64,000 nucleotides of DNA from Acanthaster planci (lineage: Eukaryota): the NCBI RefSeq assembly GCF_001949145.1, contig NW_019091357.1:3930228-3994227 (forward strand), read 5' to 3'. Positions 1-64,000 of this stretch are shown here, one piece after another. Positions within the stretch are counted from its first letter, which is position 1. Every line of letters begins with the position of its first letter. A program made the translations under genes and the position numbers. The notes under the pieces are model-generated. The model was not told where the DNA came from. It made no database searches and saw nothing but the letters and a program-made list of their open reading frames with translations.

Positions 1-2280
1 AAGAAAAAATATATCCACTATTTTCATCCTGAAATTCGAAAATCTTCCTCTCACAGTAGGTTGAAGAACAAACTCAAAAAACTCTTTCTACCGTAAGGCA
101 CGACGGACGAATGACTCCGTAGCAATCCCTTGACATGCAGGTCTGTGCTTTCAGATATTGACGGAAAACAAACGAAGCAAGCCAACACCTCAACACCTAA
201 ACTAAACTGAGAAGTCCATAGGACGGTAACACAATTCAAGTCTTGAAAAGTGAATAAAGAGACAAAAGCGATAAAATATATAAAAGAAAAAATGCATGAG
301 AATGCTCTCGCCCACAGAGTAGTTAAAAAAGACAGTGTCTCAACAGGCGGTCATCTTGCTTTCCACAAGTCCACATATGTCGAAACTTCACTTCAGGAAG
401 CAGTCATCCTGAGCTCACTAATTCGACTGCCTATGCGGTTGAGTCGACTTAATTTCCACTGCAATTTTATGTCGATAAATGGCGTTACAATATATGTCGG
501 CAACTGGATAAGCGGCACTCGCACTATAGTACCTGTATGCTCTCCCAAAGGACGTCATATCTGTACGCACACAAAATTGAAGAATGTTTGATCTTTAGAT
601 CTTTTGTAGCATTTTTGGACTGGTCAAGTTTTTCGGGAATCGATACTGCAGCAACAAATTTTTGGAAATTGATTTTGCATGTCTAGTCCTCTGATCCTTG
701 TACGTTATATTATGGAACACCAACCATTCGACCATTGCATTTTACACATCCATTGTTCAATAACTCTTCAGCCAGCTGAGGGCAGACATCGAAGCTCGCC
801 CCAGTTTGCCACTTTCTTCCAGATAATTGAGTCTGGTTGTGCTGGTCGGTTAAGGTCCTACAACCAGCACTTAAGTTCCGTGTAGACAGCAACTGGACAA
901 TCACATTAGATGTTACATGTCTTGAAAGAGCGAGCCCCACTTACCCGGTTGTCGCTCTCTGACCTACAAAATCTTCATTAAAATACGCGAAAGTGGGCAA
1001 AATAAGTGAGTAGAATACAATTTGGCCTAAATAGGCGAAATACTCCGAGATTACAGTACGGTCATATTTTTTATCCAAACCTATCTGTGTCCTGGCGTAA
1101 ATCAGCACTGTCACAAAGCAGCTTATTTATTATTTTATTATTACCTAAAATACACATGAAGATTACGACATGCCTGCATTTAATGCATCAATTTTCATTG
1201 TGTACTGAAAAATTGATGAAAATGATAGCAGTTAACAGTTTGAGGTTCGACAACAACGTCGGATGTTTGCTGGGTCGTGAGTGTGATGCCAACACAGTAG
1301 TGACGTCTCGTCCGGCTAGCCTAAGACCACTCTCATTTTGTCTACAACTTGTGTGGGCGGCCAAAGTTTGCAGAAATATCGACTTTCGGCTGGTTTTCGA
1401 TTTTACCTCCAATTTGATCAAAACGGACATTTGTCCCATTATTTTAAATAGAGTTGTATTTTCATTTAGTATTTGGTAGTACGTGGTTTATATATCTGGT
1501 GTTCTGATAGCTGCGTGGAATTTATTTTCTTATTAATTAATTTCAATTTTTAATTATTCTTTAAATTTGGTACCAACGGCCAACCATAGTTTTACCAGCC
1601 ACTTGTAGAAAAAAACAAGACTGTGACGTCAAAAGACCTGACCCTATAAGGGTTACAATCAAGACAATTATTACTGGGCAGAAATACTACAGTCGCCTGC
1701 GGACAGACCATGGAACAAGAAACGGGGCAGCCGCACCCGTACCCCAGGCTGGTTCAATCAAAGTCCGGCTGAATTGGTTGCACAGTTCCTGGGCGGCCTT
1801 CGTTCCTTCCCCTGCCCTTTCAGGGAACAAGGACTGCCTGATTTCGTTGCCGACCTGTATCCATGACTATGATTTCCTTGAACCTTCATTGGATAGGGCA
1901 CAACCACTCGCGCTGGATAAAAGTTTACGAGTTAGGCAACAAGCAACCCACAATGTCTTCTACGGTCTGTACTTCCCATGCGCAAAATGTTATGGAGGAG
2001 CTCTGCCCATCCAACGCCTGTGCCAGAGAAAGGTCTGCTTGGCTGTTGGCAACCAGTCGTCCAGACAGTTCTGCACGAGCCTGTACCACCACAGAGAAAA
2101 AATATCTCTTTGGTAAGTACCACTTAGTAAGGACAGGACCATTGTCAAGCCCTGCAGCAAACTCTTGATCGTCAACGGTTGCAATATAGTATTATCTTGG
2201 TCATCTGTCCCTAATGCAGACATTTCCAATCCGGTCTTGTGCCAAAAGCACTAACCTGCGACTCTTTTAAGAAAACCAAC

Positions 2281-2673
2281 CTTAATTGATACTGGTCAAC
2301 CGCAGCCGGAAGACCAGGGACAGGGAACCTCGCCACGCGACAAGCCCCGCAACAAGAAACGAGAGCCCGGTCAGTGAGAACATAGAGCTACAACCCATGG
2401 GTTGTAGCTCTATGGTGAGAACATGCAGCCGTGAATGTAGGCCTTGGCTGGGGTGCCGAGGAACGTGATGGAGGAGATGAAGCTCGCCAGCAGGGAGAAG
2501 GCGACTGGGACCAGATTCATGCGCCGGTCGGCCAGCAAGAACTCGGAGGCGGTTCGCTGTTTACCGCCGGCCAGAGCGTGGTACACACCGATGCTGGCAG
2601 AGACGAGCAAGGTGCAGGCCAGGATGGCGTAGTCTGCCCACCCGAAGAGCCACTGTTCTAACTCGACCGCCAT
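2281..2673 (-). pseudogene. Pseudo-exon: disrupted copy (A) of the first coding exon of an SLC5 sodium-coupled monocarboxylate/multivitamin-type transporter
   Basis: ATG at 2673 gives MAVELEQWLFGWADYAILACTLLVSASIGVYHALAGGKQRTASEFLLADRRMNLVPVAFSLLASFISSITFLGTPAKAYIHGCMFS. A 41-bp insertion (34-bp palindrome plus 7-bp duplication) then introduces a TAG. Removing it restores LTGLSFLVAGLVAWRGSLSLVFRLRLTSIN, colinear with the other copies. That frame ends in TAA (2284-2282) where the others have Glu, followed by G|GTTGGT (GT at 2280-2279). Confidence 0.88.
2374..2421. mobile_element. DNA-transposon (P-element-like) excision footprint: GTGAGAA + 34-bp perfect palindrome + GTGAGAA
   Basis: 2381-2414 CATAGAGCTACAACCCA|TGGGTTGTAGCTCTATG is a perfect 17+17 inverted repeat. 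It is flanked by the direct repeat GTGAGAA at 2374-2380 and 2415-2421, and is absent from the three paralogous exons. Confidence 0.8.
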
Positions 2674-3836
2674 AAATCATCCTCATTGATACACAAAAGA
2701 ACATATCCTCCTCAAAGCTCGAATAATGTGTCCGAGCAAGTTAAAACATAGGTCAAACTGACTTGTCTGCAGCCGATTCCGACTATCCAAAACGACACAA
2801 TCGGTTTTCAACTTTTCTTCGTATTCGGCTCTGCGGAAATCGATTATACAGTTGTCCTCCGTCGGTCAATATTTCTTTTGTGAGTCATGAACAGCCACTC
2901 TTAATTTGCTTCTCTAACACTGTTGCAGGGCATCCAACCTGAGACATGCACCACGGTATTTCAACGTGGTTTATTCAAAGTAGGCCTAATAAAACTGACT
3001 ATAAGGACTGTCTGCGCACAGACATGACAAAATGCGCCGTTTATCGCATCCGTAGCCCATTAACCGGCTGCGCGTTTTCTCGTCAATTTACAGTATAAGT
3101 TCTCTAGGTCAGGTGTTGATTTTGAAATGAATAGAACATTTCACAACTTTTTATATCAGATTTAGTACCTGTCTTGTAGAAAATATCCAACAGCAGAAAG
3201 GACCACACGTCTGCCAGAAATACAAACAAATAATCATAGAGGAAGGAAGTAAAACCAGGGAAAGGTCGGGTTTGAAGAACGGATTTAAGATATAGCAATG
3301 AACTTGGAGTTGGATTGCTCAGCCAAGTTGAACGAAGCACAAAACAGGGTGCTGGATATTGGGGTACACTGGAGAAAATTAAACATGTGAAAGGCAACGA
3401 CAACAGGGGCAAAGCAACAGGTGAATTTACCACTCTACACATTATTTAGTATTAATATAAAATATAAGGAAGGTAGATTTGCTCCAGTGCTATCCACACT
3501 TTACCATGGAAACGATATCATTGGTTATGGATACTACTTCCATGCAGGGCACCGGCATGAGATAGGGAGAAATGGACCGGATTTCAAGGCAGTTTCTGAC
3601 GATGGAATAACTATAGTTTTCAATTTCAAGGCAGATTTGACATTAAAGACCTACGCTGAAAGTATTGACCTCGCAAATGCACAGCATTCAGCATAAAGTC
3701 AGCACGTGCAGTAAGTTGTTCGTCAAACGGATGTCCTTCGTGCCTTGAGCGTTGATCTAAGAACTAAGCCGTGAAATACAATAGCATTAATGAGATGTCA
3801 GATGAATGAGATGTCAGTTGATCATTAACTGCCTAC

Positions 3837-4187
3837 CTCAAAGGCGCTGGTGACGTGCAACTGAAAGAATACAGGCATAAAACATCGCCAGGTGATGAGG
3901 CCCGTCAACACGTACGCGATCCCGTACAACCAAAACATGCAGCCGTGGATGTAGTTTTCGGCAGGGGTGCCGAGAAATGTGATGGCCGAGATGAAGCTGG
4001 CCACCAGGGAGACGGCAACAGGGACGGGATTCATGCTCCGGTCGGCCAGGAAGAACTCGGCGCTGGTACGCTGTCTTCCTCCGGAGAGGGCGTGGTAGAC
4101 GCCGATGCCGCACGAGATCAGCAAGGTGGTGGCGAAGACGGCATAGTCGGCGCCGCTAAAAACTCTGGCCACCACTCCAATTGTCAT
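3837..4187 (-). CDS. SLC5A8-like: SLC5 sodium:solute symporter (SLC5A8/SLC5A12/SLC5A5-like), first coding exon, copy B (117 codons)
   Basis: MTIGVVARVFSGADYAVFATTLLISCGIGVYHALSGGRQRTSAEFFLADRSMNPVPVAVSLVASFISAITFLGTPAENYIHGCMFWLYGIAYVLTGLITWRCFMPVFFQLHVTSAFE. Carries the SSF N-terminal motifs (DY..F, EFL.A.R.M, SL.ASF.SA, G.P.E.Y). Ends GAG|GTAGGC (phase-0 donor at 3836-3835). Confidence 0.92.
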
Positions 4188-6400
4188 TGCTAATGCGGTG
4201 GGTAGACCGATGTATAGAGCGTGTAACAGCTGTTTGGAGTGTTCGACGGAATGCTGCCGAGCACTGCTATAAAACACGATGCCACTAGCAGCTTATGATT
4301 ACAAAGAACCGACTGCAGAAATTACTCGTGTGGAAATTGTTGGCAAGTGAGATGCCGGTTTTAGCCAGCGTGTTCACTGTACGTGTATACGCGAACAAGC
4401 CCTTGTTTATATTGACAGCCCCCATGCTATTGTTGAATGATCAAGGAAAATGATTATGCATGACCATTTGTGGTTAGCTTTCCTTTCTTTGATGGTTAGG
4501 CTATGTGGTATCCATGAACTATACAACGACTTTATCCATGCAGACGTGAACACGTCAACTCCTACGTTACCGGATGTCAACCACCTTATCATATGAGAGT
4601 TATACTGTATACCGGTGTTTGTTTCTTTGTATCTGTTCCCTTAAAGCTGTCTGAAGTCACCGAACGATTTGGGGAGGAAAAGCCAAGTCTTGAAATTTCC
4701 CCTTTAACTAAGGTCTTCTTGCTTTGCTTGCCGAACCAAAATGCGCCCGGGATGCGTGGATCCACTATATACCACAAGGACGTGACAACGCTTCCGTTCG
4801 CTGGAACATTCCACGAAATATGCTGGCCTAGCCTTGGTGGTATCAACAATTTTCTTATCCGGCTACCACAGCAAACACTGTGGGTGATGTATTCATTTAC
4901 AAGTTCAAGTTCTCGACTTAGTCGTCCAGGAAATTATCAATCGGAGCGCTCAGAGGACAAGAGTCTTCTCTATTCAGTTCATACTTGGCGCGAAGGTGTG
5001 ACGTCGCCTGTGCGATCAAATTTCGCCTAGGGTGTTGTTTACAGTTCGAGAGAACTCAAGAGCGATGCACTGTCAGGGTCAAGAGAAACGTCACAATTGG
5101 AATTGGACAATCGGGGTCCCTGTCCCAGTTTTCTGGACTGTTTCCAAGTACTTGGCCGAATACGATGAATTCAGGGTGGAGGTTCTTTATGACGTCAAAT
5201 TCCCTTTCCTAAAAATCTTCATTCTTCAAATTTAAAGCTGTTATGTTGCTTTCCTGGTCACAATCATAACCAGGCCAGTAATGCCCCCCCCCAAAAAAAC
5301 GGTCTGTTCGATTTGTAGCGAGACGGGTAGGCGTGATAGGCCTGGTGAACGCGGATGCACCAGCAGCTTGGGGTTGACAGTGCGTCGAGTCGTTGACCGC
5401 TCGGTTTCTCCTACGCTCTCAATGTTAGAAAATAAGGTTGAATTGTCATTTTTTCTTATCGTTTCCCTTTACTGAAGGCAAAAACCAGCGAGAGAACTTA
5501 ATCTCGGGAAGATAAACGAGGAATTAATGTTAATATTAATAACTACAGACCTGTGTGATCAACAGGTATTTTGTGGGTATATGAAATACAGTGTATTCTT
5601 TCGATTTTGTGTTAACTGCTAAGTAAGTGAATTACTGGTATTCCATCACCTCATCCAAATTTCCAATGCCTTGAATTCTTCAGCAGATCCAAACACAAGA
5701 CAGAGAACTTGTGGGATAAATATACAAATACAATCTGAAGGCAAACAAGTTCATTCCTTTCAGCACCCAAGACAAAATGATTCAACATTATATTCGAAGC
5801 GAATGTTTCCATGACACAGCTGTAGGCCTACTGGTATACGACATTGGGGGACGGGAAGTCCCCCAAACTGACTGAACTCTAGACCAAAACAACCTTTGGA
5901 GCAAATCGTTTGTACGTGAATTTTAAAAACCTGAATTCTCTTAAAAAATAAGACTGAGCAAATGTTAAATGGAAATTTAATAAATAAAATCATTTCACAA
6001 TGCAATCACCGAGCGCATGCATGTACTGATAAAATATACTAATGAAGGTCGTGACGTCACTACCTGGTACAACCTTACTGAAAGTGTGAATGCCTTTACG
6101 GCAAGTTCATCCGCGTGCTTTATTAGGATTTAAGCCCAAAGATACAGGTTCACATGTTCCGCGCCATGCATATGTTGATCAAAAATCCTGTCCTTTCACG
6201 AGTTTTCAATACACGTGGTGAGTAGTACCACTTACAAGGTCACACAGATGACAAGTGTTGGGAGGTTAATTAAACTTATGATTGGAAAGTACAGTCGCCG
6301 CCTTGGTTTTGCCACACCTTCTAAATGCAAAGACATGCACAAAAAAGACAACCTTACACATGGAAATGTCGGCGGTGTTGTGTGTTTTATTCCTCCATGC

Positions 6401-6640
6401 TTGCATGTGGTTAAGCGTTTTGTTGGTTTCGGCTGTAGTTATGATTGTGGCTTTGCTTGGCTAGGGTTTGGAGTGTGGCTGTAGTTTTGGTAGCGGGTTT
6501 GGTTGTTAAGCTTGAGTGTTACTTGCGTGTGGTTTAGCGTTTTGTTGGTTTCGGCTGTACTTACGATTGTGGCTTTGTTGGTTTTGGCTAGGATTTCGAG
6601 TGTGGCTATGGTTATAGCGGGTTTGGTTGATAAGTTTGAA
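6401..6640. repeat. Diverged tandem duplication, two units of about 120 bp (GT-rich)
   Basis: TTGCATGTGGTTAAGCGTTTTGTTGGTTTCGGCTGTAGTTATGATTGTGGCTTTG... at 6401 recurs as TTGCGTGTGGTTTAGCGTTTTGTTGGTTTCGGCTGTACTTACGATTGTGGCTTTG... at 6523. Confidence 0.85.
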
Positions 6641-8528
6641 TTAAAGTCGGGACACTGAGATAAGAGATAATCAGGTGGAGTTTTCAAATTGTTTAGGTGT
6701 ATGAGTGCACTACCAGCAAGAGCCGTATCATTAACCACGTTATCGCATGACCAACATCGGGAAGCCTCAGAGGCAACAAAACTATGATCCTACATTGCCT
6801 AGGCGCGAGGTTGGTGTAGGGTATCGTGTGATTTCACTATATCAAAGACCTGTCGATCCCTTGAATCACTCTTGACCTTACAGGGTCGCGTAGCTGGCAA
6901 CCTTACACTACAGTGCCACGTATAGTCCTATATACTACATGTACAGTACTACTAATGGGTAGTTACCACAGCGGCCCGTACGACCCCCAGACGTCGGTAT
7001 TAATGGTAGTCATATTAGACTTGGTTCAAGCACAGTAGACAAGAGCTAATTCCTTACCCCATTATTACATGTACCTTTGCTAATAATATGGATTCCTTGG
7101 AGAACTCCACCTGAAATTTCCCTTTGAGAAGATGACATCCTGTATATTGATGCTAATTGGTACCAAAAGTTAAATGAAAGAAAGTCGTCATTGACCGTGT
7201 AAAAGACAGAGGAGAGGTTCAGGGGTATGCCAATCAGATATTCGAGTGTGCATTCATACAGCTGCTGATATGATTTAATAACTGAATGACGGCACTGAGG
7301 CGCACTACAATGTCTTGCCCGAAATCAAAATTGGGCATCAGGTGAAATTATTGCGATTGCTGAGGAGTTATGCGTTGAAGCAACCAGTGCCAGCAAGGAT
7401 CGTTTTCGCTTTCACTCGAAAGCAAGGTGCCACGATATCACCCCGATCTGCAAACCTGGTCGTATTCGTAAACTTCGACGCCACTGATATTTTGACGCAC
7501 TAGTTTACTCCTAGCCAAACATTCAATATCAACAATGTTTTTGTCGCCTTCTGCTGGGAGTGAACAGCTCAAAGTTCATCCTTTGCGGAACAGTGCATTA
7601 TTATTTAGCAAACAATACTCCTGGGTTGAACTATCCCGTGACCTACGACTTCTCACTATTGGCACAATTCCAGTTCAGAATGATTTGAAGGTCTCGATTC
7701 TGGCGCAACATATTGCGCATTGTAGGAACAGTCGTGTGCGTTGGCGGAATGTGCAACAAGCTAGACGGCGCGACTGATCAGTATTACGACCTACGCGTTA
7801 TTGCTTCCTCCGTTTTTATTGGATGCACGAGGAGTATCAACGACAACTGAAGTTTCGTATTTAACAAACTGAAACCTATTATTGTTTAGTAAGGAAGTAA
7901 CTATTTATCATTATTAATGCGGTGGACGCGTAAGTCGCTTCGACAGTCGGTTTGTAGGAGCAACAAGGGACACAACGCCTCCTAGAAAATATTGGATATA
8001 TGAAAACAAAACAAAAAATGCAGAAAAAGAAAGGAAGGAAACCAAAAAGAACAAAGGCGATATAAAACTCAAAATTCCTAAATTTCTCTAAATTCCTCTA
8101 AATTTTGAGTTTAGTCTTCGAACTAACTCCGTCCATTATTTAATTAGTGATTAACCCCTGCCAAGGAAGCAACACGCTGGGGAAACCCGACTTGGATAAA
8201 GTCTATATAATCGTAGTTCTGGGGGATTGGTTTTTCAAAGGAAAGTATTAAGTCCAACATTTCAACAGAGGAAGTTCACAAGGCGTCAAGACAACCCTCC
8301 TCCCCAGAGCCATTTTCCCATAGAAAAGTACATCATACGACACTTGTGTAAGACCCCCCCCCTGCACCTTCCCAGGACGCCATGGAAACCCTGTTTTTGA
8401 GGCTGATCGGATTGTTCTTTGATTGACATATTTTGACAGCTGATGGCATCGAACGGATTGCTTCCTTTGTTGGTCTCTTGTTCGATTGTCTCTGGGATTT
8501 CTATAGTTCATCTTTCAGAAGTCCTTAC

Positions 8529-8882
8529 CTCGAAAGCGCTGGTGACATTCAGCCGGAAGAAAAGGGGAATGAAGGCCCTGGAGACGATGATACCGGTGAT
8601 GGAGTAGGCAAACCCATACAGCCAAAACATGCAGCCATAGATATAGTTCTCGGCTGGGGTGCCGAGGAACGTGATGGCTGAGATGAAGCTCGCCACCAGG
8701 GAGACGGCGACAGGGAAGGGGTTCATGTTGCGATTGGCCATCAGGAACTCCTTGCTGGTCTTCTGTCTGCCGCCAGTCAGGGCATGGTAGACGCCGATCC
8801 CGCACGAGACGAGCAGAACGCAGGCAAAGACGGCGTAGTCTGCGCCGCTGAAGACCCGCAGCTCTAGTTTGGCGGCAACCAT
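8529..8882 (-). CDS. SLC5A8-like: SLC5 sodium:solute symporter, first coding exon, copy C (118 codons)
   Basis: MVAAKLELRVFSGADYAVFACVLLVSCGIGVYHALTGGRQKTSKEFLMANRNMNPFPVAVSLVASFISAITFLGTPAENYIYGCMFWLYGFAYSITGIIVSRAFIPLFFRLNVTSAFE. Start context ATCATCATGG; ends GAG|GTAAGG (donor at 8528-8527). Confidence 0.93.
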
Positions 8883-9017
8883 GATGATTTCTGTGCAGTA
8901 TTTGATCCAAAATCGAAGACCTAAGACCACTGCTCCGTGCTACGCGGCAGTCTGCTAGACAATGGCCTTGACCAGAAGAAAAGCGACTTGTCAGGTTGGC
9001 AACAGTGGTTTGTTACT

Positions 9018-9022
9018 ATTGG
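9018..9022 (-). promoter_or_regulatory. Possible CCAAT box about 135 bp upstream of the ATG of SLC5 exon copy C
   Basis: Minus strand reads CGGCCAATAG. Short motif, could be chance. Confidence 0.25.
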
Positions 9023-12000
9023 CCGACGCGCTGCGAAAGAGATCTGGCACTACCAACGCATCGGTGGTAAACATGTACACGTACATGTACATTTTTCAAC
9101 GCCAATGTCATGGTTGGTGTCCTAAAGTTGGTGCTAGTTACTCACGCCCTCTGTTGGTGACAGCGTAACTTGAGAGCAGTACACGGTAACGATTCCAAGC
9201 CCGTGTTCCCGCGTAGCGTGGCCAATTTTCTTAAGTGCGAGGGGTGAGGGATGACAAGAGTTCCCAAGGAGGGGGGGGGGTTGTTCCTCTTGCCTACCCC
9301 GATACATCACAGAGTTTGTATAACGGACGGTTCTTTCAAGAACCTTATTATACCTATAGCCACACTAAAGTAACATATAATCAACCCAGGCTATAGATGA
9401 TGTGACGACAGCTGCCCTCTCCCTCGCCACCAACAGAATCCAAATTTTCCAGTGAGAGATGGGTAAGAGTTCCCACAAGAAAGACAATCACTCCACCCCC
9501 TTCACCTGCCCCGGCTACGTCCTTGCCATGTTCCCACTCGTTTCTTATGGGGCAACGCGGAAATCTGGGATTCTCGCAAAATTGGCAGGTACCGAGCCGG
9601 GGAAAACAACGACCATAGCAACGTACGCACGCACCAGCCACTCCGAGGATTGGGTTACACAATTTTTTGTTTGATCAGTACGTACACACGCGCTCGTTGC
9701 AGTTGTTTTCATCGGCGAGGTGTGGTTGCTACGCGCAATTTTGTGAAACTTTCGGAAGTCTGCCCCGCCCCATACTCTTTAAATATCATTACACATACAG
9801 AATGTAGGCCTAACTCTCATGTCTTGCACATTATTATAATAGCCACAATTAAGGACTGATTTAACTTAATTTCTATAAAAGTAGAAATATAAGGAAACAA
9901 ATTTCGCATGGAGAAATCTTAAATCGGGGAATGTGTACAATAGGTTAATTTCCTACATCCACTTTTCTTGTTCTGTAAATACTTAATTAAGTAGTGTCCA
10001 GCATGTGCCTGTTTTTTGCTCTGAAAATGTAGGGACAATTCACTATCCGAATTGACCAGAAGCACCCTGTCACACCCACGGAAAGTACTCCAGCCCGTAA
10101 CGCGTAACCGTTGGCAGTTCAGGTATTTTCATAGAGAATAATCTGCTTCACGGCCCCATGACTACTCAACCATATTGTCTTATACACTTGTGTTCATGCG
10201 CCATTGAGACAGCGTTCATTACAAGTACGCATGCGCACTTCATTTTCAAGCAGACAACAACGGTTTTTCGCGCAAGTAGACGACGTTACAGCGCGGAATT
10301 TTTCAACGACTGACCTCGTAAAATACCAAAGTATGGAAGCATAAATAAATTTTGGGAGGATCTAAACACGACACCACAAACAACACACAATTTTACTCAA
10401 TTAGTGAGATTTTTAAATGACGGTAAATCTCAGAACAGTAGAGAAGTGGATTTTACAGACCCTATATTAAAAAAAATCGAATTTGCAAAATTTGGCACTA
10501 GTTTCATCAATTGATGTTTAATAGAAAATAAATTTTCTGAGACAGAAATCTAGCACCAAATTAAAGATGCACCCTTAATGCATTGATTTCAGACACTTAT
10601 TTTGAATCCGCCGGATAAATTGTTGTACTAATCAGGTCATTTTGAATAATCCCCAAATCGTATCGATGCAACGGTGTACGAAAATTCAAAGCCATTTTAT
10701 GTCCATTTTTATTACCAAAATGGTATATCCAACACGAGGATGATGAATTTCTGTGAGATTTTACTGATTTCGTTAGTACCTATACATTTTCACAAGGTTG
10801 AATCGTTAAATTAGTAACATATCCTGTTCGTCACTTCCGCTGCTGTGGCCACTGACCACTGTGGTACCAAGAGTTCAAGTCGTCACGTCTGCCTGAGCAC
10901 ATGTGCATGAACATGTACATGTCACGCGTACACATGTAACCACGCATATAAGACTGCACTTTTTAGATGAGATATATGACGTATATTTCCGTTACAAAAT
11001 GTCTGGATTCACACGATTTGGCGCGAAAATTTGGTACAAATTCAAACTCATTTTACAAATACTCTTATCCAGCGGATTCCCAATCGATTGAGACAGTCTG
11101 CAAGTTTATATGAATCTAGTTTTTATAACCAGGAAAACTCATTTTAATAGATATTGGTCAAATTTGGCAACACTCAATTATTTCAGGTGAGAAATCAAAT
11201 AACTTTTGGGTTATTTTGCATTTTTCATTACGTTTTTTGAGACAGGACAAAATTAATGCTACAGAAAAATGAAACAATAATTGTAATTTGGATTTGTCAT
11301 GAAAATTTTATTATTTATGCTCCGTTTCCTGGAAATGCATTAACAAAGAAGACGCCTCATTTTGTAGCCAGAGCGTGCGAAATCAGACATAGCCTGTTGC
11401 TATGCCGTTGTTTAGTGCAAATCTTGCGCACGCGCATTTGGGTGATGAACGCCGTGAACATACGTGTACAACCAAAGTAACATTACAAGAATAGCATTTA
11501 CTCGACCGATGTTCTAACTAACCAATCGTGAAAACGTATTTCTTCCCACCAACTATCTGATAAACATGAAAATGCAGCACAGGCATTCGCAGGCGCTCTG
11601 GCCATATACAGACATCATTCTATTTATCACACACTGTGACCCAAAATACTATGGGGTATACTGAAGTTGACTACAAGGCATACAATCATGGTTGTTCACT
11701 ACTTTAAATAACAGCAATGAGTTTCTCTAACAAAACAATTTTACTTCCTGACACACCTCTTCATCGGTTGACAAGAGCTTTGTTGGTCAGGAGTGCTCAT
11801 TATGCTGGGAGCGACGCGCCCGTAACACGTGCATTTCATTGTCGTTTGTGAACCAGCGAAATGCACGCAGTTCCGACCAAAGGAGCCGCGTTTGCTAGGA
11901 AAATTGCGTCCTCTCTTGGACCAGCTCGGGGTACTTATACTATGCATCCGAAATATTTGTCCCTAAAACGAGACTCTTCCCAGATCGCGGGCCAATCCTC

Positions 12001-14715
12001 ACTGATTTCAGCTCGTCTCATCGGCTACTTGGTCACCTTGGAGAAGGCAAACCACCATGCAACGAGTCCACTGTGAGACGACAAGCAGTCGGCCTCTGTC
12101 TCCATTTGAAAGACTTAACATTTCCAGCAACTTGAAGTCAGTTCCGTAGAACTATTTTAAACCACGACTGTATGGAAAAGGGGCCTAGAAAATAACCCCT
12201 TTATCCCCGCAGCTCATGTCTTCCAACATGAGGGTATCTCACCAAACCCCAAATGGCCATTAGCCATTCCTGCCTCAAGTTGCTTGCGGCTCTAAGCAAG
12301 TCATAATGGGCAACCTGAAAGTTTTCGCAGTCCAGCCAGCGGTCAAATGCAGAATGGGGGCGCCCTTCCGTGCAAAAGTCAGGAACCGACACCTCAACAA
12401 AACACACTCGACTGCACGAAAACAGTAGAATACTTTGATGAAAAAAAAGTATCAAAATCTCGCAAAAGGAAAACTGGTCTACTCCGTCGAAGGAACTTCC
12501 TCCCCGGACAATATCGAAAACCACCTATGAAGGTTGTTTGCTTAAACAATAACCTACTACGATGTAAGCAGGCAATATGCGATATGCAATTCATGTTATC
12601 CGTGGGAGAGAGCTTTTCATCAAACGGAGAAACCATTAACGGACCACATTGTATGTACACTACCTTGAGAGGTGACATTAACTTACATAAGTTCATTGCC
12701 CCATTCTGTTCACCCTCGCGTGCAGACATAAATTTCATCATCCTGCCACTAGAGCACTGTGGATTTCGTTCAAGGTAGGATCTGCGAACTGACGGTTTTC
12801 GTGTGAGCTCCAGACAGTTTCTCACTCCGGACTCTATCCGTGGGTTAATTGAGTTGGCCAGCTTGGTATGTTACAGGGTGGGTCATTCGAGAATAAAGCA
12901 CGAGTGCCAGTCGGCGCATGACCGCCCTGATAGGGCAGACCTCGCGCGCGCCCACTGCTGTTGCCCCAATGACCTCGGACGCGCTCCATCGCGCCGCAAG
13001 TACTGTTGAAATACAATTGGCTTAATATTAGGGCTCACTTGAAACATGACGCGATGAAAGCAATGGGCAAAACTTTGCTGAAATACGATACATTCCTGTC
13101 TTATGTGGTTGTTTCACAACTCACAGTTTTAACGTAGCAGTTAAAATGGTTAAAAGATGTGCTCGATGAAAGAGCGTTTCTGGCCAGCTAAACCTGCAGT
13201 TTGTACTGGGTCACGAGAAATACGTTCACGGTGTCCTTTTGTATGCATTCAGATATTTGCACTAAATGACGTGCATGTTTTCAGATGAATGGTAAAAAAA
13301 ACTAATTTAGTCGATATTAAGAACTATAGCAATATGGCGGATCATTGCTCGACAGCATTTTCCATTTTCAAAAAGTGATCCGTGTCCTCTCAGAAACGAG
13401 GGCTGTACTTCGAAGAAACGAGAGAAAATACATTGCAAAGACATGCAGAAGATACAGCTTATCCAAGAAATGGGGGAGGAATAACTTAAGAAATACTGAA
13501 GACATTACGCTTATCCCGAGAACAAAGGAAACGAACAGCACAATCCCATGATTTCTGCTGCTTCTTTGGACTACTTAAGCTTTACAAGCCCAGTCAACAT
13601 GAAAGAACTGGAAACTGCACTGTCAACGTAAATCACCACTGCCACTCTGGCATCAGTGCAGACATTCATTTCTAGCCGACCCTTGAATGTCCCTGAACTT
13701 TGTGTGCATTAATTGTTAAGCTGCGTGGTCCCACAGAAACTTGTACTGCGCCCAGTTTGCGTGAGAGGCTATACCAAATCACATCTGCATGCCTTTGCAC
13801 TTTTCACACTCCTATAGCTGCACATTTCACCGCCGTGTGAGGCAAACACAAGGTTTATTACTTTTGCGGAAATGTTGGATTGAAAACCACTGCTTCACAT
13901 TCACACGCCGCGGAAGCTTTGTTGACAGGATACGAGACCACTGAATCAATACGCCCATGACAGATCGTTGTTCCAAAGTTATACTGCGATGGATCTGTTC
14001 GAGTGCGGCGGCATTCAGATCTGCATAATTTTTTTTTTACCAAAAGCTGTTGGGAAACGCGCCACTTTATTTATTTGAGGTTGTATATGTCAACTTAAGT
14101 CTTAACCAATACTAACTCTTTAAATTCAAATGTGTTACTCTTTTAGCAGGTTCATGAAAACTGATTACTTACGCGCGTATCCATCCATTGCGATTCCACA
14201 CTCAAATATGAGGTTTTAGCAGAATCGAACGAAAGCTAGGAGTTCCATCAGTTCGCCAAAGGTTTATTTCGTTGCCTAACTTCAAATCAAGGAAGGAAGT
14301 TAAAGTATCTATATTTAGGCCTATAAGCCTATCTTTGTCGATAAATATTGGATCTTCAAGCTAATATATACATTACTGGGGTGGAAGGGCACATGAAACT
14401 CTATAGCCTATCCATGTCGAAGAGATACGTGCTTTATGCGTTTAGTTTACGCCTAGCTAGTTGTGACTTATCACACTGCACAAACAGGGGTTTCAAACTT
14501 AGCACCCCGATTGTTATTAAAAAACCATGCAAACACCTTTCGCAATATTGGAATTTTGGTGTTATGTCAACACCGTTGGTGTTAAGTTTAACACGTTTAC
14601 ATCTGTAGGTGTGAAAAGTACCACCAGCAGTCTTTAAATAACACATTTTGATATGGTCAACTGATAACCCCCAATGGTTTTGCTAAGAGGTCCGTGGGGT
14701 CTTCAGAAAGCTTAC

Positions 14716-15060
14716 CTCAAAAGCACTGGTGACGCGCAGACGATAGAAAACAGGAATGAAGCAACGAGACGTCCAGAGCCCGGTGAAGACGTAGCTCGCG
14801 CCGTAGAGCCAGTACATACAGCCCTGGGTGTAATTCTCGGCCGGCGTGCCAAGGAAGGTGATAGCCGAGATGAAGCTGGCCACCAGCGACACGGCTACGG
14901 GGAAGGGGTTCATATTGCGGTCGGCCATAAGGAACTCAGCCGTGGTCCGCTGCTTGCCGCCGGTACAGGCGTGAAAGACGCCGATGCCGCAAGCAACGGC
15001 AAGGGTGCTGGCGCAGACCAGGTAATCCGCTGTCTGGAAGGTGGTGTCCACTTTCGCCAT
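14716..15060 (-). CDS. SLC5A8-like: SLC5 sodium:solute symporter, first coding exon, copy D (115 codons)
   Basis: MAKVDTTFQTADYLVCASTLAVACGIGVFHACTGGKQRTTAEFLMADRNMNPFPVAVSLVASFISAITFLGTPAENYTQGCMYWLYGASYVFTGLWTSRCFIPVFYRLRVTSAFE. Start context GCAGCATGG; ends GAG|GTAAGC (donor at 14715-14714). The ORF-track start at 15108 is a TTG, not an ATG. Confidence 0.93.
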
Positions 15061-17203
15061 GCTGCTTCTCGCTGTTGCTGGGGACAGTGGTCTCCAAATC
15101 TTCACCAAGAAGCAAACAAGGACGTAGTTTCTAAACGAATGAAAGACACGTAATGTTACACAACCGAAGCAACCTTCCTATACATATGCGAAATATTGAA
15201 CCAGTGAAGGTTCTAGCTCCATGGATCAAGTGCTTAGTGTGAAAAATGTCCCCAATATGATGTATTCAGCTTTATATCGTTGGCACCCTCAGGGGCCTGT
15301 TTTGATCTGTCAACTTATCCAATGCGGTTTAGACACTTAACTGACACAGAGGAAGGGAGCGCAAGAGACCCTTGTTCAAAAATTATTCAGTTCAAAACAG
15401 AGGTAGACAAGATCATTAAGCAAGTTACCATTCAATTGTAACCAAAGCCCTTGGCTGTTTAACTTTCAGTTAAACTCGACTTCACATTCAAATGATCAAT
15501 TCTCAGAGGATTACGTAGGCCCAACGAAAAATCTTCAAGGGCCCAGGCAATGTGATTCATCAATGCATTCTTCTTCTAGTCTGTACCTTTTTGACTTTGC
15601 CTTAGTTGTCGTTTTGCTATTTTGCTATATATGAAAAACCCAATGCCATTCTGGGCGGAAATCCAAGACTGTTATTTTCCAGCAATATACATATTATTAC
15701 GGATTTTGTCTTTCGTGATTCACTGTGGTATAAGCATAAGGTTTCATAGGCCTACATTTCAGATGAGTAAATAAAGAGTCGCAAAAAATCGACAGGCTGG
15801 AAAATTGGTCGCTTAACCATCTCAATTTCAAAGACCGTCCCCAGCGCAGTTGGCCTACGATTGGGAATTTCAAAGAGATACGAAAGAAAACAATGGGCAG
15901 GCAACTTAATGTGAGGTCATTCGAGGGTTACATAATTATGCTTCTACCTCGCATAACTCGAAATGGGCTTAGGATATTCGACGTAAGATGTGTTTGCCCA
16001 CTGTTTTTAGGTCAAGTCAGTTGATAGGGGATCCATAAAAACTTTAGGTAGCTTGCCGTTTTAGACAAGAAAGTGTAGCAGCAGTGTAGCGGGAAACAGA
16101 GCGCGACCATGCTAGACCTATCAGGACTGTGAAGGCGGCACGCTTTTGCAACGTGAGAGTCACCATAGTTGGAAACAAACTGGTAGTGGTATGCAAAAGC
16201 TGCACGCTGTACAGCCCACATAATGAACAGCCATTTTGTTTCCACACACGATTTTCCAGCTTCTGGGCCACATGGTGATCTTAACTATACCAAAAGTTTC
16301 TGTCCGAGGAGGGAGGGAGCTCCAGAAAAAAAAATTCCTGCAAGGCCGCCCGAGTGGAGACGATTCCACTTGTTGGCCAGAATAGCCTTGATACGTGACA
16401 TGCTTTCTCAACACGCAAGCCATTGTCATTTGTATATATGTACATGTACACTTCCGTACTAGTAATGCAAATGCAATAATCATTTCCAAGAAAGAATTTC
16501 AACAGAAACATGAAATTCACATCAAGGCAGATCGCCGATTACCGTGGTTGCAACAGTTCAACCGATTCGTGCATGAATTATTGAACAAATGGTCTGGGAG
16601 CAGCGATGTCTGTTTATCTGCTAGTCTTAATGGACGGGTCCCCGTCCCTATTATGTAGGTACCGGTAGCTAGCTGCGGTTAACGCGTGGGCGATAAGCCC
16701 TGTCTATCTGAATGCTGAATATTTCAGCTTTTGTCAGGCCAAAAGCAATGTCTTAACATGACATACGTTTCAGCAGGGAGTCGAATAAAACACAAGTACC
16801 TATCCTTGCTAAGCCTCTGTTGATCAAATTGTGGTAATTTATTTTCAATGATTATATCATCGATACTATCAGCTCCTGCTTGATTTGGGCATTGAGCGGG
16901 TATCGATTCCTCCTTTGCATAAACTCAGCAGCGTTCTGCCAGATTCATTACCCGCCACCGGCCCCTACGTTCGGAGGACGTCTGTAAGACGTACGGAACT
17001 GGGACCGGTATGCTAGTCAGTAGGCAGGCACAAAATAAATAGGCCTACCACCAGTGGACTATACTTTATCAAACAACTTAGAATACACAGGGCAAACAAT
17101 TCAGCCCCTGTCAACAAAACTGGTATTGCTAGCTTGTTTTGGGTGCCGTCGCCGTGATTGCTCTGATAACAGATGTCAAATAGCTTGGGCACGAATTGTA
17201 TGC

Positions 17204-17471
17204 CAGGGCGGCTGAGCCGGGGGGGGCAGGGTTGTGCCCTCCCTATATAGCAAATAGCAAAAAGGGCGGTTTATCAAAAATAACGAGAAAACGCCGGTTT
17301 TTTGTACATTTTCTTTCTCTCATACCTTCCAAAAGCAAGAAGCACCGATATGTAGCCTCAACCCTCAGAAAGGCCATAAAAGGTTGCATATAAAAGCATA
17401 AGTTTTTACCCTCAAAAAATGTTGTTTGCCCTCCACGACAAAATGGTTCTAATGGTTCTTGATCGCTTTTG
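17204..17471. mobile_element. Degenerate MITE-like remnant (CAGGGCGGCTGAGCCGGGGGGGGCAGGG... end)
   Basis: Left end has the G-run/GCCC structure typical of short non-autonomous DNA elements. The right end is decayed and no TSD was seen. Confidence 0.3.
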
Positions 17472-19030
17472 TGCCCCGAATCACTGAGTAAAACATCGAC
17501 AATCCTCGCACTTTTTGGTTTGCAGCTCAGTGGGAGACTTTGAGACGCTAGGTGATGGCAAGTTTACCGGTTCTTTCAACAATTCTGAACAAGCGCATAT
17601 TGCTATGAGCGTGCAGGCATTGTGCAGCGCACGCGCAATGCTGTGAAAAAAGACAGGTGTGGCTACTGCCACCAGCGTCTCAAACTTTCCCATTTGTATA
17701 TCATTATCATAGTCAAGGCTTGGGCATATTCATGACCCTATCACTCCGTAACTGTCTCATCCCAATGTAAGTCTCCACTCCCCCGAGAAGACGTGGCTGA
17801 TCTAAATCTTCTGATTGTCATCCAGAAGGAAGAAATCTTGAATTTCCTTTTGACAGATTTCACATGAGGCAAAACTTCTGAACTTCACGAGGATAAGCCC
17901 TCTTGAAAAAAAACCTTTCCATAGTTATATAAGATTTTTGAGAAGGCAGTTTTTTCACTCTCAGCTTTGTACTCTATAGCCACGTTCCTATTTCCTCAAT
18001 GCCACCACAAATTGACATTGATATGATTGATTTACAGTTTTAAGTTAGCAAATGGGTTATTATAGTCATAGGCAAGGATGGATACACAGGTGTTTGAATT
18101 ACGCTGAGTGCTCTTCAACTGTGATTTCTTCCTTTCTTCTATATTTTTGTTGATTCCCACTGGCTTGCTTTTCAGTTTTCCTTATGTTTGAAAAGATAAT
18201 GCCAACTCCTAGGCTAAGCTGACAAATATTGGGCCGGTTACTGGTACCCTCTACCTGGTCACAGGAGGGAAGAGCGGGAAGCCTTTATCTTTATCGAGTA
18301 TTTGGTTTATTCCGCGTACACCGCCGAGGAAGTCCCCGAAACCGATCGCAATGGCGCAGAACATTCCGCTGTTGATAAACTTTAAGCCTTCATGCTTAGT
18401 AACTGTATACTTTTGCCGTAAGAGTAAATAAAATGGCACAGTTCAAAGTGGGTAAATATTGAAAGATGGCAACTGTGGGACACGTTTTAGAAGGGGTGTG
18501 TGTAAGAAAACAAGCCCCGGATAATTTCTTAAAAACCAGTCAAGTAGACAGCAATGGTCGACATCACCTTGGTGAGCATTGCCATCAGTTCTACGAGTTT
18601 AAGATCCAATATCTTTCTTATTTTGATATGTTTTAGCAAGGGTAGCCCTTAATAACCGTTTCGAGGGGGAAATGGTGTATTGAACATACCAGTGGTTGAG
18701 TTTATCGCAATAAAGACGTGTGTCACTTCGCCGCCGGCACGGTGGACAATATCAACCCGCACGTACGCACGCCACGTTTCAATAATATAAAAGCTCCGAA
18801 TTGGACTTAGTTTGAGCTGGGGCAGGGGTCGTGAGAAGGGTTAGGGACAGCACAAACATACTAAAGACCACGCGTCGCTCTCAAAAGATTTGTCGGGGGC
18901 TCGAAGCAGAATTTACCGCTGGAATGTGATGTATAGACTATGGCTAATAAGGCGTATACTGTGACTGTATTTGTCAGAATTCAAAATAAAAAACCTCTTG
19001 GAGTAGAAGGCTCCAGCCCTTCCCCCCTTC

Positions 19031-19069
19031 CTCCAACCATAGAGGTGGGTTGTAGCTCTATGCTCCAAC
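19031..19069. mobile_element. Second P-element-like footprint of the same family
   Basis: CTCCAAC + CATAGAG G TGGGTTGTAGCTCTATG + CTCCAAC. The TSD is 7 bp, the right arm is identical to the 17-nt arm at 2398-2414, and the left arm is truncated to 7 nt. Confidence 0.8.
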
Positions 19070-19538
19070 TGAACTCTCATCGGTTTTGTAGAAGGCGGCA
19101 AGAGCACAAGCCGAACTCACTAGTTTAAACTTGGATGCATGAGTTCGGAGACAGGGGGTGCATCGTTACGTGCAATCACGTAATCAGCAGCGGTTCGTCT
19201 TCCGACAGCGCAGCGGTATAATGTAACGAGACAAGGTTGTCCATCCCTTGCTCTATGGTCTGTGAGGAGTGTTATCACCTTCCGCCATCTACATGCACTC
19301 TGTACCTGGGACCCGTGGCTGCAGCTGTCCATGTGGTAAAATTCCACCCTGTGTGGTTTTTGGCAAGTTGCTATGGGAACTCAGCGTGAACGGCGCATGG
19401 ACCTGGACCAATTGCCCTTGTGCAGTCCCTCGATAGCCCAATCGGGTAGAAGAGATTCATCCCTTTACCAGCAAACATTGATTATGCAATTTTTATCGCA
19501 ACTCCAGCCAGGGTGTACCAGGTAAAGTACTATCAACT

Positions 19539-19568
19539 GTCATAGGGTTTGTAGCTCTATGGTCATAG
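19539..19568. mobile_element. Third, one-armed footprint of the same family
   Basis: GTCATAG + GGTTTGTAGCTCTATG + GTCATAG: a 16-nt right arm with one mismatch between 7-bp direct repeats. Confidence 0.65.
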
Positions 19569-21004
19569 GTACACGAGATCATCGGGTAACAATATCGATA
19601 CCAATAACTACTTTCTGTATGGTAAAATTGAAAGATGACAATCAACCATGATTCAACTTCCAACCTAAGTTCAACCTTCTCTATGATTTAACTGAACGAT
19701 GATCACAAGGACTATGACTGAGCTTTCATAATATAATCATCTGACTATGCCTACAGTACATCACCTCACTTTCAAAATCAAGGCATTAAAATCTAACTGA
19801 CGGAGAACCTGTTTAACAACCCGCGGCATTCCGAGTTAAGTTTGCATCCTTCGTTAACGGCAGAAACTAAACTTTGGTCTCGTACAACTCATGTATTTAT
19901 ACAAGTGCAGATAATGTCGTGAATGTAGATGTCACATCAACTGATCAATGACATCATATACATGCATGCACACTGCTTTCTCCGGACCAATCGTGGAATT
20001 CGTCCACTGGCTGCCACTTGACAGCGTACGGACCCACTGAGCGGTCTTTAGGCAATGTCGCCGCAGGTTGAAGTCAACACTGTTCATCCCTATTTTTAGT
20101 CAAATTAATTTAAACATGATTAAATTGTGCGAAAAGTACTGCACTGAACTTACTTTGAGAAAACTTGGAGACTACGAACACGCGGAGCCAGCTATGAGAA
20201 ACACCAGCAATGCAAGTACATTTACAAGTTCTTTGCATCCAGATTCGCCTGCAGCAACAGCATAGAGGGCTACTTGGCACGCACACTTACAGTACATATG
20301 CATGTACATGTACAGTATATGTGAACATCAGTGACTCCACGCGAACTACTGAGTGGTTTGTGGCCCTCCAACTATATATGCACAATGTGCATTTACAGCT
20401 GCTTGTTCAACCTTGAACCCGAATGGGAGCATGGGAGTACTGGACCCAAAAGGTCGTGGAAGCTTTCGGCTTGTTACCGAAGGGTGCGCGCTGCGCAGAA
20501 TTCGCTCCCCCACATGACCTTCAAGACCTCTAGAACCGTTCACCAAATAATTCTTTCATTCTTTACGTGAGCACCTCTTCAACCAAGGCCGTGTCATCTT
20601 TGCCTTGTAGAATATCCAGTTTCATCCTGTAAGGTCACAAGTTCAACAAGTTCTTTTTCTTAGGTTCTATGTAGGACGTGTTTTTGTTTTCCGTTGTTTT
20701 CCACTGCCTTGCCAGGATAGTTTTTTTTTTTCGTACACGTGTATTTAAAAGACACTCATTTCAGTCTACTTATTTTTTTCTATTTATATCTTTATTAATT
20801 GGAATGAGTTTATTAATGATATGCTGTATTTTATGTTATGTTTCGTTAATATTGTTTTTACTTTCTAGAACTCCCGTATCCACGAGTAAAACATCGATTT
20901 GTTCATAGGCAAAGCCTTTAGTGATATAGTTGCTATGCCATGGGACTATGTACACACTGACAGAACGTCGAGTTTTTATAATATTTGAGCGGGTTTTTTG
21001 TTTT

Positions 21005-21005
<1 letters not shown>

Positions 21006-21066
<61 letters not shown>
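21006..21066. repeat. (CT)n microsatellite, about 30 units
   Basis: Uninterrupted CT dinucleotide run. Confidence 0.98.
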
Positions 21067-21068
<2 letters not shown>

Positions 21069-24000
21069 CCCCCATACCGAAAAATGTTTCCTTGATTTAA
21101 TATTCTCTACGGTGGCCCATAACTGTCACGGCAAAAGCACCAATACAAAAGCAAAATCGCTACAGCAAAATCAAACGCACAGGCTTGACGGGGCATGGGG
21201 ATGAATGTACATCCGGGTCTATACCTGCTCGGACACACAAAACTGGAAAAACATTTCAGAATCAAGGGTGGCATCCTGCAAGCACATGGCTGTGTAATCA
21301 GCGTGTCCTTAACTGAAGCTAAAAAAAACCTGATGGGCCTAGTCCCCCCCCCCGTGGAAACTTCTTGGATGGGTCCCCCTCTGATGCATTTACGACCGAA
21401 AAAGCTGATTTGCTCGTAGATGTGGACCACTGCTGTGTGCACACAGTGCAGTGAGAAACAGCACCTTACTTGCCACAGTATCATGATGTGAATTAGAGTG
21501 GAAAAGCTTGACGTGAATTCGAAACAAAACCCGTAAATATACACAAACAAGCCCTTGCGTCGCCGAGCTCCAAATACAGAGTTATAATAGGCCTACTCCT
21601 GGGAAACACTAACCTAATGGGCCCTCGGCGAATAATGTGTTGACAGCGTTACCCACCCACTATTGTGGTCTTGCATGAGACCAGTATTGACCTCTTGGAA
21701 ATCGTAGAAAATTTCACACATACTGTTTGCCCATAGTAATATTCCGTATCTACGACCAAATTGGCCTTCTAGTTGGTATATGCATCAGGGTCAGGCCCAG
21801 AAATTCCGGGGGGGGGAATATGCCCATCAGAGATTTTTAATGTCAGTTAATGTTACGCGGGTAATATTGATGGTTGTAACTTTATGTGTATGTAGTGTTA
21901 AGGAGTTGTAATTATATTGATTAGTTCAATAATTTTAATGTGTGAGTGTTTTAACTTGTTCATCTAGAAGACAAGTTTCATGTACTTTTTAATACATGAC
22001 GAATATATCAAATCAATCAAATAATAAATTAAATCAATTGTCATGTGTTAGCACGATGCCATCCTTGATACTAAAATTTTTTCCTGTTTTGTGAGTGTTT
22101 GAGCATGAAGGCCGGGATCGACATCCATCCCCACAGGAACCAAGCCTGATTACTTGCTTTTGCCGTGGCGCTTTTGCTTTGCCGTGAAAGTTGTGAGCCA
22201 CCGTAATTCCCAGTCAGTTATGTTCACTGATAAACAGTGTCCACTGATATCAATGTACAAGAGTCAACAGTTTGGCCCACATCTTTTTTTTAATTCTCTA
22301 CATCACGTCATACTGACTAACTCCGAATGGCCTGAGCGCGCTGTCGCATGAAATTTGCATACCTGACTGGCGTGCGGGGTCCGCTCACCACGGCAACTTG
22401 ACGCGTGCTCTGTACTAAATGCTCTAAACTAAATGCATGCACAGTCTATGGGGACCGAACATGCATATGTAACAGACCACAACCAAGATGAGACTGTAAC
22501 TCAAACTACCAACTACTTTGCACCGTACGTGAGTTCATCGAAAGTCAGAATTCACCACTTCGCCTGTATTCTGTCTCTGTGCAGCCGCAAGCCGCTTCAC
22601 AGATTTGTTGGAACCCGGAAACGGTTATCAAAGGTAGACCAGCATTCAGTTGACTGACAAAAAAACATCTGACCCGATGTTCATACGTTGTCCCCTGACC
22701 CTTTTCAAACTTCAAGCTGCCTGAGCCCTGCCTGTAGCTACATTTTACTTTTCATGCTTCGAAGTCCAATTCTATATTGGTATTGTACAAAAAAAGCCCA
22801 CAGCTTTTGCGACAGGTATTTTATTTGCCGCTATTATGTGGGGGCGGTGCGGCAGTGCCTCGTCGGAGTTGGCGTCACCGACGTTCAACTATTGAATTGG
22901 CTTTAATATGACAGGGACGCGGGTCGCGACGCATTGTCTACGGTCGACCCGGATCCAAGTACGGTTATGAAACATTATTGCAGCGCCACAGAACTGCGGA
23001 TGTACATATAAAAGTCCTACAACTTGGAACGCAGTGTGTTTGTCCACCAGTGGGTTTGGTCACATGACAGTGTTCGTTCCTCGCATGTTGCTTGTGGCTC
23101 TGCATTGCCACTTACACATCAAAGGAACAAGCGGCGCAATGTTTTTAATAGTCGCATTGTTCACAAGCGCAAAGGTCAACGAGCAATAGCGCTGCCAAAA
23201 GGGCAAAAACGGTGGCGAAATGTTGAACTACAGCACTTCAAGTGCGGTAACATGAAGATCTGCGTGAGAAAATAAAAGGGTTCTGAGTCAGGTATTCACA
23301 CACTGACACCAACCCATTTCTTTCCACGCTTTTCTGGTACAAATTATTGTTCATTACAAGTACTATTTGACAGATGCAGATTCGCCATTTAGAATTTTTT
23401 TTAAAAAATTCTTATCTTATGACAGTAAAAGGCATCCACACTGAATCATAGTGGAATGCGGCGGAATTCCAGCTGACCAAGATATCTTACGCGCAATATA
23501 TGCAGCATAGAGCACTGGTCTTTGCTTGTTCATTGACTTCATCATGCACCGTCGATTTGAGACAATGATCGTTTGATGTCACACCATTCTAAAGCTTGGG
23601 AAATACGAAAATCTGCACAGAAATGACTTCCTTCGTTCATTTCACCTGATTTTAGTTTATTCTGCTCTCCAGCCAAATATTCAGTGCTGGTGTAGGCCTA
23701 CTCTGTTTTGTGATACAAGGCAAAGTGAAGGAGCGCCCTCTTATGTACTGCACTGTTATGGGTATTCCAGCGGAGTAACATTAAATTTATGTCAAATTGT
23801 AACCGAAAAGTAGTCTGTCTCGTAATTAGATGAAGCCTTTCCAAAAATGTTTTCCCTGCCATTTTCATACGAATTGGTCGTAAAAGCAATAATGGATCCA
23901 TGGATGACTGAAGCAACTCTACTGCTATGAAAAAAAAATAGATCAATCGTTACAACCAACAAAAGCCGGTCCGGGAATAAACCTTTCTTTTCTATCGATT

Positions 24001-24809
24001 TTGTGGTTCATTGTCTAGCGTGATGCCCTTATGGGATATCCGAAAAGAAAACACGCGCAGAATGGTACAGGCATACCGTCACCTCATACAATAAGCCTAG
24101 CCCCAGCCGCCAGCGGCCTCCACAAACTGTGACGATCATGAGTCCAATGGCTACTGAACAAACAGTCTAACTTCAACAATACGCCGTCTACGTTCACGAA
24201 GGTACTGCACCTTCAGGAAACCGTCTGATTCAAAGCATAACAATTAACAAATATTGGCGGTTTATGGAAATCAGTAATCCAGATGAAAATGGACATCCGC
24301 TTTGAAGTCCGTCGGTGCATGGTACACTCTTGTATCCCAGTTAATGTATAGGATACCGGAATTTCTTGATGTTTCATTTGTGGCCAATGCTGTCAAATTA
24401 TCCTAGACTGACCAGTCTCCTCGACCCTCTCTAGAAGACTTAAGACCGTTGTTTTTCGGGACGTGAGACCTCAGATTGTGTCCAGAAATGTGAACATGAG
24501 TGTACCTAACTGAGCCCTTAAGTTTATGTTTAAGTCTTGCAGACAATTACTTGTTATTTGTACCTGTGTTGAGTCGCTATCATCTCTTTAATCACAATTT
24601 GATTAGAATGATGTAGAAATAATGCACTTTCCACAAGAGGAAGAGCCCACCAAATTTTAATTCAAAGTATCAAGGGACGTCAAACACCCACGGCCTACCT
24701 ACATTTTACAGTGAACCAGACATTAATTTTCTCCAATCATAATAATGCATGACGTTACACCTTCATGAGCTAACTTGATTCCATCCCTGCAACAAACGGC
24801 TTAACTTAC

Positions 24810-25110
24810 CTTAATCGATTGTTTCGAAAAGTTGATGAAGTAAACCTTGGCAAATGTTGCAGGAGCTACCGCTGCAGCGAATCCAAGTGACTGTCTGAAC
24901 AGGAAAAGTAGCACTACAGCCACTGTGGTACTGCTGAGCGTGCCACCACGAAAACCGTATTCATAGGCGGTATAACCGGCGTCAGCACGTACCTTGCAGA
25001 CAGAGCCTGCCGGAGTAGTTGAATAGCCCCCTCTCTCGGTTAGTTTGAGAGATGCCGTACGGCTCGATGGACCAGACGTCCGCCCCTGTATCTTCCGCAG
25101 GCGTACCACA
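24810..25110 (-). other. Candidate non-coding (5' UTR) exon on the minus strand
   Basis: CpG-rich segment ending in a consensus donor AAG|GTAAGT (GT at 24809-24808), just downstream (minus sense) of a CCAAT/ETS cluster. The 5' boundary is a guess. Confidence 0.35.
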
Positions 25111-25419
25111 AATATTAATAGGCGTACATGTAGTGAGTTTACTTCAAGTTCATTTGTTTCCAGGGAATGTAGTTTAATTAAATATATTTGCTCACAGGTC
25201 GACCTCGTAAAATAAGATCTATTTCTATGACTCGGTAATGATTATAATTCACGTATGAACGATACTGAAGATGACCGGACATAAATTAATGACTACCATA
25301 AATTAATTTCATCTGTAATTTTAAATAATTAATGTAGGGGTCTGGGAATTCTTCAGTTTAATATCAACAAATTGTAATGTAACCTTTGAACGTTGCATGT
25401 GAGTAGGGCGTGATTTTGA

Positions 25420-25910
25420 GGCGGGCCAATGCTTGTGATTGGACGGAAGTGGCCTACAATGTTATACTCTTTGACTCGACTTGAGATACTTTTTCGGCGC
25501 CAGGGGGATTAGGCTGTTGACTTGGCTTGGGGTAGCAGTATGGCTACGTTTGTGTCTCAATTTTATCCTGGAATAAAAATCGGGATAATCCAACAGAAGT
25601 GTGAGACTCCAGTAGTATTCCCGTCGTCGTCCATCTCTCTCTGGCCGTTTTCCTTCCTTTTTTCCTGCCTTGATTGGGCCTCCGATTCCTCTTTCAGTGG
25701 CGAACGGACCGTCATCACCGAGCGATCGGCTGGGGGCCAGACCGCTACATTAACTTTCTTTAATCCTAGACGGATATTGAGAATACGGGCATTTCACAAT
25801 AGTGCGCCTCCAAGAGTTCGAAACGTGTTGGCCAATCACACTACGTGGAATCTGTCGACCCAGTGCGCGTTTAGAAAGGGTCGACAGATTTCGTGCGTTG
25901 TAATTGGCCC
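25420..25910. promoter_or_regulatory. Promoter-like region with several CCAAT boxes and an ETS-type site
   Basis: CCAAT 25426-25430, ATTGG 25438-25442, CGGAAGT 25444-25450, ATTGG 25673-25677, CCAAT 25832-25836, ATTGG 25903-25907; locally CpG-rich. Confidence 0.4.
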
Positions 25911-28900
25911 ATGCGTATAGCAAATTCATGGAGGCACACTATTGCAAATCGCCCGTATTCTAGTACAGTTGACAAGCGACAATGAAAGTAACGAAGATTA
26001 AAACAGACACCCACGGCCACCATAAACACTTGAAGTAACAGGTACATATACACACACACTTCACGTACATGTACAGATATAGGCAGGTCAGCCGCATGCA
26101 AAGTATTCATGTCGTATACAAAGGTTAGAGGTGAATAACTTTCAACACTTATTAACACACCAGAGGGAACTTTCTAAAACGTCCGAAATTCAAAAGGATC
26201 CCAGTTTCCAATTAAATTTATCTGCCCTGACAGTTTTATGACACGTGGGGGCACTGTGACACGTGAAAGCACAGTTTCTGCGATGTAACGCGCTTTCCTG
26301 TTCCGGGATGTTTCTGCTTACTTTCGCTGAAACCTAGTTCACGGTAGCGGTCTCAGGCATTTCTGAAGAAAGATTTACGCAAGTTATTTGGTAAAATCTT
26401 GTTTTTTCCTCCTGGGCATAATTTTTTGACGATGTTGGGGTAGCTGCATTTGATCCCAGCTAGATGGTGTTGTGAATAACATCCCTGTTTCCAGCATGCG
26501 ATCAACCGTCAAGAAAGTGGAGTACAAAACTGTCATTTGTATTACGGAGCTTCTACTGCCTACTGTTCCATCCCCCTGCACCTTTTATGTGTGTAATTTC
26601 CAAAAAAATAACAATTTCTCACCTATAGTGCACATTTTCAGGTCACAACAATGAGACCATAGAAGGACGTGAGTTGGAGTGTATAGATATAGTTAGCCTT
26701 CATTTTTCTTGTCCTGTTATTGTGATGGTGGTCCAGTTATCAAAGAATTCCTTTCGCTGATTATGAGGGGTTTTTATCATATAATGCAAAGGTCAAATAT
26801 TGAACTTAACAAACAATCGTTTCAATATAGACAATACACACCGTATACAGTTTTCATACACATATTCACACAGGTCAAAATTTTGCCAGAATTACTGATC
26901 TGTACAGGGGACGATTTTTTCCCTCTGAATTTACTCAGCTGTCGGGAGATAAACATTATCGTCAAGCAGGAGAGAACCAAACAAGCAAACATTTGATGTG
27001 TGCTGCGTCGAGCGGGGATACTTTAGAACCACTGTTTTGGCATGACTCTGTTCGCTCTTAACTTGGAGTCGCCATACCAGATGGAAAACGAGGCTACATT
27101 TGCAAAGATTAAGGCTGCTTGATGTTGTTATGGCTGCTATGAATCAAAATTTATTTATTTAGCCGAAGATTGACCAAGTATGGCCAAAAGTGCAAAGTCC
27201 TCATGCGAACAAAGACATATCTGCAATAGCTTGTTGTCCTTTAAATGCAGTCGAAAAAAAACAGATTTTTTTTCCATTTTTCAAAAGCACAATCAAACGA
27301 CCCGAATCAAATATCAAACGGATACAAAGTATCGGAACCTTTGATTCAGCGATTATTTCTCCACACTATCTAATTTAATCTTGCACATCATTTATTTTTA
27401 AAAATAAAGACAGTCCAGATGGTCGAAATGTTGCCATTAACTTCTTTACATTTGCAATGGGGATTTATCTTCGATTCCCTTGTTATGAAACGGCCCGACG
27501 TCCAGTTACTCGTACATCGTTACGTTAGCATTCTACATTTCGCAAAATTCACCATTAGTGATTCGCTTTCCATTTGTCAAAAACTGCTGCGAGAGATCGA
27601 CAAGCCTTGAAGCAGGAGACTGCATCGACCGATTCCAATCCGTCGTTTCGCCTGTTTAATGGAACGCTCTAAGCCCCGCTTCCTTTCCGGCCGATCTGCC
27701 GCTTGCCAGGCCTACGTGCAGTTCGCACGACGACCAATAATAATTCGTTATTACAATGAGGCGCGCTCCCATCTATATCACGGACTGGCAAAATTAATGC
27801 ACCCACTCGCCTCGCTCGTCGAAGTCATCGCTGCATCATCGGCGAGTGGGATTCAACCTCGGCGAATTCTCCGCGGTGGAAAGCTATCGCCTTGAGTACT
27901 ACCGCGGAGCGAGGAGAGAAATAAAAACAGACATAGCACAATCATCTACGCTGTGCGGGTATGCTGCGGTAGTACGTGTACTTCAATTCACATCATCTTT
28001 AGCTGCTCTGCGTCTTTCGTGAGCGGGACAGGACGACCTGCTCTCTCAAATTCCGAGCTCAATCTCGGGGATTTAACAAAGCGGGGGAAAAATAGGAACC
28101 AAATAAACTGCAACACCAGTTTGACGAATCGAGGTGGATCTCAGGGCAGCTAGGACAGCGTCTTCAAACCGGAGATATGGGCGCATAGAAAGGGAGTTTC
28201 GAGCCTGTTGGTTATTCCCCCTGAAAGGAGGTAGGTTTCTCCACTGCATAGAAGCCATCTTGTATTTACGTCTCTGCTTGCACTGCTAGGTCTGTGTTTG
28301 TTAGGGGCTGAGTGAAGCTTTGCTTGCGAAATTGATTTTCGCTTCACTTATCTCCCCATGATTTTTCCCGTTAAAGGTACGATGACAGCGCTGGGCAAGC
28401 AGCTTAGTTGATTAAAGCCCAAAGTCTTTAACGTTTCCCAACTCGTAGCCAAGAATAAATATAATTTGAATTATTTTAATTTATTCACGGCAAATAATTG
28501 ACACAAGAAATTTTGCACCTGACGTATTTTGATGTTGCGTGAAACCTGCTGCAGTTGAATTCTGGTTTAGTCGATTTTCAAATATCTTTGTTTCTTCGAC
28601 TTACTACTAGTACAAAGAGTACACGCATACAACACGCAATACCAAATACCTGTGTACATGTTTTTCCATAATGTATCATAAATCTGAAGTATATTTGTGT
28701 GAAATGCCGATTCGTTTATTCTGACCTAACCTTTATTAATTTAATAAGCACACTCGGTCTACTTTTCAGTTCGGATTGTCAACATCTTTGATTTCCCCCT
28801 ATATTTGGCAATACAGCGTGCAAGGCCTGAACCAATTAATATGTAAGATTTTTTTTTAATTTTTAATGAATTATAAATTATTTGGCCTGCGAATGTGTTA

Positions 28901-31900
28901 TCATCTTGGTTATGCTAATGCGAGGAATAATACTATAATTATCGGTTCATTGGTGATCAGTTTTCATGGCGCAACTCCAGTTGACAGCAAGTTAATAGTT
29001 TTGTCTTCTGTCTGCCCTTGTTTGTGTTCCTCTGGAAAATAAGTCGATTTGGAGTATCTGCTTCATTATTTATTTTTACCAGTCACACATTAACGCAGGT
29101 ATCTGCTTGATTTCCGGTTTTCCAATCAGTACAGCCGGTATTTCCACATTAAAACATTTTTTTCACAAAGCACGCCTACTCGTATTAATAACTATTCTGG
29201 AGTCTTTTTGTAATCAGGCTTCATGCCTTGAACGCAAAGTAGTTACTATGTGTTTGTATTGGAAAATGCATATATTCTGCCTTCTGGGGCTTATTTAAAG
29301 GTACTAGCTTTTTCAGAACAGAAGATTAGTAGTTGACCGGATCCATTTTGCATTCTGTTTTCAGAATATCATCGCATGTAGCTGAAAATTCGAGGGAAGA
29401 TATTTTATGCACTCGGGCAATTCCTGGTCTTGGTTAATTATCTCGTTGGGATTATGTATGATGGCTCCAGTATCCAGAAGGCTGAATAAATCTCTTTGAA
29501 CTGTCTAAAGGAGCCTGAGTACTCAATTTTTCGAATTGTATCTGGAAAGAGCTTCTAGAGGCAATGCTTTGTGTCGTAGTAATTACGAATGAGCACGGGA
29601 AATACTTGAGACTCTCTGGATTACCCATGATTGCCACGCAAAGACTGTGATCTATTAGAATGCATCATTGGGCTTTGTATGTGCACAAGTGCAGCCTCAA
29701 CGGTGACAAAGACAGAGCCGGGCAGTCCAAAACGCAATTGGTCGGATCAATGATCCAACCCTCGCCAACAGAGGGCGGTGCTTCATCCAAATTATGGATT
29801 TTGTATTAAATTCGGCATTGATGGTATGTAGAGATGTTCAAATTCTAGGCTCATTTCCTCATCTTAGCCCACTGGCTTTAACCACGAAACCTCATTGTGA
29901 CTCGAAAGGGACGCAAACATTTTTTTTCTGTTAAACTGAGATGAGTGTTGTCACTGGCACTTTGTGCTCACAATGAATACAAATGAAAAAAAAATTGGGT
30001 TAGACAAGATGTGAATTCTGTACGGCCATGACATGGTCTTATAATTCCCGATCCAGACGTTAACAGACGAATTTGGTTTGGGAGCCGAAAACAGTGAAAC
30101 AAAACAAGAGAATATCCATCTCTCAACCACACACGGGCAAGCGAAGGCTGCGTCATTTCTCGAGACATACAATCTTTTCGTTTCGTTTTTGATGTGGGCT
30201 TACTCGCAGTTCAGCAACCAACTGAAGCCTCTGGCAGGTCGAAAATGGTGGATTTAATTTTCGTTTTTAACCAACAGTGAGACTAAGGGATCCTTCGTTA
30301 TCAAAGAAATAATAGAGACGCCCACACATGCCCTTGAGGGAGAGAGCTATAGGCCTATGCAAGGAAAAGACCGTATTTGTATGCTTGACTTGCTTAGTTC
30401 CTTATGTACAATTATCTCGGCGATGGTTAAAGTGTACATTCGTGAGGCCAATCATTTCGTATTGGTGACTTGTTTGTGGGGAGATTTTATAATGTGAACA
30501 GCCAAAGACCCGGATTCCTGCGTTCCTTCATGTATCGTGACTTGTTTTCTGCAACCTGTTTGCACTGGACTTACATGTTGCAGGATGTTCAAAACCAGTG
30601 TGAATTTAGGTGTGTCGATTTTTTTATGGTCAGAACTGGACCATTTCTCTCTTTTTTTCTTCATTAGAAGGGCACACCTGGCCAGAAGATGTTGGTGGGA
30701 GACCAAAAGGGGCTTGGAGGTGGATGGAAGATTTGGGACTTGGTTTGTACGCATGCGCTAATATTCGGCATAGTCATGGTCACTCTCTGTTGCTTTTTAA
30801 AATGACGACACCAGCCAGCAAACAACTATACCATTGTCCATCTGGGGAGATCTTCAGCATTGTGTAAAACTTGGCTACCTTTATGACAGGGAAATACAAT
30901 CAGGCTTCAGATTTCACTTTGAGGTGTTGTTTCTTTTTAATCATACGCGACATTTCGGAGAAAATGGGGTTAAAGATGTCTGTGTACGTTACTTTTCCGA
31001 ACGCAAAAAAGGGTATTTTAAAATCGAAATTTTGAATTGTTCTCCAGTTTATCCACACATGCTAAGTATCTTGGTAATTGGAAAAGTGCTTGAAAAAGGA
31101 TACCATGAATATGTTTGAGGTATTGCGAATTGCCCTTCGTTAGTTTCACCAACTTCAAGTTTGGCTCTCTGTCAACTGATGGTAGGCCATGATTTATGTG
31201 TGCACATGTGCACGTATTAAACACTGCGCAGTGCATGTACATAATGTACTCCATCAACGCACGTACACATGCACTACTATACGGAGAAATGATTCTCGTG
31301 CAAAATCGTCAGTTCGCAATAGCTTGAAAACACTTCCGATGTTTTATCGGGTCTTAATTCACATGACGCTTTATTTCGTTTGTTTGGATAAACTTGATAA
31401 GTATTTTTAAAATGGGAATGACTGTGGACGTATTTTCTTTCAAATTTGGTTGTGTTTATTTTTTTCAGAAATATATGTTTCTGATTTTGTGCGATTGGGT
31501 TCATATAATACGGTGATCTAGTGGGTTTTACTCAATTTTAGTTATCAGGTCAGGCCTAACTCTGTGAAGTTTATTTGTTGGTATTTTGTTAACTAAATTA
31601 TGGTCTCCATCCGCGGAAAGAGGTGTCGGAATGGTGTCCGGCCTCGCCTGCCTCGAAATCCACAGTAAAGTGCTCGAGTGCGCATGCGCTACCTCTCAAC
31701 TAAGTGGCGTACAAATGCATGGGAGTGAACATACGTGTTGACTGTATTATCCAGTCCCGGTCTGTCTGTCTCTTTGCTCGGAATTCAGGTCATTTTTCGA
31801 AAGGATGGGCTTAAAATCTCGGCTTGATTAGTTTTAATTTTATTTGGGATCATAGTTGTTACAAAATATTTATGTTCCTTTCCAGGACTGCAAACACTGC

Positions 31901-33375
31901 AGTATATAAATTATAACCCTCGTTATGCACATAGGAGTAGCGAGAGCACTGACGTAGCACCAATCTAACACCACACCTTTTGTAATGAGTTTTCAGTGGT
32001 ACAGTGCTCAACAAAAACTGATCTTTCAACTTGAGATTTCAGCTACAGGAAATCTCGATGTTTGTGAGGAAGTGCTTTTTTCAAAGAACTATCCATAACG
32101 AGGTCCCACTTCGTTCGTATCCATGGTAACTGCTTGGCAGTTTCCCGCCTCCCCGCCTGGCCTGACAAAGGAGTCAGCAAATGAACTCCAGGTATAGTCG
32201 CCTCTTACAACAGGAAGGCCTATGGCGACGATTTTTTTCCTTCGAATTAATTGGAAGGGAAGTCCCGCGAACTAATTACGACTGACGTGTGCACATTATC
32301 ACGACAATGGAGACTGTTATCAGAGAGTGGGAAGAACTTCTGACAAACGGTAGCGAGCGGTGTCAACATCCTCCGATAGTTATGTTTACCAAGCTAAAAA
32401 TGAAGAATGTGTTTTTTAAGGGAGCAGGGAGACAAATAGGAGAACTACACCTGCTCTTTTCACCAGCATACCTCAAACTGCACAAGATTTCGGATTGCAG
32501 TGTCTCGAAACATCTTCTTTGCTGTATGCCCGAACCCCCACTTGGCAGAGGATAGTCTCTTTAACAAGCTCTGCTCTCGATTGACTGGATAAACATCGAG
32601 TGGGCGACGTTACTGTAGGACTTCGAGATTGGGCTTCAATGACGTCAAGGCGTGCTTGTTTCTATCGTGTTTCCGCATGATTTGACACCAGTGTTACATA
32701 GTCAAATAATAAATCGTGTTTTTAACCCAGTGTTGTCGTAAAAATCGCTTCAATAAGGCACGAAATGGATTGTCCTCACATTTAAACTGTCTCGTGTGCA
32801 CGTAGCTCTCAAACCTTAAACACACTCGAAACGCCCCCTCTCCATTTAAATTCGACAGAGCTGATGTGTGAAGACTTCAGAAGGCCTTTGGTAATGCTTT
32901 GCCTGAGAAGAGTTGAAGTAGTGACATGAGATTTAAAATTAAACACGAGCCACTGTGAGCATCAAATCCGGTCCGTATGGGTACATCAGGTCTGAGTTCT
33001 TCTTGTCTTGGGCTGCGTCTCTAGCACTTGGCTGCGACACGGAGTATCATGCGCCTATGTAGGAGCCACTTCAGCCTCGTTCCATTGTGTACGATCTTGC
33101 CGCGCCATGTTAGTCCCCACCATGCCTTGCGCGATCTAACCCCTGGTATTTTATAATTTGAATATTTGGGTTATTTAAATTAGGACTTTATTCTGTGTGT
33201 TTACTAGCGACGCAGATTTACGCGTGCGTGACGTGCATGAGAATACGAGGGCACGAGTGCGCAGCTTTTGAAATACGCGTGCGATTCACTTCACGTTTAT
33301 GTATATTCATCCTTAATAGCCAGTCAGCGTCATATGCGTAGTCTACACGACCAGGGGCTAGTGAAAGAACGTGCA

Positions 33376-33421
33376 GGCAGCCCATGGAGTCACTTGGCAG
33401 CCCATGGGGCCACTTGGCAGC
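33376..33421. repeat. Short tandem repeat, 20-bp unit x2.3
   Basis: GGCAGCCCATGGAGTCACTT / GGCAGCCCATGGGGCCACTT / GGCAGC. Confidence 0.8.
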
Positions 33422-34489
33422 GACTGTATTATATCCGGTTCTCATAGACCTTGTGTTACCACTGACCCCATCAAAATGATTGGTGCTGAGTCTTCAAAGG
33501 AACTAGGTCCCTGCGTGGCGCAAAAATGACCTAGATCTAGAGAAGCAATGCGGGAATTCTTTGTGACTTAGAGGATAAGCACAAATAATATCACAAGAAC
33601 ATGTTGGAATTACTGACTGCGACGGACTTCATAAGCCAATGGTGACCCTACTTGAGGACGTTGACAGTTTTATTTCGCATACAACTTGACTTGATTGGAG
33701 AATGTATGTGCATATATGCATTGTACATGCATAAGCGCATATCTCTTTAATAGGATGTTGCAGGTTTATTGTTGTGCAACCTTTTTAATAATGACGAAGT
33801 TGTATTACTGCGTGCAGAAAGTACAGAAATCCAATTAACTTGCACAGTGAGTCGGCTGGCAAAATCTGGGCCTTGAGGCGAGCATATATGCAAAGATTTT
33901 TTTTTTTTCAATTTTAATAGTGCACTTAGTTGCGTGGGCCACCAAGGACTTCATTTACAGCGGGGCTAGAGGGCGAATGTGTTACATATGACACTTCGCC
34001 ACCGTTCTGATGTCGGTCACCGCCTCGTCAGGAATTATATTTACTATCGGACCGATGCCAAACTGTGAATCAAAACAATATTGTTCTTTAGCAGGACGCC
34101 CGCCTGTGCTTCCTGCGGATGCTTTCTCTCCCAGGGTATAGACCTCTATCATAGGGCAGCTATCTTACTTTTCTACCATTCAAAGCAATGTATTCAAACT
34201 GTATACCAAATTGAGCCTAGCGGGAAGAATAGTCTGGTCCTTTTCAACAGAATAAGTCGTATAACTGTTGCCTGTATATAACTATAACTTGTTTACAGGG
34301 AAAAATTCAAACATGGTAGGTTTATTGTGGTGACCCGTTACAACGCTTTGCATACTTTTTTCCCTTGAATCGTTTCATTCAGGAACTCGTATCCTTGGAA
34401 GTGTATACCTTGTTTTTACACACCGAAATCCGATATCATTATAAGGTTAATAGGGGTAATGTTTGGATCGTTTCACGAATAACAATTCT

Positions 34490-34512
34490 CCATCTTATTT
34501 TTATCTTGACAG
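34490..34512 (+). other. Splice acceptor preceding the neurensin-like coding exon
   Basis: Pyrimidine-rich ...CATCTTATTTTTATCTTGACAG| ending at 34512, 86 nt before the ATG. Implies at least one upstream 5' UTR exon. Confidence 0.6.
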
Positions 34513-34598
34513 AATGGAAAAAATGAACGCAGAACAGCTATGATGAGAGATTCTATTGACGTCGTCTTCTAGGAGAAAACAAACAAATCGACGGGATC

Positions 34599-35474
34599 AT
34601 GGAACCTCAGTCGTCAAATAATGGTGCGAATGGAGGAACACATATGCCGCAATCGGTCATGGGACCAGGGGCTGGCAGTGTCATTCGACCTCGCCCACCC
34701 GTGCCCAAACCAACCCCACCACCGCCAGCACCAGCTGGAAGCATTAGCAACGCGGCCGCGGCATCTCAAGCCGCGGCCCGCCGCAAGCTGACCCGGCCAC
34801 CCCGCCTGGAGAGCGTCTCGGAGAGCGAGCACAGCGACCGGTCCTGCGTGGACTCACCGGCCAGCTCCGACTCCTTTGGCGTCAAGTCCTACCTGCACAA
34901 GTTCTACGAGGAGGACCCAGCCTACAAGGACCGCGACGACATCTACTGCGAGGACGAGGAGCACCCACTGGCCGACCTGGCAGCTCGCAAGCGGCGACGG
35001 GGCCCCTGCGGCTGCTGCTCCCCGGTCTGGTGGAAGGCTGGGGCCTGGGTGGGCCTTAACATCCTGATCTTGGCCATCCTGGCGCTGATGGTAGGCTATT
35101 TCATCACCCCGCGGAAGGAAGTCCTCGGCTACAACGAGGACGTAGCAGTGGTGGACGAGGACGCGCGGAAGTTCAACCGGCGACTGGACTCGGCCAAGCT
35201 GGCGGGGCTGATCATGATGTGTGCCGGCGGGCTGGTCATTGCCGTCTCCCTCCTCATCCCGAGTTTCTGCTTCGCCAGCGACGAGGACAGCTACAGAGAC
35301 GAGATCAGGGTGGATGCCGAGAACACCTTCCCGCCGTACATGCCGATTGCGTCGCAGCACGAGACCGCCGAGGACGGTATACCGTACACGTCGGCGCTGA
35401 CCAACGTCCAGCCAGAGAGGGCAAAGGGAGAGGCAGTAATAGCAGGCAAAGGAGTTGTGAGCGTCCAGCAGTGA
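34599..35474 (+). CDS. NRSN1: Neurensin-family two-TM vesicular membrane protein (NRSN1/VMP-like), 291 aa
   Basis: Contains FGVKSYLHKFYEE, matching the neurensin hallmark (YGVRSYLHQFYE in vertebrates). Two hydrophobic helices (AWVGLNILILAILALMVGYFI and LAGLIMMCAGGLVIAVSLLIPSFCF) are separated by the 'VVDEDARKFNRRLD' loop. Strong GC3 bias and ATCATGG start context. Confidence 0.9.
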   Translation: MEPQSSNNGANGGTHMPQSVMGPGAGSVIRPRPPVPKPTPPPPAPAGSISNAAAASQAAARRKLTRPPRLESVSESEHSDRSCVDSPASSDSFGVKSYLHKFYEEDPAYKDRDDIYCEDEEHPLADLAARKRRRGPCGCCSPVWWKAGAWVGLNILILAILALMVGYFITPRKEVLGYNEDVAVVDEDARKFNRRLDSAKLAGLIMMCAGGLVIAVSLLIPSFCFASDEDSYRDEIRVDAENTFPPYMPIASQHETAEDGIPYTSALTNVQPERAKGEAVIAGKGVVSVQQ

Positions 35475-37010
35475 AGCACATTCCAGTAGTCTCGACGCTT
35501 GTAGCTGTGAACTTCGGAAGTTGGGCTGAAACGTCCGATGCGTGAATTGTGAGAGGAATCGTCATTGTCACATCATTATTGACAGCATAGATTGGCCATC
35601 TAAGGAGTCTTGCATCCTTCAGATCAAGAGTTTATGTAATCCGAGCCTTGATTTCATTTCAAACACATTCTGAGCAGAAAGTTGAAAGAAAACAATGCAC
35701 TGAACCAACAGAAGAAGACTTGTCAACCAAAACCAGGGGGTTGTGATGATTCAAAAGAGAGCCGATGTATGGGTACAAAATACAAGGTTAAGAGAATCGT
35801 TGGTTTCCGTTCTACTTAGAACTCCCATAGGTGGACCTTCTTCACAATGATGCAGTCAAACCTTTCCCACCTGTAAAGTAAATACATTTAATTGTTCGTT
35901 CGAGCATGGAGAGCAAACGGAATACGTGGTTAGAGTCGTGCCCATGTTAGGACAACTCCTTTCCTTAGATCCAGTAGGGACTTTTGGTACCCTTGATCGT
36001 CGCAGCGTGTGTGATCTCAACCAATTCCCTGGCTTCGGGGCGTGTATTTCCGACACCACAGACCATCGACGCCGAAACCACACACAATTGTTTCCATTTT
36101 GCTTACGGGCAATCTCCCATTTATTATCGTCCAGCTTGCATGACCAGGAGAACCGAGCCACACTTTCAAAACAAAAACATTCACACTGCCTCTCCTATTT
36201 TCTTACGTAGGACCAGTTTGGAAAGAGAACAAACATGTTCTTTGTGACCATGACATTTTGGTATTTGTCCCCTAATTCAGAGATGACTATTTTCAACTGA
36301 TCGCTCGTGATGTTTAACATTACTAAGGACCTCGTGCTACGAGCAAGCATTTTAAACTTGAAGATTCGTGTTTAAGGGCACATTATAGATGTTGCTGGTT
36401 TTGAAACCGATGTTTATAAATATTGAATTGTTGTGTATGATGTGCATAAATTTGGTACGATGCGTTCATCACTATATATGAATTTTCGAGTCTGGCTGAT
36501 TGATCGTTTCAGGCGTCGTTCTTCAACAGGACGTTAGGTCGGTTCACAAATGTATAGTGGCGATTCAGCAAGAAATGGGGACCAGTGAAAGTAAAGTTGA
36601 TCGAAGGTTGGTAAGAAAATCCTCCATACAAAACACTTGGGATTATTATACTGATTCGTGTTGCAGTTTGCGGGGGAAGGGCCTACGTCTGAGTGGAGAC
36701 ACGCTCCTCAGCCCTGTGACGTCTGCAACGAGGTAAGGTCATGTTGTCCCCACATTGTGCGCTTTGACATTAAGTGAAATAGATGACTGTGTAAGAAACG
36801 GGCTTCCAGAGCTACGGCTACGTCTTTATCAGCGAGTCTCCGTGTATTTCTAATCGAGTTTAGACTTAGACCTAGCTCTAGACAATAGGTTCAGATGCAG
36901 CCTTAAATGCACTTGACCAATCATGCATTTTGGAGAACCGTTAATTTATTCATTGTGATTGGCTGACGCAAACACAAGCAGTGTATTCTAAGTACAGCTT
37001 GATGGCCCAT

Positions 37011-37152
37011 TAGATATCTTGGAAACAGGTTTTGAGACATCTGTAAATAAATTTCAAAATGTCTCAAAATGTATTTGATATAAAATGGATTTCAAGATAT
37101 CTCTAAATCGATTACAGATATCTCAAAATCTCAAAAAAGATATATTGAAATA
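37011..37152. repeat. Degenerate AGATATCT-based tandem repeat
   Basis: Recurring AGATATCT/AGACATCT/AAATGTCT cores at about 21-bp spacing. Confidence 0.6.
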
Positions 37153-39677
37153 ATCAACAGGTAACACTTCAGTGACTGAATAAATGTTACTTATGCACGC
37201 CACAGAAATGCAACTCGCGCGTTCATGGTTACCGCACAAGTTAAAAAATTAACAATTGTTGGGTACATGTTTAGGATATCGGTTTGGAACTGGATCGGGA
37301 AAATAGGGCCTAATACAATTAGTATTCTAATCTCGTAAAATCTCATACCATGAAGCTTTTCTCAGCGATGCATTACGAGGCAGCCTCCAATCTCAAAGCA
37401 AATGATTCTCTATCCTCGCCTAATGGGACCCTGCCACTAGCTAGAGTATGTATATTATTGATTCGTTTTAAACAAAATATAACATATCATCCTTCAACTT
37501 CCCTGCGTTATCAGAGAACTGCGTCTAACTTTGAGTAAACGAAGCCAGGATAAATGACCACCGTCTCTCAGAATTTCTTTTTCAGACTTCATTTTTTCTC
37601 CTCGCCTCAGCTTCAAAGCATTGTGTGCTGGCAAGCACCTTTTATCATCCAGAGAGCCTCGTTCGGGGCCTGAGCGAAGGTTGAGTGCTCTCCGTTGCGC
37701 CATTCGTGTCAACACTTCCAAACAAAACAACCGCGTGGCCCGGAATCGATTTGATTTGGCGAGCCGGGGGAGCGCGTATTATTGGCGCGAAAACAAACGG
37801 AACCAAACGAGCCGGCCGGTGCGGCAAAACATTTTGTGTGCCGCGGCGACAAGCGCAGCCATACGGGGCCGCGAATAAATCAAAGATCATTCATGCCAAA
37901 TGGGCTTTGGAGTATTTGCTCTTTCGTGCAGGAGCTTGTTGTTTATAGCTTGCAGCTTTCAGCCAATCTAATTAAATATTCCTATCCAGTGACTGATGTT
38001 CCAGTTTTTTACAATGGAAAAGGCTTGAAGGAAAAGTTATCCACTTGAAGCTACGCAAAAAATAACTGATCAAAGAATGGATAAAAAACGTTCTTTTTTC
38101 GCTGTGAACATACTAATGGTTCTAGATTTCCTGAGAGGTTCTGTGTATACTTTTTTCAGTTTTTAGGCCGGCATAACGTCATTTAGAAGCAATATAAAAG
38201 AGGGTGTCATTCAAGAAGGTTTCAAGTGAAATTTAGGAATTCTCGTGCATTTGAAGGAGGGAACTCTTGAGCTGCACTTGCCGTTGGCGAACTGTACTTG
38301 GGGCATTTTGCGCATGCATGTTTGATTGGGTGAAATTCAAAATAATGACACACGAGACTAAGAAATACTGTGCGAATTGTCAAAGTATGTAATACACAAA
38401 GCTAACACCCCTTTGGGGATTTAGAGCAACTTTGCAGCTTGAAACGAAATTTGTCATAAAGTGGCACGATCCATTGTACCTGTAGACCAACCAGCCAATT
38501 TTATTGCATGTCAGCAAGTGTCAGAAATAATTCATTTCAATCGTCTTAATGTGAATGAGATAAAAGCATTCTTTCTCGTGTTTAATGCCAGCATACAGAA
38601 CTGATTCAAAGGCAAATTCAACAACTGACTTTTAATTTGCCATGGAGTGTATTTTGTCCAAAATACACGAATGTGTAAATAAATTGATACAATATACTTC
38701 TAATACAATTTTACATTGATATTTCTTGGTCTTTATCCCTTTCAGCTTTGACCAAAGACCCCAGTGGAACCTGCAGTAAACAGCGCACTTTGGCAGGCTC
38801 TCGTCTATTTTGCGCATTCATCATTTGTACCTCGGTGGGGTGTAATGCCCGCCACAGGTACCGTATAGCATTCGGCAAGGAACTAGAAAACCCCCGTCTG
38901 TGCTGTACCGAGAGCGGGGGCTCTGGAATGGCGGCGGGTTCACTCCGGGCGAATTTGCACCGGACAGCCAAAGTGACGCGGGCGTGCACGTCCTCAAGAT
39001 TTCTTGTCCGCAATGTGCGCCTACAAGACTTACGGAACTAAAATCCCATCGATGATGAATCTCCACTGAATACCCAATTAAGTGGCAGGCTTGAAATGGA
39101 CTCGTAAACAGACTTACTCTTTTTCATCGCTGAAAAGGAAGTTTTCCATGAATAGAATTAGAATAACTACAACTTGCTTTGGAAGTATCCAAATACATCA
39201 AAATTTGACACAAAACTGCAGTGACTATCTAATACCGTTTTGTCGACTACAGAACAGTACGACTGGCTTCGATATTATCTTCTGTCTCGAATAAATATTA
39301 GCATAGTGTCACGAGGGAGGGAAGAGATAAGATTGCTAACAAAAGATAGAAGGGACGAGATCTGAATGATAATTGCCTTTGTCTGAGGAGAACCTCACGA
39401 CCTGCCGAGGAGGATTTCTCTTGTGACTCTGACTTGTATTCGAGGCGCTAATCAGTCGTGTTTGCACGGATTTTCTCGTTCTTCATCTCAAAATTTCGAA
39501 CTTCGCGCCTCTTAGCGCTAAGCCCAGGTTAACTGGGAATAACTGCATCTTACAATTGAAGTCCCGTCCCTCAAGACCAATTACGCGATGCAAGGTAGAC
39601 TAAATCAAGCGCATCTGACCTTGGCTGAGCCTCTTTAACCCTTTTACGAATTCAAAACCCAAGTTGGATGCGCAGCT

Positions 39678-39723
39678 GTGGTTATACCGTTATGAGGCTG
39701 GTGGTTATACCGTTATGAGGCTG
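39678..39723. repeat. Perfect 23-bp tandem duplication
   Basis: GTGGTTATACCGTTATGAGGCTG x2. Confidence 0.95.
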
Positions 39724-41057
39724 GTTTGCCACTCAAAGTCAAAAGAAAACATTGGTTGTTTGTGCTCCGTCGAAAACGCTAATTTATCTAATACGATCTT
39801 GAGTCGCGGTTGTGCCCCAACCATGCAAGTCGGGTTTTTTTCCCGGCAGATCCCCGCTCGGCGTACATAAGCATCGATTTGCTTGGTGCCATAGTAGATA
39901 AATTTCTTGAAAACTGACCTCGACGGGCTCGCTCCGGTCGCGTCTTTCCTCATCGCACCACCGCTGTCAGATATCCCGAGGGGCCAGCAGAAGCCGCTAC
40001 GTTAAATCGGTCGCGTCACAGGCGCCAGACTGTTATCGCGAAGTAAATAGACAAGACATGAAATAGATAAAGGCTGGGCTCGAACTCTTAACTGATTGGA
40101 ATTCTAGCAGGATTACATGCGGTTTTCAAAGCATAATTCGTAATTCCTATTGTCAAATATTGGTTGCCTTGACAAAACAAACGGCAAAGGCGCTTTGTGA
40201 ATGAAATGGCGTCTGATGTGAACAAGCGTGGGCACTGACAGTCACTGGTTTATGCACCCAGTTTTTCATTGTTGCGTCAGTATAGCTAAGGTGTACACAA
40301 ACAGTTTAAGCAAGCCATGCTTTGGGTTAATCATTGTGCACAATAAAACCCTTTGGAGTGTCGCAGCATCATTGTCCTCGGTTGTCACAGCAAAAGCCCC
40401 AACCTCCTGGAAAAGTTCGAAGATGAAGCATATGTACCAGGTGGTGTCTGTGCTGTCTCCTTCTTGTGAATTTAAAAATGTCAAATAGCATATCCAGCGG
40501 GCAGACCCCACAAACACAGGTAAATAGGATCGGCGAAGATTTAAAAGTGGCGCAGACACTCAAGGGTACATTCGAAGAAATTGAGGTATTTCTGTTACGG
40601 CGTGGAACCTCCATGAAAGCATTTGTCTCGTGCAGACACGAGGGAAATACTGCAAGTGACATCTCCCGTGCCACGTTTTACATCTCGCAAATTTCCCTTG
40701 GAGCCTACCTGATTGATTTTCTGACTTTATGCACCTGAACAACTGCTTAACTATTCACAGATCTATCAACCTTCCCTTTCAAGTCGTTTATCTGGCCATA
40801 TACTCCAAAGTAAAAGGCTTTTTTATTTGGATTACATGACTATAAAGGTGGGACTTTTTTCAGATAAGAATAAAAATAATAAAAAGGTACATAAACTCTA
40901 TTGTTAACTGTTAATTAGTTAAACCCGTATTTGTTCTAGTCCCAACTTCAAGAAATTGACCCACCATTGAAGCACATTAGATGCCAGTTACCCGTCTCGT
41001 CTCGATGTGAAAGCTGATGTTTACATGTTCGAAATGATCCTTTTATTTGTTATTTGT

Positions 41058-41465
41058 TCCGTTGGTTGGTATATTATCATTTGCACCCTGGGTGGGGGAT
41101 TTTCAGAACTTTTACATGTTCAAAATGATAATTTTGAACATGTAAACATGGTTATTACCATCTGACAGGTAGAATTCGAATACACTTTTTCCCAATCCCA
41201 TTATCTGTAGATGTTTGATACAATGTCCATTGACATTTTACTCTTTTACTGGCGATACATTATCGGTTATAGATTTTGCTTAATTACGTTCTTTGTCGAC
41301 AGATACATTATCGATTAGAAATTCCCCTATACTATATGGGTCAATTTGTGAAACATTATCGGTTGGTGATACATTGTCGTTCAATTTATGCTTCACCAGT
41401 TAGTGATATAACTTGTCCGTTGGTTGGTATATTATCATTTGCACCCTGGGTGGGGGATTTTCAGA
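41058..41465. repeat. Exact 50-bp direct repeat, 358 bp apart, enclosing short GATACATTATCG repeats
   Basis: TCCGTTGGTTGGTATATTATCATTTGCACCCTGGGTGGGGGATTTTCAGA at 41058-41107 and 41416-41465. Confidence 0.9.
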
Positions 41466-43029
41466 GGGGCCCGTGAGGCCAGTTTCGGGAGGCTGTTTTG
41501 GCGCTTTTGAGTCCAGTTCCTTCCACCCCCCGTCTGACAGTGACTTTAGGAAGAGAGAAACTTGAATCTACCCATGTTTGATTCAACCGTGGTGTCATTC
41601 ACGAAGTAATCTTTTCCGTGTCTATGCTTCCAACGCACACATTTTCCTCTTTTCTTCTCCCCTACACAGAGGATTAAACGTATTTAATTGCTCCACGTTT
41701 ACGCCCCGATGCGGCTCGTAAAATTTAAAGACGAGCCTTCACTACAACCAACCAGAAAGAAATAATGAACTAGGCCCTACAGCCAACATGACGGGACGTG
41801 TTTTCAGGCTGGCAGATATTTCTAGGCCCGGTAATGAAGCAACTCATGCGTTAGTGATTCGGCTATTGTAATCTTTGAATATCGGTGATCATATATCATT
41901 GATAATGGAAAGAAAACTGAAGCAAACTATTCAAGGACATGGTTTTGTTTTTCCATCCTTTCTAATTGCCTACCAATCCAATCACCTGAAGTGATTGTAA
42001 TTGCTTCACGGTCTTTGGATGTGCAAGTCGACAGTTTCTATTCCTTTTGGGTCATTCATGATTCAACAAAGAACTGTAAGTATGTCTGTATTTACACTAC
42101 TGATATATTCCAGAATCCCATTATTCGAGCTTAAAGCTGTGCTGGCCGTATTTTAAAAAGTAATCAACTTTCTTTTCGGAATGACCTTTGAAGGAATATG
42201 ACGTCCTGTGACGAATAAACTTACTTGTTTGTATTTTGCCTGCCTGTACGCAGATTAAAAGATTTGTGGTGGACCAATTTGTTTTTGATCGATTTCTCAC
42301 TGGAGAGCTCACAAGTAATACATTTCTGGAGAAAATTTAACATTTCAATTTAAAAATCTATTTTGAGAAGGAGTGCCAATTTACACAAGCACGGGCAGTA
42401 CTGCTGCCGTCTGTGCCCCTAGTCGATCTCGAGACCGTATGTGCCAAGCAGTAGGTTTTTTGTCTCCGGGGATGCACCAAGCTGTAACACAGCGGGACCG
42501 AAATCTAAGTCATTTGCATTTCGTTACTTGATCATAATATCACCTTGGGACTTACCGGTACTGCACGTGCGTTGAGAAATCAATTTGAAACTGGTTGTCG
42601 TTCTTCATTTCCATCCCGGTCCGTCAGGAAAACAACGAAGCCAACCATCTTTGTTGAGATTATATCGGTGTAACTCTAAACAAGAGTAGGATCAACATTA
42701 TGTCAACCCCGTGGGGCCAGTCATTAATCACTGGTGAAGCTTGTTCCATTTGACATTATTCATACATCCTTAATTGTTCGCATAATACACGAATGCATGC
42801 AGCAGCATCAGTGTTCCTGTGAGACCAAAAGCATCTCGAAGGGAAAAAAACAGAGCTCTTTTACAGCTGTCATCCAACTATAGACATGCAGGCTTGCTTG
42901 GAAAACATTGGAATCTTTCATTACAAAAGATAAGATGAACCGTAAATATTGGTTTTTGTACGTCTTCAGTTCCCTAGAAAGAAAACTGGTCGTAACCTAC
43001 AGGTTTGCGACCCCGTTCACAGCCCTTGG

Positions 43030-43260
43030 AAGGCAGAAAGCAGATGGCCACTTTTTGGCCGAATATGTAAAATCTGCTTCTCTTGTATCAACAAAAGAAT
43101 AGTGAAGCAGAATTCGCAGTTGTTTTCAACGTTCGATCGCTCATCTCCTGGTCCTAGAAAAGAAAAGCATATGTGGCCGCTTTTCGGCCGCCTTATGTTG
43201 TCGAAACGCTAAATTCAACTTTCTTGCAGGCAAAAAGCAGATGGCTACTTTTCGTCCTCC
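43030..43260. repeat. Three diverged copies of a ~30-bp motif (AAAGCAGATGGCCACTTTT(C/T)GGCC)
   Basis: Copies near 43033, 43160 and 43229. Confidence 0.6.
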
Positions 43261-43953
43261 ACACCCACTATATTTACCTTATTACGAAACAATTAGCAAG
43301 AGCGATGTTGCTCTAACGACTTGGCCCACATGATTCCACAGTGCATACATGCATATATACAACGTTGTCTCGTGACTGCTGTTATTAGTAAGCACAGTAT
43401 CGTCTGCGGCCCGTACCAGGATGCAAATGTTTGCTCTGGTCTAACATTACGTTTCTGCGCAAATGACAATTAATTTCTGACATAAAACGGCAGTGCTTCT
43501 ATACAATTCACCGCTGAAGCCTTTGAAACATACACAACTTTGCATGTCCAGGCAGAAGCTGCCATGCCATTGCCACTCAGAAATCAAAGATGGCCGCCCC
43601 TTTCCAATAATGTCAGCTATAGCGGCTGCCTGAAAGAAATTTTATGTGGAAATTGACAAATTTTTGGATGCAGAATGATCCCGTTGTGGACCTTCAATAT
43701 TCCAAACAATTAGTGGATCGTCCATTGGTATAAAGTTAGCTATTTTCCCGAAATCCAAAGGTCCCCAGATATTTCAAAATGCCCAACAGAGCTTCCCCCA
43801 GCCAAAAAACCTGTATTTTGTAGAAATCTAAAAGACTTGTGTTATTTCATTGATTATTTCTCGAGTGCTTTGAAGCAATACAGGTATTTGCATTTCGTCA
43901 GCGTTTCCGATGGTTACAGTGAGTGTCGACTGATGTCAAGTGGCAAATGTCCA

Positions 43954-44230
43954 CAAGGGCGGATCCAGGGGGGCAACGGGTGACCAAGCCCCTCAGCCCC
44001 ACCCCCTCCCGAAAAGAAGAGGAACCATTTCTTTTTTGTTTAATGCATGCAACGAGAGACGGCAATTTGTTTGGTCTATTTCATTTCTCTTCCTTGCAAA
44101 AGCGTGCAAAAAGCCCCAAAATATAGCATGACAGAAAGGCTTTCGAACGTTGCACATGAAAACATTTCTAACTCCCCCCCCCCGCAAGTTTATCCCTCTA
44201 CCGGAAAATTTGCTTCTGGATCCTCCCTTG
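43954..44230. mobile_element. MITE-like element with 15-bp terminal inverted repeats
   Basis: CAAGGGCGGATCCAG (43954-43968) pairs with CTGGATCCTCCCTTG (44216-44230), one mismatch. Non-coding interior; no clear TSD. Confidence 0.7.
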
Positions 44231-47200
44231 AATAACCATCCAAAGGATTATAAACCTTTAACCGACTGTTGCGAGTTCAGGTAGATGCAGGAAACGTGAG
44301 GATAAACTGCGGCGCTCAACCCGAAGCGTCAAATTTCAGTCAATGCTCGCAAGCTGCATTTTCACCCTTTCACTCAATCCGGCGCGTGCGGAACGAAGAA
44401 ATGGACGAGGGAAGGAATCCGCCAATTTGCTAATTGCGCTTCGGAATCCTAGTTTCCGAAATTAAAGCAGGTCGAACAGTCCAACAGCTTGCTCGTACTC
44501 GCGCGGGCTGCCTTTTGAAATTGCTGCTAAAGCACACTCTCCTGAGGCATTAGAGGGATCGGGATGATCTCCACGTGAATATTTTGCTCGCTCACCAAGA
44601 ACAGTCCAGCTTCAACATGTTCCTCAGCTGCTGTCCCGTTGGCAGCATTACTAACACAGCCCCCATTGCGGATTTGCCATCTGATTTCTGATGAAGGATG
44701 GATCACTGGATACCGAAATTGAAGAAATCAAGACCCTTGACTTTGTTTTCCCCCCTTGCACTGACAAGCCAAAGACATCCTTGTGTAATAAGCCATCCCA
44801 TACTTTGTTCCTGACAGCCCCGTCTTTTCCAGGGAAATAACTGCAGGTGTGTTAAATCTCGCACCGTTTTACATGTATTCGATTGCCCTCACAATCTATA
44901 TAAATCATAGGGTTATAAAATGTCTGAAGCATTTAAAAACCAATTAAATGATATCTTTCCATTGGCAAGATTTCCACGTGTATTAAATTTGAAAGACGCC
45001 CCCCCGTGTTCCAACTTTTGTTGGTACTTCTTGGCAAAGATAAAGCATTAAAAAGCGGAAGAGTGCAGTCCGAGGTGAGTAGATTTCCATACACCGAGAA
45101 CACTGATGCTTGTTTTCCCTGAATTGCAAATTATATTTTTATGTAGGCTTCAACATCGGCGGATATGATATTAATGAGGGAAGCAAGGTTGCTTGGCAAC
45201 CCGGCTCAGCAAAATATCAAGAGGTATTCCAGCGAGGGACCGCGATGATATCCCCCCCCCGGTCACAGAGACAGCGATTCACGTTGCCAGTCAACTGCTC
45301 ATCGTTCGGTTGACCGACTGCCAATCATTTCAGTGGCGGGCGTTCTTGATACCTCTTTCATACGTTAGTCTTCGCAGTTCAGTCTTGCACATTCACAGCA
45401 ATATAAGGCTGGATATCAGCTTAACAACCTTGGTCCCTCAATTTAGTTTTCTTGAGTGATTTGGATGAAAACAAAGATTTCAAGAACAGCAGGCTGATTA
45501 CAAAAAAATAGAAACTATCACAAAATAAAACCACCTTGTTTTTTCAGTACAATCTGTAGACAAAACTCACCAACCTCAAACTAAAATGCGGGTAGGCCCT
45601 TATTCTTTGTTTTCTTTGTTGTAGAGTAATGTTGAACGCGACAGTATGAGCTAACAATGTGACCAGCTACATTTGTTCAGACATGATCACTGCCCTTTTC
45701 CTCGCTTTGTACAAGTAAACCTTCGCACTACCCCGCCTCTTGTTACTAGGTTCAGCTCATGGACCTATTTTCCATGGGGGAATGAAGAAAACGTACCCAC
45801 CCCCTACACACACACAAACTCTTCGACCAGGGGGATAAGCTATAGATGTATTATACTCAAATTCATGTTTTTAATGGCTTCTTGACAAGTTACAAGAACT
45901 ATTAGGTTAAATGCATTCTTTCTACGGGTGTTGTTGCTGTGATGTCATCTACCGATGAGGGCATGGTTTAGTACATCAGTTGTTCATGTTCAAATTGTGA
46001 ACCCCGAATTTAATCACTGAAAACATTTATGAAGAAGGAATGCCTATTTATTGCTACGCATGTACTACCACAACAAATCACACGAAAAATACATTTAGGC
46101 CATCAAATCTTCTACAAAATGTTGGACTTTCTTAAACGCAAACTATTGTAACATCGAGGTTTCTTCCTGGAATGGCATCACAGTTTTGCTAATGAATATG
46201 GGAACACTCATCAGCAAAAAAAGATGAAATAGTGAAACGAACATTGCAAATGAGGTTAACTGAGACACAAAGGTGCACTGTGGAGGTCTGTGTTAAAAGA
46301 ATACCATTGTTGCAACCCTTCAAGAGATCCCCCATCATCCTTCCTCTGTGTAATCAATAGTGATGCCCATTCGCAAGGTGGAACCCTACAACTTCTTCAC
46401 TATGCAGGAAAGCAACAACAGAAGTCAGTTTCAATGGTAGCGGCTGTTTTAAGCGAGTCGGCGACATGATTTTGTTTTCTGTGACACATTGAGATCGCAC
46501 TCATTTTTTTTTTCATCACGAAAATGTTTCCGGAGTTGAGTTGGAATATATCCCCTTCAATTTTGGCCAGGAGGAGTGGACATCGGTTTCTTCCCCTTGG
46601 GAAAACATTACATAAGCGCACAAAAGCGAGAGCACACATACTGTGAACGATTGGCGAGAAGTGCGCCCTCGTGCACAGCCGAAGACAAGCGTTCAATCAC
46701 GCGGTGCTATTCCGAGAGCCTATGGATAGACGGGGAAGGGAATTGCTCCGCAAGGATGAAATTCGAACTGTCGCCAGAGTACGAACACAGTACATTACGC
46801 GTACTTTAGTGCATTCAGCCAGACATGGCTGTCGTCTTAATCCCCAATGCCAGCAGGGACATTTTGAACACAACATGCTGAGGCAACCAGACTTGACGAA
46901 AGGCTATAGGGGCCTAATACGGTGGCTCCGGAGGATTGCTTTGTCTTCATAGAGAAATTCCAGAAGCTGCTAGTCTACGTGAAGACTCGTCTCCTCTCAA
47001 AGATTGGCGTAGAACCATTTTCCCATAGGAAAGTACATGCTATATCCCTGGATTGTTGTGTCAGTTTTTTTTTTAAATGTACGCCGACAGTGATCGCCAG
47101 CGCGCCCTCAACATCTGGAAGCAGCTCTCACTCGTGCAAGCATGATGTGTTTATGGCCAAAAGTTCTTCATAGGGTGGCAGACCTTGTACATAATCTGCC

Positions 47201-50200
47201 AAAGACAATATGAGCGATAAATACCCCACTTCAAAAATTCAGGAATAAACAAGTGTCTGAGATGTTCGAAACACACATCAAATTAAAGCTTATTTAAATC
47301 ATCAATTTTCTTGTCAACGTTTTGAGACATTTCTCTACAAAGACGATCATCCCAAACATAGTCATGAAGCATATAGCCATTTTGCAAATTGATGCCTACA
47401 CTCCGCTGCAAATTATAGCAGTCAGGAGAAACCTGTTTCGTCCGATAGTGTCAGCAGTAACAGCTGACAGTCCTGCTGGTAGCTTCCATTGTTTTTAACA
47501 ATCCATTCCAAGTGTCGCCCCGCGAAAAGTTCGAGGCCCAACAGCAGAGAATTTGACAGCACGCAAAGTCTGATTTGGTCCGCGCAGGCAATGCAGGGTC
47601 TATTTACTGGCCGGCAACCTTTACGTAGTCCTTTCAAAGTCTTCAACTGGAAAACTTCCAAAGCCCAGATGGGTGCTGTGTCCCAATTCAAGGAAAATTC
47701 TCCGCCAAGCGGAGGCGCTTCAAAAGTACCCCTGCAGATTCTTTCGAAAAGAAATGGTGGGATTGTGTCAGTATGGCCCAGGATCATCTCTGTAGATTCC
47801 GGGGCACCCATCTGGGGACAAAGCAGACAAAAAATGTGATTGAAAATTTATCAGAAGAGCCCGAGAAAGGTGAGGGATGTCATTTGAAAAATGGCTGCTG
47901 AGAAGACTTGGGAACACTCACTTTTGGGGGGTGAGTTTGTTTGGGGCGGATAATTAAAAAAATTTATTGGTTAACCTACTAAAACTTGAAAGTCAAATGA
48001 AATCTGAAGGATCAAACAACACATTGTTTTTTGTTTGAGAGGCCTCGGGAACTTCAGTTGCCGGTCATGGGGCTCCAAACTTTGTTGATTTTACACTATT
48101 TTCAACGGAACTTGAATTGGTTCAGTGCACCCAGATGCCTGGCACACCTAACGTAAGTGATCTGCAGGAGTGCGTGACAAGATGACGCAACAGGTGGAGG
48201 TTGCAGTAATTCATTCCAAGGGGGAATTTTCTGTCAAGGAAGTATTTGATCCCCTCTCGTCGTGTGCCAAGGAAAATGACGTTTATTAGCAACCCAGCAC
48301 GCATATGTTACTTTTAGAGATAATCGGTTTTAAGGTTTTTGGGCTTCCAAGCTGTAAAAACCAATGCCCTTTATAAGCACGTCTTTGCGTTCATTGTAAA
48401 TATGTAATCCTTTCAAGATTAACCACTTCTTGGAAATGGAAAGTGTTTGGGTGTTCAGAAAGTGTTATCCCCCGACAAACGTGTTTTTGTGTCTTGTTAT
48501 TGACACCCATGTGTGTCTTTGTGCCTGAATTTATTAACACATCAACATGTATTTGTATTTTTGAAGGAACGCCAGATTGTGTTCAGCATTCGATTATTAA
48601 CACCAAAACCCATTCACATAGTGTTGGCTTTTAAAAGGCGTTAAAACCTTAACACTCGATTTTACAGCACATTTCTAAAAAAAATCCTACGAGTCTGAAT
48701 TTTATACTGATGAAGTTTTGTTAATGGTAGACTAATCCAGTGGTACTGCACCTTTAGTGCACATTCCCGCTGGACCATGTAAAATGGCGGAAAAGGATCA
48801 CGTTGGGCTTTGTTTGGAGCGACTGTCAGTGGCTGCGTTCAACAGTTATTAGAATGTTTATGCAGGGAAGGCAGTGCAGATGACCAGTGACATTGTTACC
48901 ACAGTTGCTAGATTCGTCCATACGGAGGAGGAATGAGGAAATTAGCATTGCCGATTGCCAGAAAGGATGGAAGATGTACTGCCAAGGGCCAACTGGAGCG
49001 AGGACTATTTTGTCACCCGCTTTTTTGTGATGGAGCCAATTTTGGTAAAAGGTTAAATAAAGCTGAAATAAGTTTCACTTTCACTTTTAAGTAGATGAAG
49101 TCAGCTATTCTGTTCTGTCTCGATGATTTAGCAGAAAGGAAGGCTGAGTACTACCAAGAGAAACCAACACAAAACTGACACTTTTACAGGCTGGGTGGTG
49201 ATACTTTTCTAATTGGCTAAATAATTACGAAACCATCTGTAATGACTTTTTTCATTAAACACTGACTGAAATTGATTAGTTTTTGTCCTTTACCCTGAAT
49301 ATGCATGTCGGAAGATCCGTAATCCATAATGTGTGACCTTACAATGCATTCATCGTTTCCGCTATCTTTCTGCTTTTGATACACGATTTTTGCACTTTGT
49401 CACTCTTCACCTTCACACGACGAGGGCATAATCGACCATTTTGAGTTGGTCCGTGAATCTCCATCATTCCCTTGTCAAAACTCAGGGGGGGGGGCGGATC
49501 ATCCCCAATTCCCAGGAGTCAATGCATCTATAAATACACGTCATTCTCTCCACGGACGGGATAGGAGGATTCTAAAGCAAAGTCCAGTCTGCCCACGTGC
49601 TTCGAGCTTAATTGCCAACCGGGAATCCATTGCTTAGTCGTGTACACAAACCAATTGACTTTGGACCGTGATGAGATCTTTGCATAAGTTATTACCACTT
49701 CGCTGTTACCGTACACAGCCCAGCAACGCAACAGACATCTAGTTAACAGTTTAACCTTTACACGATTCAAGCAACAACCTCCTACATTAAACGCATCTAT
49801 TGGACAGACTGTAGCCTAGGAATTCCGGCCAAAGTTTCAAAGGTAAGCTATGAGCTTGATTGTGTTCGGAAGTGGTAGTCACGTCCATCCTCACTGTATT
49901 GTAACACAAGAGACACCAGAGAATTGTGATGACGTGCAGTTGAGGTTGGAACTTAGCCAGCATGTGTCATGTCACAAGCTAATGACTCGAATGAGACGCA
50001 GCAGGCGCACGTATACGCAAACTGTTCGGGAAAAAAACATTCAGTGATATTGTAGCATACAGAATAATACATTACTAAATCCACGTTTGAGAACCGCACG
50101 TCGCACAAACGTAAGGAAGTGTGCGCGTGTAGCGTGACAAAGTTGGACAAGTCACGCACTTTTCATGTTCTTCCCCATGAAAATGACTGCCCCGTGTGCC

Positions 50201-53200
50201 AGGACTGTACGACTAGAGTACGATTTCTGCCTGAGGATCTGACTTTTTAGGTTTTGTTACTGGCATTTCACACAAACACATGCATTTTTATGAACGTAGC
50301 GTATATCTGGGCAATACTGCACCATTATGCTTATTATTTGGTTCTTCGTCTGTTTCGAGGCTTCGCTGGTAAACATTCAAAATGGTATTTCTAGTACGTT
50401 CAGTTATGAAGTATCGTCACTCGAGTGGCGTACAGCCACCATGCAGTCGGGCATTAAACCCGGTTTCCATGTTGGATTCTTACTTCCTGCCCTCCTTTCT
50501 GTTCATAAAAAATGAGTTTAGCACATTAAAATATTACCCCGAGTAGACAAAACGGTATTTGAAGCAATATTTATGTTTATTGAGGGTTTTTAAATTTTTT
50601 ATCACAAGGTGTCATTGCTTTTCTTTGCTGTCTTCTATCACCATTGCTGCATATGCTTACTGACCTAATATCACCTTCATAAATTCTTAGAAGTGAATGT
50701 TTTCATTAAAGTTATATTCTTCAAACAAAAAAATCAGTTTCTTTGATTACGGGTCTGTAACTATAGCGTAGGAATTCATTTATGAAATCATTTGACTGTA
50801 AGACCATGACTAATGAGCACTTAGGCTTAATAGGTCCTTTGCTCCTCCGGGAACATCCATGTCGAGTGTTTAGATAATCTTTACTTTGGTGTCTATTTAC
50901 TGGGTGTTTTGGGGTCCATCCCAATCATGTGTCCCAATCATATTTATTTCCTCAGTCAGTTTTGCCACCGTTGTACCTGGAAAGGAGAGGGTGCCCTAAT
51001 TTATACTGGGTACAGATTTGAGTGTTGTGGTCGAGATTTTGGTCTGGTTGGGCTTAAATGCCCGGATCATGTCGTCTTAAAGCATCAGTCATTGTTTGTC
51101 ATTTACCGGGATGGTTTCAATGATCATGCATGATGGCACCGTGTGCGAAATCCATTTCCGAGGGCTAATTAGTGCTGTGTCTTGTCCTGCAAGTAATCCA
51201 ATGTAACACAGCCCTTGCGGTGTAAGAACCCAACCTACTGCCGACTCTGAGATCATGGCAATAAAGCCAAGCTTGCTGTTTCAACTAAATTAAACCCAAG
51301 GAAAAACCTCACGGGAGTAACTCTTGGCAATTTTTTTCTCTTTGTGTTAACTGCGTTTCAGATTTAGGCCCCGCATATAGACGCCATATCTTGCGAACAT
51401 GTGACTTTTGTGGAGAATCAGGGCTGGTTCTCTGAAGAAAAAAAATGGAAATGAGTGAAAAGCCGCATTTCATTACACTCATCATAATTATGCAGCCACC
51501 TAGCAGACTTGGATAAATAGATTATAAAAACAAGGCTGTTGTAGGTAGCGAGAAGTGTTTTTGCAATAGCAAAGGGTCATTGGGCAAGCAGTCATGTGAT
51601 GCCATGTTTGCCTTCGTTTGCCAGCTGCCGTCACAAGACTGGCTTTCCACAATTTTATTCCTGCCAGTGTCGTCTAACGGTTAAGCTGGTCATGCAACAA
51701 GGTGAAGTGACAATGTACAAAGAAACTGGGTGATGCAGAACTTAACGAAGATAGCTGCACCACATCCTCACAAATACTTCAGACGGTTCAGCCGTCAATG
51801 CTTTCTGGCGGGAGCACGTCACAAACCACAACATAGCCGTCGGGATGTTTGAAAAAAATGGAGTTAAACTTTCGAACAAAATCGTTCCAACTTTATAAGT
51901 GGTTTACAGCTTGTTTTGACTCTGCTCCAAAGGTATACTGATGAATAGGAAGAGATATGTGTTTGAACGGTTATAAACTTACGTTTACGACCTGCTCGGG
52001 AGAATGACTATGGATAATGTCCCTTGTCTTCGGCTTGCGCATTAATATCAGCATGTATTTATTTATCAGATCCAGATCGGCCATGTATATAATTATTTCC
52101 TTATGAGAGCAATGTGCATGTGAACAGTATCATTATCTTGGTCTTTCCAAGTCGGAAAAATGTTTTTTTTCCTGTACACCTGGATTTTAGGTAAACTGAT
52201 ATTGTAAACCAATTTTGCAAGTTCGCAGCGCAGGGCTCCAGGTCTCCTGGTTGGTCTTTGTCTCGATCTGGGGACGTCCCGTTGTTTTCAAAGCTATATT
52301 GTCATAATCCACCATTTTAGTTCCAACAACTGGGACACTCTTGTTGCAACTCTCTCTATAACAGCTTTGGTCAAGGCCTGTCGTGCCCGCCTCCGTGGAC
52401 GGAATCATCACCTAGCTGTATTGGCGAGCACCACCCCACCTCCCATGAAAAGGCTGTAATGATAACTGACAGTCTGTGATGAATTATCGGACACTGTGAA
52501 TTTTTCAGAAAAGAGTGAAGGTATGACTTCTGGAAATTATGATCATAAGTTGAAAACTAAGGTATCAAATTTAAATCATCTGAAACTCTACCCAGTTCCA
52601 AGCTGTAATAGTTTGTTTAAGGCATGGCTTTGCGAAGTGCCATTCAATTAGTGCTCTCCAACTTGATTTCGAGGAATGCGTCATAAAACCCAGCTTTTGT
52701 TGACTTTTGAAAGTTGAAATTCGATCTATACGAGAGCTACAGATGTGTATTCTCGACACAGACACCAGTTACCGCTGGTCATCCCAAAAGCACAATGAGA
52801 TCAAAGTTTAAGAGATAACCGTAGAAGAGTGATGCCATATTTATTTAGAAGCGTTGAGTTTTTCCTGTTTGTGTTTCCACTTTACTATCACAAAGAGGCA
52901 TGTATGAACTTGAAATTTCGTAGAACTTGGTGCAAGGGGAGGTACGGTAGCCCCGAACGCACGTCACACTCCGTTTAAGACAGCGCTCTTTGCTTTGTAA
53001 CAAAATCATAGCATGTCATCCCCCTCATATCCCCAAAGTTCAAACATACACATATTGGTAAAAGAGTGACAAGTTTACAGCTTTGCACAAATTAAATGCT
53101 GTTATGAAATGGCCGGTGATCGTGACTTGGTCTTGGTGTCAAATATCTGTTTTGCGCCTTTGTGTCTAAGGTTACCTCATTTCCCAAGTTTTTTTCGTTA

Positions 53201-56200
53201 CTTCAAAGGGTCTTTTATTGCCTTTTTGATTCAGGGGGGGGGAAGTTCTTAATGGGTACTTCCATATTTATGAGCATAACTGTGATCCCAGGAAGCAAGC
53301 GTTGGTTTGTAGACAAAACTCCTGCTGTTTAAGATTTTGCCAGTCAAAATTTTCTCTCCCTTGGTGATTCATCGTTGTTTAAGTACATAGCAATCAGCGA
53401 GCAGTCAAGCGTTTTTGAGAAATATCTTCAACGAGTACATTTGTGGGTTCACAAATTGAACAGGAAAGCCTGTGCACTGAACTATGTCTTCCCTGGATGA
53501 CATCACAACAACAGCGCCCTCAACAAACATGGCAAAAAGTAGAGTAATGGCTTACAAATAAGCCAGAGACAATAAGACATTTTTCAAAAGTACTTGTTCT
53601 TCATAACACAGAATGAATATACCTGTTTAAACAGAAAGGAATTCAGCCCAGTTATCCAAACATTAACTCTCGAATAACGTATATGGACGCCGTCATGTTG
53701 CATGTTGCTTGTCACTAACTACCAGCGATAACCGGTTTCACGTTTCCGGCGTTCGAACGGCTGACAAAAAATGATCAAACTGTTCGACATACAAGAACAA
53801 GCCGCCCGAACTCAGTCTAAAAAAAAAATGCGTTTTCAATGTATTTAACCAAGAGTACACAATTGCGGAAAAACTTGAGTTTGGGAAAATTTCTTTCCAG
53901 CTACACTTTAAAAGGAACCAGTCCATTTGTCAGGTTGAATATGTAAGCTTGCGCGGCAGTTGTGGCTGGGTCGTGACTCGTATTTGCTATGACACTCTCG
54001 AAATAGATGGTTGGTATTTCTTTTTTTCCAAATAATACTTGGTTAGGTTCTATTGTTCTCCGTAAAAGATGACTAGGCTATTTGTTATTCATATGTTGCA
54101 CGTGCACGGTCACAGGCTGTCTGGGACTTTCCACAATGCTTTGTTTGCCAGCAGTAAACAAATGAGTAACACTCAGTCCCAGGACCTGGTTTGTGTGCCG
54201 AATGTTTTGACTGCATGACAACTGAGCTCATTGACCGTCTTGCCCATGACACAGAACGGTGACAACCGACACAAGCTTGTCAGGGTGCCTGGGGGTCCAC
54301 TTAAAGGGAGTTTAAATTTCATATTGCACCGGATCTGAAAGTTGAACACATTACAACTCGAGCAAAGTTTCGCTGCGAATCTTTCGTGAAGTCAAATTCG
54401 GTTCGCTTCCGCATTCTCCTGAAGTATGAACCTACGTTTATGCTCCTCTTCGGCGAAAACATGGCTTCCTGATACGGCAGCTTATGTGATAACATTCCTC
54501 AGTGATGATGTAGTGATTCCGAGTGATTTTTTGGCATTTTTGTCGGCTTTGTTGCGACTTGAGAAATCCAATTGCGCTGGATGGCTTTCAGGTGAGCGTG
54601 GCTAGGCTGCTTTTCAATACATGTAGTTCCTGCGTCAGTTGAACCATGTTCATCGTGAAGACCTGTTCACATTCGACGCGAAAGCTACCACCGTGAATGC
54701 GATTTTGTGAGGGCAGATTCTACTCGCGTTGCGAATTCAAGACAGTTCATGGCATTGAAATCGAGCGCCGAAAGTCAAATTCCAAAAGTTGGTCCAGTGG
54801 TAATTTAACTGGGGAGGGAGACAGAGTGGTGAACTGCAGAGGGATACAAATTTTAAAAGTAGATTGGAATGATTAAATCAACATCAGGACGATAAAAATA
54901 GATCAAACGGGACGAGTGTTCTATTTCGGAACGGGCAAGCAAAACTCTGACTATAATGTTTAAAGATAAGTTGGTTAAAATATAGGGTTCCCTACTTATT
55001 TCAGACTATACCACCACATATCAACCACACGGTTAATGAAATGGGACCGTAGTTGTTATGTTGTTATTTTTGAAATAATTTTTACAGTGATTTGAACTAC
55101 CCACTGAAATTTGGTCGGATGGGATTATCCAGTTTTTATTTTTAACTTAAAGGGTGGCTGTAGTTGATTTGTTTTAAGTACACACCTTCAGGTAACCTTA
55201 TTTTCAACTTTTGTTTCACTGTTTCAAACGGTATTTTACTCTCTTTTTCATTTTTATGCCAATAAGTATTTCCTTATCCATGAGCACACTTGTAATGTCA
55301 CCTCAAGAAGCCTCACTGTTGCATTTGTTTGAACACCAAAAAGTACTGCATTTTCAATCAATCAACGTAATCAATCAGGCAACATCTATTTCCATAATGC
55401 TGCAAGTTTTCAAGACAATGTAACTCGATTGATTAATAAATATAACTAATATTATTCATACTGATAGGTTGACGTGAAAAAAGAACTGCAAAATTGTCTG
55501 CAATTATTGAGACATCTGTTGAAGCCGAGGGCTTATATGGAGACGCCTTCACAAAAAGTAACCAAAAACAACTACAGAGACAAAGTAACAATCGGACAAA
55601 TAGCAATACAATGCACATGGGATTTAAGTACCGAATAAACATCGAGGGATATAAATAACAAATGACGCCATAAATAATGAACTCATGCGATTAGTCAAAA
55701 GCTTAGGCTATAGATAAAAGTCTGAGTAAAAATACAACCAAAAAATCAATATAGATGAACAGGGGAACAGCTGATTCAGAAATCAATTTGAAAAAAGGAC
55801 TTGACAAATACTTTTTGCTGGACTCACGTTTCTCTTATTTGCGGATTCATTTTTGTTTATGTGCACACCAATAAGCAAGCATTAATCCCTTTCTCAGAAA
55901 TATTTTCAGCAGTGAATTCTTAGTTCACAGTTTGAACAGAAAAGCCTATGCACTGAACTAGATACTTCCCAAGATGACTTCACAGCAACAGCACCCTCAG
56001 TTGTCCACAAAAAATGGATATACATGTATTTTAATTGTTTAAAATAAGTGCACCTTTCAGTGCATTGAACTAAATTACGAATGTAAAAGGGTTTTAGTGA
56101 TATAGAATACAAAACTGACGAAAAAGTATGTCTTAGAAAAATTCATTGCAGCTACACTTTAACGCGATGTTGACTTGGGGAATGCCTTCTTACAGAAGAT

Positions 56201-57080
56201 CAATCAGTGGAAGTTTACTGACAGTATATAATTTTACAAGCATTAAAGAAGAGATAAGTTGGACGTTCCTACGCACCTTGACGTGACTTGTGCTATGCGC
56301 GTGTTCGCTCGTTTTCATTTTTTTTTCTCACGGGTATTGCACGGTCCATTCTTAGTTACGGTTTCCGCAGATAAGCAACATGATGCCGACAACGCTACCA
56401 CCAAGCAGGTTCCACTTCCGACTATGCTACCGGTGTTGTGTTACAACGTGTTGACACATCCTTCTTTGCAGTTCACTTTCAAAATCACATTTTACTCGTT
56501 CATATGAATCGAAAAATCTCTTCTTTTTTAAACTTAACCCAGTCCGCTTGCGGCAATGCATGACTGTTAGGTAAGACAAAAAAGACGATAGGGAAATCCG
56601 CGAGAAAATGACAAAAACACGGCATACTATGCGCAATGATCTCTCAAGATGAATGATTATCCTATTTACTAACAATTGAGCGAAATACTTGGGTACGATT
56701 TGGCAGTTTGTTGAAATACATTGAAATCAGATTTCATATCAAGTTGATGAACTGTTAAGAATTTTTACAATTCCCACAAAACTGGTAGGCTTTGTTTCGT
56801 TTATCAATTAACATAGGCCTAAGTGTTCCTCCCACGCTAAACTATCGTAGCACATTATAATGCTGATTATTGTGTTGGCCAAGAAAAATAAACCCTCATA
56901 CAACAACTGCCATGTTAACCTCTTACCCATCAATCCCAGATCAGGTATATCCCTACACACCATTAGGAGGTCAAAGTACTTCAGAATGTTATAATGTCAG
57001 TTTTCATATAACTCATCAATCATGGAAGGAACGAAAATGCCAGTGAGGATGGCCCCCGTTATACACAAGGCACCTCTAGG

Positions 57081-57107
57081 TCAGGCCGCATGAATTATGC
57101 GGCCTGA
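57081..57107. repeat. Short inverted repeat (11-bp arms)
   Basis: TCAGGCCGCAT-GAATT-ATGCGGCCTGA. Confidence 0.7.
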
Positions 57108-60100
57108 GTTGACACTCAGACTTTTTTGCTGTTTCTGTTTTTTCTTCTTTACCATTTCAAACTGACTCATCCTGTATCTTAAAGTTGCGTTCCAAGCGAC
57201 TCGGATCTAAGTCCACAGATGCCGCCTCAAGCCTGAGACGGTTCACCTAACTGCTGGTCAGTAGCACAGCGGCGGTTTTACCCGAAGAATTTGTTGTAAT
57301 TAATTCAGTAGCAACAGAAGATTCGAAAAGTGTACCCACAATCGCGTTCAGTCCCCTTTCATCACGATAGAATTATAGGTGGAATTTACACTAAAGGAAA
57401 AGGTGTCAACATCGATCTCGCATCCTCTCCCCCCTAACTTTTTGAAAACTTATTACAAGTAGTAACGTCTTTGTAATTTATAGATTTATTATGGAGCTAC
57501 ACATATATTAAATTCGCTTGTTGGCTGCAGACAAGCATCGATCTGTTTTTCAATGTAGCCACTTAATTATGAGGATGACCCCTTGAACGGCCTCCCTTTT
57601 TTAGATAATCATTCCGGGACTGTAGCGGATATTGAACTTTCTTTTGTGTTGTTTTATCCCGAAGCGTGAAGTAATGCCAATGTTGGGTACATAAAAGCAA
57701 ATATTGACAACAAAACGTTAATTGCACTGCATCTCGTTGCCCCATGCATTCCCCCTCGAGAAGTTTAGTCTCAAGCCCCATGATGTGTGCACCCCGAGGC
57801 CTGACAAGTAACCTCTTCGAACGGGTCACTCGTAATCTTGTTATTGAGCCGATTGTCTGTTGTGTGTACACCCCCTCGCGCACGCAACGCGCACTCAGGA
57901 GTCCCCAGTGATAAGGGAAACAAGCCCAGCAATCTGTTCCTTTTCCCCTTTGTGTTGAATAGTTCATGCGTAGAAAACCAGTTTCCCTGCATCACTGTTA
58001 TGAAGGATACCCCGTCAGTCCTGCACGAAGTTTAGTATGCACTCGTAACGTTACTGTGTCTGTTGGCTCTAGCTCCTTATCAGCATCGATGGCGGCTTGC
58101 CCGTGGCATTCTAGTTCACGACTGTGTTTTACTGAATGACTTCAAGTTGATAATGGTCCACTTGCCATATACAGCATGGGTATACGTGTCGAGACGTACC
58201 AAGTTTGAACCGCTTGCCTTCGTTGTGGAACTGATGTGCATTGACAAGGCACAATGAGCAGGGTCTCGTGAGGCAACTTACTACGTAAGTACTTGTAAAT
58301 TGTAAACAGATTCAGATTGTTGCCTTACATCACATGATTACGGGATGACAAACATTAAATCGTACACGCATATGAGTGGTACAACGTTGATGGTTCATGC
58401 CAGACCTCACGAGGTCCTCACGCTGTACATGCCCACACGCAGCTTCAAGGACACTCTGTCCCGACCGTTGGGAGAAGTCAGTATCACATAATCGCTCCTA
58501 CCCTCTGTTCACTTCGTGATTTTGTACATGATACCCTTGCGTTACCTCCATAGGCAACACAAGTACTATTTGGCAGTGTTTTCCATGGTAAAACAACCCA
58601 GCACCCTGTAATTTTATGTGCGTTCGGACGTACATGTAGACCACGGAGTTTCAGTAAAGGACATCACTTGACACCCTGTACACTTGTCTGAAAATATTCT
58701 TCAGTATTTTTTAAGTACTTGTACATGTATATGCAAGTTTCCCTGCTAAAGTTGACCCTGAAGCTGTGAAGGACATTGCTATCGCTTACTGATGGCGGAT
58801 CATGTATACCACTGTAGCCTAGGGAAGAATTAGTGATGTCCTCATATCTTCCCTCAAGGGCTAGGTTTCGGGACTGGGCAGTTTTGGCCTGCAGTATTTG
58901 AAGCTCCTGGAACTTGTAGTGACCTCTTTACCGACCCTTAATAAATACCCAAGATCAGTCAACTCTGTGCGGCCGTCGTCACATTGTAGATTGGGAATGC
59001 GATTAAGCTGTTAATATGTAATTCTGTCTGGTCAGAACCCATGTTAGACTGCGCACCGTACGCCCTAAAACACGGATATGTACAGTACATTTCTGTTGTC
59101 CATGTAAATCAATCTTTTTAGTTTTGGAAAAGAGCCAGACACTTTCAGGCCTTTTCCTGGTTACTAACATTAACTCGTGATCTTGCGGTGTATATTTCAC
59201 ACCCGTCTGTTATCTGTGTGACGAAAAGTGGCGAATCAAGCATGCCGTCAGAACCTCCCCCCCCCATCTCTCCCTCAATGTCCAGTAATTACAGACCAGC
59301 AAATAAACCTGTCATATATGACAGAGGTAAACACCCCCACTGGAAAATCTGGGGGAAAATAAGTGAAATTCACTAAGGGCTTAAAGTCTGCTTCAATAAG
59401 TTCAGTTTCTGTTGTGTTTGGTGGGTAATCAAGTGACCTTTCCTTCAAATAATACTACACAGATGATCGCCTTTTTACTGTATGGGCACGATACCTATCC
59501 TTCAAAATCCTCCACTTATCCATGGACAAAATTGCATTCTGCCTCAGTCCTCCCAAATCCACCAATATGTCTGAAAAAAATCAACATTTCTTGATGGTAC
59601 CATAAGGCATGATGATGACCATGTACAAAGTACATGTATATGCTGCAACGTATAATTTCACGCTTCACCGTCTCGGCGTTCCAGTTGAGTACGTATCTTG
59701 TGCGCATGAACTGTGAGCAATCCGTTGTTAGTGGACTACATTGGCAATGTAGAAAGAAAGCAACTCAAAAGAAACCAAACATACACCAGCGTCCGCCATT
59801 TTTGTTTCATTTGCGAAGCTTGTGTATTCAGAACTTGTTTGCCAACATGTTGTGTAAACGATGAAGAGGAATGTTTAGGTAGGTACAGTGACCTTTGAAC
59901 AAACTGTATGTGACCGAGGGCGCCATCGTCGACCATTCGGAGTGTGATCGAGTGACTCTAGTTATATAAGTCAGAAATGGTCACGCTACTTTTTTTCCCA
60001 TGCAGACTGGTTTACATGGGCCATTGTTACACTTCTGTGAAGTCCTGGAAGGGACAGGATGGAATTTTTAACTTGTTTATTCCTTTTTATTACATTCGTG

Positions 60101-62362
60101 CGCACGAATCACTATTTCGTCCCCCCGGGTAATCTGTTTGCATGCATCATACCAATTTGTCCCCAGAAATTACTTCACGTTAGCAATGAATGCACGTGAA
60201 TACGTAACTCACACACAGGAATGTTGGACAAGTCATTCCTAGGTACGTATTGATAATTCTTGGGAAGGAATCAGTAACCTTTGTGGGAACAAAAACCATA
60301 AATAAGTCCACCGTGCTGGCAGGCTTCATGCAACTTGATCGAGTGAACCGCATTGTCGATTTTCGAAATTGTATCCGCAATAGAATGAAACTATTCTCTT
60401 GTTCTCCTTTTTCTTCTCAGTTCTTTTTGAGCTAGAACATTTGAAGGGGAACTACGCATGTACTTCGAGCCATAACTCTTTTTCCAGTTGTTCAAATTCT
60501 GATTTTGGAAGTATGTGGGCCGGGACAGTTAAAGAAATATCCGCCGTATAATATGCATGTACGGGTTGAGTGTGTGCTTTGTACATGTGCTTATACAGCC
60601 AAACCGACCGTGTATTAACGCCGCTACGGGGGCCGCTTGGTCGCAATAATTATTATTGTGAGAGCAACACTGTACTGGCCCTCCCCCCCGGCTTGTGTGG
60701 AAGGCCAAGGTTACGCTATTGAAGTCCATAGTCAGCGCCCCCTTGAAAGACTCCTCCAAAGAAAAAAATCACCACAGGTGTTGGGTCCGCGGGCGCCTTC
60801 CGTCTTGAGCGCCTTAGCCTGGGGATCACTTTTTAATGTTCGTTCCGTCTGATATTATAGCGCGGGTTACCAATAGCTATCAACTTAATTGTTTTGTTTA
60901 AGGTACAGCATTTCAGCAGAAATGAGCAAAATGAGGTATTTGAAAAAAGATTTTGTGATATACAGATGTGCCGAAAGATACTCTTACTTCTTAGTCTTTC
61001 AGTTAAAACGCGATTCGGGTCAGAACTGGATTATGGCGTTGTTTTTACATTGGACAGGCGTACATTGGTCTGGTCTGCCATCACAGTCTTGAATAGAGAC
61101 TCTTAGGGTAAGCGCAACCATACCGTGAAATAAATATTACAACTTCCAGCAAAATTGGGTTTCAAAGGGCCACTCTGCGGTTTCATATCCTCTGTATTAT
61201 ATATGGACACTCTGCTCTATTGCACGATTATTCGACAGAATGACATTGTAATAATGGTCGTGACCACGTCCATTGCAAGGTCAAAGTTCACTGCTCTGTT
61301 GACGCAGCAGGACTGGAATGTGTGCGTTTGGGCAACGAAAGTGATATCTCCACACAGCACCTGGTGAAAATGTACGTGACAGAATTTGAGCTTGCGAGAT
61401 GCAAAGAAGGGCTTTTGATCACCGTAATTCGCCGCCATTGAAAACTGACAGTTGGTCAGAGACTCGAAGACGAAACATGTGTGCTCCTTTATGACTGATT
61501 TTGTAACCCTAACTAATAAAAAAGAGGGTATTGTGATGTATCTTATCATGAATTATGCTTCATGATGTACATGTACTTGGAAGATTACGAGGTCAGTCAC
61601 CCAAGACCTAACCGAGGGCGCTTCATGTATTTCTGTGATGCTGTGGTAGGACGCACAATACTTCGGTTAGAGCTGATGGGAAATATTTGAATATACGTAT
61701 ATGTACAGTTTACTCGTTAACGGACTGCATGTCGTGCTGAGTCCAAAATGAAACGGTAGACCAACAGTGATAGAATCCAACTTTGATGTCATACGCAATT
61801 GATTGTGTCTATCCGCTACTTGAGCAGGTGTTTGAACGCTGGGTATGTGTCAATATTATGGGTACCTGGATTTTGCAAAGACACCAGTCAGAGTTCGTGA
61901 TGACATTCTGCATAAAAACGTCACTTAAGGTGTCAGTAACCGAATCATGAATGTCCTCGTTGACGTGATATCATGTCCAATAGCAGAAATTTCTCGTCTT
62001 GGTCCATGGTAAAATCTTATCTACATGTACATGTACTTCAGGGTACATGTACCAATTCTCTGACCAATTCTCCCGATCCGTCACTTCACTCTACTGTTTG
62101 CTTTAAATGCAGACGACTGTTTTATATTCATCACTGCCAGTGGCATTAACATTTCACAGTCTGACTTCAATGCACATGCAGATGGTCAGATCATTTGAAA
62201 ATTATACTTTAACGTGGATCAGTTCAAGGTCATCAGTATGCTTCGAAAACAGCATTCCCACCACCTTTTTTTCGTATTGGAAACAATGTGTTATCGGCTA
62301 CAAACTGTAAGGGATATTTAGCAGTCATGATAAGTGCGCTGTATGGCGAGAATTGTGATATT

Positions 62363-62620
62363 CAAGGGCGGATCCAGAACCACATTTTCGGAGAGGCAAA
62401 TTTGTGTTCGGGGGGCAACAAAATGTGGAGATTTTTTCAGGTAACCTTTGATGGGCTTTCCCTAGAGAAAAGTGAGGTTACATTTGGGGGCTCTTTGCAC
62501 GCCTTTGGCCTGGAGGGAAATGAAAAAGACGTCCAAACTCGCTTTTCTCTCATTATCATTTTTAAAAAATGTGAGGCTCCTTGGGGGAACGGCCCCTTCT
62601 CCCCCTTACGATGCGTCAAG
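62363..62620. mobile_element. MITE-like remnant sharing the CAAGGGCGGATCCAG terminus
   Basis: 62363-62377 is identical to the left TIR at 43954. The right end is decayed (CCCCTTACGATGCG...). Confidence 0.45.
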
Positions 62621-64000
62621 TCCTTCAGAAATGTAGGGACTTATAGACGATGATCCGCTTATTGTTCGGATAGGCCTAATAGTTTGAAAGACACTTGACG
62701 TTTTTCTTCTTATCTGCATAAATTTGCATACGTACACAAACAAGCTATACCTTATTAATCATTTAGGCTGGACTGATAATCGAACCAGAAAAAAATTGCT
62801 TCATCTGTTTTTATAAAGTTCGTAAGGGCCTCATCGGCATTAATACCCTTAAAAAGGCAAAGAATTAAACATTCCTTTTGCTTACAGTGATAGTTTAAGG
62901 TATTCCTATTTTGTGTGCACAGCAAATGCTGGAATCATTTTCCAGAAAGATTTCATCCAAATTACGTCTCTGAATGTGTTTAGAGCTCCCTTCTTGGTGT
63001 TTACGTGTTATTTGTGTTTGTCCAAAGACATATGTTAGTGTTTGATCGTATTGTTGTTAAATGTTTCTTTCACTGTTCTGAGCTTAATGCTTTGCGGCTC
63101 GTTGATCGCACTTTGTTTAATCGCCATTATTTTTTGTAGGTCATTGGGTTTTTGTTAGAACTGTCTTCAACTTTATTAACTTCTTTGTTTTCACTGTTTT
63201 TATGTATCGTTATTCTGATCCTTATTATATTCTATTATCTTAATATATAAAGTACAATAAGGATCATCATTGTGTCACTTTTATTCAGTTTTGCAGTTAA
63301 GCCACTTCTAGCTTGTACTTATTTTATACAGCAAGTTTTTCAACATGGAATTTACTTTCTTTTCCATAACCCGGAAGGTGCCATGAAAAAAATATGTGAA
63401 AACCAGGCTTGAGGTAAAAGAGCCCTTATCTCGAACTGCCACCTGCTCCTCCTTCCAAGCAGTCATCCAGATTAATCTTTAACGGGATGTAATCTTCCGT
63501 GTGATGCATGACATCTTATCTTATACAAACCGTTTTTAGGCTACAAACTCCGACAAACTCATTCCAAGTTATCCACAGCTAGGTGGGGTGTATATTTCTC
63601 TTTTAGTTCTGGCAAAACCTTTAAAAAAAGCCGGAAGTGGTCAGATTGTTGTCACACTTCCTCTCTGTTTTAACCAAGTGACAAAAATCTAGAAAATTTG
63701 TAATTTTTGGATTTGTGAAGTTTTTCTGGCCGTTAATATCGACTCCAAGAAGAATTTAACTAAGTCACAAAGCAAATTGTTTGTACTTTCATATTCATCG
63801 TAAACAAACACTTGGCAAAAGTCTCGGTCTCTGAGTGTGTTTGCTTGCTTTCATGAAGTGACGAAAATTCATCTTGTATAAGCAGTCCCAAAGGGAAACC
63901 ATACTGGTCTGCACGAGTTGGGATGCAAGCCTAGGCTGTTGCAGCGGTCAAACGATGTTGAAAAGGAACGTATGCGTGTGTTGAAATGTAAAATTAATGG

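Follow-up and report, generated by a model that had tools for sequence, protein, structure and literature searches.

A 64-kb stretch of the Acanthaster planci genome (hereafter the window) probably represents the variable 5′ region of a single gene for an SLC5A8/SMCT-like sodium-coupled transporter. Two alternative first coding exons, c3 and c4, are joined to the same exon 2 beyond the window; c2 is likely to be another alternative that is seldom used, and c1 is dead. The choice of exon would likely set both the site of production and the handling of cargo, the latter via a predicted Phe/Tyr gate. That variable exons share one body is nearly certain. UGT1 and GCNT2 are known to have this kind of layout, and automated annotation of the starfish gene already contains it implicitly. 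Here, the gene design of UGT1 and the protocadherins extends into the core of a secondary active transporter, apparently having evolved several times among invertebrate deuterostomes.

A preliminary description of this DNA had placed in it four paralogous segments on one strand, each with its own ATG. Their coordinates hold, and all four are on the minus strand and begin with ATG:

14716..15060, minus strand: c4 variable first coding exon, 115 amino acids, TM0-TM2; donor GTAAGC; the exon reaches 5′ to an acceptor at 15130
15061..15130, minus strand: 5′ UTR part of c4, preceded by the acceptor ...TTTAG and without ATG; loose ends at 15130/15132 in RNA run X15
20154..20183, minus strand: non-coding exon A (3′ end), which lies upstream of c4 and is spliced to it; donor GTAAGT; mapped at its 3′ end only
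24810..24841, minus strand: non-coding exon B (3′ end), which lies upstream of c4 and is spliced to it; donor GTAAGT; mapped at its 3′ end only
8529..8882, minus strand: c3 variable first coding exon, 118 amino acids; donor GTAAGG; reads extend upstream to at least 9007
3837..4187, minus strand: c2 variable first coding exon, 117 amino acids; donor GTAGGC; weak RNA read coverage
2281..2673, minus strand: c1 pseudo-exon, homologous over 85 codons, with an insertion of 41 bp and, at its end, a TAA offset by one base
2381..2414, no strand: palindromic mini-element inside c1, 34 bp, CATAGAG ends, 7-bp target-site duplication

As described, c2, c3 and c4 are open and end in TSAFE, followed by GTAGGC, GTAAGG and GTAAGC, respectively. 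Their proteins are 69-79% identical (E 1e-52 to 1e-58 in comparisons within the window), and the three exons are tandem, homologous, on one strand and in the same frame at the donor, as in a cluster of variable first exons. An exon-1 profile run against the 64-kb window matched only the four copies. The term "first exon" has to be qualified: c2-c4 are first coding exons, but upstream of c4 two non-coding exons, with donors at 20154 and 24810, are spliced into its acceptor at 15130, so that c4 is no first exon.

The absence of body exons noted for the spacers was confirmed and holds for the whole window. In a tblastn search with 61 homologues, the best match outside the four zones had an E value of 0.058, and a profile of the constant part (103 sequences) found nothing better than E 5 in the six frames of the 64 kb. 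The exon-2 loose-end sequence common to the c3 and c4 junctions is also absent from the window. Constant exons are thus missing between the copies, as in variable-first-exon clusters; from this absence and one RefSeq gene model, we infer that they lie in cis, to the left of base 1. In RefSeq, c2, c3 and c4 are the exact N-termini of the A. planci SLC5A8-like isoforms X2 (XP_022090973.1), X1 (XP_022090965.1; also XP_022090999.1) and X3 (XP_022090982.1/XP_022090991.1), respectively, and behind these three different window exons X1, X2 and X3 have an identical body of 527 residues. The automated isoforms X1-X4 (XP_022090965.1, XP_022090973.1, XP_022090982.1, XP_022090999.1) therefore already encode three variable N-termini on one body. 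This annotation is unreviewed, and the array, the pseudo-exon, the recurrence and the pocket difference are unmentioned there.

RNA reads from four raw runs, assigned to the species by label, were mapped to the window. Reads from c3 and c4 are spliced to one identical sequence encoding YLELRFNKVL, the start of the shared body. Junction reads from c3 to shared exon 2 number 24 in run X12, 6 in X15 and 16 in X19 (three of the four runs), and those from c4 number 7 in X15 and 8 in X19 (two of the four runs listed). No splice joint between copies occurs among the joints listed. The common acceptor predicted for the array is thus found for c3 and c4 but not for c2, which gave no junction read in two read mappings. 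The region 2100-4500 around c2 contains 10 reads in X19 and 4 in X20, none of them spliced, and X19 reads cross the c2 donor unspliced. Hence, of the three or more isoforms with interchangeable N-terminal three helices proposed for one gene, two are established by RNA and the third, c2, comes from the RefSeq model.

The copies might instead be parts of ordinary whole genes in tandem, orphan fragments, or an artefact of the assembly. Indeed, the constant exons are known here from RNA and RefSeq models, not from DNA, and whole-gene SLC5 paralogues occur on a scaffold of equal length. However, the absence of body exons between the copies argues against this reading, and the shared junction refutes it for c3 and c4. 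An independent 6640-bp contig carries c2 and c3, with 4116 vs. 4112 bases between matching points, and four runs, from a listing in which no run with this region is recorded as RNA, contain 0.88-0.91 of the words of 3700-9000. Intact copies show dS values of 1.1-1.6; values above 1.1 exclude haplotype duplication. We therefore regard this alternative as extremely improbable. The dN/dS values of the intact copies, 0.12-0.18 (0.12-0.13 for c2 vs. c3 and c4), indicate purifying selection, and the TM1 block 60-80 shows zero amino-acid changes at a pS of 0.42-0.66.

Within the variable-exon architecture, differential promoter use among the copies is highly probable. Mid-exon read counts for c3:c4 in the four runs are 51:10, 3:26, 5:0, and 24:12. 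The contrast between X12 and X15 gives a Fisher value of 2e-11, overstated since mates are not independent, and the X15 junction reads (6 for c3 vs. 7 for c4) are far flatter than the mid-exon ratio. In run X15, c4 is fed by exon A (6 reads, unique match at 20154) and by exon B (8 reads, unique match at 24812). Reads continue unspliced upstream of c3 to at least 9007, so that c3 likely has its own promoter. With usage also varying between samples, the copies may have promoters of their own. A scan upstream of c3 with a bacterial promoter model, which does not apply to an animal, returned nothing. Transcription would begin at one of several promoters, reaching c4 through the two non-coding exons, as observed, and presumably starting separately for c3 and c2. 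The chosen first coding exon would then be spliced past the downstream copies to exon 2, as seen for c3 and c4, and the product would adopt a normal SLC5 fold with TM0, TM1, and TM2 supplied by that exon. A single upstream promoter common to all copies, from which c4, c3 or c2 would be selected by mutually exclusive, Dscam-like splicing, seems improbable. The entry into c4 by splicing from non-coding exons would suit it, as would the lack of a start-site pile-up for c3. In contrast, the reads running upstream of the c3 ATG speak against it, and no spliced 5′ loose end was found for c3 among the 23 listed (14 further ones stand outside the list), though c3 is the best-covered exon. Separately, read clusters at 16783-16846, 17358-17389, and 1441 and a joint 16455-9071 are likely derived from repeats.

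The encoded protein scores 144.6 bits against PF00474 (cut-off 22.8) and is a sodium:solute symporter. Its AlphaFold model (pLDDT 81.6; an earlier single-sequence model with pLDDT 41 was discarded) places the exon-1 helices at 13-36, 55-82 and 85-111. With this predicted model, Foldseek gives E 1e-32 to NIS and SMCT1 and target-normalised TM-scores of 0.94-0.95, corresponding to the LeuT-type SLC5 fold. Fold, PF00474 domain and pocket positions are shared with the SLC5A8 (SMCT1)/SLC5A6 (SMVT)/SLC5A5 (NIS) branch; the starfish gene is nevertheless a member of an echinoderm-specific expansion rather than a one-to-one orthologue of any of the three. Among solved structures, the best sequence match is SMCT1, and by this likeness the cargo is likely to be short-chain monocarboxylates. 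The residues led to the rejection of an iodide site of the NIS type: c2-c4 carry Thr and Tyr where NIS has Gln72 and Gln94; the Thr is at the SMCT1 T70 position, that of NIS Gln72.

Of the mapped SMVT pocket/gate residues, 9 of 19 lie in exon 1, as do 4 of the 8 residues of the NIS iodide site; by prediction, this exon forms about half of the pocket for the cargo. A single gene would thus likely yield transporters used in different tissues, and these may also prefer different cargo. In SMVT, the TM1 kink anchors the substrate carboxylate and Tyr99 makes the outer gate and a hydrogen bond to biotin; in NIS, Phe87 caps the cavity and substitutions of G93 change affinity and stoichiometry. Among c2-c4, TM1 is nearly constant (1 of 26 positions differs) and TM2 is variable (16 of 30), including the equivalents of SMVT Tyr99/NIS Phe87 and NIS Gly93. 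At the former, the predicted outer-gate residue, c4 has Tyr, and c2 and c3 have Phe; at the latter, c4 has Ser, and c2 and c3 have Ala. Whether these changes really make the isoforms differ in affinity, range of cargo or coupling is, on the sequences, an even bet. With somewhat less weight, the copies may have been kept for their promoters only, the protein differences being tolerated drift and the isoforms transporting alike. The invariant TM1 kink and the single difference at the nine SMVT pocket/gate positions of exon 1 are noted here; c2 and c3 are identical at all ten tabulated pocket positions, the c3:c4 ratio shifts strongly between samples, and the F/Y exchange is conservative and common, all compatible with drift. 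However, the residues concerned have the known roles just described, and c4-type exons keep Tyr and Ser and c3-type exons Phe and Ala in all four sea-star species.

In database isoform models, which are automated and were compared at the protein level, exon 1 is swapped at nine loci covering all five echinoderm classes, hemichordates, and amphioxus. Both Phe and Tyr variants are present at the predicted gate residue in 9/9 of these loci, which also counts against drift, the exon-1 variants otherwise grouping by lineage in the tree. The rough chance of this pattern is 0.002, rising to 0.016 when 10 pocket sites are considered and to 0.11 after correction for 71 columns, the gate column having been chosen after seeing the data; column 81 likewise differs in 9/9 loci. 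Family-wide, the gate column holds 103 Phe and 125 Tyr among the fetched proteins, with F/Y in 41% of 2956 matched between-gene pairs. In Acanthaster, Patiria and Asterias, the c4-type exons belong to a single clade (99/96). Across the tree the gate residue changes state nine times, and a single Tyr clade is rejected (p-AU 4e-59).

It may well be, at somewhat less than even odds, that SLC5A8-like genes have in their exon 1 a natural cassette for swapping the pocket, duplicated mostly independently at nine or more loci and each time split into Phe-gate and Tyr-gate forms. Different tissues would then receive from a single gene two transport modes, differing in affinity, cargo range or Na+ coupling. 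Less probably, the Phe/Tyr split goes back to one ancient duplication, the rest of the exon being homogenised within each lineage by gene conversion. A tree of converted exons would likewise group by lineage, several orthologous branches within one echinoderm clade (support 98) carry arrays, and conversion is known in protocadherin arrays, as treated in the consulted part of PMC1885805. On the other hand, the within-locus copies are old and saturated (dS above 1.1; 61-80% identical). Arrays are also spread over four or more distinct paralogue branches of the constant-region tree (a quick tree, with row P0141, lacking a junction match, left out), and urchin orthologue clusters of array branches have one exon-1 form. 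The variants of one Lytechinus pair are 62% identical at the N-terminus when aligned, the 10% of an ungapped comparison being an artefact. One check recovered swapped exons as isoforms in 0 of 10 protein clusters, and a HMMER search of cluster representatives for repeated exon 1 gave two stretches in 2 among the 150 listed. A Diadema ab initio model of 1274 amino acids contains six fused exon-1 copies, an example of how ab initio models, like gene-level expression counts, misread such loci.

Our literature search found no description of such a variable-exon layout for SLC5 genes. As far as the consulted parts of the sources go, the vertebrate UGT1A, UGT2A, and GCNT2 clusters (Li and Wu, 2007; PMC1885805) resemble it in their homologous first coding exons, arranged in tandem, equal in length and frame and each spliced to shared constant exons, in pseudo-exons within the array, in lineage-specific expansion, and in a variable exon that contributes the substrate-recognition part. 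There, however, the variable exon is largely a separate N-terminal enzyme domain, whereas the starfish exon provides three helices woven into a polytopic transporter core; the starfish array is also smaller (three copies and a dead one), with one copy receiving non-coding exons from upstream. Variable 5′ cassettes in front of a constant 3′ part are likewise found in clustered protocadherins and chelicerate sDscam (PMC8373072, PMC4835542, in the parts consulted), but these are many-copy cell-surface identity codes, and stochastic single-cell choice is not expected in the starfish gene. In human transporters, homologous duplicated exons swap a part of the protein, sometimes membrane segments, as here: N-terminally in SLC41A3, SLC25A24, and SLC44A2, internally in SLC12A1, SLC39A14, SLC7A2, SLC25A3, and SLC8A1/3 (PMC8373072 supplement, rows listed). 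In contrast to the starfish exon, the N-terminal cases span 10-91 residues, and none among the rows listed swaps three helices with the TM1 kink and outer gate; events 188-198, running from SLC44A5 to SLC7A2, include no SLC5 gene. What sets selectivity among SLC5 anion transporters is posed as an open question in PMC13454448. The starfish isoforms are natural chimeras, 527 residues being identical and TM0-TM2 alone different, and hence offer ready-made pairs for this question, with the predicted gate Phe/Tyr as one named candidate residue.

Finally, c1 is a dead pseudo-exon. No junction read from it was found in the second RNA read mapping, a TAA with a one-base offset stands at the donor position, and its dN/dS is raised (0.21-0.32 over 76 codons vs. 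0.12-0.13 among intact copies). Its reading is broken by the 41-bp insertion, which consists of the perfect 34-bp palindrome and the 7-bp target-site duplication. Run X8 contains both the form without the insertion, as a joint skipping 41 bases at 2373-2415, and the form with it, as contigs passing through.

The window holds four homologous copies of a first coding exon, all on the minus strand and placed where the preliminary description had put them:

2281-2673, minus strand: c1, a pseudo-exon; 85 homologous codons, then a 41-bp insertion; TAA and a one-base offset at the donor
3837-4187, minus strand: c2; open frame of 117 codons, TSAFE end, phase-0 GT donor
8529-8882, minus strand: c3; open frame of 118 codons, TSAFE end, phase-0 GT donor
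14716-15060, minus strand: c4; open frame of 115 codons, TSAFE end, phase-0 GT donor

The three intact copies thus share the boundary first read by eye. Equally, the claim that no exon-2 or later transporter sequence lies between the copies was borne out. Among 61 homologues searched for body exons, the best match outside the four copy zones had E 0.058, and a constant-region profile yielded no body exon in the window (best E 5). By Nei-Gojobori estimates over 108 codons, dN/dS is 0.12-0.18 with dS near saturation (1.15-1.60), and residues 60-80 show zero amino-acid change despite pS of 0.42-0.66. The intact copies are under purifying selection. In c1, dN/dS is relaxed (0.21-0.32 vs. 0.12-0.13 for the same 76 codons in the intact copies).

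Several sequencing runs bear on the assembly. Four of them contain 0.88-0.91 of the words of window 3700-9000, and a 6640-bp contig of run X8 bears both c2 and c3, where two matching points lie 4116 bases apart, as against 4112 in the window. A 34-bp perfect palindrome plus a 7-bp target-site duplication make up the c1 insertion, which is likely polymorphic, because one X8 contig lacks it and others run through it; X8 contigs show no gap at the 3' lesion of c1. Hairpin elements occur at 2381-2414 (inside c1) and 19038-19062 (25 bp, related), with CATAGAG...CTCTATG ends and a 7-bp target-site duplication each; they likely represent a family of miniature DNA transposons, or the footprints of one.

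Several interchangeable first coding exons on one shared body, as first proposed, proved right overall. In RefSeq, one Acanthaster planci gene named 'sodium-coupled monocarboxylate transporter 1-like' has isoforms X1-X4, whose exact N-termini are c2 (X2), c3 (X1/X4), and c4 (X3); X1, X2, and X3 continue with an identical 527-residue remainder starting YLELRF. For RNA, 18-24% of each of four raw runs was mapped onto window 1-19000; the libraries look unstranded, and strand was taken from splice signals. Among the 23 of 37 loose read ends listed, ends fall at 8529 in c3 (24 reads in X12, 6 in X15, 16 in X19) and at 14716 in c4 (7 in X15, 8 in X19). Both carry the same 30 bases, whose reverse complement encodes YLELRFNKVL and which were not found in the window. 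Hence, c3 and c4 are joined to one common junction. The expectation that all three intact copies would reach one acceptor holds for these two. For c2, two read mappings gave no junction, reads were few overall, and those of X19 run unspliced across its donor, so that it is the gene model that speaks for c2 as a used exon. No copy-to-copy splicing is seen among the joints listed, since the sole one within 1-19000 is likely a repeat artefact. Short read-collecting stretches (16783-16846, 17358-17389, 1441-1480, and 9071-9092/16435-16455), flanked by loose read ends in several runs, are likely repeat fragments common to transcripts from elsewhere.

The use of c3 and c4 depends on the sample. Mid-exon depth c3:c4 is 51:10 in X12, 3:26 in X15, 5:0 in X16, and 24:12 in X19, although junction reads in X15 stand at 6:7. 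Upstream of c4, two non-coding exons (donors GTAAGT, at 20154 and 24810) splice into it. The 73-residue N-terminal extension of the Patiria models P0004/P0046 aligns to the frame upstream of c4 (15061-15159, minus strand); it is probably conserved 5' UTR taken for coding, because 15061-15130 contains no ATG.

At the protein level, c3 matches structures of SMCT1, SMVT, and NIS. A model built with a 103-sequence alignment (pLDDT 81.6) has NIS and SMCT1 as top Foldseek matches and predicts exon-1 helices at 13-36, 55-82 (kinked), and 85-111. Using gap-free HMMER alignments, with SMVT Tyr527 left unmapped, exon 1 supplies 9 of the 19 SMVT residues of pocket and gate that were mapped (as given in PMC13454448) and 4 of 8 NIS iodide-site residues (as given in bioRxiv 10.1101/2022.04.07.487502). 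Comparison of c2-c4 shows a nearly invariant TM1 (1 of 26 positions differs) and a variable TM2 (16 of 30); the differences that bear on the pocket are at positions 86 and 92. Position 86 (F in c2 and c3, Y in c4) aligns with SMVT Tyr99, described as outer gate and biotin contact (PMC13454448), and with NIS Phe87, ceiling of the cavity (bioRxiv 10.1101/2022.04.07.487502). Position 92 (A in c2 and c3, S in c4) aligns with NIS Gly93, whose substitution is reported to alter iodide affinity and stoichiometry (PMC6316985).

Gene models of related species show the same arrangement. Among 30 protein clusters, all from deuterostome invertebrates and chosen with a bias to names with 'isoform', 13 have automated isoform models with differing homologous first exons on identical bodies:

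Sea stars: Acanthaster, 3 variants; Asterias rubens, Asterias amurensis, and Patiria, 2 each
Other echinoderms: Amphiura, 4; Antedon, 2; Lytechinus variegatus, 2; Apostichopus, two genes with 2 and 3
Hemichordates: Glandiceps, 2; Ptychodera, 2
Branchiostoma: two genes, 2 each

Diadema setosum XP_072169927.1 (P0001, 'uncharacterized protein', 1274 aa) has six exon-1 copies ahead of one body and likely reflects an array of six exons, in a different paralogue, that the gene model joined wrongly. Proteins P0038, P0044, P0040, P0004, and P0049 and the Branchiostoma isoforms also have alternative C-terminal tails, their bodies diverging after ~470-485 residues; such tails might be paired with different first exons.

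A quick constant-region tree puts the window's gene in a clade that spans the echinoderms (SH-aLRT 98) and in which sea stars, brittle star, crinoid, and sea cucumber have arrays. The other arrays belong to three more clades, one of echinoderms, one of hemichordates, and one of amphioxus. Exon-1 trees (118 columns, many open forks) group variants mostly by lineage, one of them placing three urchin clade-B copies among clade-A exons. Three sea-star genera have c4-type exons that fall into a single clade (99/96), which places the c3/c4 split before the divergence of Acanthaster and Asterias, more than 200 million years old.

Array-bearing genes were grouped into 9 loci, and at position 86 each of the nine has a Phe variant as well as a Tyr variant. 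A tree of 30 array rows, built without column 86 and without A. amurensis and the Diadema copies, requires 9 changes and rejects a single Tyr clade (p-AU 4e-59). Under a rough null of 2956 between-gene pairs matched for identity (41% F/Y; pairs not independent), the chance of 9/9 is ~0.0016, 0.016 over 10 pocket sites, and 0.11 over 71 columns, for a column picked post hoc; column 81 differs in 9/9 loci as well. Two later-found exon-1 ORFs (P0355, P0362), whose contigs are equally long and may be one and the same, are again one Tyr/Ser and one Phe/Ala form. The pattern is suggestive, and we give somewhat less than an even chance to a convergent pocket-swap, in which exon 1 was duplicated repeatedly and the copies split into Phe-gate and Tyr-gate forms. 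Such a duplication would copy a promoter and half of the pocket at once, which may offer a reason for its recurrence. For the window's gene, the body probably lies in cis to the array, c3 and c2 probably have their own promoters, the cargo is likely a monocarboxylate, and the gate residue may tune transporter function. In amphioxus and sea-cucumber variants (P0182, P0199, P0200, P0087), pocket positions of TM1 change too: at NIS Q72, Thr is replaced by Val; at NIS V76, Thr is replaced by Ala or Met; and at NIS Q94, Tyr gives way to Phe. This makes their isoforms better candidates than the sea-star ones for large cargo differences.

UGT1, UGT2A, and GCNT2 are described with the same design (PMC1885805), and tropomyosin and ion channels are known cases of exons duplicated repeatedly (PMC3342872). 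A human catalogue of tandem exon substitution has 39 N-terminal cases; it includes SLC41A3, SLC25A24, and SLC44A2, and SLC5 is absent from places 1-2 and 9-38 of the 58 at which SLC occurs (PMC8373072). A search of mostly non-subscription literature found no paper on such an array in SLC5.

Elsewhere in the window, a single long ORF (34599-35471, plus strand) with a Neurensin/TMEM74 domain (PF14927, E 7.9e-24) marks an adjoining gene on the strand opposite to the array. Repeats lie at 6400-6639, 25780-25961, 41058-41465, 45926-46053, 53351-53522, and 55829-55999, and include a tandem pair, an imperfect inverted repeat, a 50-bp exact direct repeat, and a three-copy dispersed repeat.
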